NCBI GenBank assembly: GCA_025057315.1
Contig: JANWXW010000134.1
Location: 129-64,128, forward strand
DNA: 64,000 nt
DNA from: Myxococcota bacterium
GTDB taxonomy: Bacteria > Myxococcota_A > Polyangia > Palsa-1104 > JAEUJZ01
Direction of reading: 5' to 3'
The position numbers and the translations under genes were made by a program. Positions 1 to 64,000 of the stretch are shown piece after piece. Numbering within the stretch: the stretch's first letter is position 1; each line of letters opens with the position of its first letter. The notes below the pieces were generated by a model. The model made no database searches and was not told the DNA's origin. It saw nothing but the letters and a program-made list of their open reading frames with translations.

Positions 1-95
1 ATGGCTGCGCGGCCTGGGGGCAAGGCGCGGCGGCGTGGGCCGATGGCTGCGCGACATGGGGGCAAGGCGCGGCGGCGTGGGCCGATGGCTGCGCC
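1..95. repeat. 42-bp tandem repeat (about 2.3 copies visible; may continue off the window edge)
   Basis: ATGGCTGCGCGGCCTGGGGGCAAGGCGCGGCGGCGTGGGCCG at 1-42, a near-identical copy at 43-84 and a partial copy from 85; lies downstream of the HAO-like gene. Confidence 0.85.
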
Positions 96-219
96 ACCCA
101 GGAACGTCCCAGAGGAGAGAAGCGTGCAGCGCCCGGCCCCTGGGCACATGCCGCCGCGCGGGCGACGCTCCGGCCTCCTCCAGGGTGGCTGCCCCGTTCC
201 GTTCGGACAGGCTCCGCGG

Positions 220-1620
220 CTAGGGGCTGCCGCCGTAGCGCTGTTGGTAAAAGGCGTCGATGCGCGCGCGCTCCTGGGGGGAAAGCCCCTTGCGCCAGGC
301 GTGGCGTGGGTCGCTGTCGATCTGGCGCAGAATCGCCTCCACCGCGGGCACGCCCTGGCCAAGCTTGTGGGCCAGCGGCAGCAGGCGCGTGTAGAAGTTC
401 TCTGCCACCTCGAAGAAGCCGTGCCACTGGGTGTAGTCCGGCCCTTGCATCGAGGCGCCCATGCGCGCCCGCCGGCCCTCATGGTGCCAGAGGCGATAGA
501 AGTGCCACTCGATCTCGTCGTCGAAGGGGGTGTCTGTGATCTTGCCTGCCTCCCGCAGCGCGGTCATCAGGGCCTGCGCGGGAGCGGCGAACTTGTTGTT
601 CCATAGATCGATGCTGTCGTCGTAATTTTTGTAAAAGGCGGCCACGAAGTCCGGGGCGTGGCAGCGCTGGCACACATCCACCATCGCCTCGCGTCGCTGC
701 TCCCAGCCCTCCAGCTTTTGCGAGATCACCGGGCGCAGCGTCCACGAGATGCGCGCCCCTACGTCGTGGGTTACCTTCTGGTTGGGCGTGGCCGACATGT
801 GGCAGGTGGCGCAGGTGGGGGCCGCGCTGTAGTCCTGACCCACCACCCAGCGCTCGGCAGACAAGTTCATCTCGGCCTGGCGCGTGCGGTAGGCGATGCC
901 GTGCTTGCTCTCCTCGTAAATCTCCATCTGCGGATGGTCAGGGCCCATGTGGCACTTGCCGCACACCTCAGGCTGGCGCGCCATGGCCCGCGAGAAGGCG
1001 TGGCGGCTGTGGCACGCCGAGCAGGTGCCGGTGGAACCATCCAGGTTGATCCGTCCGATGCCGGTGTTGGGCCAGGTCGCCGGATCGAGCAGGGGCTTGC
1101 CCGACTTGTCGCGCAGCACCGCGCCGTCTGGGCCCTTGAGCAAGGCCAGCGTCGAGCCATGGCACTGCCAGCAGCCGTTGACCGCGGCCAGTCGGCCCTC
1201 TACCACCTCGCCGAGCACGTTGTCCAGGGAGCCAACGAAGCGGGCCGCCTGGCTGTGGTGGCTGTGGGCGAACTCGGCTGCAATCTCGGCGTGGCACGAG
1301 CCGCAGTCCTTGGGGGTCACCACGGTGGCGATGAGCGCGCCCTCGTGCCGGAACGCGTCCGGGTCCCCCTCGGCGGCGCGGTGGCACTCGAGGCAAGATA
1401 CGCCCAGCTGCGCGTGCTTGCTGTCTGCCCACTGGGCAACAATCGTCGGGGTCTTCTGTTCGTGGCATCGGACGCAGCGCTCGCTGGCACCGCTGGCTAC
1501 GGGCCTGAGCCGCCCGCCCGTCCGCGGCTTGCCGCCCTCCACCCACGCCACCAGCAGCAGCGTGGCCAGCAGGAGCAACGAGAGGATGGCGACAAGGATG
1601 CGTTTGGTTTCCAGGCTCAT
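220..1620 (-). CDS. Octaheme cytochrome c, hydroxylamine oxidoreductase (HAO) family, N-terminal membrane anchor
   Basis: Eight CxxCH motifs (CVRCH, CLECH, CGSCH, CWQCH, CSACH, CGKCH, CATCH, CQRCH); HAO-family segments CHMGPDHPQ..YEESKHG and WHHEGRRARMGASMQGPDYTQWHG; hydrophobic N-terminus. Confidence 0.9.
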   Translation of the reverse strand: MSLETKRILVAILSLLLLATLLLVAWVEGGKPRTGGRLRPVASGASERCVRCHEQKTPTIVAQWADSKHAQLGVSCLECHRAAEGDPDAFRHEGALIATVVTPKDCGSCHAEIAAEFAHSHHSQAARFVGSLDNVLGEVVEGRLAAVNGCWQCHGSTLALLKGPDGAVLRDKSGKPLLDPATWPNTGIGRINLDGSTGTCSACHSRHAFSRAMARQPEVCGKCHMGPDHPQMEIYEESKHGIAYRTRQAEMNLSAERWVVGQDYSAAPTCATCHMSATPNQKVTHDVGARISWTLRPVISQKLEGWEQRREAMVDVCQRCHAPDFVAAFYKNYDDSIDLWNNKFAAPAQALMTALREAGKITDTPFDDEIEWHFYRLWHHEGRRARMGASMQGPDYTQWHGFFEVAENFYTRLLPLAHKLGQGVPAVEAILRQIDSDPRHAWRKGLSPQERARIDAFYQQRYGGSP

Positions 1621-1641
1621 GGTCGGCTCCTCTGCCGCAGG

Positions 1642-2709
1642 TTAGTGCGCGGCCAGCGCCTCCCACACGGTCAAGCCGAGCAGGCACAGCACCGCGCTGG
1701 CGCCAATCCAGACGGACAGTTCGGACCCGGGGCGCCGGCGCCGGATCCACGCATCGACAAAGGGCCACACAAAGGCCAGCAAGGCCACCGCGCCAATGGA
1801 CAGGACAGAGGCGGTAAGACCGACGAGCTTCAGCCAGCGGAAGGTCCAGAAGAAGTACCACTCGGGCTTGATGTGGGCAGGCGTTCTAAGCGGGTTGGCC
1901 GGCTCGCCCAGCCCCGCCGGGAAGAGGATGGCCAGGCAGGACAGCAGAATGACCAGCCCGATGCCCATGATGACCTCGATCAGGACGTGATCCGGATAGA
2001 ACGGATAGGTCTTGTGGCCCTGTGGCCGTGCCCGGTCCCGAGCAAACTCAAAGGGGGTTACGCCATGCAGCCGGACGAGCAGGATGTGCAGCGCGAGCAG
2101 GATCGTGATGGCCGTCGGCAGCACGCCGATGTGAAAGATAAAGAAGCGGGTCAGGGTGTGGTCCCCCACGGCGTCCCCGCCACGCAGCAGGCGTGCCAGG
2201 TGCGTCCCCAACCACGGCACGGCCTCGGTGAGGTTGGTCGCGACCGTGATCCCCCAATAGGAAATCTGCTCGTAGAGAAGCGAGTAGCCAGTGAACCCGA
2301 ACAGGAGCGTTACCCCCAGCAGGCCCATGCCGATCATCCAGTTCAGCTCGCGTGGCCTGCGGTACGCGCCGGTGAAGAAGACGCGCATCATGTGCAGCCA
2401 GACCGCGACGATCATGAAGTGGGATGACCAGCGATGCAGGGAGCGCAAGTACCAGCCGTAAGGGATGTCGTGGGTGATGCGCCGCACCGACTCGTAGGCC
2501 GAAGCGGGCGAGGGCACGTAGTAGAAGGTGAGCAGGATGCCGGTTACCACCTGGACGACAAAGAGCAGCGCCGGCGTGCCGCCCAGGCACCACCACCAGC
2601 GCGCCAGGTGGTTGGGCACCGGCTCGTTGGAGTACACCTTAAGCGCCTCGAGGTCCAGGGGCACCCGCTCGCTCAGCCAGCCCTTGCGCCCTGCTGTGCC
2701 GCTGCTCAT
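1642..2709 (-). CDS. Cytochrome b of a Rieske/cytochrome b complex (b6-like part fused to subunit IV)
   Basis: Heme b ligands SLHRWSSH..WLHMMR and FHIGVLP..LALH; RPRELNW, GFTGYSL and PEWY motifs; WCLGG cysteine; TGATG overlap with the Rieske stop codon. Confidence 0.93.
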   Translation of the reverse strand: MSSGTAGRKGWLSERVPLDLEALKVYSNEPVPNHLARWWWCLGGTPALLFVVQVVTGILLTFYYVPSPASAYESVRRITHDIPYGWYLRSLHRWSSHFMIVAVWLHMMRVFFTGAYRRPRELNWMIGMGLLGVTLLFGFTGYSLLYEQISYWGITVATNLTEAVPWLGTHLARLLRGGDAVGDHTLTRFFIFHIGVLPTAITILLALHILLVRLHGVTPFEFARDRARPQGHKTYPFYPDHVLIEVIMGIGLVILLSCLAILFPAGLGEPANPLRTPAHIKPEWYFFWTFRWLKLVGLTASVLSIGAVALLAFVWPFVDAWIRRRRPGSELSVWIGASAVLCLLGLTVWEALAAH

Positions 2710-3221
2710 CAGAGATGCTCCTCTATCTCGATGAAGATGTTGTCTCCGATGGTCTCGACCGGGTAGCGCCTGAGGTCCTTGCCCTCATCGGCGGGTGGGC
2801 CGCGCAGGGCCTTGCCCTCCTTGCTGAACAGGCCGGCATGGCAGGGGCAGAGGAAGCCTCCCGCTGCCTCGTCCCAGCGCACCTTGCAGCCCAGGTGCGG
2901 ACACACATCGGACAGGGCCACCCACGCTGTGCCGGTGTTGCGGACAATGGCGCTTTGGCCGCCTGGCAGGGTGTAGGAGCGGGTTGCGCCTGGCGGTAGC
3001 TCCGACCGCGGTGCGAGGAAGATGCGGCGGCGTCGCGACAGGCCCTGGCGGGGGTAGAGGTAGCGCAGGACCAGGCGGGCGCCGGCCAGGGCGGAGGCGC
3101 CCAGGGCAGCCAGGGTGGTCAGCGAGACGAGACGAGACAAAAACACGCGACGGGGGGGAGGGGGATGCTCATCGGGGCTCGCTCCCAGCAGAGAAGATGT
3201 CGCCGTCCAGTTGGGGGACAT
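2709..3221 (-). CDS. Rieske [2Fe-2S] protein with Tat signal/anchor
   Basis: CPHLGC and CPCH motifs; RRVFL Tat motif followed by a hydrophobic helix. Start uncertain: in-frame ATG at 3221, or out-of-frame ATG at 3172 followed by a C-run (see findings). Confidence 0.9.
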   Translation of the reverse strand: MSPNWTATSSLLGASPDEHPPPPRRVFLSRLVSLTTLAALGASALAGARLVLRYLYPRQGLSRRRRIFLAPRSELPPGATRSYTLPGGQSAIVRNTGTAWVALSDVCPHLGCKVRWDEAAGGFLCPCHAGLFSKEGKALRGPPADEGKDLRRYPVETIGDNIFIEIEEHL

Positions 3222-3735
3222 GGCACTGTAGGCAGTTTGTCCGCTCCGGGTGGGGCGTGCGCAGGGGGCTGCCGCCACGCAGGCCGTGGCAGGTAAGGCA
3301 GCGGGTGCGCTCCTGCAGCGGATGGGGCAGGGCCGGCGGGGCGGCGGCATGCATGCGCGTGCCGCGGGGCGGGTGGCGCAGGCCGCGGAAGGCATTGAAG
3401 GTGTAGAGCGGGAGGCGCGTGTCGATCTCGATGTGGCACTGCAGGCAGTTTGTCCGCTCCGGGTGGGGCGTCACCGGCGCAAGGGCGCCATCTGGCAGCT
3501 GCAGACCGTCGCGGTGACAGCCCAGGCAGTCGCGCCGCCCGAGCGCATCCACCGGGTGGGGGATGACCGGTGGGGCGCCGTCATAAGGGCGGTGCCGCGC
3601 CCGGTATTGGGCACGCGCCTGGGCATCCCTGGCAGGCCCGGTTGCTTCCCGGCTGCAGGTCAACGCGCTGGCCAAAGCCATCCCCGCCACGGCCAGCAGC
3701 GCCGCCCGCCCCCTGCGCCGCCCCTGTCCCATCAT
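3169..3735 (-). CDS. napB: NapB-like cytochrome c subunit, tetraheme (internally duplicated)
   Basis: YDGAPPVIPH NapB signature; four CxxCH motifs (CLGCH, CLQCH, CLTCH, CLQCH); ATGA overlap with the napA stop; signal peptide with possible lipobox LTC. Confidence 0.85.
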   Translation of the reverse strand: MMGQGRRRGRAALLAVAGMALASALTCSREATGPARDAQARAQYRARHRPYDGAPPVIPHPVDALGRRDCLGCHRDGLQLPDGALAPVTPHPERTNCLQCHIEIDTRLPLYTFNAFRGLRHPPRGTRMHAAAPPALPHPLQERTRCLTCHGLRGGSPLRTPHPERTNCLQCHVPQLDGDIFSAGSEPR

Positions 3736-6089
3736 GCACGCTCCAGGCGCACGGCGCATTTTTTGTAGTCCGGCTCCCGCGAGATCGGACAGGTGGCGTC
3801 GAGCGTGAGCAGGTTGACGAGCACGGCCTCATCGAAGAACGGCACGAACACCAGGCCGCGCCGCGGCACCGAGCGCCCACTGACCGATGCGGTCAGGACG
3901 ATGCTGCCACGGCGGCTCACCAGCCGGGTGCGCGCCCCGTCCGCGATCCCGAGCGCCTCGGCGTCCTCGGGGTGGATCTCGACAAAGGCCCTGGGCACGG
4001 CGCGGTGGAGCTGGGGCACGCGACGGGTGAGGGAGCCGGTGTGCCAGTGCTCGAGCACGCGGCCCGTGCATAGCCAGAAAGGGTAGTCGCGGTCCGGCAC
4101 CTCAGGCGGTGGCTCGTAGGGGCGGGCCCATATGATGGCACGCCCGTCCTCCTTGGTGTTTTTGTAGAACCGGATGCCCTCGCCGGGCTGCACATAGGGA
4201 TCCTCGCCCTCTACATAGCGGCGCCGCGTCTCGCGGCCGCGGACCACCGGCCACCTGAGCCCGCGCGTGGCGACCAGCTCCTCGTGGGATGCTACGTCCT
4301 TGCCGGTGCCCAGGGTGAAGCGGCGGTATTCCTCATAGAGTGCCTGCTCCAACGAGATGCCCTTGTCCCTGGTTTCGGGGAAGTCGAACAGGTGGGCGCA
4401 GCCGGTGCGCCGCGCCACCTCCACGATCTGCCACAGGTCGGTGCGCGCCTCGCCGGGCGGCTCGACCATCTTGTGCCAGTGCTGCGTGCGGCGCTCGGTG
4501 TTGCCGTAGTAGCCCTCCTTCTCCACCCACATCGCCGAGGGCAGCACCACGTCGGCCAGGCGCGTGGTTTCGGTGGGGTAGACGTCAGAGACCACAATGA
4601 AGCGCCCGGGCTTGCTCATCGCCTCGCGGTAGCGCTTGGCGTTGGGCAGGGACTGCATGGGGTTGGTGCACTGGATCCACAGGAACCGGAGGTCGCCGCG
4701 GTCAAGCGCACGGAACATCTCGATGGCGTCGTAGCCCGGCGTGGTGGGGATTTTGTCTGCGGGGACCCGCCAGATCTCCGCCGCCTTCTTCACGTGCTCC
4801 GGGTTGTCGGTCACCATGTCCGCGGGGAGGCGGTTGCACGCCACGCCCACCTCGCGCACCGTGCCGCACGCAGAGGGCTGGCCGGTGAGCGAGAGCGAGG
4901 TGCACCCCGGCCGGCCGATTTTGCCGGTGAGCAGGTGCAGGTTGTGCAACAGGTTGTTCATCCAGGTGCCGCGCGTGTGCTGGTTGACGCCCATCGTCCA
5001 CAGGGACACCACGCGGGTGTGCGGGTCGCCGTAAAGGCGGGCCAGCTCCTCGATCTGCGCCGGGGCCACGCCCGCTAGCGCTGCCACCTTGTCGGGCGCG
5101 TAGTCGGCCAAAAACGCCGCATATTCCTCAAAGGTGATGGGCCGTGGCTCGTCCTTGAACGAGAACCGATCCTCCAGCCCGTAGCCCAGGCCCGTGCGTC
5201 CGGCCTTGAAGGCAACGTGCGCGGCGAGGAAGGCCCTGTCGATCTTGCCGTCGCGCACCAGGCAGTGGGCCACGGCATTGGCCAGCGCCAGATCCCCTTG
5301 CGGCAGGATCGGCAAGAACAGGTCCGCCTGCTCGGTGGTGCGCGTGCGGCGTACCGCGATGTCCACCACCTTGACAAAGGGCTGCCGCGCCTTCCGGTCC
5401 GTGATGCGGCTCCACAGGACCGGGTGCATCTCGGCCATGTTGGCGCCCCACAGGACCAGCACGTCGGCCTCGTCGAGGTCCTCGTAGCAGCCGGCTGGCT
5501 CATCGGAACCAAAGGTGGTCATGTGGCCGCTGACCGCAGAGGCCATGCACAGGCGCGCATTGGCCTCCAGGTTGTTGGAGGACAGGCCCGCTTTCATCCA
5601 TTTGAGTGCGGCGTATCCCTCGGGGATGGTGGACTGCCCAGAGAGATAGAGGCCAATGGCGCCCGGCCCTGCTGCAGCGAGCGCTTCGTTGATCTGGTGG
5701 GCAACCAGGTCGAGGGCCTCGTCCCAGGAGGCACGCACCAGGGGCCCGCCCTTGCGGTGGCGCACCTGGGGGACGGTGAGGCGATCCGCCCCATATAAGA
5801 TGAGGGGCGTGGCATAGCCCTTCACACAGAGCAGCCCCCGGTTCACTGGGTTTTTGACATCGCCCTGGACGCCCACCACGCGGCCGCGCTCGACGCCGAC
5901 CAGCACGCCGCAGCCGGTGCCGCAAAAGCGACACACGCCCTTGTGCCACACCAGGGCTCCATCCGAAGAGGCAGGCGCGCCCTGCCCGGGTCCCCCGGCG
6001 CGCTTGCAGGCAGGCAGACCCGCCAGCGCCGCCCCGTAGGCCGCGGCCTCCGCCAGCTGCAGAAGGAACTGCCGTCGCGTCTCGCTCAT
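3732..6089 (-). CDS. napA: Periplasmic nitrate reductase catalytic subunit
   Basis: Tat motif TRRQFL; [4Fe-4S] motif CRFCGTGC..C; Mo ligand ARLCMASA; WGANMAEMHP; SLTGQPSACGTVREVG; TGRVLEHWHTGS; PDYKKCAV; RBS GGAGG. Confidence 0.96.
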   Translation of the reverse strand: MSETRRQFLLQLAEAAAYGAALAGLPACKRAGGPGQGAPASSDGALVWHKGVCRFCGTGCGVLVGVERGRVVGVQGDVKNPVNRGLLCVKGYATPLILYGADRLTVPQVRHRKGGPLVRASWDEALDLVAHQINEALAAAGPGAIGLYLSGQSTIPEGYAALKWMKAGLSSNNLEANARLCMASAVSGHMTTFGSDEPAGCYEDLDEADVLVLWGANMAEMHPVLWSRITDRKARQPFVKVVDIAVRRTRTTEQADLFLPILPQGDLALANAVAHCLVRDGKIDRAFLAAHVAFKAGRTGLGYGLEDRFSFKDEPRPITFEEYAAFLADYAPDKVAALAGVAPAQIEELARLYGDPHTRVVSLWTMGVNQHTRGTWMNNLLHNLHLLTGKIGRPGCTSLSLTGQPSACGTVREVGVACNRLPADMVTDNPEHVKKAAEIWRVPADKIPTTPGYDAIEMFRALDRGDLRFLWIQCTNPMQSLPNAKRYREAMSKPGRFIVVSDVYPTETTRLADVVLPSAMWVEKEGYYGNTERRTQHWHKMVEPPGEARTDLWQIVEVARRTGCAHLFDFPETRDKGISLEQALYEEYRRFTLGTGKDVASHEELVATRGLRWPVVRGRETRRRYVEGEDPYVQPGEGIRFYKNTKEDGRAIIWARPYEPPPEVPDRDYPFWLCTGRVLEHWHTGSLTRRVPQLHRAVPRAFVEIHPEDAEALGIADGARTRLVSRRGSIVLTASVSGRSVPRRGLVFVPFFDEAVLVNLLTLDATCPISREPDYKKCAVRLERA

Positions 6090-6412
6090 GTTGCCTCCGT
6101 TGGCTCGCCCCCATCGACCAGCACGGAAACCAGGGACACGCCGCGCACGCCCGGCGTCTGCTGGATGCGGCGGAACAGGGCCTCGAAGGCCGTCGCCGTA
6201 CACTCGGTAAGGACCACCAGCCTCCCGTGCGCCGTGCCCGATACCGTGACGCCCCCGATGCCCGCCAGCGCTGCCACCAGGCCGGGGTCATCCTCCCCTT
6301 GTGGGTCGACCAGCAGCGAGGCGATGAGGCGCCCCACCGGGCTGCCCGTAGCAGGGGCCTTGCCGCTTCTGTGGGGAGGCTCGGGCCCCCCCCTGGTACG
6401 CAGGGTCTTCAT
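6086..6412 (-). CDS. napD: NapD chaperone
   Basis: IASLLV...GRLVVLTE...IQQTPGVRGVSLV pattern; immediately upstream of napA with ATGA overlap; RBS GAGG. Confidence 0.8.
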   Translation of the reverse strand: MKTLRTRGGPEPPHRSGKAPATGSPVGRLIASLLVDPQGEDDPGLVAALAGIGGVTVSGTAHGRLVVLTECTATAFEALFRRIQQTPGVRGVSLVSVLVDGGEPTEAT

Positions 6413-6581
6413 CCCTACCTCGCGCTGTAGTTGCTTGCCAGCAAGAATGGAGCCATTCGGGGCAGCGAGACGAGGGCTTGCAAGGATGGGAGCAGGGTTT
6501 GCGTGGTGGCGTTGCGCGCGTGCAAATCTTGCGGATGAGCCGGGGGTGGAGGCCAGCCGCGGCAGAGGGCTAGGACATCCC

Positions 6582-6694
6582 GGTTTTCTGGTCAGGGGGG
6601 CCTGGATGGCTCTGTCCCCGGCCATCAGGTGGTCGTTCGCCTGGGCTGGCCCTGGATGGTTTTCTGGTCAGGGGGGCCTGGATGGCTCTGTCCC
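6582..6694. repeat. Two identical 37-bp direct repeats separated by 39 bp
   Basis: GGTTTTCTGGTCAGGGGGGCCTGGATGGCTCTGTCCC at 6582-6618 and 6658-6694, in the divergent intergenic region upstream of napD. Confidence 0.85.
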
Positions 6695-6799
6695 GGTCCG
6701 GCTCGTTCTGGGCTGCTTGGTTGCGCGCGGCATCTGCTGATCGCTCTGCATGGCCCTGTGCTAGAGTGCTGGCCAGCCTATGCCCCATGGGAGGAGCCC

Positions 6800-8350
6800 A
6801 TGAGAGAGAATGCGGCTGTGCAATCTGCCATCGCGACCCTCCTGCTCGTCGCGGTGATGGGGGCCGTTGCATGCAAGACAGCTGACCCTTGTCCCCAGGG
6901 ACAGACGGAATGCAACGGGAGTTGCGTCCAGACCGCCTCCAACCCGGATCACTGCGGCGGCTGCGGCATCGCGTGCAGCGAGCTGCAGGTGTGCAGCCTG
7001 GGGCAATGTGCCGACAACTGCGCCGGGGGCCTGGCCCTGTGCGGCCGTCAGTGTGTGGACGTTGCCAGCGACACGATGAACTGCGGCGGCTGCGGCCGCC
7101 GCTGCGCCGAAGGGGCCGTCTGCGAGCAGGGCCGCTGCATGGGCGGCATGCCGGCATGCGGGGATCGGCTGGCCATCGAGGTGGGCGGAACCTTGGACCT
7201 GGACCTGCAGGTGGTAGAGGTCTCGGGCACGCTCACAAAAAATGGCGCCGCCGTGCCTGCGGGCAGAAACCGGGGCACGCTGGCCTTCGTCTCCCGCCGC
7301 GGTGGGCAGGTGCTGATGGCCCCGTTCCCGGAGACGGGTCCGGCCATGTACCGCGGGGAGGTCATCGTGGGCACGTATGACGTCTACTACCAGCCGCCGC
7401 TGCAATGCTTCGAGAGCGACCCGCTGCCATGCCAGCGGGCCCTGCTGCGCAGCGGGGTGGTGATTCAGCAGGGTGGGACGCTGGACCTGGATGCGAAGGT
7501 GGTGCGGGTCTCTGGGCGGCTGACCAAGAACGGGGCGGCGGTGCCGAGTGTGGGCAGGGAGCGCGGGCGGCTGGTGTTCGCGCTGCAAGGGGGCGGAAGC
7601 CGGATGATGCCGCCGTTTGGGCTGACGGGGGAGGCGCAGTACGAAGGGGAGGTGTTTGCCGGGACGTACGAGGTCAGGTATGAGCCGCCTGCGGGGTGCG
7701 GGGGCACGGGGGATGCGCTGCCCTGCCAGCAGGTGGTGCTGCGCAGCGGGGTGGTGATTCAGCAGGGTGGGACGCTGGACCTGGATGCGAAGGTGGTGCG
7801 GGTCTCTGGGCGGCTGACCAAGAACGGGGCGATCCTGCCCAGTACGGGCAGGGAGCGCGGCTGGTTGGTGTTCCAGCTGCAAGGGGGCGGAGGCCGGAGG
7901 ATGCCGCCGTTTGGGCCGATGGGGGAGGCGCAGTACGAGGGGGAGGTGTTTGCCGGGACGTACGAGGTCAGGTATGAGCCGCCGCTGGGCTGCGGGGGGA
8001 TGTGGGATGTGATGCCCTGCCAGGTGGCGGTGCTGCGCAGCGGGGTGGTGATTCAGCAGGGGGGGACGCTGGACCTGGATGCGAAGGTGGTGCGGGTCTC
8101 TGGGCGGCTGACCAAGAACGGGGCCGCCGTGCCGAGTGGGCGCAGGGGCCGGGGCTGGCTGTTGTTCAACCTGGAGGGGGGCGGAGGCCGGAGGATGCCG
8201 CCGTTTGGGCCGACCGGAGAGGCGCGGTACGAGGGCGAGGTGTTCACAGGCAAGTACGATGTCCTGTACCAACCCGAGCTCGACTGCCAGCCGGGCGATT
8301 CGCTCCCGTGCCAGCATCATCTGATTAGAGGGTGCCTCCCGAGCGGCTGA
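6800..8350 (+). CDS. Lipoprotein with myxobacterial Cys-rich repeats and four ~98-aa beta-rich repeats
   Basis: RBS GGAGGAG; lipobox AVAC; two CV.T.S...CGGCG..C units; four GGTLDLD..VV.VSG.LTKNGA...G.Y.V.Y repeats with 294-bp DNA periodicity. Confidence 0.85.
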   Translation: MRENAAVQSAIATLLLVAVMGAVACKTADPCPQGQTECNGSCVQTASNPDHCGGCGIACSELQVCSLGQCADNCAGGLALCGRQCVDVASDTMNCGGCGRRCAEGAVCEQGRCMGGMPACGDRLAIEVGGTLDLDLQVVEVSGTLTKNGAAVPAGRNRGTLAFVSRRGGQVLMAPFPETGPAMYRGEVIVGTYDVYYQPPLQCFESDPLPCQRALLRSGVVIQQGGTLDLDAKVVRVSGRLTKNGAAVPSVGRERGRLVFALQGGGSRMMPPFGLTGEAQYEGEVFAGTYEVRYEPPAGCGGTGDALPCQQVVLRSGVVIQQGGTLDLDAKVVRVSGRLTKNGAILPSTGRERGWLVFQLQGGGGRRMPPFGPMGEAQYEGEVFAGTYEVRYEPPLGCGGMWDVMPCQVAVLRSGVVIQQGGTLDLDAKVVRVSGRLTKNGAAVPSGRRGRGWLLFNLEGGGGRRMPPFGPTGEARYEGEVFTGKYDVLYQPELDCQPGDSLPCQHHLIRGCLPSG

Positions 8351-8447
8351 TGGGGCTCTCTGCCGTGTTGCCATGGGGGGCAGCCAGGGTGGGCGTCGGC
8401 CCTGGGCGAGGGCGGGTGTGCGCCCCGTGTACGGAGGGAGGCAGGGT

Positions 8448-9500
8448 TCAGCCTGCAGGTGGGTCCCAGGGCGGCCCGCCCGTGGGTGGCGGCACATTGA
8501 AGGGACGGTCCGGTGCCAGCGGGGCCAGCTCCAGCAGCCGTGCGCGCAGCTCGTAGGCTGAGGCCGGCCGGTCTGCCGCTGCGCGCGCCACCAGCTGGGT
8601 CAGCAGCTCCTCGATGGGGTCAGCCATCCGCACCGTGGGGTCAATGGCGCGCGGCCACTTCCGCGGTGCATACAGGTGGGAGCTGAGCATGACCGCCTGG
8701 TTGGTGCCGGGAAAGGGCAGCTGCCCGACGATCATCTCCCACAGCATGATGCCCACAGCATACAGGTCGCTGCGTCCATCCAGGGGCTCGCCGGCCAGCA
8801 TCTCCGGCGAGACATATGCCGGCGTGCCCAACACCGCCGAGGTGCGCACGCCGGGGCCCCGGCACAGCTTGGCCACGCCGAAGTCCACCACCTTGACAAA
8901 GTCGGTCTCCCCTGCGCGGTTGAGCAGCACCACGTTCTCCGGTTTCATGTCCCGGTGCACGATGCCATGCCGGTGTGCCTCGCCCAGCGCCTCGCACACC
9001 TGGGCCGCGATGCGCAACGCCCGCCGCGGCGACAACACCCCTTGGCCCAGCAGCGTGCCCACGTCCTTTCCCTCCAGCAGCTCCATGACCAGGTAGGGCG
9101 TGCCCGTCTCCGTGACATCGTAGTCAAGTAGCACCACGATGTGCGGGTTGCGCAGCTGCGCTATCATGCGCGCCTCGTCTAGAAAGCGAGCGCGCACGCG
9201 GGGGTCGCGGAGGGAGCTGGAGCGGAGCAGCTTGACCGCCACGCGCAGGCCCAGCTCCAGGTCCGCCGCCTCGAAGACCGTACCGAACCCGCCGCTGCCG
9301 ATCTGGCGCACCAGCTGGTAGCGGTCCGACAGGACCATCCCGCTCTGGATGCTGCGCGCCGCCTCGCGCGCCGCCTCCTCGGACGACAGGGGCTCTGGCT
9401 GCCGCGGCAGCCGCTCGGGCGGCAACCCAAGCGGTGCAGCGCAGCGCACACAGAAGCACGCATCGCCGGAGTTGGGATAGTGGCAAACGGAACAGTCCAT
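8448..9500 (-). CDS. Ser/Thr protein kinase with N-terminal zinc ribbon
   Basis: GSGGFG, VAVK, HRDMKPEN, DFG, GTPAYVSPE motifs; N-terminal CSVC...CVRC; no TM helix. Confidence 0.92.
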   Translation of the reverse strand: MDCSVCHYPNSGDACFCVRCAAPLGLPPERLPRQPEPLSSEEAAREAARSIQSGMVLSDRYQLVRQIGSGGFGTVFEAADLELGLRVAVKLLRSSSLRDPRVRARFLDEARMIAQLRNPHIVVLLDYDVTETGTPYLVMELLEGKDVGTLLGQGVLSPRRALRIAAQVCEALGEAHRHGIVHRDMKPENVVLLNRAGETDFVKVVDFGVAKLCRGPGVRTSAVLGTPAYVSPEMLAGEPLDGRSDLYAVGIMLWEMIVGQLPFPGTNQAVMLSSHLYAPRKWPRAIDPTVRMADPIEELLTQLVARAAADRPASAYELRARLLELAPLAPDRPFNVPPPTGGPPWDPPAG

Positions 9501-9551
9501 CCATGGGCACCCTACCACAGGGCCCCTTCAGACGCGAAAGACCCCTCCGCC

Positions 9552-10598
9552 TTAGCGCGTGGCCGAGACGCTGAAGCTGAACTCCAGCTTCACCGGTGTC
9601 TCTGAGTTGGTCTGCGCCACCAGCGTGTGCGTCCAGCCGGCGCACTGGCCGTTGAAGCAGTAAAAGTCAAAGGTATCCTGGCGCAGGGGGTGGTATCCGT
9701 TGCCCGCAAGCTCAAAGGTCTGGGTCGTGCCGCTGATGCCCAGCCGGATGGTCGTGATCGCGCCCATGCTCGCGCCCGACAGGGTGACCCCACTGGACAG
9801 GCGATAGTAGCCGGGATTGGGGGGGCCCTGAATCCAGGTCACGCGGTCCACATCCATGGTGCCGCACAGCACGCGCGTCACCCGCTGGGAGACGTTGCGG
9901 CCCGAGGTGGACACCTGCGTGTCGGTGGCCTCGTCCGGGTCGTTGTCGCAGGGCATGCAGCTCAGGGTGGAGGTGCGGCATACGGCGTTGGGGCCGCAGT
10001 CGGTGTCTTTGCGGCAGCCAGTGCGGCAGCGCTGCATCTCACAGATTTGCCCCATGGCGCAGCCGGTGTCGTTGCGGCAGCCGGCACGGCAGCGAAGCTG
10101 CTCGCAGATCTGCCCCATGGCGCACTGGGTGTCCGAGGTGCAGCCGGCCTTGCACACGAGCTGGGGCGTCTCGCACACCTCGTTGGGGCCGCAGTCGGTG
10201 TCTTTGCGGCAGCCAGTGCGGCACTGCAGGTTGTCGCAGATCTTGCCCGAGCCGCAGTCGGTGTCTTTGCGGCAGCCAGTGCGGCACTGGCGGGTGGCCT
10301 CATTGCAAATGCGTCCCGGGGCGCAGTGCCCATCCTCGGTGCAGCCGGCCACGCACATGTTGGTCGCCAGGTTGCAATAGCTCTCCAGCGGGCAGGGGCA
10401 CTGCTTGGGCAGGGCCACGCAGCTGCCGCCCATGCACACTTGGCCTTCGCTACACGGCGGGCAGTCGGACGGCTGGCCGTTGCCCCCTTGCATCATCGAG
10501 AGATCTGGCTCGTCGTTTACAGCCTGACCGGGCGGCCCCTGGCAGGCGGCCAGCAGGAGGACAAAAAGGGCTCCTAGGCTGCGTTTGAACCGGTCCAT
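9552..10598 (-). CDS. Cys-rich repeat lipoprotein
   Basis: RBS AGGAG; lipobox LAAC; about six C..GC..D..C....IC repeats (CRTGCRKDTDCG three times); beta-rich C-terminal domain. Confidence 0.85.
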   Translation of the reverse strand: MDRFKRSLGALFVLLLAACQGPPGQAVNDEPDLSMMQGGNGQPSDCPPCSEGQVCMGGSCVALPKQCPCPLESYCNLATNMCVAGCTEDGHCAPGRICNEATRQCRTGCRKDTDCGSGKICDNLQCRTGCRKDTDCGPNEVCETPQLVCKAGCTSDTQCAMGQICEQLRCRAGCRNDTGCAMGQICEMQRCRTGCRKDTDCGPNAVCRTSTLSCMPCDNDPDEATDTQVSTSGRNVSQRVTRVLCGTMDVDRVTWIQGPPNPGYYRLSSGVTLSGASMGAITTIRLGISGTTQTFELAGNGYHPLRQDTFDFYCFNGQCAGWTHTLVAQTNSETPVKLEFSFSVSATR

Positions 10599-10828
10599 GT
10601 TTCACTCCTGTGCCAAGAGCAGCCAAAGTACGTCCTGGTTGGACCGGATGCAATCACAAACGCGCCAGGGACCTGCGCTCCGCTCCTAACTCCAGAGGCT
10701 CCCTGGGCCGGCCGGAGATCGCCCCCGGGCGGGTGCGGCGTGCAAGAACGCAGAGCGGCCTGGTCCCTTCTGCGACCAGCGACCCCACCAGGGCCACCTC
10801 ATGCCTGCCAGTATGCTAAGGTCCGGGC

Positions 10829-12451
10829 GTGTCGTCCGCGCTGCTGCCCGAACTGACCGCTTGCCTGGGCCCAGGCGGTGCCTCCACGCGGCAGGAGGAC
10901 CGGATGGTCTATGCCCGCGACATGTGGCCCCGCGGCCTGTTGGCAGTGGCAGCCTCGGTCAGGCCCACGGAGCTGCCCGAGGTCGTGGTCTGGCCGCAGC
11001 AGACGGCCCAGGTGCAACAGGTGGTGCACCTGTGCCGCCGCCACCGCGTGCCTCTGGTTCCCTTCGGCGCGGGGTCGGGCGTGTGCGGCGGTGCTGTGGC
11101 GCGCGGCGGGGTGGTCATGGACCTAAAGCGCATGCGTCGCGTCCTGGCCATCGACCCGGAGCGCAGCACGGTCACCTTCGAGCCCGGGATCCTCGGCACC
11201 CACCTGGAGGGGGCACTGGCGCGGCACGGCCTGACGCTGGGGCACTTCCCCTCGTCGATCATGTGCTCCACCGCGGGCGGCTGGCTGGCCACGCGCAGCG
11301 CGGGGCAGTGCTCCACGCGCTACGGCAAGATCGAGGACATGGTGCAGGAGGTGGAGCTGGTGGCGGGCACGGGCGAGGTGCTGGTGCTGCGGGGCGATGA
11401 GCCAGGCTTGCCAGATCTGCTCCAGCTGGCCGTCGGCAGCGAGGGCACATTGGGAATCATCACGCGCGCCACCTGTGCGGTGCGCCGGGCACCCCAAGCG
11501 CGTTGCATGCGCGGCTGGTCCTTCCCCTGGGTGCAGGCGGCTTGCGAGGGCATCCGCCGCGTGCTGCAGCATGGGCTGCGTCCGGCGGTGGTGCGGATCT
11601 ATGACGAGCTGGATACGCTGATGTCGGGGCAGCGCCGTCGTGCCCTCGCCCGGGCCCCGGCCGAGGGGGCAAGCGAACAGGTGGCGCTCGAACCGGGGCT
11701 GGAGCGGTGGCTGGAGGTGCTACGTCCCGACATGCAGCGCGCGCGGCGGGGCCTGCAACGCTGGCTGGTGTCGCGTGCCTTGGCGCGGCCGCAGCTGCTC
11801 AACCGCATGGCAGGGCAGCTGGTGCCCCGCCTGGCGCCGGGCTGCATGCTCATTGTCGGCTTTGAAGGAGAGGCCGCGGTGGCAGAGGCCGAGGAGCGTG
11901 CCGCGGCGCAAGACCTGCTCGCTGCCGGCGGGCATGACCTCGGACCCGGTCCGGGCGAGCACTGGCTGGCCCACCGGTATGACATCAGCTTTCAGATGCC
12001 CAAGGCCTATGCCGCCGGGGCGTTCGTCGACACCCTGGAGGTCGCCGCGGACTGGGAGCGATTGTTGCCCCTCTATGAAGCGGTGCGCGAGGCGGTGTCG
12101 GCCCACGCGCTCGTCATGGCCCACTTCAGCCACGCGTATCCGGACGGCTGCTCCATCTATTTTACCTTTGCGGCGCGCCGCCAGGGTGGCCTGCCCGGCA
12201 CGGGGCCGGAGGCGCTGGAGGCAGACGAGCGCCGCTACGATGCGCTGTGGCAGACGGCGCTGCAGGCGGTGGTGCGCGCCGGGGGCACCATCAGCCACCA
12301 CCACGGCATCGGCCGCCTCAAGGCGCCCTTTATGCATGCGGAGCACGGCCGGGGCATGGCCCTGTACCGCGCGCTCAAGGCCGTGCTCGACCCAGACGGC
12401 ATCCTGAATCCGGGCAAGATGGGCCTGGACGGCCCTGCGGAGGCGCTATGA
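10829..12451 (+). CDS. FAD-linked oxidoreductase, alkyl-dihydroxyacetonephosphate synthase-like (VAO/GlcD family)
   Basis: PFGAGSGVCGG, LGHFPSS..STAGGWLATRSAG...YGKIEDMV, GSEGTLGIIT, HFSHAYPDG..IYF, SHHHGIG and DPDGILNPGK motifs. Confidence 0.85.
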   Translation: MSSALLPELTACLGPGGASTRQEDRMVYARDMWPRGLLAVAASVRPTELPEVVVWPQQTAQVQQVVHLCRRHRVPLVPFGAGSGVCGGAVARGGVVMDLKRMRRVLAIDPERSTVTFEPGILGTHLEGALARHGLTLGHFPSSIMCSTAGGWLATRSAGQCSTRYGKIEDMVQEVELVAGTGEVLVLRGDEPGLPDLLQLAVGSEGTLGIITRATCAVRRAPQARCMRGWSFPWVQAACEGIRRVLQHGLRPAVVRIYDELDTLMSGQRRRALARAPAEGASEQVALEPGLERWLEVLRPDMQRARRGLQRWLVSRALARPQLLNRMAGQLVPRLAPGCMLIVGFEGEAAVAEAEERAAAQDLLAAGGHDLGPGPGEHWLAHRYDISFQMPKAYAAGAFVDTLEVAADWERLLPLYEAVREAVSAHALVMAHFSHAYPDGCSIYFTFAARRQGGLPGTGPEALEADERRYDALWQTALQAVVRAGGTISHHHGIGRLKAPFMHAEHGRGMALYRALKAVLDPDGILNPGKMGLDGPAEAL

Positions 12452-13590
12452 CACCGGAGCCGCCCTCGGGTCGAGCGTTGCTCCTGGACCGGCTGCGCGG
12501 GCAGCTGGGGCCGGCCTTTGTCGATGCCGAGTCGGATCCGCCCTACATTCGCTGCCGCCCGGGCGATGGGGCTCAGGTGGCCGCGGCGCTGGCGGCAGCA
12601 CGGGTGGGAGGGGTGCGCGCCAGCTGCACCTTCGCGCGGGAGGCGCTCTTGCATCTGGATCTGTCGCGTCTGGACCGCGTCGCCGTGGACGGAAAAACGC
12701 TGCTGTGCACGGCCGGAGCCGGCATCTCCCTGGGCAGGCTTCAGAGCGCGGTGCGTGCCCACGGCTTGTCGCTGGGGCCGCTGCCGCCCAAGTCGCTGCC
12801 GCGCACGCTGGGGGCCGCGCTGGCTGCACCCCGTCCCTCGGAGGCTTCGCCCTCGCTGGGGCGGCTGCGCGACCGCCCACGTCAGGTCCAGGCCGTGCTG
12901 CCAGGCCAGGGGGAGATGGACCTGCCCGTGCGGCCGGCCCCCCGTCGCGCCGCGGGGCCCGATCTCAAGCAGCTGCTCATCGGCAGCCGGGGCAAGGTAG
13001 GCATCCTCGTGTCGGCCACGCTGCCGCTGGTGCGTCCGGGGCCCGAGCGGCGCCTGGTGGGCTGGATGCTGCCGACCGTGGAGGCGGCAGCGCGGGCGCT
13101 GTGGCAGGTGCTCCACGGACTGGGCGGCATCGGCCCGATGGACCTGCAGCTGGTAGCGCCCGGGTTGCTGCGGGCAGCAGCCAGCGGGACGGAGCTGCCT
13201 GCAGGGGGGGCGGCGCTGCTGCTGCGCGCCGAGGGGCCGGCCGCGCTGGTTGCGGCCCAGCAGGCTCTGGCCCGGGCCCGGTGCGCCGACGGCACAGAGC
13301 TGCCCGAAGCCCTGTGCGCGGCCTGGCTTGATCCCCCCGAGGGGGCTCCAGCTGCCCTTTGGCCCACCGGCGAGCGGGCGCTGTCCGCCCCATCGCCTGG
13401 AGAGCTGGCAGCGGTCGTGCGGGCCTGCCGCGGCCCCTGGGTGGTGTGCGGGGTGCACGTGCATGGTGCGGCGCTGTGCGCAGCGGCCGAAGATCTGGAA
13501 GATCTGCCCGAGGCCACGCCCCCCGCCCCGGCGACCAGGCTGTACGAGCAGCTGTGCGCGGCCCTCGACCCGCAGCGGCTGCTGTGCTGA
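12448..13590 (+). CDS. FAD-binding oxidoreductase subunit (GlcE-like, divergent)
   Basis: LDLSRL, AGAGISLG, RRAAGPDLKQLLIGSRGKVGIL and C-terminal ALDPQRLL; ATGA overlap with the upstream gene. Confidence 0.7.
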   Translation: MTPEPPSGRALLLDRLRGQLGPAFVDAESDPPYIRCRPGDGAQVAAALAAARVGGVRASCTFAREALLHLDLSRLDRVAVDGKTLLCTAGAGISLGRLQSAVRAHGLSLGPLPPKSLPRTLGAALAAPRPSEASPSLGRLRDRPRQVQAVLPGQGEMDLPVRPAPRRAAGPDLKQLLIGSRGKVGILVSATLPLVRPGPERRLVGWMLPTVEAAARALWQVLHGLGGIGPMDLQLVAPGLLRAAASGTELPAGGAALLLRAEGPAALVAAQQALARARCADGTELPEALCAAWLDPPEGAPAALWPTGERALSAPSPGELAAVVRACRGPWVVCGVHVHGAALCAAAEDLEDLPEATPPAPATRLYEQLCAALDPQRLLC

Positions 13591-13598
13591 GTTGCCCC

Positions 13599-14699
13599 AT
13601 GGTTCCCATGATGGATCTGACCCAGGCCATCGAGCTGTGCACGTTCTGCCCCCGTCTGTGCAGCGACCGCTGCCCCGTGTCGCTGGTGGAGGCGCGCGAA
13701 ACCGTGACGCCCCAGGCCAAAATGGCCTGGCTGGGCCTGCTGCGGCAGCAGGTACCCGAGGCCCCTGGTGCCCCCCCGCGCTCGACGCTGCCGGTGTATG
13801 CGTGCACGGGCTGCGGGGCCTGCACCCAGGCCTGCCTGCACCGGGTCGAGCCGGGGGTGCACCTGCTGGCGGGGCGGGCCCTGGCCGAAGAGCAGCAGGC
13901 AGGACACCCGGCGCTGGCTGACCTGCCCCGACGGCAGCGGGCGCGAGGGCGGGCGGCGGCTGCCGAGGTGGCTGGGGCTGTGCCCGAGCAGCGGCGCCGT
14001 CCGGATGCTCCGGTGGCCTACCTGCCCCCCTGCCTGGCCCAGGGCGGGCCGGGCGAGGACGCACGACGGATGCTGCAGCTGGCCGACCGTGCGCCTGGGC
14101 TCTCCGGTGAGGCCCCGATGTCCATCGCAGCGACCGACAGCAGCTGCGCCGGCTACCCCCTGCTGGCCGGCGGCTTCGTCGAGGACTTCCGTCTGTACGC
14201 CGAGGACTTTGCCCGCCAGGTGGCGGGCCATGCCACCCTGGTGGTGGGGTGCCCAGCCTGCGCGTGGCTGTTGCGCACCCAGTATCCCCTGCATGGCGTG
14301 CCGGTGCGCCCCCACGTGCTGCACCTGGCGGAGTGGCTCGGCCGCCATGCAGAGGCGCTGCCCGAGACGCCTCCGCTGGGCCGCACGGCGTACCACGATC
14401 CGTGCTACCTGGGCCGGGGCCTGGGGGTGTACGAGGAGCCCCGCGCTGTGCTCGGCCGCGCCACGGCAGCGCTGTGCGAGTTTGCGCGCAACCGACAGGA
14501 GGCCACCTGCGCCGGGGGTGGCGCGCTGCTGCCGCTGACCGCGCCGGAGACGGCACGGGCCATCGCCGAGGAGCGCCTGCGCGAGCTGCCCCCGGGGGTA
14601 GAGACCGTGGTCACAGCATGCCCGAGCTGCCAGCGCCAGCTCGCAGGCGTGGCCGGTGCCCCCCGGGTGCTGGGGCTGCTGGAGGTGTTCCAGGAGTAG
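13599..14699 (+). CDS. (Fe-S)-binding protein with CCG-like domains (GlcF/HdrD-like)
   Basis: CTFCPRLCSDRCP and CTGCGACTQAC ferredoxin motifs; YHDPCYLGR; CAGGG; VTACPSC. Confidence 0.85.
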   Translation: MVPMMDLTQAIELCTFCPRLCSDRCPVSLVEARETVTPQAKMAWLGLLRQQVPEAPGAPPRSTLPVYACTGCGACTQACLHRVEPGVHLLAGRALAEEQQAGHPALADLPRRQRARGRAAAAEVAGAVPEQRRRPDAPVAYLPPCLAQGGPGEDARRMLQLADRAPGLSGEAPMSIAATDSSCAGYPLLAGGFVEDFRLYAEDFARQVAGHATLVVGCPACAWLLRTQYPLHGVPVRPHVLHLAEWLGRHAEALPETPPLGRTAYHDPCYLGRGLGVYEEPRAVLGRATAALCEFARNRQEATCAGGGALLPLTAPETARAIAEERLRELPPGVETVVTACPSCQRQLAGVAGAPRVLGLLEVFQE

Positions 14700-14732
14700 C
14701 CGAGCCCAGGCGAGCGGCCTAGCTACTCCGAG

Positions 14733-16304
14733 ATGAAACTGCGCCTGCTGCCGTGGATCCTGGCCGCCATCTGCTTCGCGCCGGGCCTGGGCGGTCAGTT
14801 TGTGCTGGACGACCTGCTGGCCATCGTCACCAACCCGGTGGTCACCGGACAGAAGGGGGCCCACGAGGCCTTCCTGCGCACCTTCTGGGGCCGGCCCCTG
14901 CACGAGCCGCCGACCGCCTACCGACCCCTGACGACGCTGCTGTTTCGTCTGGAGCATGCGGTGCTGGGACCCTCTCCGCTTGGCTTTCACGCCGTTGGCC
15001 TGGCGCTCTATCTGGCGCTCGTTTGGGCCGCGTTCCGCCTGGCGCGCCTTTACCTGGAGGAGCGCGCCGCCGCGCTCGCTATCTCTTTGTTTGCCGTCTG
15101 CCCCCTGCACGTAGAGAACGTCACCAGCCTGGTGGGGGCCGCCGACATGCTGGCCCTGCTCGCCTCGCTGGGGGCGCTGCTGCTGCTGTCACCCACGCTG
15201 GGCGGAGGTCCCGCGCCATCGGTTGCCCGCACCCTTGGGGCCGCGGGGCTGCAAGGGCTGGCGCTGCTGAGCAAAGAGGGGGCGGCCACCTGGCCGGCTG
15301 TGGCCGCCGTGCTGCTCGTGTGCTCGCTGCCGCCAGGGGCCCCTTGGAGGCAGCGGCTGCGGCGCCTCGGGCCGGCCCTGTGGCTGGGCGGGGTGACGCT
15401 CGGCTACCTGCTGCTGCGCGTGCGCCTGCTGCCGCTTACCTTCCACAACCCCATTCCGGACGACGTGCTGGCCGGTGCCAGCGTGGGGGCGCGCGTGCGC
15501 TTTGCCCTGGGCCTGCTGGCCAGCTACGCACGCCTGCTGGCGGTGCCGCTGGACCTGTGCACCGGGCGCAAGTACGCCGAGGTGGCGCTGCCCCAGACCC
15601 TGGACGGGGCTGCCGTGGCCGGGGCGGTGCTCCTGGGGGCGGCGCTGTGGGTCACACTGCGCCAGGGGTGCGCGGGGCGGCCGCCGTGGTTGCTGTGCGC
15701 GCTCATCTGCTTCTCGCTCTACTCGTCGCTGCTGTTCCCCGTGCCGGAGGCCATGGCCGACCGGTTCATGCTCGCGCCGAGCCTGTTTCTGTCGCTCTGG
15801 CTGGGACCCGCCTTGGCTCAGCTGGCGCGGGGCGGGACCGCACGGCGGGCGCTGCTTGTGCTGCTGCTGGGCAGCCACGGGGCGCTGGCCGCTGCCCAGA
15901 CGCGGGTGTGGCGCACGACCCTGACGCTGCTGGAGCACAGCGTGGTCGCTTGCCCGAACTCGATTCACAACCACGTCCGCCTGGCCGACGAGCTGAGCAG
16001 GGTCGGCCGCCACGCGGAGGCAGCCTGGCACTATGCGGTGGCTCGTGCGGGCCGCGCGCACTTTCCCCACCCTTGGTCCCATCCGGCCCGCGAGGCAGAG
16101 CTGGACCTGCCACCCCAGGTGCGGCTGGCGCGCCTGCCCGAACTGCTCGGTGCCACCGAGCCGGCGGACCGCTACCGCGCCCGCCTGGCGGCCTTTTTGA
16201 TGCACCTTGGACGGCCTCAGGAGGCTCGCCTGGTGCGCCTGGCCTCCGAGCTCCCCCTGGCACCGGAAAATCAGAACGCCAGCGTCACCCCAGCACGGCC
16301 ATAG
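14733..16304 (+). CDS. Multi-pass membrane protein, TMTC-like GT-C glycosyltransferase with C-terminal TPR-like region
   Basis: FVLDD..IVTNP, YRPLTT, PLHVENV..LVG.ADML, LLSKEG, MADRF..PS and WR....L motifs typical of TMTC-like proteins. Confidence 0.75.
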   Translation: MKLRLLPWILAAICFAPGLGGQFVLDDLLAIVTNPVVTGQKGAHEAFLRTFWGRPLHEPPTAYRPLTTLLFRLEHAVLGPSPLGFHAVGLALYLALVWAAFRLARLYLEERAAALAISLFAVCPLHVENVTSLVGAADMLALLASLGALLLLSPTLGGGPAPSVARTLGAAGLQGLALLSKEGAATWPAVAAVLLVCSLPPGAPWRQRLRRLGPALWLGGVTLGYLLLRVRLLPLTFHNPIPDDVLAGASVGARVRFALGLLASYARLLAVPLDLCTGRKYAEVALPQTLDGAAVAGAVLLGAALWVTLRQGCAGRPPWLLCALICFSLYSSLLFPVPEAMADRFMLAPSLFLSLWLGPALAQLARGGTARRALLVLLLGSHGALAAAQTRVWRTTLTLLEHSVVACPNSIHNHVRLADELSRVGRHAEAAWHYAVARAGRAHFPHPWSHPAREAELDLPPQVRLARLPELLGATEPADRYRARLAAFLMHLGRPQEARLVRLASELPLAPENQNASVTPARP

Positions 16305-18538
16305 AGCGGGAAGTCCCGCTCGGGCAGGATCGGGTTGAAGCTGCGGGTAAACAGATGCCGCGGCCCCTGCAGCGGCGCGCCCTCCAGCAGGGCCCAGAGG
16401 GTGACATGCTGGGTGAGGGAAATCTCCAGCACGGCCTGCGTCAGGAGGCGGATGCCGACGAAGCGGCTGAGCACCGGACGCCCCTCGAGCTGGTACTGCT
16501 CCCCCGTCGGGTCGTAGGTCGGCATGCGGTACATTTGCGTGTCGGGATCAAAGCCGGCCGCATCGGAGGCCGCGTTGGGCAGCGGGGTCCCGTCGGGGGC
16601 CAGGCCACCGGTGCAGCGGTCCTCGTCGTGCTCCCGCCGGGTCAGCAGCACCAGTTGCTCTGTCTTGCCCTCCAGCGCGAGCCGGCCCAGCTCCTCGGCG
16701 GTGGGGCAGTGCTGGTCGGCATACACCTGCAGCATCGGGCGCAGCGTCAGGCGCACACGCCGGTGCGGCACCACGGTCAGGGGGATGCCGCCCTCGAAGA
16801 CAAAGCTGTTGCGGGCGCGAGGCCCACCGCCCGCTGAGAAGTAGACGCTGGCGCCCAGGGCCACGATGCGCCGGTGGAGCAGCTGGGCGCGCAGGTGCAG
16901 GCCCACATCCGTTTGGTACAGGGTGGTGCGGATGTCGACCCCCCCGTCGAGGCCGAACCAGCCGCGGCGCAGCAGCCCGATCGTCGTGCGGGCGTTGAGA
17001 AAATAGGGATAGCCAGCGCCCGCATCGACGGTGAATGCGCCCCGCTCGAGCGTAAGCGCAGCAAACGAGCTCAAGGGGGCACGCCGCGCTGGGTCTGCCG
17101 CGCTCGGCGGCTGCTCCCTGGTCTCGGACAGCGCCTCCAGCTGGACCTGGACCAGCGTCTGCTCCCCGGCCGTGACATCGACCTGCTCCAGGTGGCTCTG
17201 ATGTCCATCCAGCTGCAGCGCCACGGTGTGCGTACCCGCCGCAATCGCGGCCGGGCCATAGGGCGTGTGCCCCACGGCGGTGCCATCGATGAACAAACGG
17301 GCGCCTGCAGGCTCTGACTGCACCCGCAGCTGGCCCTCGCGCCGCAGCTCCACGGTGACCACCTCGTGGCCGCCGGGGCGCAGCTCCACGTCCTTGCGCA
17401 CCGGGGCGTAGCCCTTCTTGCGCACCAGCACGCTGGTTCGCCCCGCCGGGACCTGGATGCCCTGCGGGCTCAGCAGAGCGGCCTCGTCCTGCAGCTGGCC
17501 GTTCACAACGTAGTGCGCTCCGGCAACAGGATGGGCCATGATGACGCGCAGCGTGCCCACCCCTGCCTCCGTGCTCCGCTCCAGCTGCACCTTCTCCACC
17601 CGCTGCTGGCCGGCTGCCACCGTGACGGTGCGCGCAAGCGGCCGGTAGCCCTCGGCGCGCACATCGAGCCAGTGCGGTCCGGCCGCCACCTGGTCGATGG
17701 GGCGGTTGGCCTTGCCCACCCACATTCCGTCCAGCACCACGTCTGCCTCGACCCCCGGGACAAGCACCAGCAGCGACCCGGTCCGCACCGCAGGCGGGCT
17801 GGGCCGGGCCACCACGTGCACCAGCTGGTCGGCCACGACCTGAACGACCCGCCGCCAGGGCAGGGTGGTGGGGTCGGGCAGATGCACCTCCACGTGGTGC
17901 TCCCCCTCGCTCAACCCCTCCACCACGACCGGCGCCGCCCCCCGCGGCACGCCATCCACCAGGACCTGCGCCCCTGGGGCCGCCGCCACGCGCATGGCGC
18001 CGTAGCCCAGCCGGGCTTTCAGGTCCACCACCAGCTTCTGCCTCTCGGCCGCCTCCAGCGTCAGGGTGCGGACATAGGCGACCAGGCCCGGCTTGCGCAC
18101 CTCGATGCGGTGGCTGCCCGCCGCCACCTGCACCGTCTGGGGAAGCCGGCCTGCCAGCGCGCCGTCCACCCAGATCTCGGCCCCCACCGCCTCGGCTCGG
18201 GCGCCCACCACCTCCAGCCAGGCCGGGGCCTGCTCCAGCACGAAGTGAAGCCGGCTCGGGCGCTCTATGGCCACGCGCTCCTCCACGGGCTTGTGGCCTG
18301 ATAGCTCCAGGCGCACCGTGTGCGTGCCGCGCTCCAGCAGGAGGCGAAACCGCGGCGAGGTGTGTCCTTGGATGCCTCCGTCTCGGCCATCCACATACAC
18401 GGCGGCCCCCGGGGGGACAGAGTCCACACAGACCCAGTACCGGGGCGTGGGCGCCGCCCCGACCCGGGCCGGGATCCAGATGGCTCCCAGCACCCAGGCC
18501 AGGCGCGCCAGGGCGGAGCGAGGCCCGGGGCTGTGCAT
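16271..18538 (-). CDS. Multi-PEGA-domain protein with putative C-terminal outer-membrane beta-barrel
   Basis: Repeated S.P.GA.V.VDG...G..P...G.H.V PEGA units (about 6); amphipathic beta-strands ending in terminal Phe (GVTLAF); start uncertain. Confidence 0.8.
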   Translation of the reverse strand: MHSPGPRSALARLAWVLGAIWIPARVGAAPTPRYWVCVDSVPPGAAVYVDGRDGGIQGHTSPRFRLLLERGTHTVRLELSGHKPVEERVAIERPSRLHFVLEQAPAWLEVVGARAEAVGAEIWVDGALAGRLPQTVQVAAGSHRIEVRKPGLVAYVRTLTLEAAERQKLVVDLKARLGYGAMRVAAAPGAQVLVDGVPRGAAPVVVEGLSEGEHHVEVHLPDPTTLPWRRVVQVVADQLVHVVARPSPPAVRTGSLLVLVPGVEADVVLDGMWVGKANRPIDQVAAGPHWLDVRAEGYRPLARTVTVAAGQQRVEKVQLERSTEAGVGTLRVIMAHPVAGAHYVVNGQLQDEAALLSPQGIQVPAGRTSVLVRKKGYAPVRKDVELRPGGHEVVTVELRREGQLRVQSEPAGARLFIDGTAVGHTPYGPAAIAAGTHTVALQLDGHQSHLEQVDVTAGEQTLVQVQLEALSETREQPPSAADPARRAPLSSFAALTLERGAFTVDAGAGYPYFLNARTTIGLLRRGWFGLDGGVDIRTTLYQTDVGLHLRAQLLHRRIVALGASVYFSAGGGPRARNSFVFEGGIPLTVVPHRRVRLTLRPMLQVYADQHCPTAEELGRLALEGKTEQLVLLTRREHDEDRCTGGLAPDGTPLPNAASDAAGFDPDTQMYRMPTYDPTGEQYQLEGRPVLSRFVGIRLLTQAVLEISLTQHVTLWALLEGAPLQGPRHLFTRSFNPILPERDFPLYGRAGVTLAF

Positions 18539-18940
18539 ACAACCTCGGCGAGCGGTTTGAAGGGCCATCGTCCTGTGGTTCGGCGGCTCGCTCCGCGGGG
18601 TCAGCGACGACCGGCGGCCTGCCGCCCCCTGGAGCAAGCACCCCGGCTCGCCAGGGCCCGGGCCCTCCAGAGACCGTTGAGCCGCCTCCGCGCTCGCCAG
18701 CCTGTCTCTTTAAGCCTTTCTCGTTTGGCGAGAGGAAATCAAGGCCATCGTGCGCTGGTCTGGTTGTTTGGTTCGCACCCCCTGCTCACGGTCGGCCTCC
18801 GCCCAAAAACGACCACAGAGAGGTCATATTTCGGGCAGCCCTGCCGACTCCCCGCCGGCTGCTGCGCCGGCTCCCGTCGGCGGAAGCCTGACAGAGCCCG
18901 CGCCGGACAACTGGCCCGACCCTTGCTTAGGGGAGGGCGC

Positions 18941-20167
18941 ATGGGGTCCCGGTTGGGTCAGACCATCGGCAGCTACCACATCGTGCGCGAGCTGGGGTCG
19001 GGGGGGATGGGCACTGTCTACGAGGTCATGCACCAGCAACTAGGCCGGCGGGCCGCGATCAAGATCCTGCGCCCCGAGGCCTCGCGGCGCGGGGACCTGG
19101 TGGAGCGGCTGTTCAACGAGGCGCGCGCGGTGAACCTGGTGGGCCACCCGGGGTTGGTGGACATCTTCGAGCTGGGGCGACTGCCGGACGGCTCGGCCTA
19201 CATTCTGATGGAGTACCTGCGCGGCGAGACGCTGGCGGCGCGGATGCAGCGGCAGAGCATCGAGGTGGGCCAGTGTGTGCGCCTGGGCCGGCAGGCGGCA
19301 GCAGCCCTGGCGGCGGCCCACGGCTGTGGCATCGTCCACCGCGACATCAAGCCGGAGAACCTGATGATCGTCCCCGACCCGGAGGTGCTTGGCGGCGAGC
19401 GGGTCAAGATCCTCGACTTCGGCATTGCTAAGTACGCCGACAGGGCCGGGAGCCTGCATCTGCGCCAGGGCGCCACGGCCAACGGCATGGTGCTCGGCAC
19501 CCCGGTGTACATGGCTCCCGAGCAGTGTCGTGGGGGCGCGGTGGATGGACGCGCGGACGTGTACGCCCTGGGGGTGGTGCTCTACGAGATGCTCTGCGGC
19601 CGGCCCCCCTTTGTGGCCAGCTCCTCGGGGATGGTGATGGTCCTGCACCTGACCCAGCAGCCCCCCGATCTGCGCGGCATGATCTCGGGGCTGTCGCCGG
19701 TGCTGTACGCGCTGGTGGAGGCGATGCTGGCCAAGGACCCGGACCGCCGACCGTCGATGCGGACGGTGTGCGAGGTGCTGGAGCGGCTGGAGGCTCAGCC
19801 ACAGGCCCTGACGAGGCCGCAGCCCAGTGCGCCGGCCCCGTCGCAGGACACGCTCCGGCCGGTGAGCCGAACCATGCTGCCCCCCAGGCAGTGGCCCCGG
19901 CGCTCGCGCATCGCCGCGGCGATGCTGGGCGTTGGCATCGGGGTCCTTATGCTGCTTGGGCTGCTGGAGCGACATCGGGGCGGGGCCATCCACGCGGTGC
20001 CCATCCGCGCGGTGCCAGAGTCGACCTCGCCGCCGCCAGGGCGACTGCTCCCCCCGCCGCACCTCTGGGTGCCGGAGCAGGTGCCAGCGGTGGAGCCCCC
20101 GCCCGCAGGCTGGGCAGCTGTCGAGCCGATCCGCATGCGGCTTCGGCGCGCTCGGTCCGCCCCGTGA
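18941..20167 (+). CDS. Membrane-associated Ser/Thr protein kinase
   Basis: RBS GGGAGG; [30 protein letters not shown] motifs; C-terminal TM helix and Pro-rich tail. Confidence 0.92.
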
Positions 20168-20264
20168 ACCCCACGCCCTGGCCTCCCGCTGCGCCTGGCC
20201 CTGGCTCGGGGGCAGGCGGCTCGTCCGCACCGGCTCTGCGGGCAGAAGGGGCGGGGCGTCCGGT

Positions 20265-20390
20265 GGTCAACGACCCTGTTGTCCAGGGTGGGGGACGGTA
20301 TCAGATAGGGTCAAAGACCCTATTGTGCAGGGTCTTGAACGGTGTCAGATAGGGTCAACGACCCTGTTGTGCAGGGTCTTGGACGGTGTC
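20265..20390. repeat. 44-bp palindromic tandem repeat (about 3 copies)
   Basis: GGTCAA(C/A)GACCCT(G/A)TTGT(C/G)CAGGGT....ACGGT(A/G)TC units start at 20265, 20309 and 20353. Confidence 0.9.
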
Positions 20391-20450
20391 CGAGGGGGGC
20401 CAGGCGCCCTGCTGCAGGACGAGAACGGCGCAACCTGCGGTGGGTGGGCC

Positions 20451-20607
20451 GGGGGCGCTCCCGCGGTGGCAGGGGAGGGGGGAGGCCTGGTTGGTCTGCG
20501 GGGATGCGCGGGCGGGGGTGCTCCCGCGGTGGCAGGGGAGGGGGGAGGCCTGGTTGGTCTGCGGGGGTGTGGTCTGCGGGGGTGCGTGGGCGGGGGCGCT
20601 CCCGCGG
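20451..20607. repeat. 63-bp G-rich tandem repeat (2 copies plus a partial third)
   Basis: GGGGG(C/T)GCTCCCGCGGTGGCAGGGGAGGGGGGAGGCCTGGTTGGTCTGCGGGG at 20451 and 20514; partial copy at 20592. Confidence 0.85.
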
Positions 20608-20617
20608 GCTGGCGTGG

Positions 20618-21727
20618 TCAGGACAGCAGGGTGGCCAGGCGCACCGGCAGGCGCCGCGGCCCCCAGCGCCCGGGCGGCCCGTCGAAGACGCCGGGGCATG
20701 GCGTGCCGCAGCGCAGGCAGTGTCCACGCGCATCGAGTCCCCAGGCGGTCAGCCGGTACCAGTCGCGGCCGATGAGGGTGGCGCCACAGTGGTGGCAGTA
20801 GGTGCTGCCGCCCTCTTCGTCGTGGACATTGCCGGTATAGACGTAGCGCAGGCCATGCGCCCGGGCGATGTGCCGCGCCCGCGTCAGCGTCTCGGGGGGC
20901 GTGGGGGGGTGGTCCAGCATCCGGTAGTCGGGGTGGAAGGCAGTAAAGTGCAGGGGCACATCGGGCCCCAGGCGGTCTGCCACCCAGGCCGACAGCGCCT
21001 CCAGCTCCTGCGGGGAGTCGTTTTCGCCCGGAATGAGCAGGGTGGTGATCTCGAACCAGACGTTGGTTTCGTGCCGCAGGTAGACCAGCGTGTCCAGCAC
21101 CGGCTGCAGGTGGCCGCCCGTCAGGTCGCGATAGAAGCGCTCGCTAAAGCCCTTCAGGTCCACGTTGGCGGCGTCCATGTGCCGGTAAAACTCGAGGCGC
21201 GGCTCGGGGCAGATGTAGCCAGCTGTGACCGCCACGGTCCGGATGCCGCGCGCGTGGCAGGCCTGCGCCACATCCACGGCGTACTCGAGAAAGATCACCG
21301 GGTCGTTGTAGGTAAAGGCCACGCTGCGGCAGCCAAGCGCCACGGCGGCTTCGGCGATGCGCTCGGGCGAGGCGGCATCGGCCAGCGTGTCCACCTGGCG
21401 CGACTTGGAGATGTCCCAGTTCTGACAGAACTTGCAGGCCAGGTTGCAGCCCGCGGTGCCGAACGAGAGCACGGCGGTGCCGGGCAGAAAGTGGTTCAGG
21501 GGCTTCTTCTCGATGGGGTCCACGCAGTAGCCGCTGGAACGGCCGTAGGTGGTCAGCACCATCGTGTCGCCGGCGCGGGCGCGGACAAAGCACATGCCGC
21601 GCTGGCCGTCCCGGAGCTTGCAGTAGCGCGGGCACAGATCGCATTGGATGCGCCCGTCGGGCAGCAGGTGGAAGTAGCGGGCCGGGAAGCGCTCCTGGGG
21701 GGAGAGCAGCTCGGGCGGGGTGGACAT
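20618..21727 (-). CDS. amrS: AmmeMemoRadiSam system radical SAM enzyme
   Basis: CDLCPRYC, DPIEKKPLNHFLPG, GCNLACKFCQNW (CxxxCxxC), AFTYNDP, FTAFHPDY, YVYTGNV. Confidence 0.93.
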   Translation of the reverse strand: MSTPPELLSPQERFPARYFHLLPDGRIQCDLCPRYCKLRDGQRGMCFVRARAGDTMVLTTYGRSSGYCVDPIEKKPLNHFLPGTAVLSFGTAGCNLACKFCQNWDISKSRQVDTLADAASPERIAEAAVALGCRSVAFTYNDPVIFLEYAVDVAQACHARGIRTVAVTAGYICPEPRLEFYRHMDAANVDLKGFSERFYRDLTGGHLQPVLDTLVYLRHETNVWFEITTLLIPGENDSPQELEALSAWVADRLGPDVPLHFTAFHPDYRMLDHPPTPPETLTRARHIARAHGLRYVYTGNVHDEEGGSTYCHHCGATLIGRDWYRLTAWGLDARGHCLRCGTPCPGVFDGPPGRWGPRRLPVRLATLLS

Positions 21728-21739
21728 TGTAGACCTCTG

Positions 21740-22561
21740 TTAGACCGGACTGTTTGGCCCCTGGGGTGGATGAAGCGCAAAGGCGCCATAGCCGACCACG
21801 CGCGCGCGGTCGCCGGCCGTGTCGCCGGAGTTGCGCAGGTCGAGCAGCTCCACAACAAGGCCATGGCGGCGGGCGGCCAGCAGGAGGCCGTTGACCGGTG
21901 TGGCCCCGCAGGCCTGGTCGTGGGACAGCGGAATGCGGCAGGCGAGGATCTGGTGCGCGGTCTGGGCATCCAGCTGGCGCGCGGTGTCGTAGTCCAGGTA
22001 GTGGGACAGGTCCGAGCTGATGAGAAGCAGCGTCTCGGGCCCTCCCCACAGGCGCTCCAGCACCTCGGCCACCTGCTCGGCGCGGGCCTCGCCCACAGCA
22101 AGCGGCACAACCGCAAAGGAGCCCAGACAGACCTGCAGAAAGGGCAGCTGGACCTCCAGGGAGTGCTCGGCGGCGTGGGCGGGGTCGCTGCGCACCACCT
22201 GGGGCAGGCCCTGCAGCGCGGCCACCCCCTCCTGGTCCACGGGCACGATGCCCAGCGGCGTCTGCAGGCCGGTCCAGTTGGGCAGGGCCAGTCCCCGCAC
22301 CGGGGCGCGGTGGGCCGGCCCCAGCAGCACCACGCGCCGGATGCTGGCGGCCTGGGCGTGGAGCCGCCGGTAGGCCGTGGCGGCGATGGGGCCCGAGTAC
22401 ACGTAGCCGGCGTGCGGCACGATGAGGGCCTTGACCGGTCGGTCCTGCGCCGGGGGGGCGGCTCCCTGGAGCAGCTCCTGGACGGTCTTGCGCAGCACCG
22501 CGGGGGCGGCCGGGTAGAACAGACCCGCCACCGCGGCCGGGCGGAGGGTGGAGGGGGTCAT
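21740..22561 (-). CDS. amrB: AmmeMemoRadiSam system protein B (MEMO1 family)
   Basis: RPAAVAGLFYP, PHAGYVYSG, EHSLEVQLPFLQ, SSDLSHY, ACG, NSGD..VVGY. Confidence 0.93.
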   Translation of the reverse strand: MTPSTLRPAAVAGLFYPAAPAVLRKTVQELLQGAAPPAQDRPVKALIVPHAGYVYSGPIAATAYRRLHAQAASIRRVVLLGPAHRAPVRGLALPNWTGLQTPLGIVPVDQEGVAALQGLPQVVRSDPAHAAEHSLEVQLPFLQVCLGSFAVVPLAVGEARAEQVAEVLERLWGGPETLLLISSDLSHYLDYDTARQLDAQTAHQILACRIPLSHDQACGATPVNGLLLAARRHGLVVELLDLRNSGDTAGDRARVVGYGAFALHPPQGPNSPV

Positions 22562-22601
22562 CGTTCGGCTATTGTACTTGGGTGTATTGGGGCTGCTGTT
22601 G

Positions 22602-24260
22602 CTAGCCTGTGCCCTCTGGGGCCGGATGGCAAGGGGCAGCTGGGGGCTGGATCGCAACGCGCAGCAGCAGCTCGCCAAAGAGCGGCGTCTGCGCCAGGCC
22701 GCGCAGCACCGCATGGCCGCTCAGCTCCGCCAGGGCGCGCCGGTAGGTGGCATGCTGCAGGGCAGAGAAGAACTCGCCCCAGGCTGCCTCTGGAATGGCC
22801 GCGGGGATCCAGGGACCGAAGCGGCGCACCAGGAGGCAGTAGGCCAGCACCACGTAGTTGAAACCGGGCACCAGGCCGTGCGGGTAGCTGAAGTACTTGC
22901 TGAACACCAGCGTGCGCAGCAGGTAGGGAACAAACGGCAGGGCGCCGATTGCCTCGTCGGCGGCTCCCCCTGCGGGACGGGCTGCTCCAGGCGGGGGAGG
23001 CAGGGGCTCCAGGCCGCGCAGGCGCTGCAGCAGGCCCAGCACCTGGTCGGCGAGCTGCCTCTCTTCGGGCAGGGGCGGTGCGAGCGGGCGCTCCAGCAGA
23101 CGCGCATCGAAGGGGGACGGCTCCGCCCCGGTAAAGGCCTCCAGCCAGCCCAGCGCGGCCAGCAGGCGCTGGCGCACCGGGTGCCCCTCGCGGTCCAGGA
23201 TGGACAGCAGCTGGGCCTCGGCCGCGCGGAACACGGGCCAGGGGATGGGATCGTCGGCTCGCCGCAGAAAGCGCTGCGGCAGCACCGGCACCACGCGCTG
23301 CAACCGGCTGCGGATGTCGGCCTCGTTGTCGGCAAAGCCCCGTCCCTTGCGATGGCGAGCCGAGGGGCAGAACAGGTTGGTCCAGACCGCCACGCCGTCG
23401 GGGGTGAAGGTGAACCCGAAGGGAAAGACGTGGCAGTCATGGTAGACGGCTCTGCCTGCATCCTGGTGGACCAGGCACAGGTTCTCTTCGGTCAGAAAGG
23501 GGCACTGGCCGCGGGAGTCGGGATGCAGCACAAAGGGCCGGAACTCATCTTCTTGAAGCAGCTCCTCTGGGACCCGTCGGTACAGGGTGGCCGGGGGTCT
23601 GGGCAGCAGGCGCACCAGCCCGCGTGCCTCTGTGGCTGCGACCTCGTTGTCGGACAGGCGCACGGCCCAGTGGTTCGAGCAGCAGCGGGCCGTCCTGTGG
23701 CATGAGAAAGCGGCCTCGGGCAGCCAGAACAGGGGCATCTCGGGCGGCATGTGCTGCCGCCAGTAGCTCAGCTCCAGCAGGCTCAGAAACACGCGCTCTG
23801 GGCCGATGGGCGGCGGCACGGAGGCCATCTCGTGGTCCGCCTGGGCGCGCAGCCGCGCCGCGTCTCGCTCTGCTCCGGCCACCGTCACCCACAGCACGCG
23901 ATGCCTACCTCCCTCGACGACCGTGCCGAAGGCCGCGGTGACGCGCTGGCCGCTCAGGGCTTCCTCGATCTCTGCAAACAGCACGGTCTCGCCGCTGGGG
24001 GCCCATCTGGTGTCGAGCAGGCGCGGGGCGCGGAAGCAGGGCCGTCGCCGTCGCAGGGACGCCCCGTTCCAGCCGAAGGTGCGCAGCACGCCGCGCATGT
24101 AGCGCACATAGTCCTGCACGGACACCGCGTCGCGTCGCTTGACCGTGCGGGCGGCCAGCAGGTAGGCGCGGCTGCTGTGGAGCTGGTAGTGGGTGCCAAA
24201 GTCCAGGGTGTCGTACAGGCTGCCAAGATATCTTTCGATGAGGGACAGGTGGGGGCTCAC
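22602..24260 (-). CDS. Two-domain protein with C-terminal YkgJ/FliB-like cysteine-cluster domain
   Basis: FSCHRTARCCSNHW, CPFLTEENLCLVH, CHVFPF and LFCP cysteine pattern; N-terminal domain unrecognised; start uncertain (GTG 24260 or ATG 24404). Confidence 0.65.
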   Translation of the reverse strand: MSPHLSLIERYLGSLYDTLDFGTHYQLHSSRAYLLAARTVKRRDAVSVQDYVRYMRGVLRTFGWNGASLRRRRPCFRAPRLLDTRWAPSGETVLFAEIEEALSGQRVTAAFGTVVEGGRHRVLWVTVAGAERDAARLRAQADHEMASVPPPIGPERVFLSLLELSYWRQHMPPEMPLFWLPEAAFSCHRTARCCSNHWAVRLSDNEVAATEARGLVRLLPRPPATLYRRVPEELLQEDEFRPFVLHPDSRGQCPFLTEENLCLVHQDAGRAVYHDCHVFPFGFTFTPDGVAVWTNLFCPSARHRKGRGFADNEADIRSRLQRVVPVLPQRFLRRADDPIPWPVFRAAEAQLLSILDREGHPVRQRLLAALGWLEAFTGAEPSPFDARLLERPLAPPLPEERQLADQVLGLLQRLRGLEPLPPPPGAARPAGGAADEAIGALPFVPYLLRTLVFSKYFSYPHGLVPGFNYVVLAYCLLVRRFGPWIPAAIPEAAWGEFFSALQHATYRRALAELSGHAVLRGLAQTPLFGELLLRVAIQPPAAPCHPAPEGTG

Positions 24261-24529
24261 GCCTGGGATGTAGGCGTGCGGCGGAGGGAGGCAAGCGCCC
24301 GCAGACGATGGGCCCGATGCCGGCCGGGCAGGCCGTGTGGCATGCGGCAGGGGCAGAAACGAGGGCTGTGACCCATCGGTGCGCCCCCTGCCCGATGCGG
24401 CCATGGCAGGGGCCAGCTAGGGGGGCTCAGGGTGGGTCTGCCGTTGTCCGCCCCTTCTCCTGGCTGGGTGGCCCTCGCCGGGTGGCCGGCAGGGAGGCAG
24501 CCGGGAGCGCGCAGAGACCCGGGCGGCTT

Positions 24530-25717
24530 TTAGGCTTTCTTTTTTTGCATGGCCATCGACTTTTCGTTCAGCCAGATGAGCACCGGGCTGGCGACGAAGA
24601 TCGACGAGTAGGTGCCGACGATGACGCCGACGTTCATGGCGAAGCCGAAGTCGCGGATGACGCCCGTGCCCCAGATGTTCATGGCCAGCGTCACAAAGAA
24701 GGTCGTCGCGGCGGTCAGGATGGTCCGCGACAGCGTCTCGTTGACCGAGATGTTGACGACCTGGGGAAACTTCTTGTCGCGCAGCTTGCTGGCGTTTTCG
24801 CGGATGCGGTCGAAGACCACGACCGTGTCATTCATGGAGTAGCCGATCACCGTGAGCAGCGCGGCGATGGTGGTCAACGAAAACTCTTTGTAGGTGATGG
24901 CAAAGGCCCCCATGACCACGATGGCGTCGTGCAGCAGGGCGATGACCGTGCCCGGCCCGTAGCGGAAGTCGAAGCGGACCAGGATGTACAGCATGATGAA
25001 GCCGATGGCGGCCAGGAGCGAGATGAGGCCGTTGTCGCGCAGCTCCTTGCCTGCCTTGGCGCCGACGGAGTCCACCTGGGGAATCGCGGCCACCACGCCC
25101 GCGCCGAGTTTGGCCTCCAGGGCCTTGCGCACCTCGGCCTCCAGGCCGATGAGGATCACCTCGTAGGTGTTTTCTTCCGGGCGCCCGAAGCGCTGCACCT
25201 GGTTGGTGCTCACGCCGGCCTCGCGCAGCGCCGCCGCGATGTCCTGTGGCTCGACGGGTTTGCTGAGCTTGACGTAGGCCTTGTCGCCGCCCTCGCTGAA
25301 CTCGAAGCGGCGCATGACGTCCTGACCCAGCTTGGTGCGCAGGGTCTGCTCGGCCTTTTTGGCCTGCTCTGGCGACAGCGGCGAGACCGCCGGGAAGCGC
25401 ACCAGGAACGCGTTTTTGAACTCTGGCAGCGTGACCGCCTCGGCGTCCTTGATGCCGCCCGCAGCCAGTGCCCCGGTGATTTCCATCGGCTGCACCGGGC
25501 GCGTAAAGTCCACCCGCATCTCGGTGCCACCGCGGAAGTCGATGGCGAAGTTGAGGGCGTGTCCGCGGCCCTTCAGCACGAAGGCATTGATCGGGAGCAT
25601 CGCGATGGACAGCAGGACCAGAAACGCCGAGATCGACAGGAACAGCCGTGCGCGGCCGACGAAGTTGAAGTTGTGGTCCGGCCGGATCAGCTCGAAAAAC
25701 TTGCTCTTGGGGGCCAT
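24530..25717 (-). CDS. secF: Protein translocase subunit SecF
   Basis: IDFRGGT, LLHD, GYSMNDTVVVFDRIRE, SRTILT, GTYSSIFVASP. Confidence 0.96.
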   Translation of the reverse strand: MAPKSKFFELIRPDHNFNFVGRARLFLSISAFLVLLSIAMLPINAFVLKGRGHALNFAIDFRGGTEMRVDFTRPVQPMEITGALAAGGIKDAEAVTLPEFKNAFLVRFPAVSPLSPEQAKKAEQTLRTKLGQDVMRRFEFSEGGDKAYVKLSKPVEPQDIAAALREAGVSTNQVQRFGRPEENTYEVILIGLEAEVRKALEAKLGAGVVAAIPQVDSVGAKAGKELRDNGLISLLAAIGFIMLYILVRFDFRYGPGTVIALLHDAIVVMGAFAITYKEFSLTTIAALLTVIGYSMNDTVVVFDRIRENASKLRDKKFPQVVNISVNETLSRTILTAATTFFVTLAMNIWGTGVIRDFGFAMNVGVIVGTYSSIFVASPVLIWLNEKSMAMQKKKA

Positions 25718-25728
25718 GTCTCCCGACC

Positions 25729-27546
25729 TCAGATGCTGAGCGTGGCGGCCTTTTTGCGGCCGACCATCCAGTCGAAGAACACCCGCGACAGCCACACCGA
25801 CGTAAACAGGTTGCAGACGATGCCCGCCATCAGCGAGACGGCGAAGCCGCGGATGGGCCCCGTGCCGTAGGAGTAGAGCACAATGCCCGCCACCAGGTTG
25901 GTCACGTGGGCATCAAAGACGGTCCAGAAGGCGCGGGCAAAGCCAGCCTCCACCGCGCCGCGTGGCGTCTTGCCGGCGCGCAGCTCCTCCCGGATGCGCT
26001 CGTAGATGATGATGTTCGCATCCACCGCCATGCCGATGGTGAGCACCACGGCGGCAATGCCGGGCAGGGTCAGCGTCGCCTGCAGCAGCGCCAGCACCGC
26101 CAGCAGGTAGATGACGTTGAAGATCATCGCGATGTTGGCGACCAGGCCCGCCGCCCGGTAGTAGATGAGCATAAACAGAATGACCCACAGGGTGCCGATG
26201 ATCATTGCCGTCCTGGCGCGCGCCACCTGGTCCGTGCCCAAGGTCGGGCCCACCTGGGTCTCGAACGTCTTGCGCAGGGGCGCTGGCAGCGCTCCGTTGC
26301 GCAGGACTGCCACCAGGTCCCTGGCCTCCTGCTGCAGGGCAAAGGGGTCAGAAAACCCGCCCAGCGTGATGCGCGCCCGTCCGCCGCCGATGCGGCCCTC
26401 GATGGTGGGCGCGGAGGTGACCTTGTTGTCCAGGATGATGGCCAGGCGCCGGCCCACGTTGCTCCCGGTGACCTTTTCGAACAGGTCCGCCCCTTGCGCG
26501 TCGAAGGTAATCGACACCTCGGGGCGGCCGGTGTTCGGGTCCCACTGCACTTCGGCGTCGGTCAGGTACTCGCCGGTCAGCTCGGCCCGGCGGTGCAGGT
26601 AGTAGGTGCGCCAGACCTTGTCCTGGGTCTCCTCCCCCTGGTCGTCGCGGCGGTTGGATTGCTCCAGCAGGATCTCATGGTCCGGGGGCACGGCATACTC
26701 GGCTGGCAGCTCCTTGAGGAACTTCTCGATGACGGCGCGGTCTCGAGCGCGGAGGTAGACGTCGGTGTGCTGCGCGCCGGAGTCCTTGGCGGTCCAGGCG
26801 TCGTAGCCCACTTCCAGCCCTGGGTAGGTATCTTTTTTGCTGTCTGCATAGGCAGCAAGCTTCTGCATGAACTCGCTGCCGTCATCTACGATCTTGAACT
26901 CGAGCTGGGCGGTGCGGCCGATCTGGTTCTTCACGCGCTCGAAGTCGGCCTGCGACAGGCCGGCCAGCTCGACGATGATGTCGTTCTGCTTGCGCTGCAC
27001 CACGGGTTCGGCCACCCCGAGCGAGTCCACGCGGTTTTTGATCGTGTCCACGCCGGCGGTGACGGCATAGTTGCGGAGCTCATCGATGAGGTCGGCGTCC
27101 AGGCGGAACACCACCTCGCCCTTGGCCGGATCGCGGCTCTCCTCGGTGATGTAGCGCGCAAACTCGCGATGGAAGGCGCTGTCGATCTTGCGCACGTCGG
27201 GCTTGTGCTCAAAGCTCACCTTGAGCTGGCAGTCGGCACCCTCGCCGATGCGTATCACCTTGACGCCCTTGACCTTGCGGTCTTTGACCAGCTTTTCTTC
27301 GATTTGCGCTGCCAACCGGTCGGCCTTGTCGGTGACGGCCTTGTCTGCTTGCACCTCGTAGACCAGGTGCAGGCCGCCACGCAGGTCCAAGCCGAGCGCG
27401 ATCTTGCGCGTAAAGACGCTCCTGAACCAGCGTGGCAGCCAGTCCGTCTTGTGCGTCCAGTCTGCCACGGAGGGCAAGAGCACGGCGATGGCCAGCACGC
27501 TAAGGAGGCTGTAGGCGACTACGCGGTATCTCCAGGACCGCTCCAT
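25729..27546 (-). CDS. secD: Protein translocase subunit SecD
   Basis: LGLDLRGG, RVDSLGVAEP, VGPTLG, TLTLPGIA, GMAVDANIIIYERIREE, GPIRGFA. Confidence 0.96.
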   Translation of the reverse strand: MERSWRYRVVAYSLLSVLAIAVLLPSVADWTHKTDWLPRWFRSVFTRKIALGLDLRGGLHLVYEVQADKAVTDKADRLAAQIEEKLVKDRKVKGVKVIRIGEGADCQLKVSFEHKPDVRKIDSAFHREFARYITEESRDPAKGEVVFRLDADLIDELRNYAVTAGVDTIKNRVDSLGVAEPVVQRKQNDIIVELAGLSQADFERVKNQIGRTAQLEFKIVDDGSEFMQKLAAYADSKKDTYPGLEVGYDAWTAKDSGAQHTDVYLRARDRAVIEKFLKELPAEYAVPPDHEILLEQSNRRDDQGEETQDKVWRTYYLHRRAELTGEYLTDAEVQWDPNTGRPEVSITFDAQGADLFEKVTGSNVGRRLAIILDNKVTSAPTIEGRIGGGRARITLGGFSDPFALQQEARDLVAVLRNGALPAPLRKTFETQVGPTLGTDQVARARTAMIIGTLWVILFMLIYYRAAGLVANIAMIFNVIYLLAVLALLQATLTLPGIAAVVLTIGMAVDANIIIYERIREELRAGKTPRGAVEAGFARAFWTVFDAHVTNLVAGIVLYSYGTGPIRGFAVSLMAGIVCNLFTSVWLSRVFFDWMVGRKKAATLSI

Positions 27547-27580
27547 GGACGAAGCTCCCTCTCTGAGGTGGCGGCCCCTG

Positions 27581-27967
27581 CTACTTGGCGGCCTGGGGCG
27601 GCTGGGCAGGTTTGCCCTGGGCGGCACCCTGTCCGGCGCCCGGTCCGGTGGCGGGGATCTTGCCAGCGATGTGCGAGCGAAGGACGCGAACGCGCACCTT
27701 CTCTTGCAATTCCAGCGTCACGAACTGGTCGGTCAGGCCCTTGATTTTGCCGACCAGCCCGCCCTGCGTGTAGACTTCATCTTCTTTCTGCAGGTTTCTG
27801 AGCATCTCTTGATGCTCACGCTGCTTCTTCTGCTGGGGCCGGATCAGCAGGAAGTAGAAGATGAGAAACATAATGAGCAGGGGCACAAAGGCCCCCGCCG
27901 CACCCAAGGGGCCTCCCCCAGAGGCAGGGGCCGGGCCGTCGGCCAGGGCGAGCAGCATCGGGGTCAC
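27581..27967 (-). CDS. yajC: Preprotein translocase subunit YajC
   Basis: IFYFLLIRPQQKK, TQGGLVG; directly upstream of secDF; RBS GGGAGG. Confidence 0.95.
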   Translation of the reverse strand: MTPMLLALADGPAPASGGGPLGAAGAFVPLLIMFLIFYFLLIRPQQKKQREHQEMLRNLQKEDEVYTQGGLVGKIKGLTDQFVTLELQEKVRVRVLRSHIAGKIPATGPGAGQGAAQGKPAQPPQAAK

Positions 27968-28202
27968 GGATGGCCTCCCCGGGCCGCAAGCTGGGCCCGG
28001 ATGGTTGGTGGTTCAGATTGCAAGCCCGTGTGAGTATCAGACTGCGGCGAACGCGTCAACTCTGTTCACAGCGGCCTCCTGTCCCGGCGCCCCCGGTGCG
28101 CGGCTGCCGGCGCGGAAGCCCACCGAGCAGCAAGCTGCCCCGGGCCAAGCCCTGGTCAGGGACAGAGGGCCGCCCGGCCCGTGGATGGGGCGACCGGAGC
28201 GC

Positions 28203-28922
28203 TCAGGCCAGGGCGCGCAGCCCCTCGCGGTCTGCCAGGATCATCTTGCGTCCCTCGGTCTGGATGAGGCCGTTGCGCTTGAACTGGCTCAGGGTCAGCG
28301 ACACGGTCTCGCGCGTGGAGCCGATGAGGTTGGCCATCTCCTGGTGGGTGATCTTGAGGGACACCAAGGTTCCGCGCGCATCGTCCACGCCGTACTCGTT
28401 GCCGAGGCGCAGGAGCAATTCGGCCAGCTTGGCGTTGACATCTTTGAACACCAGGTTTTCGATTTTGTTTTCCACGTCGCGGCGGCGCTGCGCCAGGATG
28501 CGCGTGAGCCGGTAGCCGATGATTCCCTCCCGCTGCACCAGGCGCTCGAAGGTGCCGCGCTCTATCTCGGTGAGAAGCGCGTTTTCCATGGCCTCGGCCA
28601 TCTCCTCGCGCGGCCCGCCGTCAATGAGACAGAGCTCGCCGAAGATCTCGCCCGAGGTGCGGTAATCCAGCGTCAGCTCCTTGCCATCGCGCGTGACCTT
28701 GCTGATCTTCACCCGGCCGCTGTTGACGAAGTACACAGACGCCCCGGGGTCGCCGGGCAGGTAGATGACCTGCCGTCGGCGCACCTCGTGAAGCTGCATG
28801 GCCTCGGCCAGCTTCACCAGGGTGTCGTGGGTCAGGTCCTGGAACAGAGGCAGCTTCTTCAGGTACCAGAGGGCACGTTTTTCATCCTGTGGGTGTCCAG
28901 ATTCACGTTCACGGGGGGGCAT
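28203..28922 (-). CDS. Crp/Fnr family transcriptional regulator
   Basis: cNMP-binding fold (IYLPGD, SGRVKI, GEIFGE) and HTH ITHQEMANLIGSTRETVS; no Fnr cysteine cluster. Confidence 0.93.
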   Translation of the reverse strand: MPPRERESGHPQDEKRALWYLKKLPLFQDLTHDTLVKLAEAMQLHEVRRRQVIYLPGDPGASVYFVNSGRVKISKVTRDGKELTLDYRTSGEIFGELCLIDGGPREEMAEAMENALLTEIERGTFERLVQREGIIGYRLTRILAQRRRDVENKIENLVFKDVNAKLAELLLRLGNEYGVDDARGTLVSLKITHQEMANLIGSTRETVSLTLSQFKRNGLIQTEGRKMILADREGLRALA

Positions 28923-29035
28923 GCAAGGGACAATACTACAAGCGAACCTGGTGGGCAACTATCTGTTTCTGACGTTACGTTTTCGTCTCGTTCGGTCAGC
29001 GCTCGAACTGGAGGACCGTGGCAGTGGGGGCCGGG

Positions 29036-29863
29036 TTACGATGTGCCCCCCCTGTCCGACCCTGCGGCCTGCCGGCGGCGGTGCCACGCCAGCACCCCCA
29101 GGCCCGCCACGGCACTGGCGGCAAACACCAGGGCCCAGCTCCCCCGGGGCGGCTCGTCGTGGCCCGCGCGGACCAAGACGATGACCAGCGCGTTGTTGCA
29201 CAGGTGCATGCCCACCCCGGCCCACAGCGAGCCGAACCCCAGCACGGCCACGCCAAAACCGAACCCCAGGGCCGCCGTCGGCAGGAGCTTGCCCGCCGAG
29301 AGGTGGAAGGCACCAAAGAGAAGCGAGCTGGCCAGCAACGCCCCCAGCGCCGCCGCCACGGGCGGCACAGAGCGCAGCAGCCGCTGCAACATCACCGGCA
29401 GCAGCACCCCGCGGAACAGCACCTCTTCACACAGGGCCGGCACCGCGGCAAAGCAGGTCAGGTCCTGCCACAGCGGCCGCAGGCCCGAGGGCGGGCGCAG
29501 CATAAGCAGCAGCCTGCGCCGCTCCCACTCTGACATCGGCAGCACCCGCTCGATCTGCGGCTCCAGCCCCGCCGACATCGCATAAAACCACCCCGCTCCC
29601 AGCAGCACCCCACCTAGGAGCGCCACCGGCCGAAGCGGCCACAGGCCCAGACCAGCCAGCACCGGGCGGCGGCGCGCCCGCCCCCACAGCAGCGCCGGTG
29701 CAAGGACCGCCAGCAGCTCGGTCAGCGCCACCGGGCCCGGCCCACCCTTGTCCATGAGGCTGCCCAGGGCCACCAGGAGCAGCAGCGCCCCCGCAAACAG
29801 CCACAGGGCCTCGGCGACCCGAGGCGTGGGTGGTTCGACTATGAATTTAAAGGCATTTTTCAT
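29036..29863 (-). CDS. CPBP (Abi/CAAX) family intramembrane glutamic endopeptidase
   Basis: EEVLFRG, FGAFH and H..NN motifs; multiple TM helices. Confidence 0.88.
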   Translation of the reverse strand: MKNAFKFIVEPPTPRVAEALWLFAGALLLLVALGSLMDKGGPGPVALTELLAVLAPALLWGRARRRPVLAGLGLWPLRPVALLGGVLLGAGWFYAMSAGLEPQIERVLPMSEWERRRLLLMLRPPSGLRPLWQDLTCFAAVPALCEEVLFRGVLLPVMLQRLLRSVPPVAAALGALLASSLLFGAFHLSAGKLLPTAALGFGFGVAVLGFGSLWAGVGMHLCNNALVIVLVRAGHDEPPRGSWALVFAASAVAGLGVLAWHRRRQAAGSDRGGTS

Positions 29864-29903
29864 TACATATCTAATGTGACCAGAATGTGCTATGATAGAT
29901 GCT

Positions 29904-30638
29904 GTGAAAACCCTGCCCGCACTCCTGGGCTGCATCCTGGCCGGTGTGCTGCTGCCGGCCGGGGCGATCGCTCAGGCTCCCAAGGTCATCGACGAACAGG
30001 CCAAGGCCGAGGCGCTGCGTGCCTACCAGAAGGGCATGGCCCATTACAACCTGAACGAGTACGACCAGGCCATCCTTCAGTTTGAGGCCGGCTACCGCGC
30101 CGTGCCCCAGGCCGCGTTTCTCTACAACATCGCGCAGGCTCATCGGCTGGCCAACCGTCCGCAGAAGGCGCTCGAGTTTTATCGCAAGTACCTCAGGCAG
30201 GACCCGGGGGCGAAGAACTTCCGCGAGGTGCAGGAGCGGATTGAGGCCCTGGAGAAGCTGCTCGCCGAGTCCGCACGGCCTCCGGAGCAGACCTTGGCCC
30301 CCACAGGGATGGTTTCCACCGGGACCATGCCCCCCCCCAACGAACCAGCCAGGCCCAAGCCGCCCGAGCCGACCCCAGGGCCGGCCAAGGTCTCGGAGCC
30401 GGCTCCCGCAGCGGTCAAGGTCCCGCAGCCGGCTCCCGCGCTGTCCTTGGAACCCGAGCCTCCGCCGGCCCCGCTGGCCGTCTCTGCACCGGCCCCGCAG
30501 CAGCGGCGCAGCCGGGTGGTGCCGATTGTCCTTGGCGTGGTCGGCGGCGCCCTGGTCGTCGGGGCCGCGGTCGGCCTGGGCGTCTACTTTGGCACGAGGC
30601 CCCCAGATCCAGCGGTGTGGCAGGCGGTGATGCCATGA
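29904..30638 (+). CDS. TPR-containing exported/membrane protein
   Basis: Signal peptide; TPR motifs (YDQAILQFEAGY, LYNIAQAHR, ALEFYRKYL); Pro-rich linker; C-terminal TM helix; alternative start ATG 29892. Confidence 0.85.
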   Translation: MKTLPALLGCILAGVLLPAGAIAQAPKVIDEQAKAEALRAYQKGMAHYNLNEYDQAILQFEAGYRAVPQAAFLYNIAQAHRLANRPQKALEFYRKYLRQDPGAKNFREVQERIEALEKLLAESARPPEQTLAPTGMVSTGTMPPPNEPARPKPPEPTPGPAKVSEPAPAAVKVPQPAPALSLEPEPPPAPLAVSAPAPQQRRSRVVPIVLGVVGGALVVGAAVGLGVYFGTRPPDPAVWQAVMP

Positions 30639-32035
30639 GAAGAGCAACAGGTGCGACAACAACTACATTCAGATCCAGCAGACCCAGGCCCCGGCCACTG
30701 GCCACCGCGCTGCTGGCCCTGGCTGCCCTGGCCGGCTGTCGCGGGGTCGTCGATCCCTGTGCCCCCCATACCGGCACCTGCATCGCGGTGGAGGTGGAGG
30801 CCGACCTCCCTTCCGACGGTCCGCAGGGGGTCAGCCGCCTGGAGGTCACCCTTCAGCTTGGCCAGTCTGCGCCCGTTCAGCGCACCACAGAGCCACCCTC
30901 GGGGCCCACAGGCTTTCCCCTGGTCTTCCCGGTGGTTTTGGGCTCGTACGCCGGCACGGTGCGGCTCTTTATCGTCGCGCCTGAGGTCCGCCTCCAGGGC
31001 CAGACCGCTCTCTCGGTGTCCCAGGGGGAGCACGTCCGCGTGCGGGTGGTGCTGAGCAGCAGCCCTGCCACGGACACCTCGGGATCGGACGGCGACCAGG
31101 GCGGTCCCCCCGATGGGGGGGCATCCATCCCGGCGGCCCGCGCAGGGGGCGCCATGGCCTTCTTCCCGGAGCGCGGGACCCTGGTGCTCTTTGGTGGCGT
31201 TGGCGACCACCAACGGGCGCTCGGCGACACGTGGGAGTGGCGAGATGGGGCCTGGCGCCTGCTGCGGTCCTCTGATGAGGCGCCCAGCGCGCGCTTTGGC
31301 GCTGCCATGGCCTACGATTCGGCCCGCCAGGTACTCTTTTTGTGCTGCGGCCACAACGGCAAGACCGTCCTCAACGATGCCTGGCAGCTGGACGCCAAAG
31401 GCCGCTGGACCCGCTTGCTCGACCAGAACGCACCCGACTCGCCGCCGGCCCGCGCCTTCGCTCCCATGGCGCCCACCCCCACTGGCACCCTGCTGCTGGC
31501 CGGTGGCCTGCGGCCAGACACCTCCGAGGTGCTGACCGATGTCTGGGAGTACACCGGCCGCTGGCGCCAGCTCCCCCTGGAGCTCCCCACCAAGCTCCGC
31601 GGCCACGCCCTGGTGAAGACCGCACAGGAGCTGTTTCTCATCGGCTCCGATTCGGGCGGCGCTCGGCTCCAAGTGTGGATCTACAAGGCCGGTTCGTCCA
31701 ATTGGACCTCCCCCCCCCCTCTCTCCCCCTTCATCTCGAGCCGCAGGGACTTTGCGGCCGTCTACGACCCAGATGGGGGCGTCGTCTACATCCACGGCGG
31801 CGCGACCCTGGATGAGAGCCGGAACCTAGACGAGACGCTGATACTGGATGGCAGGGGGTGGGAGTGGAGGTCCTTGGGGGCCGGCGCCTCGCCGGCGCGG
31901 CGCTACGCCCAGGCGGCCTATGATCCGCAGAGCAAGGGCATCCTGCTCTTTGGCGGTCACGACGGCCGGGGGGCGCTGGGAGACACTTGGATCCTGCGCA
32001 CGGGCACCACGCGGTGGGAGCGGCTCACCCCGTGA
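30635..32035 (+). CDS. Kelch-repeat (beta-propeller) lipoprotein
   Basis: Lipobox LAGC; about six LFGG...LGDTW Kelch-like repeats; ATGA overlap with the TPR gene. Confidence 0.85.
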   Translation: MRRATGATTTTFRSSRPRPRPLATALLALAALAGCRGVVDPCAPHTGTCIAVEVEADLPSDGPQGVSRLEVTLQLGQSAPVQRTTEPPSGPTGFPLVFPVVLGSYAGTVRLFIVAPEVRLQGQTALSVSQGEHVRVRVVLSSSPATDTSGSDGDQGGPPDGGASIPAARAGGAMAFFPERGTLVLFGGVGDHQRALGDTWEWRDGAWRLLRSSDEAPSARFGAAMAYDSARQVLFLCCGHNGKTVLNDAWQLDAKGRWTRLLDQNAPDSPPARAFAPMAPTPTGTLLLAGGLRPDTSEVLTDVWEYTGRWRQLPLELPTKLRGHALVKTAQELFLIGSDSGGARLQVWIYKAGSSNWTSPPPLSPFISSRRDFAAVYDPDGGVVYIHGGATLDESRNLDETLILDGRGWEWRSLGAGASPARRYAQAAYDPQSKGILLFGGHDGRGALGDTWILRTGTTRWERLTP

Positions 32036-33144
32036 GGCCGGCGCGGTGGCGTGGAGCCGGCCCGACGGTCTGCCTGTGCGCGGGGCTGCTGGGCCTTGTG
32101 CCCGCGGGCCCGGCGCGGTCCTGGCCGGCTGCGCTCTCTAGCGAGCAGCGCCGTGCCATCGAGGCGGTGCCAGACCAGGCGCCCTACCGCGTGCGCAGCC
32201 ACTACCTGACCTCCAACGAGCTGCGCCACGACGTGTTCTTTTCGTCCATTGCGGGTCTGGGCGGTGCCTACCTGGGCGTTGGTGCGGACCAGAACTACAC
32301 CCTGGCCGCGGTGGCGGGCGCCGATCTGGTGTGGCTTGTGGACATCGACGCCCACGTGGTCCAGTGGCACCGCATCTATGCGGCGCTGGTGGCCTGGGCT
32401 CCATCGCCCGCCGAGCTGGTCAGCTTGATCGAACGCGGGCGCGAGGCCGAGGTGCGCCTGGCCCTGCGTCTGCGTTGGGGCGAGGCCGGCGAGCAGACGC
32501 TGTGGCAGGCCTTGCAGCGCGACCGCGCGCGCATTGCGGCCCATCTGCGGCAGCAACGGGGCCGCTTTCGGGATGGGCAGCCGGTCAGCTGGTTGAGCGA
32601 CCCTGCCTTGTATGCTCACATCCGGCGGCTGGCGCAGCAGCACCGGATTCAGGCGCGGGTGGGGGACGTGACCGCGCAGGCGCCGCTGCGGGGCATCGGC
32701 GACGCCCTGCGGGCGGCAGGGCTGACACTGCGGGTCTTTTATCTCTCGAACGTGGAGCAGTGGTTCCGCTACGGCCCCCACCTGGCGCGCAACCTGTCGG
32801 CGCTGCCCATCGATGACCGGACGCTGCTGCTGCGGACCCTGGCCCGACGCGAGCTGCGTGCGCCGCGAGGGGACCGCTGGCACTATTCGGTGCAGCCCAT
32901 GGCAGACCTGCTGCGGCGGCTGCAAGGGCCCGCGCCGCTGCGGCGGGTCCACGACCTCATCCCGGAGATGGCCCGCGCCGACCCGCTGGACGGAACGCCT
33001 GGCCTGTCGCTGCTCGGGCTGGCCGCTGCAGCTCCGATGCCCCTGGGTCGCACCGACCGACCCACGCCGCCACCTGGCTCCAGCGCTCGCCGGCTGACCA
33101 CCCCGCCGGCGCCGTCCTGGGCGGCGGTGGTGCTTCCCTTCTGA
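32032..33144 (+). CDS. Conserved hypothetical exported protein, possibly methyltransferase-like fold
   Basis: SNE, GGAYLGVGADQNYT, LVDID and FYLSNVEQW motifs; GTGA overlap with the upstream stop. Confidence 0.6.
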   Translation: MRPARWRGAGPTVCLCAGLLGLVPAGPARSWPAALSSEQRRAIEAVPDQAPYRVRSHYLTSNELRHDVFFSSIAGLGGAYLGVGADQNYTLAAVAGADLVWLVDIDAHVVQWHRIYAALVAWAPSPAELVSLIERGREAEVRLALRLRWGEAGEQTLWQALQRDRARIAAHLRQQRGRFRDGQPVSWLSDPALYAHIRRLAQQHRIQARVGDVTAQAPLRGIGDALRAAGLTLRVFYLSNVEQWFRYGPHLARNLSALPIDDRTLLLRTLARRELRAPRGDRWHYSVQPMADLLRRLQGPAPLRRVHDLIPEMARADPLDGTPGLSLLGLAAAAPMPLGRTDRPTPPPGSSARRLTTPPAPSWAAVVLPF

Positions 33145-33439
33145 CCTCTCTGCTCGGGGCCTTTCACCTCCGCGGCCCAGGGGAGTGCTGACCTGGTCCC
33201 TGGTCTGGACGGGAGCGGTCAGAACGGGAGGCAAGGACAGCGAGCATCGGAGATGCCTGCCGGATGCAGCAGGTCAGGGACCCAGAGACCCGAAACGCTC
33301 CATGAGTCCAGCCATTCTGCCTGGATGGCGGCCGCCCCCAGGGGGCCAGGGCGTGTCGGAGAACCAACCCTCGGCGGCAACTGCCAGACTCCCCTGGACA
33401 GCCCGCCCCTGCCACCGAGATAGTAGTAAAGAGGGCCTC

Positions 33440-33823
33440 ATGATCGATCCGATATATGCTGTGTCTCTGAAGATTCTGGCCGATGAGATCCGCGAGCTCG
33501 CGGTGGAGGTACTAGAGGACCAACCGCCGCAGTTTGTGCTTCGCGGCGTGCGCACCATGCCCACACCGGGCTGGAAGCTATGCGTGGACCGCGTGGACAA
33601 GGACATCGACGCCAGCGGGATGCGCCTGGGGGCATATCTGACCGACATCCCACCCAAGGGGATTGTGCCCCAGGTGCTGTCGCCCACCGAGGTGCGCATC
33701 CCGCTTGGGCCGCTGCCGTTGGGGCGACACCTGGTGTCGATTTTTTCCCGCCGCGAGGAGGAGGCCACTTACCGGCTTCTGCATGCCCTGGTGGTCGAGG
33801 CCGAGCGGCCCTCGGCTACCTGA
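33440..33823 (+). CDS. Hypothetical protein (PrcB C-terminal-like motif pattern)
   Basis: RBS GAGGG; PTPGW and PPKGIVPQVLSP motifs; coding-like composition. Confidence 0.55.
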   Translation: MIDPIYAVSLKILADEIRELAVEVLEDQPPQFVLRGVRTMPTPGWKLCVDRVDKDIDASGMRLGAYLTDIPPKGIVPQVLSPTEVRIPLGPLPLGRHLVSIFSRREEEATYRLLHALVVEAERPSAT

Positions 33824-34577
33824 ACAGCGTCCCCTCCTCGGCAATCACGCGCGTACAGTCGTAGCGGCCGGCCAGGCGCACCAGGCGCACCTGGCTCTTG
33901 TTCACATCGGGGTCGGGCTCGGTCATAAGGTTCTGCTTCAGCAAGGGGTGGCTCGCCCCGATCACCGACTGCTCGCTGCGGTCGCTGATCAGGCCGATCA
34001 GAGCGTCGCCCTGCACCGTGCCGGCCATGGCATTGCGCTGTCGCTGCACGACGTAGATCTCGCCGCTGGCCAGGGCGCTCATGACCCGGATGGTGACCCC
34101 GGGCTTGCCATCGCCCTCCTGATCCACCACGCGGGGGTCGTTGTCCGTGGTCGGCAGGGGCTCCCGCTCCGGGTCGGTCAGACGCACTCCCAGCAGCGTC
34201 ACGGCCTCTGGTCGGCTCCAGCGGACCACCTCGCCCTCGCGGCTGAGCAGCAGCGGCGTATCCTGCGGCGCAGCGCTCTGCGGCACCGCATCCGCGACGG
34301 TGGTGGTGATGCCCGGCGCGCCCTGGATGACCACCCGGCAGCCACGGGCCTGCATGCGCAGGCCCCCCTCGCCTCGCAGGACGTCCGCCAAGCCAAGAAT
34401 CGTGACGGTGCTGGGGATCTTGCCCACAAGCGGCACCTCCTGCAGCGTGGCGACGGTGCTCCGGCTGGCATAGCTGCCCACCAGGCGCTGCTCCACGTCC
34501 TGCAAGGACGCGTCGCCGCAGGCCCACAGCAGGGCAGCCAGCAGGGGCAGCCTCCCGGGTCTGTTTGTTCCGTGCAT
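33816..34577 (-). CDS. Hypothetical lipoprotein
   Basis: RBS GGAGGA; lipobox LWAC; DPRVVDQEGDGKPGVT motif; 25 bp downstream of the carotenoid-oxygenase gene. Confidence 0.75.
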   Translation of the reverse strand: MHGTNRPGRLPLLAALLWACGDASLQDVEQRLVGSYASRSTVATLQEVPLVGKIPSTVTILGLADVLRGEGGLRMQARGCRVVIQGAPGITTTVADAVPQSAAPQDTPLLLSREGEVVRWSRPEAVTLLGVRLTDPEREPLPTTDNDPRVVDQEGDGKPGVTIRVMSALASGEIYVVQRQRNAMAGTVQGDALIGLISDRSEQSVIGASHPLLKQNLMTEPDPDVNKSQVRLVRLAGRYDCTRVIAEEGTLFR

Positions 34578-34602
34578 GGCGGTCCTCCCTTTCGATTTGG
34601 GT

Positions 34603-36378
34603 TCAGATCCCTAATACCCGCCGGGCCAGCGCCTGTGCCGATGGGGACAGCGCACCGATTCGGTCCTGGTAGTCCAGGCGCGGCAGCACGTGATACGGGG
34701 TCGCTGAACGCGGCGCGGCCTCCTCCATCCAGGTGCTATGCAGCGTGAAACCCGGCTGGAGGCGCGGGTGGCGCAGCCGGCACAGCGGCCCGCGGTGCAG
34801 CGCGCCCGCATCCAGCACCCACACCTCGTATACGTCGGGACCCGCAACCAACGCCACGAGATAGCCTTCGTCTGTCCCACCACCGCGCCGGGGCACAAAG
34901 GTCGGCGACATCGGCAGGTGGCCCATGGGCAACACGTACTCGTCGGCCAGCACCGGACCGGAGGCGGCTGTCTCGTCGATGCGCACCAGCCGCCCCGGCA
35001 GCGTGTGCCGCGGCAGCGCCGACAGGGGCAGCTGCCGATGTGGCTGCTCGCGGTAGACTTCGGCGATGCGCCGTGGCAGCGCGCGCGGCTCAAACCCCAG
35101 GGTGGCAAAGTACCGCTGCCCCAGGCGAGGGCCGCGGCGCTCATCGGCTGTAAAGAGCGCCAGGCCGAACAGATGCTCCGAATGCAGCGCGCGGCTGTGC
35201 CGCACCTGGCCCGTCTGGGTGTCGATGACATGGCGGGCCACAAAGCTCAGATCAGCCGGCCCCACCGGCAGGCCCAGGCTCTCAGGCGGCAGCGGCCTGC
35301 CCTCCAGGTCCTCGTCCTCTGCACGCAGCCACTCCGAGGGGTCTACCGAGCCGGTGTGGGGCACCAGCAGGGTGAGCCCCCCGTCGGTCTCCTCGTAGTC
35401 CAGGAGGAAGTGCACGCTCTCCACCGGGATCTCGACGCGGCGCGCACGGGCCCGGCCGCCTGCCTGGAGGTCGGCCTTGCGCACCAGGTAAAAGACCGAC
35501 ACGGGCATCTGCGCGCGCGTGGTCGAGCCGCCCCCGAGCTGCTCCGCCTCTAGGGCAAAGGCCCCGTCCTGCAGCACCAGGTGGCCGCGCGAGACCTGTA
35601 TCTGGTGGCAGGTCTGCTGAAATACCAGCGGCCGGCCCGTCTCGTCCTCCAGTTCGGTGGCCACCGGCTCGCTGCGGCCGTCCCAGCGCAGGATGCGCGC
35701 AAAGCCCCTGATGTCCGAGCCTTCGATCCGCGGGCCGTAGTTGCACAGGTAGAGCTGGCCCTCGGCCGCATCCAGGGCCGGGTGGGCGGTGACAAGCTGG
35801 GGCGGGAAGAAGGACAGCCCCGGGACCAACGGCGGCAGCATGGGCCGGTAGGTGTCTAGGAGCCCGACTGCCGTGAGCGGCGCCAGCGTGGCGGGGTCGA
35901 TTTCCCACGGACGGCCCCCGTCGTAGGTGCAGAGCAGCCGCCCATCCGGCAGCGCCACCGGAGCGGTGTTGGCCAGATTGCGCATGCCAAAGGCCGGGGA
36001 AGAGCGGAGCAGGCCGCGATCGACAAAGCGCAGCTCCGGGTCCTCCTGGGCCGCCTCGTCCACCTGGAAGTCGTCGGTGCGTACCAGGCGGCTGCGCAGG
36101 TGGGCACGGCCGCCGCCGAGCGAGAAACGGTAGACCATGCCATCGCCACAGAATGCGGCGCTGCCCGGACGGCCGACCGGGCCGACGACAAAGACATGAC
36201 CCATGAGGTCCCCGGGCAGGGAGCCAGCCACCAGCTCCAGGTCGTCGTCGAGCTCCTGGCGGCTGGCGCGCCACATGGAGGCGGGCCAGGGCAGACCAGG
36301 GGCGGTGCGCTCGCAACCCAGGGCCGCCGCTGCCCCCAGCATCCCGATGGATTGGAGGAAACCACGACGAGAGAGCAT
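34603..36378 (-). CDS. Carotenoid oxygenase / lignostilbene dioxygenase family protein with Tat-lipoprotein signal
   Basis: G.LP.DL.G, GDGMV, NLANTA, GRPWEIDP.TL; candidate Fe ligands TAHP, CHQI, VHF, TLHSTW; SPTFVPR; N-terminus SRRGFL...ALGC. Confidence 0.85.
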   Translation of the reverse strand: MLSRRGFLQSIGMLGAAAALGCERTAPGLPWPASMWRASRQELDDDLELVAGSLPGDLMGHVFVVGPVGRPGSAAFCGDGMVYRFSLGGGRAHLRSRLVRTDDFQVDEAAQEDPELRFVDRGLLRSSPAFGMRNLANTAPVALPDGRLLCTYDGGRPWEIDPATLAPLTAVGLLDTYRPMLPPLVPGLSFFPPQLVTAHPALDAAEGQLYLCNYGPRIEGSDIRGFARILRWDGRSEPVATELEDETGRPLVFQQTCHQIQVSRGHLVLQDGAFALEAEQLGGGSTTRAQMPVSVFYLVRKADLQAGGRARARRVEIPVESVHFLLDYEETDGGLTLLVPHTGSVDPSEWLRAEDEDLEGRPLPPESLGLPVGPADLSFVARHVIDTQTGQVRHSRALHSEHLFGLALFTADERRGPRLGQRYFATLGFEPRALPRRIAEVYREQPHRQLPLSALPRHTLPGRLVRIDETAASGPVLADEYVLPMGHLPMSPTFVPRRGGGTDEGYLVALVAGPDVYEVWVLDAGALHRGPLCRLRHPRLQPGFTLHSTWMEEAAPRSATPYHVLPRLDYQDRIGALSPSAQALARRVLGI

Positions 36379-36581
36379 GGCCGTACGCTAGAGCGCCGCA
36401 GGGCAGCAAGTCAACCCTGCGCAGCGTCTCTGTCCGTCGGTCGCGGGTGACCCGCAGGGGCGGTGGCGGATCTTCGTTGGGGCGCCCAGTGCCGCCGGGG
36501 TCGTCGCCGCCAGCAGGTCCACACGCCGAGCCTGTGGTTTTCTTTCTTGTGTCCCGGCGTGCCTTGCGCTACGAACCTCTT

Positions 36582-37574
36582 GTGGCCCTTGTGCAGCTGC
36601 TCGCTGGGCTGGCGCTCCTTCTGGTGGGGGGACGGCTGCTGGTGGACGCCGCGGTGGCGATCGCGTGGCGGCTGGGGGTACCTCCCCTGCTCATCGGGCT
36701 GACGGTGGTGGCCTGGGGGACCTCGGCCCCCGAACTGGCTCTGAACCTGACCGCCTCGGTGCTCGGCACGCCGGATCTGACGCTCGGCAACGTCGTGGGC
36801 GCCAACCTCTGCAACCTGGGGCTGGCCCTCGGCATCGCCGCGCTGGTACGCCCGCTGGTCGTGCACGCGACCGTGGTGCAGCGAGAGATCCCGATGCTGC
36901 TGCTGCTCATGGCGCTCTTTGCAGCCGCGACGCTGGGGGGCGACCACGTGGGGCTTCCTCTGCGTCGCCTTAAGGGCGGCATGATGCTGGTGTTGTTTGC
37001 CAGCTACAGCATCTATGTCGTGCGCGCCGGCCTGCGTCAGCGACAGGAGGACCAGGAGCTGACCGAGGAGGTGGCGCAGAGCGAGCGGCCCCTGGGGAGC
37101 GCGCCGCTGCGCTTGGCACTGGTGGCGCTGCTGGGCGGGCTGGCACTGCTCACGGTGGGAGGCAACATGGCTGCCCGGGCCGCCGTCGATATCGCCCACG
37201 CTCTGGGCGTCAGCGACCGGGTGGTCGGCGTGACCATCGTGTCCATCGGAACGACCCTGCCAGAGATGGCCACCGGCCTGATCGCGGTGCTGCGCGGGCA
37301 TGTGGATCTGACCGTAGGCAACGCGGTCGGCTCCTGCCTGTTCAACCTGGGCTGCATCTATGGGCTGTGCAGCCTGATCGCACCGGCGCCAGCACCCCCC
37401 GGGGCGCTGCCCTCCATCGCCGCCATGTGCGTGTTGGGTGCGGCGTTGGTGCCCATGTCGCGTGCCTCCAACCGCGCGCTGGCCCGCCTGGAGGGTACGC
37501 TGCTGCTCATTATCTACGGCCTGTGGATGGCGGTGGAGCTGATGGGAGCGCAGGCCAGGACACCCCTGCGCTGA
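36582..37574 (+). CDS. Calcium/sodium antiporter (YrbG family)
   Basis: Two alpha repeats GTSAPEL..GNVVGAN and GTTLPEM..GNAVGS; start uncertain. Confidence 0.9.
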   Translation: MALVQLLAGLALLLVGGRLLVDAAVAIAWRLGVPPLLIGLTVVAWGTSAPELALNLTASVLGTPDLTLGNVVGANLCNLGLALGIAALVRPLVVHATVVQREIPMLLLLMALFAAATLGGDHVGLPLRRLKGGMMLVLFASYSIYVVRAGLRQRQEDQELTEEVAQSERPLGSAPLRLALVALLGGLALLTVGGNMAARAAVDIAHALGVSDRVVGVTIVSIGTTLPEMATGLIAVLRGHVDLTVGNAVGSCLFNLGCIYGLCSLIAPAPAPPGALPSIAAMCVLGAALVPMSRASNRALARLEGTLLLIIYGLWMAVELMGAQARTPLR

Positions 37575-37581
37575 GGGGCAC

Positions 37582-39411
37582 CTAGCGCTCCCACCAGCGG
37601 GTGTACGAGACCAGCCGCAGGTGATCGAGGCGCGCCTCTCCCGCTGGCAGATCCAGCGTCAGGGAGGAGACGCGATGCGCCCGGACCAGTGCCTCAGGCA
37701 CGGTGAAGTGGACCCGCGCCCCGACCCGGGTCCACGACAGGGCGTGGCCATCCCAGCGCAAGCGGAGGCCACCGGGCGGTAGCTCGCCATGCAGCACCCC
37801 ATGGATTGGCTCCCGTGCGAAAGGCTGCAGCAGCAGCCGAACGTGCCGGCGAACCGGTCGCCCCCGTCGCGTCGTCTCCCCGTCGGCAGGCAGGAGCCCC
37901 TCCAGGACGAAGTCCTGGGCCTCTGCGGCCTTGAAGTCCCACACCGCCCCGCTCACGCTGTGGTCGTGGGGCTCCCGCTCCAGCGCATAGTTGCCGACGA
38001 TACCCTCCCAGGCCGTCAGGGGCGCCCGGTGGCGGAGGGCAAACAGCAGGCCAGCCGGCTGTACAAAAGGATAGCCGCGCCGCAGCAGCGAGACCAGCCA
38101 ACCTGGCGCGCCGGCACGCTCGGCCCAGCGCCACGCCGGCCAGGCGCGGTGGCCCGAAGAGGGCAGGACGCGCCGCCGCTGCAGCTCCACGAGCGTGAGG
38201 TTGAGCGCGGCCAGCAGCACCAGGACACTGCCCAGGGCGGCCAGCGCCGTGCGGCGCCACCGGCTCTGCCCCACCCGCTCCACCAGCAGGGCCACGCCCA
38301 GGCCGACAAAGGGCGACAGGTCGCTCAGGCGGCGGCAGCCGAAGCCGAAGGCGCCGTACCACATCCACGAGGCGGCCACCAGGTACACATCGGCTGCGCC
38401 CACCACCAGCACCGGCCCCACCAGCGCGCGCCGGGCGACGGACCCGCGGGCGAGCAGGCCCAGGCACAGCCCGGGCAGGGCCAGGTAGACCACCGGCGTC
38501 CATGGCAGCAGGCCGCATCGCATGGAAAACAGCACCTCCCCCAGGGCCACCTCCCTCGGGCGCATCGGCTCGATGGTCGTGGGCCGCCCCAGGAGGCCAA
38601 AGTGATAGGTCCACACCCCCATCTGGGGAGAGAAGGCCAGCAGCGCCCCCAGCCCTAGCAGCAGCGCCCCGCGGAGCCATAGCCAGAGCGCCGCCCGGTC
38701 GCGCCAGGACCGCACCAGCCCGGCCGCTACCTCACAGAGTGGTAAAAGCAGAAACACGACCTCCTGCGGCCGCACCAGCATGGCCAAGCCACCCAGCAGG
38801 CCCAGCACCAGGAAACGCCGCGCCTGCAGCTGGCCCCGGGTCGCATCCCATCGCTCCAGCAGCAGCGTCACGGCAGCAAAGGTCAGCCCATGCGGGTAGT
38901 GGGGTTGAACGGTCAGATACCAACCCAGCGGCGTGCACAGCAGCGCCGCGGTGGTGCCGGCCAGCGCTGGCCCCTCCCCCACGTGGCGCCGCAGCAGGCG
39001 AAACAGCACCAGCAGGCCGAGCACGCCCGATGCAGCGGTGACAAGACCGGTCCAGAAAAACTGCAGCTCGTTCAGGTCGAACGGGGGCCCCTCCAGGCCC
39101 GGCGTCTCCGGCCGCACCCGGCGGACGATGGCCTCGGCGACCAGGGTCAGGGTGTAGACCGGGAGCATGGCCAAGCTGGTCCCCACGGGGTTGCGGTTGA
39201 CCTGGCGACCGTGGCGGTCCTGCTCGAAGTAGCGCCGATCTCGACGGGCCACAGGCGTCATGTCGAGGCTCTGGTGCAGGACCAGGGCCGGCAGGTGGTG
39301 AAAGGCAAACCAGCCATCGCCCTGGGCCTTGCTGCCAAAGACGCCAGGGACGAGCACGTAGTAAAGCAGCACCGCGGCGGCCAGCGCCAGCAGCACCAGG
39401 CGCCGGACCAT
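37582..39411 (-). CDS. Multi-pass membrane protein, putative GT-C glycosyltransferase
   Basis: N-terminal TM followed by GDG; many TM helices; LVRPQE, GLLPWTP and W.W.G.FGFG.RRL motifs. Confidence 0.7.
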   Translation of the reverse strand: MVRRLVLLALAAAVLLYYVLVPGVFGSKAQGDGWFAFHHLPALVLHQSLDMTPVARRDRRYFEQDRHGRQVNRNPVGTSLAMLPVYTLTLVAEAIVRRVRPETPGLEGPPFDLNELQFFWTGLVTAASGVLGLLVLFRLLRRHVGEGPALAGTTAALLCTPLGWYLTVQPHYPHGLTFAAVTLLLERWDATRGQLQARRFLVLGLLGGLAMLVRPQEVVFLLLPLCEVAAGLVRSWRDRAALWLWLRGALLLGLGALLAFSPQMGVWTYHFGLLGRPTTIEPMRPREVALGEVLFSMRCGLLPWTPVVYLALPGLCLGLLARGSVARRALVGPVLVVGAADVYLVAASWMWYGAFGFGCRRLSDLSPFVGLGVALLVERVGQSRWRRTALAALGSVLVLLAALNLTLVELQRRRVLPSSGHRAWPAWRWAERAGAPGWLVSLLRRGYPFVQPAGLLFALRHRAPLTAWEGIVGNYALEREPHDHSVSGAVWDFKAAEAQDFVLEGLLPADGETTRRGRPVRRHVRLLLQPFAREPIHGVLHGELPPGGLRLRWDGHALSWTRVGARVHFTVPEALVRAHRVSSLTLDLPAGEARLDHLRLVSYTRWWER

Positions 39412-39412
39412 G

Positions 39413-40516
39413 TTATAGCTCGTCGGGACTACCGAGGCAGATGCCGACTGCCCGCGCCGCGGCACACAGCTCGCCCTGCGGGTCCACCACGTTGCGGCGT
39501 GCAATTGCCTCGGCGATGGGCACAGATCGAATGTGGGGCGTGCGCAGGCACACCATGTGGTCGAACTGGCCCCGCTCCACCAGCTCCACCGCCGCGACGC
39601 CAAAGCGGGTGCCGAGCAGGCGGTCCTTGGGGCTGGGGGAGCCACCACGCTGCAGGTGCCCCAGCACGGTCACGCGGCAGTCCAGGGTCGGCTCCAGGGC
39701 CCGCAGGGCCGCTGCCACGCGCTCAGCAGCGCCTCCGAGGCGCCCCGCCCGGCCCGGCCGCGCTTGCTCGATGTAGCTCTCGCAGCCGCCGATGGGGACT
39801 GCCCCCTCGGCGACGGCAATGATGCTGAAGTACCGACCCTGGGCCCGGCGCCGCTCGATTTTGGCCAGCACCGCAGCGGCCGAGTAGGGGATTTCCGGAA
39901 TGAGGATCACGTCGGCATCGCCGGCAATACCGGCGTGCAACGCGATCCAACCGGCGTGGCGCCCCATGACCTCCAGCAGCATCACGCGGTCGTGGCTCTC
40001 GGCGGTGGTGTGCAGTTTGTCCAGCGCGTCCACGGCGGTGTGAAGTGCCGTGTCGAAGCCGAAGGTGTAGTCGGTGGCCAGCAGATCGTTGTCGATGGTC
40101 TTGGGCACGCCAACCACCCGCAGGCCTTTGCCGGCGAGCCCGTGGGCGATGGTCATGGTACCGTCGCCACCGATGCAGATGAGGGCATCCAAACCAAGGC
40201 GACGGGCGTTGTCCACGACGCGGTCGGAGACGTCCTCCTCGCGGTCGCTGCCCGGTGCTACGTAATGGAATGGGTCGTCGCTGTTGGAGCTGCCGAGGAT
40301 GGTACCGCCGCGGGGCAGGATGCCTCGCACCATCTCCTCTGACATCATCCGGTTGCCATAGGGCCGACGGCGGTCCAGGTCGATGAGACCGGCGAAGCCG
40401 TCCTCGATGCCGAGCAGTTCATAGCCGCGCGCGCTGGCCGTCCGGTAGATGGCCCGCAGGACCGCGTTGAGCCCAGGGCAGTCTCCTCCGCCGGTGAGCA
40501 CGCCGATTCGCTTCAT
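39413..40516 (-). CDS. pfkA: 6-phosphofructokinase
   Basis: [52 protein letters not shown]. Confidence 0.95.
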
Positions 40517-41919
40517 AGGAGGTGATCTTGCCGGACCTCTTCCCCAGACGCAACCGCTGGGACAGCGGGCTGTCCGAGGCAGCAGCGCTTGTATTTGCGT
40601 CCACTGCCGCAGGGGCAGGGGGCGTTGCGCCCGATGCGGGGAGTCGCCCGCACGACGGGGTGGATGCGGGGTGGCTCGTAGGGAGGCGGCGTGCTGATGT
40701 GGCGTTGCCATTGCTGCCTCACCTGCTGCGTCTGCTCCCGCGGCGGGAACAGCCTGGAGACGGGCTCGCGTCGAAGACCGACGAGGTCCAAGTAGTCCAA
40801 ATCGGGCAGGCCAGTGCCCTCCGTAGGATAGGGAGGCAGCGCCGGCAAATGGGCGACGAGCTGCCCCACAGCCAGCTCGACCTGGGGCCCGGACATGGAG
40901 CTGAAGCTGGGCTCCGCCAGGACATGCCCTGGAGACAACATCTCCCTCAGCTGGGGCTCCTGGCGCACCGCCGTGGCCACGCGGCGGAGCTGGCGGGGGT
41001 GGTGGATGACATGGTGCGTGAGTGCTTGCAGCAGGGTACGCCGTCCGGATGGGTCCTGGTGGGGGCTTCGTGCGGCCTTGAGCAGCACCTCGCTGCCACG
41101 ATCATGCCGCGCAGCGGCCAGGGCCAGCTCGGGCTGGATCGGGCTGGGGAACGAGATGAGCACGCCCAGCCAGTCAGTCACTGGCTGGGTGTCCATGGCA
41201 CCAAAGAGGTAGGCGCACAGCTTCAGGGTTCCCTCGGCCACGCAAGCATGGCGCCAGATGCGGCGGCGCAGCAGGATGTGCTGCCGATCGTGGCGGTCGC
41301 GCAGCAGCAGTACCCTAACCTGATACTCGGCCTTGGCCAGCTTGACATAGCGGTCAAAGGCACGGTGTGCGGACAGGTGCACAGGCACCACGTAGGTCAG
41401 CGGGCACAGCTCGACGATGCGGGCCATGTCCTCGTCGATGAAGCCCGGACCACGGACGAGGGCCTCGATGAGCGCGCTGGGATCCAGCAGCATCAGTTGC
41501 CGACGGCGCGTTGCCTGCTGCTCTACGGCCGCGTCGGCTTCGTCCATGGCTGGCTCAAACAGGTGGTAGGGCAGGACCGGGACGCGGCTGGTGCGCATGC
41601 CGCCACTGAGGCAGGTCACAAACACCCCATCGCTGGAGACAATGACATGGGCAGACGGCTCGTGGTCCGAAATGGCAATGGCCACGCGGCCTTCGGCGCT
41701 GCGCACGCGCTGCGCTGCCAGCACGCGCTTGACAATGGCCGAATGGTGGTACAGGCGCATGGCCCGGTTAAGCTCGGGGCCGCGCAGGCGGGCCGTGCGC
41801 TCCAGAAAGTGGACATCATGTCCTTGTAGCGACGTGCTCAGCTCCTCCTCCTCTTCGGCCGGCTCGCCGATGGGGAGGACCCGTGGGGAGGAGGCATGGC
41901 CGGGGCGGAGCCGATGCAT
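40513..41919 (-). CDS. SEC-C motif-containing protein
   Basis: C-terminal [19 protein letters not shown]; ATGA overlap with the pfkA start. Confidence 0.8.
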
Positions 41920-41969
41920 CGCATCCCAGATCTAGGGACCCGGCCGGGGCCGTCAAGCTCCGGGCAGCG

Positions 41970-42551
41970 CTATCGGACGTAGAGATCCAGGCCGCCTACA
42001 CCGGCGATGCCGCCGTCGGCAACGCGCAGCGGGTTGCTGTCATGAACTGGCCGGCCCACTGACGGCAGCTCGGGCTCTTTCTCTGGCTCGGGCCGGTACA
42101 GCATGGCCTCGCGGCCCGGCGTGGGCACCAGCAGCACCGGCACCGGGCTGCGCTGCGCCAGCTGGCTGGAGACAGAGCCCAGCAGCGCCCGCCGCAACCG
42201 CCCCTTCCCATGGCTGCAAACGACGACGCAGTCGGGCTTGATTTCTTGCACCAGCCCCAGCAGCTCCTTGACCGGATCGCCAATGCGTACATGCAGTTCG
42301 GCGTCCACATGGGGACCCAGCTCCGCATGCAGCCGCTGGAGCCTGATGCGCGCCTCCCGCGCCTGAGGGAACTCGGCCGGGATGTTCATGCCCAGGTTGG
42401 TCGGGGCGTTCAGGCCCTCGGCCGGGGCCACGTGGCACAGGTGGAGCTGCGCCCCGGTGCGCTCGGCCAGCTTGAGTGCGTGCGCGAGCGCCATGTCTGA
42501 GCTCTCGCTGAAATCAATGCCGACCAGAATGTGCATTTTATTACCCATCAT
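41970..42551 (-). CDS. Universal stress protein
   Basis: ILVGIDFS, GDP, SHG...LLGSVS...SPVPVLLVP. Confidence 0.92.
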   Translation of the reverse strand: MMGNKMHILVGIDFSESSDMALAHALKLAERTGAQLHLCHVAPAEGLNAPTNLGMNIPAEFPQAREARIRLQRLHAELGPHVDAELHVRIGDPVKELLGLVQEIKPDCVVVCSHGKGRLRRALLGSVSSQLAQRSPVPVLLVPTPGREAMLYRPEPEKEPELPSVGRPVHDSNPLRVADGGIAGVGGLDLYVR

Positions 42552-42586
42552 AGGACTCTCCAATCTCGTTGTCGGCTCCACCACAG

Positions 42587-42602
42587 AGCAATTCACATGC
42601 CA
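42587..42602 (-). promoter_or_regulatory. Sigma54 (-24/-12) promoter of the usp gene
   Basis: Minus strand TGGCATGTGAATTGCT matches TGGCAn-N5-TTGC(A/T), 35 bp upstream of the usp start. Confidence 0.8.
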
Positions 42603-42706
42603 GATAGCCAGCTCGACACGCCAGAGGCAGCCGCCAGCCACAGGCGAGCGCAGGCCTGGCGCCCGGCAGACCAGAGGCGCAGAAGTTGCGCACCTTCGGG
42701 TCGATT

Positions 42707-44050
42707 CTAGCCGTCGCGCCAGACGATGCCCAGGCCGCGCAGCTTCCGCTGCAGGGTCCGGCGGTCGATGTCGAGCAGCCGGGCGACCATCGTGATGTTC
42801 CGGTGCTGGCGCAGGAGCTGCTCGATGTGCCGCACCTCTAGCTCCCGCAGCGTCAGTGGCTCCGGCGAGGGGGCCGGGGCCTGGCGGGGCGGTGTGGCGT
42901 CGCGGCGTAGGGTGCGGAAAGGATCCTCGGCGAGCATTCGGCGCACCAGCTCCCCGTCTACCTCGCCGCCGCGCGCAAACAGAGCGATGCGGCGGACCAC
43001 GTTGACCAGCTCACGCACGTTGCCGGGGTAGTCGTGGCTCAGCAGCGCCTGCCGGGCCGCCTCCCCCAGCCAGGGCCCCTGAGGGGCCAGCCGGCGCAGC
43101 CAGTGCTCGGCAATGGGCACGATGTCCTCGGGCCGGCTGCGCAGCGGCGGCAGCATGATGGGCAGCACGGCCAGCCGATAATAGAGATCTTCGCGAAATT
43201 CGCCGCGTTGGACCATCTGGCGCAGGTCGCGATTGGTTGCCACCACCAGCCGGGCCCGCAGCGGCTCCTCGCGGGCCTCCCCCACAGGGCGGAAGGTGCG
43301 CGTCTCCAGGACGCGCAAGAGCTTGGGCTGATGCTGCAGCGGCAACTCGCCGATCTCATCGAGGAACAAGGTCCCCTCTCCGGCCTCGGCAAAGAGGCCC
43401 GGCTTGCGCCGGTCCGCACCGGTGAAGGCGCCGCGCGCATGGCCAAACAGCTCGCTCTCCAGCAGCTCCCCCGGCAGGCAAGCAAGGTTGATGGCAACGA
43501 AAGGGTGCGCCGCCCGCGCGCTGCGCTGGTGGAGAAAGCGCGCCACCACCTCCTTGCCGGTGCCGGTCTCACCGCAGATCAGCACCGGATCGTCGACGTC
43601 AGCCAGGCTGGCCAGCAGCGTCCGTAGATGGACCGTGGCCTGGCTCTCGCCGACCAGCAGCTCCACATCTGCCTGCTGGGGCGCCAGGGCCTGCTGCAGC
43701 ACCGGCACCAGCTCGTCGGCATCGATGGGCTTTTGCAGGAACGAGAAGGCACCCAGCCGCATGGCCTCCACCGCATCGGGAATGGTGCCGTGTCCGGTCA
43801 GCACCACGATCCGCGGGCGGCGGCGTGGCGTGCGGCGTAGCACCTCCAGGCCAGAGGTACCAGGCATCTGCAGGTCAAGCACCACGACCCCGTGGGGGCA
43901 GTCGGGATCTTGCAAAAGAGGGATCGCCTCCTCGCCGGTGGCCGCCTCGGCGACAGCGAACCCCTTGCGCCCCAGGGCCTTGGCCATGGCCCGACGGAAC
44001 GTGGTATCGTCATCAACGAGCAACACAGAAGGGGCAGTGTCGTTAGGCAT
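42707..44050 (-). CDS. Sigma54-dependent response regulator (REC-AAA-HTH)
   Basis: LLVDDD, LDLQMP, GETGTGKE, ESELFGH.RGAFTGA, PGNVREL; HTH ending RRTLQRKL. Confidence 0.95.
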   Translation of the reverse strand: MPNDTAPSVLLVDDDTTFRRAMAKALGRKGFAVAEAATGEEAIPLLQDPDCPHGVVVLDLQMPGTSGLEVLRRTPRRRPRIVVLTGHGTIPDAVEAMRLGAFSFLQKPIDADELVPVLQQALAPQQADVELLVGESQATVHLRTLLASLADVDDPVLICGETGTGKEVVARFLHQRSARAAHPFVAINLACLPGELLESELFGHARGAFTGADRRKPGLFAEAGEGTLFLDEIGELPLQHQPKLLRVLETRTFRPVGEAREEPLRARLVVATNRDLRQMVQRGEFREDLYYRLAVLPIMLPPLRSRPEDIVPIAEHWLRRLAPQGPWLGEAARQALLSHDYPGNVRELVNVVRRIALFARGGEVDGELVRRMLAEDPFRTLRRDATPPRQAPAPSPEPLTLRELEVRHIEQLLRQHRNITMVARLLDIDRRTLQRKLRGLGIVWRDG

Positions 44051-45641
44051 GGCTCTCCTCTGCGATCCCACCACCTCGCTGCGACGGCTCCAGGGGTAGG
44101 CGAAGGCGCGCACAGACCCCCCCACCCGGCGCGTTTTCGACCGTGAGCTGGCCCTGCAGCTGCTGCGCCAGCCGGGCGCAGGTGTATAGCCCCAGACCGG
44201 TGCCCTGGCCCGGCGGCTTGGTCGTGACAAAGGGCTGGAACAGCCGCTCGCGCACCCGCGGGGCCAGGCCTGGGCCGCGGTCGCGCAGCTCGATGCAGAC
44301 CTGGTCGCCAGGCAGGCGCAGCAGGTCCACTTCAGCCGGGGCTGCGGCGGCATCGCGGGCATTCTGCAGCAGGTTGACCAGAATCTGCAGCAGGCGGTCC
44401 CCATCGGTGGTGCAGCTAAGGCTCAGATCGCCCCGCAGCACCACTTCTGCGGCCTGACTGCCATAGACGAGCTTGGCGGCGCGCCGCACCAGGTCCGCCA
44501 GCACCACGCGCGCCTGCTGACCCGGGCGTCCAGTGTTGGCCAGCAGTTCGCGCGTGATCTCGCGGCACCGGCGCGCCTCGTCGATAATCAGCGAGATCGA
44601 TTCCGCAGCATCCGGGTTGTTGACGGTGTGTGACAGGTCCACAGCCAACGTCTGGATGCTGGCCAGCGGGGTGTTCAGCTCGTGGGCCACACCCTGCATA
44701 GCCCGCCCGAGGCTGGCCAGCCGCTCCAGCATCACCGCCCGCTGCTCATCCATGGTGGACTCCGTGCGATCGACGTACAGATAGGCCCGCAGCTGCCCCG
44801 TCCCGGCCGATGGCGGCCGATCACCGGGCAGCGCCAGCATCTCGTAAATGCGCGTCTCGTTGCCCTCCTGGTGGGCGAAGCGGCGTGGCCCGGTCCCCTC
44901 AGACAGCCCCTCCGGTGGCCTCCACCGCCCGTCCGGGCAGGGGTGCACTTGCGCAGCACGCCGGTTGCAGAGCAGCAGCCGGCCGTCGGGCCCGACCAGT
45001 TCCAACCCGACGTCGAGCGCGTCGAGGCCGCCCAGCAGCAGCTGGTAGTTCTCCAGCGCACGGTTCTGCTCCCGTCGTAAAAACTGCAAGGCTCCCAGAG
45101 AAAAGTAGGCCAGGGAGAGCACGGTGAGCGTGGGGGCACAGGCCGCCAGCCACAGCGGCGGTCCCTCCAGGGCAGGCGACAGAAGCAGGCCAGCGCGCTC
45201 GGCCCCATAGAGCAGCCCAATCCCTCCCAGACTCACCGCCGCCGCCACCAGCGCGCCCGGCGTGAACCCCAACATGGCGCCCAGCACCACGTGGAAGCCG
45301 TAGAACATCGACACCGGGTTGCGCAGCCCGCCTGAAGAGAGCAGCAGCAGCGTCAAGGCCCCAACGTCGGCCACGGCGTGAAGCTGGAGCTCGCGTCGGC
45401 CGGCCGGCTCTTCGTGCATGGCGCGCATGCGGAGACGGCGGCTAAACCAAACATTATACAGCGACCCGACTGCCAGCGCAGCCAGGATGGGCGGCGCCGA
45501 GACCCAAGCCAGCCCCACCATCCGCGCAAAGGCCAGGCCCCCCGCGACCGAGCCGAGAGCAATCCAGCGCAGCCGCACCAGCCAGCGCAGCCGCGGCACC
45601 GCCGAGTCGAAGAAAGCCGGATCAGACAGCTCAAACCGCAT
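44043..45641 (-). CDS. Sensor histidine kinase, RegB/PrrB-like
   Basis: LRWLVRLRW, GGLRNPV, H-box AHELNTPLASI, RCREI, N-box NLLQNARDA, DRGPG, PFVTTK, GTGLGL. Confidence 0.9.
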   Translation of the reverse strand: MRFELSDPAFFDSAVPRLRWLVRLRWIALGSVAGGLAFARMVGLAWVSAPPILAALAVGSLYNVWFSRRLRMRAMHEEPAGRRELQLHAVADVGALTLLLLSSGGLRNPVSMFYGFHVVLGAMLGFTPGALVAAAVSLGGIGLLYGAERAGLLLSPALEGPPLWLAACAPTLTVLSLAYFSLGALQFLRREQNRALENYQLLLGGLDALDVGLELVGPDGRLLLCNRRAAQVHPCPDGRWRPPEGLSEGTGPRRFAHQEGNETRIYEMLALPGDRPPSAGTGQLRAYLYVDRTESTMDEQRAVMLERLASLGRAMQGVAHELNTPLASIQTLAVDLSHTVNNPDAAESISLIIDEARRCREITRELLANTGRPGQQARVVLADLVRRAAKLVYGSQAAEVVLRGDLSLSCTTDGDRLLQILVNLLQNARDAAAAPAEVDLLRLPGDQVCIELRDRGPGLAPRVRERLFQPFVTTKPPGQGTGLGLYTCARLAQQLQGQLTVENAPGGGVCARLRLPLEPSQRGGGIAEESHA

Positions 45642-45677
45642 CCACCTGCCCCACGCAGCATAGCAGAGGTCTCTGCC

Positions 45678-46343
45678 TCAGCGGGCCGGGCCAGCGCGCT
45701 CCAGGTGCTCGCGCAGGCCATCGGCCAGGGCCGCGATGCCGCGCCGTGCGATGGTGAGCACCGGCCGTTCGGCGCCGTGACTGTAGAGCGAAGACACCTT
45801 GTGGTCCAGCTCGGTTCCGCCCCAGATGACGACCAGGTCCGCCCAGCGCAGGTCCGCCCGGGCCTCGGCCTGGGTCCGCCGCTCGGTGCCGTCGATCAGG
45901 CGGAGCTCGATGCGGTCTCCGACGAGAGCGCGCAGGGCCTCCCGGGCGTTCGGCGAACCACCTAGGACGACAAGCCGCTGCAGACCGTGCTGTCCCAGCA
46001 GAGCACACATGCGGTCCACCGCCTGCCGGTTGCCGGAGCCGCTGCACAGGGCACAGTCGCCGGGGCGCTCGGCACACAGCAACTGGCGGCCATCGCCTGC
46101 ATCCAGCAGGGTTCGGGCCTCCTGCTGACAGGAAGAACGGCTGCATACAAGCAAGAACCGCTCCTGCAGTAGGCGCTGGACCCGCTCTCGCTTGTGGGCG
46201 GCGATGCGCTGCTTGCCTGGCCGGGTCAGGCCAGCCTGCTCCAGCTCCTGCCGGGCGCGGGCCTCGTTGGCACCAGAGAAGCCCAGCTCGTCCAGCAGCT
46301 CGTGCAGGCGCAGGTCGGGGCTGGGCCGGGACACTGGGGCCAT
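45678..46343 (-). CDS. Hypothetical protein with Cys motifs and flavodoxin-like C-terminus
   Basis: CSRSSC and C...DCALC motifs; LVVLGG and ADLVVIWGG..LDH; TATAAT 8 nt upstream of the ATG. Confidence 0.7.
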   Translation of the reverse strand: MAPVSRPSPDLRLHELLDELGFSGANEARARQELEQAGLTRPGKQRIAAHKRERVQRLLQERFLLVCSRSSCQQEARTLLDAGDGRQLLCAERPGDCALCSGSGNRQAVDRMCALLGQHGLQRLVVLGGSPNAREALRALVGDRIELRLIDGTERRTQAEARADLRWADLVVIWGGTELDHKVSSLYSHGAERPVLTIARRGIAALADGLREHLERAGPAR

Positions 46344-46738
46344 TGGCCGCCATTATAGGCCCACCCGCCCTGCCTCGCACTGAGCTCACCTTGGGAAGCC
46401 ACCCACCAGAACCAGCGCGCCGGTCAGGTCCCCCAGAGCGACAGGACGCCGACGCCCGGGCCGACCTTGCCGATCGTCCCGTGGACCAGGCAGGGCTTGA
46501 GCCTGGGCCCACCCACCAGTCCCATCGGAGACAGGCATGGAGGCAGCCCCGCCGTGGCCCCTGCAGCGTAGGGCTCACCGGGCAGAGCCCGACGCATCGG
46601 GTCCGTGGCTATGAAGACCGCATCATGAGTCCGCATGGGCGCCAGGGCCCAGGAGCCCACACACCCGCCTCTGGGCAGAGCCAGACCCGCAGCGCCACAA
46701 ACGGAAATTTGGCTCCCCGCCCCGGGCCTGCGCTGCTG

Positions 46739-47731
46739 CTAGGCGCGCGGCGGACGTTGTGGGTCCCGCTGGCGAGGGGGGACCGGGAGGCTGTCTGGCC
46801 CCGCATCGGCCCGGGGGTGGCGGCTGTGCTGCTCCAGCAGATACTGAAGGTCCACGTGCGCATAGCGTGCCGTGGTAGATAGGTGGCGGTGGCCCAGCAG
46901 CTCCTGGATCGATCGCAGGTCCGCGCCCGACCCTAGCAGGTGGGTGGCGAAGCTATGGCGCAGGGCGTGGGGGTGAACATGGGGTAGCCCAGCGCGCGCG
47001 GCGTGCCGGTCGAGCACGCGGCGCACCTCGCGGACGCCCAGACGCCCTCCCCGCACCGAGAGGAACAGGGCCGCTGGATGGCACTGGCCGGTGCGCGGAT
47101 GGCGCAGCTCAGCTCGGCGCGGCAAATAGGACAGCAGCGCCTGGCGTGCCCTGCGTCCGGCCGGCACCAGGCGGTCCCGCCCGCCCTTGCCATCCGCGAT
47201 GCGCACCGTCATGAGGCCCCCCTCCCCATCGAGATCCACGTGCTCCAGGTCCAACCGGACGGCCTCGCTGACGCGCAGTCCGGCCCCATAGATGAGTTCC
47301 AGCAGCGCCGCATCCCGCAGGGCAACCGCATCTGGCTCTGCCCCGCGCGTGGGGGCCTCCACCAGCACGGCTGCCTCCTCCGGTCGCAAAAATTGCGGCA
47401 GCGGCGAGCGCGCACGTCGGGGGCGGAGGAGCTGCGCTGGGTTGTCAGCCCGCAGCCCGGCGCGCCGCAGAAAGCGAAAAAATGACCGCAGCGCTGACAG
47501 GCGACGCACCGTGCTGGTCGACGCCTCCAGCCCATGACGGCTGGCCACAAAGGCGCGCAGCGCGCTGGCATCCAGGTCGGCCAGCCCGGGCTCGCGGCCA
47601 AGCCGCTGGCGTAGGTGGTCCAGGCACTGGCGCACATCCGACAGATAGGCACGTACTGTCTCGGGGGAGGCGCGCCGCTCGTGCCGCAGGTGGGCGACAA
47701 AAGCGTCGAGCAGGTCTGCGGCATCGGCCAT
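46739..47731 (-). CDS. xerC: Tyrosine recombinase XerC
   Basis: ERRASPETVRAY, LSALRSFF, GAGLRVSE, GKGGRDR, HPHALRHSFATHLL..GADLRSIQELLGH..LSTT..Y. Confidence 0.88.
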   Translation of the reverse strand: MADAADLLDAFVAHLRHERRASPETVRAYLSDVRQCLDHLRQRLGREPGLADLDASALRAFVASRHGLEASTSTVRRLSALRSFFRFLRRAGLRADNPAQLLRPRRARSPLPQFLRPEEAAVLVEAPTRGAEPDAVALRDAALLELIYGAGLRVSEAVRLDLEHVDLDGEGGLMTVRIADGKGGRDRLVPAGRRARQALLSYLPRRAELRHPRTGQCHPAALFLSVRGGRLGVREVRRVLDRHAARAGLPHVHPHALRHSFATHLLGSGADLRSIQELLGHRHLSTTARYAHVDLQYLLEQHSRHPRADAGPDSLPVPPRQRDPQRPPRA

Positions 47732-47822
47732 AAGGCAACTATGCCTGCACCCACCACCCATGCAACTTTTCCCCGGCCTGGCCCAAAGTTGACCGCCCCC
47801 GTTTGCAGAGAATAGAATAGCC

Positions 47823-48614
47823 ATGATGCCTGGCGCCCAGATCCTCATCGTCGATGACGACCCTTGGATCGTGCGCATGGTGACCACGGTGCTGGAAAAG
47901 CGGGGCCACGTGATCCACGCTGCCTCCGACGGCGAAGAGGGCTTGCAGAAGGCGCTGAAGCTGCACCCGGACCTGGTCATCACAGATGTAATGATGCCCA
48001 AAATGGACGGCTGGACCCTGGTGCGAACTCTGCGCAGCCGGGCCGAGCTGGCGCTGACGCCGGTCATCTTCCTGACGGCCCTGGGCGGGGACGAGGAACG
48101 CATCCGCGGCTTCCGCCTTGGCGCGGATGACTACCTGCCCAAGCCTTTCCGCTTCGAGGAGCTGGACCTGCGCGTGGCCAATGCCCTCAAGAAGCGGCGG
48201 GCGCTGGAGCAGCAGGCCCAGACCCTGAGCACCGCCGAGCCGCAGCATACCGCGGGGGCCGCCCCGGGACGGCCCACGGGCATCCATGGCACCCTAGATC
48301 AGCTCGGGCTGTCGAGCCTGCTGGCCATGATTGACATGGAGCGCAAAAGCGGCATCTTGGTGCTCACACGCGGGCGGGCCGTGGGCCGCATCTTCTGTCG
48401 GCAAGGACGGGTGCTCTCAGCCCGCCTGGAGGGCGAGGGGCCTTTTTTGCGCAAGGGCCCCGAGGTGATCTACCAGATGCTCACCTGGACCGACGGGCGC
48501 TTCGACTTCATGGCGGTGGAAGTGGAGATGGAGGACGAGATCCGCACCCAGACCATGCACCTGCTCATGGAGGGGGCGCGGCGCATCGACGAGGCCCGGG
48601 CGGCGCAGGCCTAA
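47823..48614 (+). CDS. Response regulator with DUF4388-like output domain
   Basis: REC domain ([20 protein letters not shown]); C-terminal G.L..LGLSSLL...RKSG.L...W.DG.F.F...[11 protein letters not shown]. Confidence 0.9.
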
Positions 48615-48897
48615 AGCGCAGGGCGAACAAGCGGGGTCAGGCCTCAGCAAGCCCCGGCCCGCGACGGAGGGGGCGGGAGGGCTCCTGGCAGCTCGACATG
48701 CGCTCGGGCACCACGAGGCCCGAGCCCCAACCATCTGGGCAAACACCTGCGCATCCCCTGCCGCTTGGCCTCGGTCGCCAGAGAGCAGTCCCAGGCAGCG
48801 GCTCCAGTGGGAGGGCACAGATCAAGCCTCAAGCCGAGACCGCCCGTCTTGACAGGGCCCGGCAGGCGCGGTACAGGCCCTCGGCAAGGTCCGGGCC

Positions 48898-49527
48898 ATG
48901 AAGATCCTCTCGGTCACTGCGCTTCCCCTGCCGGAGGTAAAAGTCATCCGCTTTGCCCGCTTCTGTGACCATCGGGGCTCCTTTGCCGAAGTGTGGCGGC
49001 GCAGCGACTTCCAGCAGCATCCTGACCTGGCGTTTCTGCGAGAGGTGGAGTTCGGCCAGGCCAACGAGAGCCTGTCGCGGCCTGGCACGCTCAGGGGCCT
49101 GCACTTCCAGTGGGACCCGCCCATGGGCAAGCTGGTGCGGACCATCTGCGGGCGCATGATCGACCTGGTGCTGGATGTCCGCCTGGGCTCGCCGACCTTC
49201 GGCCACATCGTAGCCCACGACATGCCCGCGCAGCCGGAGCAGGGGGAGTGGATCTGGGTGCCGCCTGGGTTTGCTCACGGCAACTACTTTCCGTCCGAGA
49301 GCATCGTCGAGTACTTTTGCACCGGCCACTACAACCCCGAGTGCGAGGCCAGCATCTCGCCCCTGTCTCCGGACATCCATTGGGACCTGTGCGCCCCTGC
49401 CCTGCGCGCGCTAATTGGAGAGGCAGCCGCCAGCGCCCTGGTCTCCGACCGGGACCGCGCGGGCATGAGCGTGAGCGCATGGCAGGCCGACCCGCGCGCG
49501 CGGCACTTTGTCTGGCAGCAGACCTGA
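48898..49527 (+). CDS. rmlC: dTDP-4-dehydrorhamnose 3,5-epimerase
   Basis: DHRGSFAE, LRGLHFQ, KLVR, DVRLGSPTFG, VPPGFAHG. Confidence 0.9.
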   Translation: MKILSVTALPLPEVKVIRFARFCDHRGSFAEVWRRSDFQQHPDLAFLREVEFGQANESLSRPGTLRGLHFQWDPPMGKLVRTICGRMIDLVLDVRLGSPTFGHIVAHDMPAQPEQGEWIWVPPGFAHGNYFPSESIVEYFCTGHYNPECEASISPLSPDIHWDLCAPALRALIGEAAASALVSDRDRAGMSVSAWQADPRARHFVWQQT

Positions 49528-49544
49528 GCCGAGAGGGGCTGGGC

Positions 49545-50150
49545 ATGGGACCGTTGCCCAGGCAAACCCCCACGGGGAGCCATCGTGGGGGGAGGCACGC
49601 TGTCCTGGCGGGCATCGGGGGCTGGCCGGGGGGGATCGTGTGCTGCGGGACCGCCGGACCGTTTCTGTCGCTGCTGCGCTCCTCGGGCCCCGAGCCCAAG
49701 CGGGCTCCGGACCGGGCCCCAATCGCTCAGGACGAGGACGCTGCCTCCGTGCGGCGGCCCATTTGCTGTCGGTCCTGCGGCGCGGTCATCGCCGATGCCG
49801 CCGACCTGCTTCATCCCGTCGAGGGGCAGGGGCAGGTGTTCTTCAACCCATATGGTATCCTCCACGAGGTCGTGACGGTGCGCCACACGCGCGGCGTGCT
49901 CCCCCGGGGACCGGCCACGACCGAGTTCACCTGGTTTGCCGGCTACGCCTGGCGGCATGCCCACTGCGCACGCTGCGATGCCCACCTCGGTTGGCACTAT
50001 GAGGCCGTCTCGTCCGAGGCGACGCCCCCCAGCTTCTGGGGCCTGCGCCGCAGCGAGATCATCCTAGATCATCCTAGAGGACAAGACAGGCTCCTAGGCA
50101 CAACAGCCGGTGTCGCGGCGATGACCCCCTCCTGGGGGAGGAGGCTGTAG
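49545..50150 (+). CDS. Cereblon family (CULT domain) protein
   Basis: CRSC and CARC Zn ligands; FNPYG, EFTWFAGYAW, HLGWHY, FWGL; start uncertain. Confidence 0.85.
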   Translation: MGPLPRQTPTGSHRGGRHAVLAGIGGWPGGIVCCGTAGPFLSLLRSSGPEPKRAPDRAPIAQDEDAASVRRPICCRSCGAVIADAADLLHPVEGQGQVFFNPYGILHEVVTVRHTRGVLPRGPATTEFTWFAGYAWRHAHCARCDAHLGWHYEAVSSEATPPSFWGLRRSEIILDHPRGQDRLLGTTAGVAAMTPSWGRRL

Positions 50151-50250
50151 ACCTGGGCGACAGATCTACTGCCGGGCGGTCGCTGCCGTCGGTGGCGCCG
50201 GCGGACCAAGGGCCCCGCTCCTGCGGTTCCGGCGGACCCCGCTGGCCGCA

Positions 50251-52248
50251 CTACGCTTTGGACAACGCCTGCCGTGCCAGGAACACGCCGAGCACCAGGA
50301 ACATCGCAAACCCGATGGCATCGCCGCCGTAGCCCAGGCGGTCCCAGTAGCTGCCGCCCAGGGCCAGCTTTTCGGCCAGCGTGTCGGCAAAGCCCTCCAG
50401 CAGGGCGATGAGCAGCCCCGCCAGCGAACCCCCAGCCACCAGGCCCGTCGCGCACAGCATGCCGGGGCCGACATCGGAGTCTACTCCGGCTGCAGCGCTG
50501 CGCCTGTGTACCATCCAGCGCACCACGCCGCCGATGAAGATCGGCGCGGTCGTCGACAGCGGCAGGTAGGCACCGACGGCCCACGACAGAGCATGCGCGC
50601 CCGCCAGCTGGGCGACAAAGGCCAAAAAGACCCCCACCAGCACCGGACCCCAGGGCAGCTCCTGGCTCAGCAGCCCCTTGATCATGGTGGACATCAGCAT
50701 CGCCTGCGGGGCGGGCATGCGCTCGGTGCCGATGGCATGCTCGATGCCCTTGTGGGCCAGCGACTGGTCCAGCGCCAGCACCGTCTGGCCAATGACCAAT
50801 ACCGAGACGAGCACGCCGATGATGAGGCCAATCTGCTGCTTCCACGGCGTGGCGCCCACCAGGTAGCCTGTCTTGAGGTCCTGCGAGGTGGCACCGGCGT
50901 TGGCGGCGGCGATGCACACCACCGAGCCCACCATAAGGGCCCCGGTCTGGTAGATCTCCCCGCGCCACCCGATGGAGACGAAGACCAGGCAGGTGCCCAT
51001 CAGGGTGGCGATGGTCATGCCGGAGATGGGGCTGGAGGAGCTGCCGATGATGCCCACGATGCGGCTGGCCACGGTCACAAAGAAGAACCCAAAGACCACC
51101 ACCAGCAGGGACAGCAGCAGGGACCCCGGGAACGTGCCGGGCAAGTTCGGCAGCACCGCGATGAGGCCCACCAGGAGCAGGGCGCCCAGCACGACGATCG
51201 GAATCGGGATGTCGCGTTCGGTGCGGACCTGGCTGTTGCCTCCCCCGTGGCGGAGGTCGCGCATCGAGTCGCGAAAGCTGGCGACGATGGTGGGCATGGT
51301 CTTAAGCAGCGTCATGACGCCGGCGCAGGCGACGGCCCCCGCCCCAATGTAGCGGATGTAGGCGCGGTAGATCTGCTCTGCCACGCCGTGCGACTGAATC
51401 CATGCGTCGGAGAAGCCGAGCCGGTGCAGATCCTCCAGGCGGCGCGCCTCGGGCAGGTACAGCGACAGCAGCGGGATGAGCGCCAGCCACGACAGGATGC
51501 CGCCAGAGACCATCTCGGCTGCGATGCGTGGCCCGATGATGTAGCCCACCCCGAGGTACTCGGGCGTGACGTTGCACTCCAGCGTGGCGTTTGGATAGAC
51601 GGCGCGGGGGCCAGAGCGCAGGCCGGGCACCGGCTTCCACAGCTTGAGCACGCCCATGAGAATCCAGTATCCCGTTGCCACAAAAACGCCGTGGAAGACC
51701 CGGCGTGCTAGGTTGCCGCCCTTTTCGCCGACGACCAGGACCTCGGCGCAGGCAGTGCCCTCCGGGTAGGGCAGGATGCCGTGCTCCTTGACGATGAGGC
51801 TGCGCCGCAATGGGATCATAAACAAGATCCCCAGCAGCCCACCGACCGCCGCCAGGGTCAGGATCTGCACGTACTGAAAGTACTGGGCCCCGCCCGACAG
51901 AAAGATGAGCGCCGGCACGGTGAAGACGACACCCGAGGCGATGGACTCCCCGGCCGAGCCCAGCGTCTGCACGATGTTGTTCTCGAGGATCGTGCTCTTG
52001 CCAATGCGCTTAAAGACCGCGATGGACAGCACGGCAATCGGAATGGAAGCCGACACCGTCAGGCCCGCCCGCAGCGCCAGGTACACCGTCGAGGCGCCAA
52101 ATAGAATCCCAAAGAGCGAGCCCAGCAGAATGGCCTTAACGGACAGCTCGGGCAGCTCGGCCGACGGCGGGACGTAGGGCTGAAACCTGGCGGCGGGCTC
52201 CATGCCGGTGGAGCCGTTGCCGTGAGCCTGTGGTTCGGTCGCAGCCAT
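50251..52248 (-). CDS. OPT family oligopeptide transporter
   Basis: YLALRAGLTVSASIP, ILENNIVQT, LPYPEGTACAEVL, SSSPISG, QDLKTGYLVGATP, PAPQA. Confidence 0.93.
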   Translation of the reverse strand: MAATEPQAHGNGSTGMEPAARFQPYVPPSAELPELSVKAILLGSLFGILFGASTVYLALRAGLTVSASIPIAVLSIAVFKRIGKSTILENNIVQTLGSAGESIASGVVFTVPALIFLSGGAQYFQYVQILTLAAVGGLLGILFMIPLRRSLIVKEHGILPYPEGTACAEVLVVGEKGGNLARRVFHGVFVATGYWILMGVLKLWKPVPGLRSGPRAVYPNATLECNVTPEYLGVGYIIGPRIAAEMVSGGILSWLALIPLLSLYLPEARRLEDLHRLGFSDAWIQSHGVAEQIYRAYIRYIGAGAVACAGVMTLLKTMPTIVASFRDSMRDLRHGGGNSQVRTERDIPIPIVVLGALLLVGLIAVLPNLPGTFPGSLLLSLLVVVFGFFFVTVASRIVGIIGSSSSPISGMTIATLMGTCLVFVSIGWRGEIYQTGALMVGSVVCIAAANAGATSQDLKTGYLVGATPWKQQIGLIIGVLVSVLVIGQTVLALDQSLAHKGIEHAIGTERMPAPQAMLMSTMIKGLLSQELPWGPVLVGVFLAFVAQLAGAHALSWAVGAYLPLSTTAPIFIGGVVRWMVHRRSAAAGVDSDVGPGMLCATGLVAGGSLAGLLIALLEGFADTLAEKLALGGSYWDRLGYGGDAIGFAMFLVLGVFLARQALSKA

Positions 52249-52440
52249 AGGAGGCGACCTTAGAACAGCAGATGCCGGCGGTACAAGCCCGATTCAGGGC
52301 AGCTGCGTGGCGGCTCAGCGGCCAGGACCTTGCCCCTTGCAGGGCAGGGAGCAGGGCCGAGCTGCCTGGTTGGCCTTCTCTGCGGGCCGGATTTCTAAAA
52401 CGATTTTTCCAATAAAAACGGACCATTACAAATCCGATCC

Positions 52441-52468
52441 TTGACGTCTTCGGCCTCCTCCCTAACCT
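52441..52468 (+). promoter_or_regulatory. Putative sigma70 promoter of the glutamine synthetase gene
   Basis: TTGACG-16bp-TAACCT preceded by an AT-rich tract (about 52391-52435). Confidence 0.45.
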
Positions 52469-52524
52469 GCATGGAAACCTGCCCTCTGGGGCGTTCATTT
52501 TGGTTTGACACCTTGGAGAATCTC

Positions 52525-54663
52525 ATGGCGACCCCATCTCGAACGAATCGAATCGAGCGGCTCGACGAAGCCAATGTTTCCAGCTATTTCGGCATCAACA
52601 CCTTCGGCTGGCGCACCATGCAGGAGCGCCTGCCGCGGGAGACCTTGCGCGCCCTGAAAAAGACCCTCAAGAAGGGCGAACGCCTGTCGCCGGAGGTGGC
52701 CAACGCCGTGGCCCAATCCATGAAGGCCTGGGCGCTGGAGCATGGCGCTACGCACTTTACCCACTGGTTCCAGCCCATGACCGGGCTGACCGCTGAAAAA
52801 CACGACGCCTTCATCGCCTGGGACGAGCAGGGCATCTCGGTCATCGAGAGTTTCAGCGGCGATCAGCTCATCCAGGGCGAGCCCGACGCCAGCTCGTTCC
52901 CCTCAGGCGGATTGCGTGCCACCTTCGAGGCACGCGGCTACACCGCCTGGGACCCCAACAGCCCCGCCTTCCTCATGGAGGGGCCGCTGGGAAAGACCCT
53001 GTGCATCCCGACGGCCTTCATTGGCTACCACGGCGAGGCGCTGGACCACAAGGTGCCGCTGCTCCGATCGATGGAGTACGTCGCCACGCACGCCCGGGCT
53101 GCGCTGCGCTTCTTCGAGGTGGACACCGGCAACGTGATCGCCCACTGCGGCCCCGAGCAGGAGTACTTCCTCATCGACAAGCGCTACTACATGTTGCGTC
53201 CGGACCTCATGTTCGCCGGTCGTACGGTGCAGGGTGCGCGTCCGCCCAAGGGGCAGGAGCTGGAGGACCACTACTTCGGGTCCATCAAGCCGCGCGTGCT
53301 CCGCTTCATGCAGGACCTGGAGGTCGAGCTGTACAAGCTGGGCATTCCGGCCAAGACCCGGCACAACGAGGTGGCGCCCAACCAGTTCGAGATTGCCCCC
53401 ATCCACGAGCCGGCCAACGTGGCCTCCGACCACAACCAGCTCCTCATGGAGATGATGAAGCAGGTGGCGGACCGCCATGGCCTGGCGGTGCTCTTTAACG
53501 AGAAGCCCTTTGCCGGTGTCAACGGATCGGGCAAGCACAACAACTGGAGCCTGTGCACCGACGAGGGCCACAACCTGCTCGACCCGGGCCACACGCCGGC
53601 CGAGAACCTGCAGTTCCTCTACTTCCTGTGCGCGACGCTGCGCGCCCTGCACCGCCATGGGGCCCTGCTGCGCGCCAGCATTGCCTCGGCGAGCAACGAC
53701 CACCGCCTGGGGGCCAACGAGGCTCCTCCGGCCATCATGAGCGTGTTTTTGGGCGAGCAGCTCAACCGCATTCTGGACCAAATCGAAAGAGGCGAGGCCG
53801 CCGACGCCTCGGAGAAGAAGATTCTCGATCTGGGCATCAGCAAGCTGCCCGTGCTCAACAAGGACGCCACGGACCGCAACCGGACCAGCCCCTTTGCCTT
53901 TACGGGCAACAAGTTTGAGTTCCGGGCCGTCGGCGCCAGCCAGCCCATCGCCGTGCCCCTGATGGTACTCAATGTGAGCGTCGGCGAGGCCCTGCAGCAG
54001 ATGAACGCTCAGGTCGAGTCGTTGCGTAAGAGCGGCAAGGACGTCCGGGCGGCGGTGATGCAGGTCATACGTACCACCATCGCCGAGACCAGGGCCATTC
54101 GTTTTGACGGCAACAACTACTCCAAGGAGTGGCGCGCCGAGGCCGAGCGGCGCGGCCTGCCACATGCCCGCAATACCGTCGAGGCCCTGCGCGCCTGGGA
54201 GCTGCCCCAGACCCGCGAGCTGTTCTCCCGCAGCGGCGTGCTCACCCGGGAGGAGCTCGATGCCCGGATTCACGTCCGCCACGAGCAGTACGTCAAGACC
54301 CTCAACATCGAGGCGCAGGTGCTGCGCGAGATGGGCGAGACCATGATCCTGCCGGCGGTGTGGCAGGATGTGCGCAACAAGGCGGAGACGCTAGAGAAAA
54401 TCGGCGATCGCCCCGCCCTGCGCAAGGCCCTAGACGCCGAGGTGGAGATGCTCGGACGCGCCTACACGCGGCTGGAAGAGCTAAAGACGGCGCTGTCGCA
54501 GGCCGAAGCCACCGAGGGCCTGCAGCAGCAGACCGAGGCCTTTGGCGGCAAGGTGCTGGATGCCATGACCGCGTTCCGCGACACCCTGGATGCCCTGGAG
54601 GAGATGTGCGACGCGCGTCTGTGGCCCCTGCCCAAGTACCGCGAGATGCTCGCCCCGCTGTAG
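52525..54663 (+). CDS. glnN: Glutamine synthetase type III
   Basis: GATHFTHWFQP.TG.TAEKHD, EPDASSFPSGG.R.TFEARGYTAWD, GPEQEYFL, HNEVAP.QFE, EKPFAGVNGSGKH, DRNRTSPFAFTGNKFEFR, WPLPKY. Confidence 0.95.
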   Translation: MATPSRTNRIERLDEANVSSYFGINTFGWRTMQERLPRETLRALKKTLKKGERLSPEVANAVAQSMKAWALEHGATHFTHWFQPMTGLTAEKHDAFIAWDEQGISVIESFSGDQLIQGEPDASSFPSGGLRATFEARGYTAWDPNSPAFLMEGPLGKTLCIPTAFIGYHGEALDHKVPLLRSMEYVATHARAALRFFEVDTGNVIAHCGPEQEYFLIDKRYYMLRPDLMFAGRTVQGARPPKGQELEDHYFGSIKPRVLRFMQDLEVELYKLGIPAKTRHNEVAPNQFEIAPIHEPANVASDHNQLLMEMMKQVADRHGLAVLFNEKPFAGVNGSGKHNNWSLCTDEGHNLLDPGHTPAENLQFLYFLCATLRALHRHGALLRASIASASNDHRLGANEAPPAIMSVFLGEQLNRILDQIERGEAADASEKKILDLGISKLPVLNKDATDRNRTSPFAFTGNKFEFRAVGASQPIAVPLMVLNVSVGEALQQMNAQVESLRKSGKDVRAAVMQVIRTTIAETRAIRFDGNNYSKEWRAEAERRGLPHARNTVEALRAWELPQTRELFSRSGVLTREELDARIHVRHEQYVKTLNIEAQVLREMGETMILPAVWQDVRNKAETLEKIGDRPALRKALDAEVEMLGRAYTRLEELKTALSQAEATEGLQQQTEAFGGKVLDAMTAFRDTLDALEEMCDARLWPLPKYREMLAPL

Positions 54664-54727
54664 CCCGCCCCAATGCTGCTTGCTAGCGCCCCTGCAGGGG
54701 GTGGATCCTGCCGGAAAGAGGGGCGCC

Positions 54728-55296
54728 ATGTTCATCTCGATTCGCCACATCATCGATCGGCTGCGCCATCCGCGGAGTCGGCCTGAAGAGCTGGCCCGGC
54801 TCCGCGGGCAGCTCCTTCGTCAGCCCCGCACCGTTCCGCCCGCGGAGGCCGCAACCGCACAGGAGTTGGCCCGGCTGCGCCAGGAACTGGCCGCTGCCCT
54901 CGGTACGGTCCGCTCCTGCAGGGGGCCCGTGGCTACCCCCATCCCTATGGGCGCTGGGAGGGCGGTCACTGCTGCGGGGCGTCCACCTTTGACCTCTTTC
55001 ACGACGACGAGATCGCCGCGCTGAGCCTAGGCGGCACGGGCCCGGACCGACTGGTTCCCCCACCGCCACCAGTCGGGCTGCGCCTTCCGGGGACCCACAG
55101 GCTGCTCGCTGCAGCCGGTTGACCGGCCCCACCATCTGCGTGCGGCTAGCTGTGCCCGGACCTGGAGCGGGAACTGGCCAGCAGGGGCGACCTGGAGGCC
55201 ATCCAGGCCCTTGCCACCCGCATGGAGGAAGCCTACCTGCGGTTTGTGACCCTTCGGCACGACCGTCTCGAACAGGAGGCAGTCGGCCCTCGATGA
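54728..55296 (+). pseudogene. Frameshifted Cys-rich conserved hypothetical gene (pseudogene or local assembly errors)
   Basis: Coherent segments fall in successive frames: MFISIRH...VRSC / ARGYPHPYGRWEGGHCCG...DDEIAAL / GCAFRGPTGCSLQPVDRP / TICVR / CPDLERELA...GPR*. Confidence 0.65.
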
Positions 55297-55321
55297 TCGC
55301 GATCGGGTATGCTGGACTTCC

Positions 55322-55810
55322 ATGACGGAGTCAGGCTGGTTTCCGGTGGTGGGTGGACCGCCGCCGGCCGAAATCGTCTTCCGTGACACCCTGCTGGCCC
55401 TGAGCGTGCCCCTGGGGCTGGTTGTGCTGGGGCTATGGCTGCCCCTGGGGCCGCGCCTGGTGTGCATGGCGCTGGCCGCAGGGCTCGGCGGAGGGCTCGG
55501 CCTGTTCTTACGCCGGCGCTGGCAGAGACGGCAGGCGATTCGCGTGGTGGGCAATGTGCTAGAGCACCGAGATGGGGACCGCGTGGTCCGGCTGGCGCTC
55601 ACGCGCGCCCTTGTCTCCACCGCGGCGGCCCCCCATGGCGTGCTCGTGCTGGTCGTCGATGACGGACACACGCACCTGGCCATCGGGCGCCGCGCCGAGC
55701 CCCACGAAATCAGCGACCTGCCGCCCCGGCTGGGCCCCTATCTGGAACTGGCTCCCGCAGACTTCGAGGAAGTGCGCATCGCGGCCCACCGCTCCTATCC
55801 CCAGGCCTAG
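55322..55810 (+). CDS. Hypothetical membrane protein
   Basis: Two TM helices followed by a beta-rich soluble part; TATGCT 8 nt upstream of the ATG. Confidence 0.65.
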   Translation: MTESGWFPVVGGPPPAEIVFRDTLLALSVPLGLVVLGLWLPLGPRLVCMALAAGLGGGLGLFLRRRWQRRQAIRVVGNVLEHRDGDRVVRLALTRALVSTAAAPHGVLVLVVDDGHTHLAIGRRAEPHEISDLPPRLGPYLELAPADFEEVRIAAHRSYPQA

Positions 55811-55891
55811 CCTCCTCAGCGACGGCCTCGGCGAGCACGGGAGCGGACGACACGCCGCGCTTGGGTCAGGTTCGCTCGGTGGGGCGGGCGA

Positions 55892-57295
55892 CTACTTGCC
55901 CTTTTTGTCGTCCTTTTTCTCCGGCCACCAGTCCGCAGGGACCTCGATCTCGATGGTCTGTGTCTTGGGGGGCGTGGCCGGGGGCAGCACCCGTACTTGC
56001 GGCTGCTGCACCGGTGTTGCCGGCACCCCCGCAGGCGCCTGGTGGCCAGGTTCTGGCCGGCCAGGACCTGGCGGAGCAGACGGCGGTGCGCCTCCCCCAG
56101 GCGGCGGGGCCACAGGCGGCGTGCTAGGCGGGGGCGTGCCGTGGGGGAGAGCCGCAGGCGGCCCACCTGGCGGCGGCCCCCCTGACACCGGCGGAACGAT
56201 CACCTGAATGGGCGGAATCTCGACCGAGATGGTGGGCTTTTTCGGCTTGTCTGCCTCTCGGTGCTCCCAGGCGTATCCCACGGTGAACATGAGCGTATGG
56301 TTCGGGCTGCCCTCGGTCAGGCCGCGGCCGTACATGGCCGAGAAGCACCAGGCGTTGCCCTTGGTGCGCAGCAGGCCGATGTCCCAAAAGAGCGGGCTGC
56401 GGCCCTCGCGGTTGGTGAACGAAAAAGAGCCCACAAACTCGGTGATGATGCGCAGCCCCGCCTCCGGAGACACGACGGCCTCGGCCCCGAAGCCGTAGAG
56501 GAGATGGTTGCCAAGCCCCGACAGGACCTGCGACAGGGTGGCTGCCTGTTCCATGCTTAGCGGTGGACAGGGCTGTCGGCGCCCGGTCATGGGATCGATG
56601 GGCTGCGTCTCGGGGTCGCAGACCATGGGACAGGGCAGCCGACGCATTCTCATCGGATCCGAGGGGTCTAGGGGTTGCTGCGTCGGGTCACAGGTGCCCC
56701 CCGTGCCCGCCAGGAACCCGCCCAGGTTGCCGATGAGCTTCAGGCGGCCCTTCAACGTGCTCCAGTCCACCACCAGCCGGGGCAGGAAGCTGAGCTGCCC
56801 GGCGCTGATGCGGGCACTCGGGTTGCCGGTGGGGAAGCCAACGCCCAACGAGACGGCAAAGACCGGAAATGGGGGGGGGATGGGGATGCGAATCTTGTTC
56901 TGCAGCCGGAGGTCGCCCAGGGCGGTGGCAGACATGTTCAGCCCGCTGGCGTCTTGCCACAGAGCAATGGGCAGGGCGACACCCAAATCGACCCACTTGT
57001 TCAGCGACAGCACCACCGAGGGGTGTAGCGACACGCGATCGCTCAGGCTCTCGCTGGAGCCCAGCGGCTCGCGCATATACATCACCGGCAGGCGCGGGTG
57101 CAGGCCCAGATCGGGCACGGCGGTGTGTTCCAGAAAGAAGCCATCCTTCCAACTGGTGGCAGGGAACAGGTGCAGGCCGCGTCGGGCGTCCACCACCGGC
57201 ACGGACGGAGACGGGGCGCTCTGCCCTCTCGCCAGGGGGGCGCACAGCAGCCAGCTCATACAAACAATCAGCATTCGGGGCCCGCAGGACGCCAT
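55892..57295 (-). CDS. Putative outer-membrane beta-barrel protein with Pro-rich C-terminal tail
   Basis: RBS GGAGG; signal peptide; LGVALP, LGDLRL..K, FPTG, YGFG, YGRGL..GSP..F.VGY barrel-like strands. Confidence 0.7.
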   Translation of the reverse strand: MASCGPRMLIVCMSWLLCAPLARGQSAPSPSVPVVDARRGLHLFPATSWKDGFFLEHTAVPDLGLHPRLPVMYMREPLGSSESLSDRVSLHPSVVLSLNKWVDLGVALPIALWQDASGLNMSATALGDLRLQNKIRIPIPPPFPVFAVSLGVGFPTGNPSARISAGQLSFLPRLVVDWSTLKGRLKLIGNLGGFLAGTGGTCDPTQQPLDPSDPMRMRRLPCPMVCDPETQPIDPMTGRRQPCPPLSMEQAATLSQVLSGLGNHLLYGFGAEAVVSPEAGLRIITEFVGSFSFTNREGRSPLFWDIGLLRTKGNAWCFSAMYGRGLTEGSPNHTLMFTVGYAWEHREADKPKKPTISVEIPPIQVIVPPVSGGPPPGGPPAALPHGTPPPSTPPVAPPPGGGAPPSAPPGPGRPEPGHQAPAGVPATPVQQPQVRVLPPATPPKTQTIEIEVPADWWPEKKDDKKGK

Positions 57296-57346
57296 CGGGT
57301 AGCCTCCGTTGGTACCGACGACGTTAGGACGGCCAGGGGGGGCGGG

Positions 57347-58444
57347 TCAATGCCGAGCACGACGCCGCTGGCGTAGCAGCAGCCCTGCACCGGCCCCTAG
57401 GTACAGCAGGGACGGAGGAGACGACGGGACACCACCGATGCGACAGCCGCAGCGGATGCCCGGCAGGGCGGCCGGATCCAGTAGGTCTGCAGCGGCGCCG
57501 TCCTGACCCCCGCTGGGCCCATCGCCTGGCCCATCGCCAGGGCGCAGGTCTGCAGTGTCCCCGCCATCTGTCCCGACCGCTGGCAGGACCTTGGTGTCCA
57601 GACGCCCCAGGCGGGCCACAAAGTGCAGCTCAAGGCGGCTCCCGGCAGGCACCGGCGGGGTCTGGAGGACGTTCTGGCTGTCGCACGGCGTCACTGACCA
57701 GCCATCGGTCCCGTATTTGCGGGCGCCATCATAGGTACCCTTCTTCTCCAGCACCTTCCATGGCCAGCCCGGCGGCAGGTCTCGGGTCACCACCGTGGAG
57801 CCCACCAGCGTGCCGTCGGGGGTGGGCCGGAGATCCAGCGCCCCCTGGACCGGGTCGAAGGGACGCTCCTGGAACCCCCCCACCGCTACCCAGGCAGTGC
57901 CCGGCGGCGAGACGGTCATGAGGGTATCGCCGGCGGTGCGGCTGCGGCTGTCGTAGAAAAACCGGACCGGCATGGACACATCTGGCCGCGGTACCAGCAG
58001 GTCGCCGGTGGGGTTGTCCCGGCGGCCGTCCAGCCCGCAGTCGCCGACCTGGCGCACCTCGTCCGGCCCGTAGCGGCCACTGGGCAGGATCTTGTACTTG
58101 AGCAGCTCGGTGGGCTGGAGCCGCACCTCCAGCGTGAACACTCCGTCTCCCATGACCTCGTCGGGCGGCACGCCGTCGTCGCGCATCACCGGACACAGCT
58201 CGGGACGGAAGTCGCCTAGCGCCGCCTGGTTGCCGCACACCCGCACCTGGGCCCATGCGGCGGTTGGCTCCAGCGCCCCTAGGACCGCGGCCAGCACGCC
58301 CAGCCGGACGGCCCGACGCGGCCACAACGGGCCTCCCTGGGACACCCACCGCCCTCTGCAGAGGCCCGGACAGCAGGCCTTCCGATCGAGGGAACAGGAT
58401 GGCACGCGAAGCAAGGTCGGAGGCAGACAGAGGCAGGGCCACAT
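57347..58444 (-). CDS. MYXO-CTERM sorting-domain protein with choice-of-anchor X-like domain
   Basis: MRDDG..PD...GDGVFT motif; C-terminal GIRCGCRIGG...LLYLGAGAGLLLRQRRR; start uncertain. Confidence 0.75.
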   Translation of the reverse strand: MWPCLCLPPTLLRVPSCSLDRKACCPGLCRGRWVSQGGPLWPRRAVRLGVLAAVLGALEPTAAWAQVRVCGNQAALGDFRPELCPVMRDDGVPPDEVMGDGVFTLEVRLQPTELLKYKILPSGRYGPDEVRQVGDCGLDGRRDNPTGDLLVPRPDVSMPVRFFYDSRSRTAGDTLMTVSPPGTAWVAVGGFQERPFDPVQGALDLRPTPDGTLVGSTVVTRDLPPGWPWKVLEKKGTYDGARKYGTDGWSVTPCDSQNVLQTPPVPAGSRLELHFVARLGRLDTKVLPAVGTDGGDTADLRPGDGPGDGPSGGQDGAAADLLDPAALPGIRCGCRIGGVPSSPPSLLYLGAGAGLLLRQRRRARH

Positions 58445-58492
58445 GTGGCAGATTGTACCGCCTCGGGCCTTGTTGCGGGCATCTGCACGCCC

Positions 58493-60400
58493 CTACAGCG
58501 TGCGGCACGGCCGGACGGCCTCCAGCCCGTGGCGCGTGAGCCCCTCCCGCTGCAGCAGCGGTGCCAGCGGGTCGTCCGGATCTTGGGCGTCCAGCTGCCG
58601 CGGGCGGGGTACGAACACCTCGGCCTCCGTGGTGGCCACGGTGTCATCGCCGCCCGGACGCGTCAGCCCGCCAGCCACCAGCACCGCCCCCCCTGGAAGC
58701 AGGGTCTGGGTATGCCCCATGCGCCCCAGGGCCAAGGGCGGGGCCGGATGCAGGCGGCCGCTGGCCTGATCGTACAGCGAGGCCTGGCGCAGCACGCACA
58801 GCAGCTTGACCGTCCCGGTGTCACCTGGCTCGCAGTCCTGGCAGCCCGCCGGCTCCGCCGTCGGGGTACCACCGGTGATGAGCGCCCGCGTGCCGGACAG
58901 CGTGGCGACGATGGCCTCAAACCCAGCAGGACGGTAGTGGGGCTGCTCGCTGCCGCAGGCGTCGACAGGACCGTAGGGAGGGACCGCGACCAGGGCGGTG
59001 GCGCTCGGGCGCAGGTGGTATAGACGCACCGCCTCGCGTGGCGGGGGCGGCTGGCGGGCCTGCAGGGGACTGCTCGCCTCCAGCACAAACCCACCACTGG
59101 CCAGCACCTGCGGCTCGCCGCCCACATCGGCCAGCCGGGCCGCTGCATGGTACAGCGTGGCCGGGCCCGCCACTGCCTCGTCGAGATCGATGCGGAGATC
59201 GATGCGCGGCGCGGCGTCCAGGCCACCCAGCCGCAACGCCCGGGTCTGCACCTGGGCCGGCTGCTCGGGCAGCGAGCGCGCCGCACCCAACACCAGGGCC
59301 GCCCCAGGACCCAGCGGCGTCACCGTGGGGGCTAGCAGCCAGTGGGGCAGATCGCGGCGGGCCAGGCGCAAGGGACCCTGCTCCGTGCTTGGGGCCAGGG
59401 CCACGAGCACCTCGTCCACGGGCATCAGGCGGCTCCGCTGGCCCTGGACCTCCAGGCCGGGGGGAAAGACCGCGCCACCGACATGAACCAGGCCTCCTGC
59501 GGGCAGCGCAGCCCCTCCGGACAGGGCCACCTTGGGCATCTCGGCCTCGGGCAGGACGCGCCGCCACAGGCGCCTGGTGGCAGGCTCATAGGTGAGGATT
59601 TCGGCTCCGGCAGGCTGGGTCGTGCCGATGGGGGTTAGGCGCAGCAGCGTGGGCCCACCTGGCGCACCATCGAGCGCCGGGCGCCGCAGCGGGGCAGTGA
59701 GCCCCCCCTGCACCAGCAGCCGCACGACTCCGGGGCCGACTTCCAGCACCGCGGCATGGTGGAAGGCGCGGGTCCGCGGGACAACCCCCGGCGCCTCCGC
59801 TACGGGGTAAAACCGGTTCGTTCGTGGGTCCCATACCTCGACGCTGTTGAGAATCTGAAAGATCGACGGCCCCCGCTCCGGCAGCGCAGCAATGCCCCCG
59901 ACAAAGAGCACCTCTCCGGAGGGCAGCGGGGTGGCGCTGTGAAACGCCCGTCCCGTCCCCAGCGGGCCCAGCGGGCAGCTCCACTGCTCGGTGCGAAACA
60001 GCACCAGCGGCAGCGGCTCGCCACCCATGTCCTCTGGGCCCAGCGCCGGCAGCACGCCCTGCGCGGCGCGTTTGCCCATCGGGTCGAACCACTCCGCATA
60101 CAGGTCAAAACGCGCCTCGGCGCTGGGGCCCAGATCCAGATTCGGGGTCTGCTCCGGTACCCGCGCTACGGCGTCGCAGACAAAGCGGGCAGAGCCGTCC
60201 CTGTCTCGGCGGACGACCGACAGACGCAATGTACCTCCTTGGCCGACCAGCGCGATCGGTGGTAACCCCCCGCCCCGGGCATCCACGCAGCCGGAGCCGG
60301 GCTGGGGTAGGGCGGCCAAACGCACGGTCAAGCCCGGTCCGCTGGAGGCGGGGCCACAGCCCAGCAGAAGGGCCGTCGCGAGCGCCACGCGACACCGCAT
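58493..60400 (-). CDS. Kelch-repeat lipoprotein
   Basis: Lipobox LLGC; RAFHSAT.L.SG.VLFVGG, RMGHTQTLL.GG.VLVAGG, AEVF motifs. Confidence 0.8.
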   Translation of the reverse strand: MRCRVALATALLLGCGPASSGPGLTVRLAALPQPGSGCVDARGGGLPPIALVGQGGTLRLSVVRRDRDGSARFVCDAVARVPEQTPNLDLGPSAEARFDLYAEWFDPMGKRAAQGVLPALGPEDMGGEPLPLVLFRTEQWSCPLGPLGTGRAFHSATPLPSGEVLFVGGIAALPERGPSIFQILNSVEVWDPRTNRFYPVAEAPGVVPRTRAFHHAAVLEVGPGVVRLLVQGGLTAPLRRPALDGAPGGPTLLRLTPIGTTQPAGAEILTYEPATRRLWRRVLPEAEMPKVALSGGAALPAGGLVHVGGAVFPPGLEVQGQRSRLMPVDEVLVALAPSTEQGPLRLARRDLPHWLLAPTVTPLGPGAALVLGAARSLPEQPAQVQTRALRLGGLDAAPRIDLRIDLDEAVAGPATLYHAAARLADVGGEPQVLASGGFVLEASSPLQARQPPPPREAVRLYHLRPSATALVAVPPYGPVDACGSEQPHYRPAGFEAIVATLSGTRALITGGTPTAEPAGCQDCEPGDTGTVKLLCVLRQASLYDQASGRLHPAPPLALGRMGHTQTLLPGGAVLVAGGLTRPGGDDTVATTEAEVFVPRPRQLDAQDPDDPLAPLLQREGLTRHGLEAVRPCRTL

Positions 60401-60585
60401 CTACTTTAACCATAGGCTAGGCGAGGCGTTGGGGTCAAACGGGCCTGAGCCCGAGGCGCTGTTCCGGAGTGCTCGCTTGCACCTGCGGGCACCTGCGCGC
60501 TCCCGGGAAATGCCAGCAGTTATGGCCTACCCTGGCGCTGCGCCCACCGCAGGCAGGTTTTGGCCTGGGGGCCCTTGAGGCGCCG

Positions 60586-61170
60586 CTACTGCGCTTGGGG
60601 CTCGTCGCCGTCGTCCTCACCCAACTGCATTGCTTCGGACAGGGCAAAGGGCGGCAGCGGCTGCAACGGCGCCTCACTCATGCGCGGAAACTCGATTCCA
60701 ACGATGGTCAGCTCGCGCTCGCCCGCATGCCAGCGCACCACCACCGTCTCGTTCACACGCTTGCCAATGAGGGCCTTGCCGATGGGGGACCGCCAGCTGA
60801 TGCGTCCCTGCTTTGGATCGGTCTCGTCCACTCCGACCACCTGGTAACGGGTCTGCTCTCCGTCCTGGTCCTCCACCGTTACCACCGCGCCAAAGCAGAC
60901 CCGGTCCGATCGGTGCTGCGACGGGTCGATGACCTCAGCAATGGCCATGCGGCGGGCCAGAAAGCGAATGCGTCGGTCGATCTCGCGCAGCTGCCGCTTG
61001 CGGTAGATGTACTCGGCATTCTCAGAGCGATCTCCCTCTGCTGCAGCCTCGGCCAGCTTGGCCACGACCTCGCGACGCTTGTGGTTGCGCAGCTGCTCGA
61101 ACTCGGCCTGCAGGGTGCGAAAGCCAGCCGGTGTGATGTAGTTCTTCTCCTGATCGTCTGCTTGGGGCAC
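60586..61170 (-). CDS. greB: Transcription elongation factor GreB
   Basis: NYITPAG, AAAEGDRSENAEYIY.K..LREIDRRIRFL, FGA.V, IVG/VVGVDE, ISWRSPIGKAL. Confidence 0.93.
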   Translation of the reverse strand: MPQADDQEKNYITPAGFRTLQAEFEQLRNHKRREVVAKLAEAAAEGDRSENAEYIYRKRQLREIDRRIRFLARRMAIAEVIDPSQHRSDRVCFGAVVTVEDQDGEQTRYQVVGVDETDPKQGRISWRSPIGKALIGKRVNETVVVRWHAGERELTIVGIEFPRMSEAPLQPLPPFALSEAMQLGEDDGDEPQAQ

Positions 61171-61435
61171 GAGCCGATTCTAGCCGAAATGCCGGCCCAG
61201 GCGGCAGGCGCTGAAGGCGAAAACGCCCGACAACCCCCTGCCGAGACGAGCGGGGTCCCCAGCGGCCGATGGGCAGGGGGCTAGGGCTGAGCTGTGCAGG
61301 GGGCTCTAGCTATAGAAAGGGCCAGGAGCGCTGTCCGCCAGAGGCAGGCGCAAGCACAGGAGGGGGGAGCTGGCTGGGGGCAGGAGTCCAGGCGGGGCTT
61401 GGGATGCTGCTGCAGCTCCGCAGAGCGCTTCGGGG

Positions 61436-62110
61436 CTAGATGCGCTCCGGGATCTCGCCCTCGCGCAGGGCCTGCTCTGCCAGCTGGCCCACCGGTGTGC
61501 CCCGTCCCCGGGTGGCTGCCTGGCGGAACAGGTCTTGCGCCTCTGCTTCGCGCCGCGCTCGCCGCCGCAGCAGGCCGAGCTGGTATAGCGCCCAGGCACG
61601 CCGGCAGGATGCCCCAGGTGCGGTGATCAGGTCCTCCAACACACGCTCTGCGGCGCCGTGGCGGCCGTCGGCCAGCAGGGCATAGGCGAGCAGCTCGCTG
61701 GCCCGCTCGAGCTCCGGTCCCCTGCCCTCGGTGCGCAGCGCCTGGGCTGAACGCGCCGCCTCTTGCGTCTGCCCCAGCGCCACGAGCACGCGGACCTCCT
61801 CTTCACGCAGCAGGCGCAGGTTGTCCGGCGACAGGGCCGTGCGGTCGATGCCCGTCAGCAGGGCGCGCATGGCCTGCTCATCGCCTGCTATGCGCGCGGC
61901 GGCCAGCAGCACAATGCGGGCAGGTTCCCGCCGTCGCGGGCAGGAGCTCAGCAGGAAGGGCCCCAGCAGCTGCCGAGCCCGACCGAGTTGACCGGAGTGG
62001 ACGGCCTCCCACGCCTGCCGCAGCCGCCGGCTCGGACGCGCCTCCAGGGCGCGCGCAAGGACAGGCAGGCCAAGCATGGCAGCCAGGATGCCAACCGGCA
62101 CATACACCAA
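61436..62110 (-). CDS. Membrane-anchored TPR-like helical protein
   Basis: N-terminal hydrophobic helix; TPR-like AWALYQLG...EAQDLFRQA; start uncertain. Confidence 0.6.
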   Translation of the reverse strand: MVYVPVGILAAMLGLPVLARALEARPSRRLRQAWEAVHSGQLGRARQLLGPFLLSSCPRRREPARIVLLAAARIAGDEQAMRALLTGIDRTALSPDNLRLLREEEVRVLVALGQTQEAARSAQALRTEGRGPELERASELLAYALLADGRHGAAERVLEDLITAPGASCRRAWALYQLGLLRRRARREAEAQDLFRQAATRGRGTPVGQLAEQALREGEIPERI

Positions 62111-62151
62111 ACAAGATACACCTCGGAGGTCCCCTGCGCTATCGTCCGGGC

Positions 62152-62358
62152 ATGGGCCTGCCTGTGGTTACCCGTTCCAGCCCGACTCGGGCGGGCTTCT
62201 GCCCGCGCTGCGATGCCCCGCTGTATGCCGACGAGGGCCAGTGCCGCTACTGCCGCGGTCTGCATGGACCCAACCCGCCGCCCTGGGAGGCGATGGCGAT
62301 GGGGGTGGGCGCGGCCCTGCTGCTGGGTCTGGCGATTGTCCTGGCGGTGCGCGGGTAG
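62152..62358 (+). CDS. Small zinc-ribbon membrane protein
   Basis: CPRC...CRYC motif and C-terminal TM helix; TATCGT 6 nt upstream of the ATG. Confidence 0.6.
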   Translation: MGLPVVTRSSPTRAGFCPRCDAPLYADEGQCRYCRGLHGPNPPPWEAMAMGVGAALLLGLAIVLAVRG

Positions 62359-62476
62359 GTCGGCTTCTCGGGGCCCCATCGGCTCCGACCTTTGCTTGCA
62401 ACCTGTCCCGCACGCTCTGCTATCTCGTAATATTTCGGGATTTAGAATACAATATGGGCGGAGGCATAGACTCCTC

Positions 62477-63805
62477 ATGCAGTCCGCCCCTCCCTCCCAG
62501 AGCGAGTCCATCGGGCAGCCTGTGGGAGACTACCGCCTTGCAAGGGTGCTGGGGCAGGGCCGGCTCGGCTCGGTGTATGAGGCAACCCATCAGGTGACCG
62601 GCCAGCGCTGCGCGATCAGGCTGCTCTCGCCCACCCTGTCGCGCTCGCCGCAGGTGATGGCGCGCTTTCCTTACGAAGCGCGGGCGGTGAGCCTGGTGCA
62701 TCATGCCAGCCTGTGCGAGCTGCGCGAGTTTGGGGTTTCGCGGCAGGGGGTAGCGTTTCTGGTCATGGAGTACTTGGAGGGCGAGACGCTGCGTGCCCGC
62801 CTAGCCCAGCAGGGCCGCCTCAGCGAGGAGGAGGCGCTGACCGTGGGGCGTCAGGTGGCGCGGGCGCTGTCGGTGGCGCATGCCGCCGACATTGCGCACG
62901 GCAACCTGAACCCGGCCCAGCTCTGGCTGGTGCAGGACCCGTGGAAGCCAGGGGCCCGGCGGGCCAAGGTGGTCGAGCTGGGCCTGTTGCGCGTGGCCAC
63001 GGGGGGCGGTGAGACCGCGGCGCTGGCCAGGGCCGTGGGGTCGCCGCCCTATCTGGCGCCCGAGCAGCGCGCCGCAGTGGGGTCAGGGCCGCCGGCCGAC
63101 GTCTACGCGCTCGGCGTGATCATCTATGAGATGCTGGCGGGTCACCCGCCCTTTCCGGGGACTACGCTCGAGGAGGTGGAGGCCGCTCAGGCACACCCGG
63201 CGCCCTCGCTGCGCGAGCTTAACCCAACAATTCCCCAAGAGATGGCACGGCTGGTGGACCGGATGATGGCCCGGGCGCCCACGGACCGCCCAAGCATGGG
63301 GGAGGTGGCCGAGGAACTGGATCGGATGGACGCCTTCCGGGCCACCCTGGCCTACACCCCGGTGGAGGTGCCGCAAGAGGGCTCATCTCGTCCCCAGGTG
63401 CCAGGGCGAGGCACCATGGCCTGGGCCCAGCTGCTGCTGCAGCAGCGACGCGAGGAACGGCGCAAGGACAAAGAGGGCCGGGCGCCCCACCCAGCCGACA
63501 GAGGGCGGGGACTGACCCGGCGGGTGCTACTTGGCCTCATGGGGGCCTCGATGCTGTTTGGCATCGGCGGGGGGGTGGCTTATCTGATGCGCCGGCGACC
63601 GGAAGAGCCATCACGCCCGCCGGCTTCCCCGCCGGCCTCCCCGCTGGCCTCTCCATCACCCCCGCCGACCTCCCCGGTGGCCACAAAGGAGCCCTCGCCA
63701 GAGGAGCAGGGTGAGCCGGACAGAAAGCGCCGGCGCAGGGACAGGGGCAAGCGGCGGGACCGAACCCGGAGCAAAAAGAAGAGGCGGCGTTCGCAGGCGC
63801 GCTAG
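62477..63805 (+). CDS. Ser/Thr kinase-like protein, probable pseudokinase, with TM helix and basic tail
   Basis: Kinase fold (LGQGRLG, LVMEYLEG, YLAPEQ, DVYALG) with CAIR, HGN and ELG replacing VAIK, HRD and DFG; RBS GGAGG. Confidence 0.85.
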   Translation: MQSAPPSQSESIGQPVGDYRLARVLGQGRLGSVYEATHQVTGQRCAIRLLSPTLSRSPQVMARFPYEARAVSLVHHASLCELREFGVSRQGVAFLVMEYLEGETLRARLAQQGRLSEEEALTVGRQVARALSVAHAADIAHGNLNPAQLWLVQDPWKPGARRAKVVELGLLRVATGGGETAALARAVGSPPYLAPEQRAAVGSGPPADVYALGVIIYEMLAGHPPFPGTTLEEVEAAQAHPAPSLRELNPTIPQEMARLVDRMMARAPTDRPSMGEVAEELDRMDAFRATLAYTPVEVPQEGSSRPQVPGRGTMAWAQLLLQQRREERRKDKEGRAPHPADRGRGLTRRVLLGLMGASMLFGIGGGVAYLMRRRPEEPSRPPASPPASPLASPSPPPTSPVATKEPSPEEQGEPDRKRRRRDRGKRRDRTRSKKKRRRSQAR

Positions 63806-64000
63806 CAGGGGCTGATGGGCAGGCCGGGCGCGGCAGAGGCAATCGGCGGCCGCGCTCACTTCCGCTCGCAGCGCAAGGTCAGGGATGCAAGGCGTGCATG
63901 CCTGATGCAGGGGGTGGACAGGGCGATGTTGCCTGCTGCCATGGGCCGCACAAGGGCGCGCACAGACGCACAGAGGAGGCCAGAGGGGGGGGCATGGTGA

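Follow-up and report, generated by a model that had tools for sequence, protein, structure and literature searches.

A nitrate reductase operon with a Rieske/cytochrome b pair and a membrane-anchored octaheme cytochrome in a hot-spring myxobacterium

Genes and boundaries of the operon

The window analysed in this study, a 64,000-nucleotide stretch of a Myxococcota draft genome, carries at positions 220-6412 one operon of six genes, all on the minus strand, in the order napD, napA, tandem NapB, Rieske, cytochrome b and octaheme. The host is a hot-spring myxobacterium, as a sequence-only reading of the same DNA had supposed in calling it myxobacterium-like. That reading also described six co-oriented genes joined by overlapping stop and start codons or a 21-nt gap; orientation, family assignments and all junctions but one agree with this. 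The napD/napA and napA/napB junctions are ATGA overlaps, Rieske and cytochrome b share a TGATG overlap, and the 21-nt gap between cytochrome b and the octaheme carries a GAGGAG ribosome-binding site. The exception is napB-Rieske, where an in-frame ATG at 3221, which agrees in alignment with the N-termini of 26 homologues, gives an overlap of 53 nt instead of a stop/start overlap. A Rieske start at the ATG overlapping the napB stop was rejected, being out of frame with Rieske. The content of the cluster is as had been claimed, with napC, napGH, nrfA and cytochrome c1 all absent from the six genes. A terminator scan gave nothing convincing inside the operon (four terminator-like sites against 2.4 expected, one of them on the operon strand).

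The divergent intergenic region ahead of napD (6413..6800), presumably its promoter region, contains a 37-nt direct repeat with copies at about 6582-6618 and 6658-6694; a scan of this region for a sigma-70-like site saw none, and a GAGG lies just 5′ of the napD ATG at 6412. Downstream of the operon, a 42-nt tandem repeat array (1..94; Tandem Repeats Finder: period 42, 2.2 copies, 96% matches) extends to the contig start. The contig terminates inside this repeat, 348 nt beyond the octaheme stop, so the far downstream side of the operon is out of view. Another contig (C26) ends in the same repeat, and depth is about fourfold higher at the array than over the operon. At the two closest loci in other genomes (L008 and L010), which have the same gene order, no co-directional gene follows the octaheme.

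The three nap genes are assigned with differing margins. The product of napD (6086..6412, minus strand, 108 aa), a NapA maturation chaperone, scores 29.7 bits to Pfam NapD against a cut-off of 28, and NapD-like ORFs precede napA in all five related loci tested. The periplasmic nitrate reductase catalytic subunit encoded by napA (3732..6089, minus strand, 785 aa) matches NCBIfam NapA equivalogs at 988 and 962 bits, both above cut-off (904 for the 988-bit match), together with the Pfam domains Molybdop_Fe4S4, Molybdopterin and Molydop_binding, and its translation has a twin-arginine leader with the Tat motif TRRQFL. The periplasmic cytochrome that follows (3169..3735, minus strand, 188 aa; Pfam NapB 45.9 bits) has four CxxCH motifs, not two, and two APPxIPH motifs. 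Its halves match one another (E 6e-10), its best PDB matches are the diheme NapB chains 3ML1_B, 1JNI and 1OGY_B, and the four haem motifs are kept in all 15 aligned homologues. The earlier reading had missed this tandem, four-heme form. Most of the 15 also have a Cys at a lipobox-like position, and the protein is possibly a lipid-anchored lipoprotein.

The Rieske [2Fe-2S] subunit (2709..3221, minus strand, 170 aa; Pfam Rieske 47.6 bits) has an RR motif, an N-terminal membrane helix, and the CPHLGC and CPCH motifs, which are conserved in 26 of 26 aligned homologues. In cytochrome b (1642..2709, minus strand, 355 aa; Pfam Cytochrome_B 182 bits, Cytochrom_B_C 38.8 bits) a b6-type N-terminal part is fused to a subunit-IV-like part, and NCBIfam assigns stretches of it to cytochrome b6 and to b6-f subunit IV. 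All 27 sequences compared keep His92, 106, 193 and 208, whereas Cys41, within WWWCLGG, occurs in the window protein and in 17/27. Contig C158 carries a second, housekeeping Rieske together with a cytochrome b that has a diheme c fused to it, so the nap-linked pair is an extra, dedicated copy.

The octaheme and its membrane anchor

The membrane-anchored octaheme cytochrome c (220..1620, minus strand, 466 aa) has eight CxxCH motifs and matches PF13447 of the HAO/IhOCC family at 101.9 bits. The closest solved structure is IhOCC of Ignicoccus hospitalis (PDB 4QO5), about 25% identical, both by sequence (single-sequence E 1e-44, profile E 2.1e-68) and by fold (Foldseek TM 0.71). Second best is 6H5L, the reducing HAO-like complex Kustc0457/0458 of Kuenenia (profile E 1.7e-32, TM 0.57). 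Soares et al. 2022 describe IhOCC as an octaheme nitrite reductase that lacks a P460 haem. Both structures represent reductive members of the family, and the octaheme appears by sequence to be of the nitrite-reducing kind. Several features make the octaheme look like an enzyme and not a mere relay. Across 45 sequences, the eight CxxCH motifs, ten additional His and D228-H229 show little or no variation; in alignments D228-H229 coincides with the DH of HAO chains; and on the tree, anchored octahemes are intermixed with soluble ones (seven changes, up to 70% identity). The C-terminal 113 residues do not align with HAO chains, so that the cross-linking Tyr of oxidative HAOs could not be placed, and there is an invariant Tyr410; judged by kinship, the octaheme would have no Tyr cross-link. 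Epsilon-HAOs without this Tyr reduce nitrite and hydroxylamine, according to the work as quoted in Ferousi 2021.

The AF2 model of the octaheme has a helix at residues 3-30, and an uncleaved N-terminal helix is conserved at all 28 loci where the octaheme comes after Rieske and cytochrome b (hereafter the trio), whereas all 59 stand-alone relatives have ordinary signal peptides. Over the N-terminal 31 residues, the window protein has 11-23 identities with octahemes of trio loci (28/28) and 3-10 with stand-alone ones (59/59). In the multimer prediction that had been proposed as a check, cytochrome b with the octaheme reached a median of 0.72 (runs 0.81, 0.72 and 0.50; partner pLDDT at least 86), and the best of three controls 0.00. 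Among solved complexes 58 of 80 attain the mark for such models, and among mismatched pairs 2 of 110, a calibration that holds only roughly here because the model was built on our own alignments. In the modelled interface, residues 1-29 of the octaheme lie against residues 101-113 and 330-355 of cytochrome b. Agreement in contacts among the three runs is given as at least 0%, and the modelled position of the helix is therefore not reproducible. In solved bc1 and b6f complexes the c-subunit helix also packs on cytochrome b, and the pass may partly reflect this likeness. The conserved membrane helix, and its packing on cytochrome b in the model, support the earlier proposal that the octaheme takes the position of the c-type subunit (cytochrome c1).

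The product of such a complex is less certain than its composition. The octaheme might, like Kuenenia HAOr, reduce nitrite to NO; the operon would then open a truncated denitrification or an NO-generating route instead of an ammonifying one, a reading that we consider unlikely. The second-best match by profile and fold, 6H5L, makes NO, and Kuste4574, the HAO-like subunit of the anammox Rieske/cytochrome b complex R/b-3, is proposed to form it, so ammonium is not assured. IhOCC is much closer than 6H5L, however, and the epsilon-HAOs without Tyr also speak against NO. A respiratory sink for NO likewise appears to be lacking: the search of the host genome for an NO-handling pathway found none, with a single haem-copper oxidase (506 bits to COX1), no second one of Nor type, and no match to the NosZ propeller, the last being weak evidence as the control genomes were silent too.

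Genomic context and proposed mechanism

The host genome is 96.3% complete and 0.12% contaminated. It has no matches to NapC/NirT (PF03264), NrfA (PF02335), NirS (PF02239) or NirK (TIGR02376), no NapH, NarG or NirB above cut-off, and one PF13447 protein only, this octaheme. These results agree with the self-contained module that had been suggested from the operon, although in a draft of 176 contigs such absences are not proof.

The gene linkage, whose search in other genomes had been proposed as a check, is conserved across phyla. Among the 80 best loci from 579 relatives in species-representative genomes, 18 have Rieske and cytochrome b directly upstream of the octaheme, and 12 of these 18 have napA-napB adjacent too, three in the window's order and nine with nap downstream. 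Three further Myxococcota loci combine the trio with nap. Outside the window, 15 loci thus link napD-napA-napB with Rieske-cytochrome b-octaheme, in two arrangements and under labels of at least four phyla. Horizontal transfer from an Acidobacteriota-like donor is the probable origin of the operon as a whole. The trio also occurs with no nap gene at all at seven loci in six genomes that belong to the same family and order as the host, and NapA was found in one of 40 relatives from that family and order, which points to nitrite or another N-oxide, rather than nitrate, as the core substrate.

Taken as a whole, the operon is probably a two-block module for nitrate and nitrite respiration that does without NapC and NapGH, ammonium being the most likely product of nitrite reduction by the octaheme. 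The observations behind this reading are gene content, order, conservation, family membership, the correlation of anchor with gene neighbourhood, and other known routes not being found. Several facts count against it. The octaheme family does not need a Rieske/cytochrome b complex, since 59 of the 87 members examined stand alone; a true NrfA accompanies the trio in two of the 40 relatives (G018 and G020); and HAO-family enzymes are usually trimers, whereas Rieske/cytochrome b complexes are dimers.

Could the octaheme be only a wire that connects Rieske with the tandem NapB and NapA, its open-haem activity vestigial or serving hydroxylamine/NO detoxification, with nitrite excreted? Its gene position right after cytochrome b, that of c1 or f, and its membrane anchor would suit such a role, and Nap requires a donor in a genome where NapC and NapGH were not found. 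We think this improbable, as the trio without nap and the rarity of NapA among the relatives indicate that the trio serves a function in its own right, the Asp-His pair and His pattern are kept just as well as among soluble octahemes, and the tree shows changes between the anchored and the soluble state. Two independent systems might alternatively lie side by side, Nap served by another quinol dehydrogenase and the trio acting on an unrelated or oxidative substrate, for example oxidising hydroxylamine or NO into the quinone pool. The blocks are indeed separable, as shown by the trio without nap and by one locus (L050) that has nap with a soluble octaheme and no Rieske/cytochrome b in view, and alignment with HAO does not place the cross-linking Tyr. 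This is nonetheless very unlikely in our judgement, given the translational coupling of the blocks through overlaps, the recurrence of their linkage elsewhere, the lack of an alternative Nap donor among the genes found, and the reductive nature of the closest solved octahemes.

In the two-block module that we favour, Rieske, cytochrome b and the octaheme would form a dedicated b6-type quinol oxidase whose c-type subunit, replacing cytochrome c1 or f, is an octaheme enzyme of the IhOCC/epsilon-Hao type; the modelling suggests such a complex, held together on cytochrome b by the conserved N-terminal transmembrane helix. We infer an electron path in which the Qo site oxidises quinol and sends one electron via the Rieske cluster into the octaheme haem chain, while the second would pass through the b haems in a Q-cycle, with a gain in protons. 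At the five-coordinate catalytic haem of the octaheme nitrite would be reduced, most likely to ammonium. The second block, napD, napA and tandem NapB, would add nitrate reduction, the four-heme, probably lipid-anchored NapB carrying electrons from the octaheme or Rieske side to NapA.

Comparison with known systems

Like canonical NapABC and NapAB-GH systems, the operon encodes NapD, a NapA above the equivalog cut-off and a NapB-type cytochrome. Unlike them, it has no NapC, NapG or NapH, its NapB is duplicated to four haems, and the Rieske/cytochrome b pair is its only quinol oxidase. The usual view of the epsilon-Hao systems of Campylobacterota is that a NapC/NrfH-type cytochrome, not a Rieske/cytochrome b complex, supplies the electrons. 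Epsilon-Hao itself, to which our octaheme is likened by description, is an HAO-family octaheme without the cross-linking Tyr that reduces nitrite and hydroxylamine in vitro and occurs in NrfA-less nitrate ammonifiers, as far as Haase et al. 2017 is relayed in Ferousi 2021; its genes often adjoin nap genes according to the consulted part of PMC5317091. IhOCC shares the eight-haem HAO-type fold, but is archaeal, and the 4QO5 chain aligns only from residue 37 of the octaheme, after the anchor helix.

Anammox R/b-3 (kuste4569-4574) resembles the operon in its b6-type Rieske/cytochrome b and in an HAO-like octaheme, Kuste4574, that replaces cytochrome f. It is thought to reduce nitrite, with NO as the proposed product. 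It differs in carrying an additional cytochrome with six or eight haems and an NAD(P) oxidoreductase subunit, neither of which is in this operon, and in having b6 and subunit IV split and no Nap linked, where here cytochrome b is fused and nap is present.

The nearest published parallel is Caldithrix abyssi, and the idea of joining Nap, Rieske/cytochrome b and an octaheme is therefore not new. In the consulted sections of Kublanov et al. 2017 (PMC5317091), the Rieske/cytochrome b complex of its nap cluster is proposed as donor to a tetraheme and/or the octaheme epsilon-Hao and as the component that makes the chain electrogenic, and our interpretation along these lines is plausible. As that account describes them, genes Cabys_2564-2556 code for a periplasmic NapA and a tetraheme Nap cytochrome as well as for Rieske, cytochrome b and, adjacent to these, the octaheme epsilon-Hao; the genome has neither NapC nor NrfA, as here. 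The tetraheme, likened to ours by the published description, goes by the name NapM in Caldithrix, whereas here it is a tandem duplication of NapB. The Caldithrix locus, so described, also has NapG and NapH, an alternative quinol oxidase; none was found in the present genome, and the absence of NapGH makes this operon the cleaner case. Judging from gene neighbourhoods, an arrangement so far proposed for one other bacterium appears to be much more widespread than reported.

Operon layout and surroundings

Pfam and NCBIfam scans confirmed the six co-oriented genes that had been proposed from the sequence; they run head to tail from 6412 to 220 on the minus strand. They begin with napD (6412..6086), for which the Pfam NapD match is marginal (29.7 bits against a cut-off of 28) and NCBIfam gives no match, followed by napA (6089..3732) and a NapB-like cytochrome with four CxxCH motifs (3735..3169; Pfam NapB 45.9 against 25.1 bits). 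The remaining three genes, referred to here as the trio, encode a Rieske protein with CPHLGC and CPCH cluster motifs (3221..2709), a cytochrome b in which a b6-like part is fused to a subunit-IV-like part (2709..1642) and an octaheme cytochrome c of the HAO/IhOCC family with eight CxxCH motifs (1620..220; PF13447 101.9 against 21.9 bits). The sequence-only reading had joined these genes by overlapping stop and start codons or a 21-nt gap, and most of its junctions held: the napD stop overlaps the napA start as ATGA, napA and napB share an ATGA overlap, Rieske and cytochrome b share a one-base overlap in TGATG, and the octaheme follows cytochrome b after 21 nt containing a GAGGAG site. The napB/Rieske junction did not hold, as the ATG that overlaps the stop codon of napB is not in the reading frame of the Rieske gene. 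The in-frame Rieske ATG is at 3221, so that the gene overlaps napB by 53 nt, and the resulting N-terminus (an RR motif and a membrane helix) resembles that of 26 aligned homologues. A terminator scan returned four sites against 2.4 expected, with a single weak site on the operon strand, located within cytochrome b.

The window lies at positions 129-64128 of its contig (G000:C78, where G000 is the host genome), which starts 128 nt before the window does. The stretch is listed in three sources, all of DNA contigs and none of RNA, from runs labelled hot springs metagenome in two studies. Two of them cover the operon in fragments only. The third, a separate assembly of the run that is probably the source, yielded one 6466-nt contig spanning 146..6611, which excludes an assembly chimera. 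The idea that the operon runs on past the contig end was rejected, as related loci with the same gene order end with the octaheme. A 42-nt GC-rich tandem array occupies window 1-94 up to the start of the contig, 126 nt past the octaheme stop (window 95-219). The same repeat ends a second contig, C26 (G000:C26:18722-18824), beside an rplM-like ribosomal protein gene, with a weaker copy on contig C4, and read depth over the array is about 4x that of the operon. The assembly was probably interrupted by this array, and C26 and C78 may be contiguous across it.

Upstream of napD, the divergent intergenic region carries an exact 37-nt direct repeat (about 6582-6618 and 6658-6694) that blastn-short finds nowhere else in the genome and that could be a regulator binding site or an insertion remnant. 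No Fnr/NarL-type regulator was found near the operon. The divergent gene (6629-8350, plus strand) encodes a large secreted protein with Stig1-like Cys-rich modules followed by four near-identical repeats of ~95 aa. Further upstream are genes for two protein kinases of the Ser/Thr type and for a protein that has four PEGA domains (8448-9518, minus; 18320-20167, plus; 16271-18637, minus), which are typical of Myxococcota and have no obvious link to nitrogen respiration. A genome assigned to the host's phylum shares a 100% identical locus with a record labelled Bradymonadales, which places the host in the Myxococcota, and the upstream neighbors, namely the kinases, the PEGA protein and Cys-rich lipoproteins, fit this placement.

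NapA exceeds both equivalog cut-offs (NF010055, 988.4 against 904; TIGR01706, 962.4 against 930.55), has the three expected Pfam domains for the 4Fe-4S cluster and molybdopterin, and carries a Tat motif, TRRQFL, in its translation. In related loci tblastn recovered no napD, and a Pfam scan of ORFs in the gaps found NapD before napA in all five loci tested. The NapB-like protein is a tandem variant and not the canonical diheme NapB: it is a duplication of the NapB unit with two APPxIPH and four CxxCH motifs, its two halves match each other (E 6e-10), and its best PDB matches are the diheme NapB chains 3ML1_B, 1JNI and 1OGY_B. All four haem sites are kept in 15 of 15 tandem NapB homologues adjoining related napA genes, most of which have a Cys at a lipobox-like position; the ALTC of the window protein is a non-canonical lipobox.

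Octaheme identity, membrane anchor and putative cytochrome b partner

By sequence, the nearest solved structure to the octaheme is IhOCC of Ignicoccus hospitalis (4QO5; E 1e-44 when searched with one sequence, 2.1e-68 when searched with a profile of 45), followed by 6H5L (E 1.7e-32), Nitrosomonas HAO (E 4e-31) and the anammox HOX and HDH. Fold comparison of an AlphaFold model (mean pLDDT 87.8, pTM 0.79) gave the same order, with TM-scores of 0.71 to 4QO5, 0.57 to the 'reducing HAO-like' Kustc0457/0458 complex in 6H5L, 0.55-0.60 to HAO, HOX and HDH, and about 0.3 or less (E above 1e-2) to ONR and NrfA. In the portion of Soares et al. (2022) that treats these proteins, IhOCC falls in clade 1 together with HAO and HDH and is named an octaheme nitrite reductase without a P460 haem. 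Members of the family are mostly annotated just as 'multiheme c-type cytochrome'. Because all haem motifs are CxxCH, the octaheme does not belong with the CxxCK enzymes of the NrfA/ONR type. In an alignment of 45 family members none of the eight CxxCH motifs varies, nor do ten other His residues. The segment GPDHPQ (D228-H229) aligns with the IDH/VDH of HAO-like and Nitrosomonas HAO chains, with H229 invariant and D228 at least 90% conserved, and we take its counterpart to be the catalytic Asp-His of HAO, beside the catalytic haem. No HAO chain matched the C-terminal 113 residues by phmmer and the profile alignments end at residue 365-408; Tyr410 is invariant in the family alignment. Kinship with IhOCC suggests that the octaheme may lack the Tyr cross-link to the catalytic haem of a neighbouring subunit that is found in oxidative, P460-type HAO and HDH. 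Weak NCBIfam matches (E 1e-4 to 6e-3) raised the N-terminus as a NapC/NrfH-like quinol-binding module, which was rejected as all eight haems lie in the HAO fold and the N-terminal helix carries no extra haem.

That helix separates two forms of the family. The octaheme of every trio locus compared (28/28) begins with a conserved hydrophobic helix, the putative membrane anchor, ending in a VVAWVEGGK-like sequence, with 11-23 of its first 31 residues identical to the window protein, whereas all 59 stand-alone loci encode an ordinary signal peptide with 3-10 of 31 residues identical. This comparison added ten loci from Myxococcota genomes and left out three loci with ORFs cut by a contig end (L025, L030 and L032) and two distant paralogues (L136 and L137). 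Anchor versus signal peptide is a simple sequence marker that predicts which family members are complex-bound. In a maximum likelihood tree (88 rows, N-terminal 70 columns removed, quick IQ-TREE, SH-aLRT support only) anchored and soluble octahemes interleave, at least seven changes are needed, and the sister group of the window octaheme consists of 12 soluble enzymes from Acidobacteriota. Both settings thus have the same protein as catalytic domain, an argument for the anchored octaheme having remained an enzyme.

A structural model of cytochrome b with the octaheme supports a putative binding between the two. The median score was 0.72 (runs 0.81, 0.72 and 0.50) against 0.00 for the best of three controls, a score that may gain from likeness, since solved bc1/b6f complexes also have a c-subunit helix on cytochrome b. 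The mark used for this score is reached by 58 of 80 solved complexes and by 2 of 110 mismatched pairs, counts that apply here only roughly because custom alignments were supplied for the two proteins. Partner pLDDT was at least 86 and the runs agreed in at least 0% of contacts. The modeled interface brings residues 1-29 of the octaheme against residues 101-113 and 330-355 of cytochrome b.

The operon Rieske and cytochrome b show the cluster motifs, the four His ligands and the adjacent genes that define the bc1/b6f superfamily. All 27 of 27 sequences keep the four His for the two b haems (His92/106 and His193/208), and the Cys of WWWCLGG is present in the operon cytochrome b and in 17 of the 27. 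We take this Cys to occupy the position of haem ci binding in b6-type cytochromes, and the His spacing to be likewise b6-like. No operon protein has a named match to cytochrome c1 or cytochrome f in Pfam or NCBIfam, in agreement with the absence of cytochrome c1 from the cluster noted from the sequence, and it is the octaheme that stands after cytochrome b. On contig C158 (L002, 863-3114) a second Rieske gene (175 aa) precedes the gene for a 625-aa cytochrome b that carries a diheme cytochrome c at its C-terminus. This pair is presumably the housekeeping complex III feeding the single haem-copper oxidase of the genome (506 bits to COX1) on contig C53, and the nap-linked pair is an extra copy. 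The Rieske motif is CPCHAG in the operon copy versus CPCHRS in the housekeeping copy, and the loss of the Ser presumably goes with low-potential, menaquinol-type Rieske centres, which we note as a lead.

The sequence-only reading had called for a search of the remaining genome for other nitrate and nitrite systems. In the draft (5.45 Mb, 176 contigs, 96.3% complete, 0.12% contaminated) there were no matches to NapC/NirT (PF03264), NrfA (PF02335), NirS (PF02239) or NirK (TIGR02376), and NapH, NarG and NirB gave only weak sub-cut-off matches in unrelated-looking frames. The search for a NosZ propeller was also blank, a weak result given that control genomes were silent too. PF13447 occurs in this operon only.

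Recurrence of the linked blocks and origin of the operon

A scan of one genome per prokaryotic species confirmed at least 579 octaheme relatives, and the best 80 loci were compared with the six window proteins by tblastn. The octaheme comes directly after Rieske and cytochrome b in 18 of these best 80 loci, one of which (L031) is on a contig cut within cytochrome b. Among these 18, napA and a tandem napB are adjacent in 12, so that the synteny of napA, Rieske, cytochrome b and octaheme, which the sequence-only reading had proposed to look for elsewhere, recurs under several phylum labels: Acidobacteriota, Myxococcota, Planctomycetota, Chlorobiota, two unclassified 'bacterium' MAGs and one Rickettsiales-labelled MAG. 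Three of the 12 (L008, L010 and L033) share the gene order of the window and nine have the order Rieske-cytochrome b-octaheme-nap. The two orders therefore point to two blocks, napD-napA-tandem napB and Rieske-cytochrome b-octaheme, joined either way. One further locus, L050, reads octaheme-napA-napB with Rieske and cytochrome b not in view.

Around the remaining loci no neighbor is conserved, and some have ORFs that look by eye like Crp/Fnr regulators or porins. In 16 loci (L010, 2313-3959, and 15 others) an ORF no more than a few kb from the octaheme resembles, by eye, an outer-membrane beta-barrel or an alginate-export-type porin; the porin-like ORF of L010 is directly before napA. A Crp/Fnr-like ORF, again judged by eye, is near the octaheme in seven loci. 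The arrangement in L029, from the MAG labelled uncultured Rickettsiales, is near-identical to that of the Myxococcota genome G427, its sister on the tree, and the label or binning of the L029 contig is doubtful.

Of 401 genomes sampled from the host phylum, 30 have the octaheme at E <= 1e-100, and in a search of the host's relatives 15 of 41 genomes have it at E <= 0.001, the host included in both counts. The relatives' octahemes are 46-57% identical to that of the window, and their trios stand without nap genes (seven loci in six genomes); NapA was found in one of 40 relatives and in none of 22 genomes from the host's own family. A Polarisedimenticolia MAG with the same gene order (L008) has napA, cytochrome b and octaheme 74%, 69% and 72% identical to those of the window, and the window octaheme falls within an 18-row clade of mainly Acidobacteriota rows (SH-aLRT 99). 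We read this as probable acquisition of the whole operon by horizontal transfer. The GC content of the operon (68.5%) equals that of the genome (68.2%), so composition is uninformative on origin. The trios without nap in the host's relatives also point to the trio's own substrate, and not nitrate, as what the system is built around. Six of 40 relatives have true NrfA (E about 1e-120), and two of these (G018 and G020) carry the trio as well, so that one system does not exclude the other.

Among the relatives, genome G034 has two separate trios (L129 on G034:C24 and L130 on G034:C44) with octahemes 53-55% identical to the window, and G006 (L137, G006:C17) has two copies of a distant octaheme (35% identity) 4.5 kb apart without Rieske or cytochrome b. 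In the host's own family (L132-L135 in G017, G002, G016 and G019) the trio octaheme is longer (546 aa) and forms a long-branched clade of its own on the octaheme tree, and the Rieske protein is extended at its C-terminus by 50-80 residues, with a high share of charged ones.

Proposed electron path and comparison with known systems

In the path we propose, the dedicated Rieske/cytochrome b pair would take electrons from quinol, its Rieske head would pass them to the haem chain of the docked octaheme, and the octaheme would reduce nitrite at its open haem. The octaheme would also supply NapA through the four-heme NapB, and NapA would make that nitrite from nitrate. In textbook accounts, neither nitrate respiration by Nap nor nitrite reduction by cytochrome c enzymes conserves energy at the terminal step itself. 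From established knowledge of Rieske/cytochrome b complexes one would expect a Q-cycle here, by which Nap and nitrite reduction would become electrogenic; with the pair as quinol oxidase, the cycle would be added to both the nitrate and the nitrite step and would change the energy yield of nitrate ammonification. As to the product of nitrite reduction, ammonium is favoured because IhOCC is by far the closest relative, no NO reductase was found, and epsilon-HAOs without the Tyr reduce nitrite and hydroxylamine, as quoted in the section of Ferousi (2021) that concerns them. NO instead of ammonium is a live alternative: Kuenenia HAOr makes NO, and the same has been proposed for Kuste4574, the HAO-like subunit in the anammox R/b-3 complex.

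At its widest, the picture would be one of trios as widespread, unrecognised energy-conserving quinol:nitrite oxidoreductases, in which an IhOCC-type octaheme has repeatedly switched between soluble and cytochrome b-docked forms via its helix, and to which the napD-napA-tandem-napB block can be plugged to give a complete, proton-motive nitrate-to-ammonium chain. Carriers in the Acidobacteriota, Myxococcota, Planctomycetota and other groups would then be invisible to nrfA/onr surveys. We advance this tentatively, at somewhat short of even chances. A global survey of ammonifiers (PMC10716430) screened nrfA and onr and used IhOCC-type sequences as negative controls only. If the octaheme relatives (at least 579 among species-representative genomes) make ammonium in vivo, the diversity of ammonifiers in soil and sediment is underestimated, notably in the Acidobacteriota.

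The sequence-only reading had described a self-contained module from quinol to nitrate to ammonium, with Rieske/cytochrome b in place of NapC and Nap made electrogenic. This is reasonable, is better supported now, and is already in print for one organism, being essentially the proposal of Kublanov et al. (2017; PMC5317091) for Caldithrix abyssi. As far as their description of that locus goes, it reads napM-napA-napG...napH-Rieske-cytb-epsilon-Hao in the absence of NapC and NrfA, and Rieske/cytochrome b is suggested as an electrogenic donor to the tetraheme and/or octaheme. Within the literature searched (most subscription journals and supplements lie outside its coverage) the trio is described only for Caldithrix and anammox bacteria, with no biochemical test of either. 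The anammox R/b-3 complex likewise has an HAO-like subunit in a Rieske/cytochrome b complex; it differs in having an NAD(P) oxidoreductase and an additional multihaem subunit (PMC12954380), neither of which is among the six operon genes.

Compared by published description, the Caldithrix abyssi locus has the same make-up: napA, a tetraheme, Rieske, cytochrome b and octaheme share one locus in a genome described as lacking NapC and NrfA. The tetraheme is named NapM there and is a tandem NapB here, and the two might be the same protein. NapGH is described there, whereas none was found here, so that Rieske/cytochrome b is the only candidate quinol oxidase in the present case. The alternative route that NapGH offers in Caldithrix is absent from this operon and from the 15 related loci, which makes for a cleaner experimental system, and the module is well suited to be the first nitrate/nitrite reductase driven by Rieske/cytochrome b to be examined biochemically. 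What the present data add beyond Caldithrix abyssi is the wide distribution of the linked blocks and the membrane anchor as a marker.
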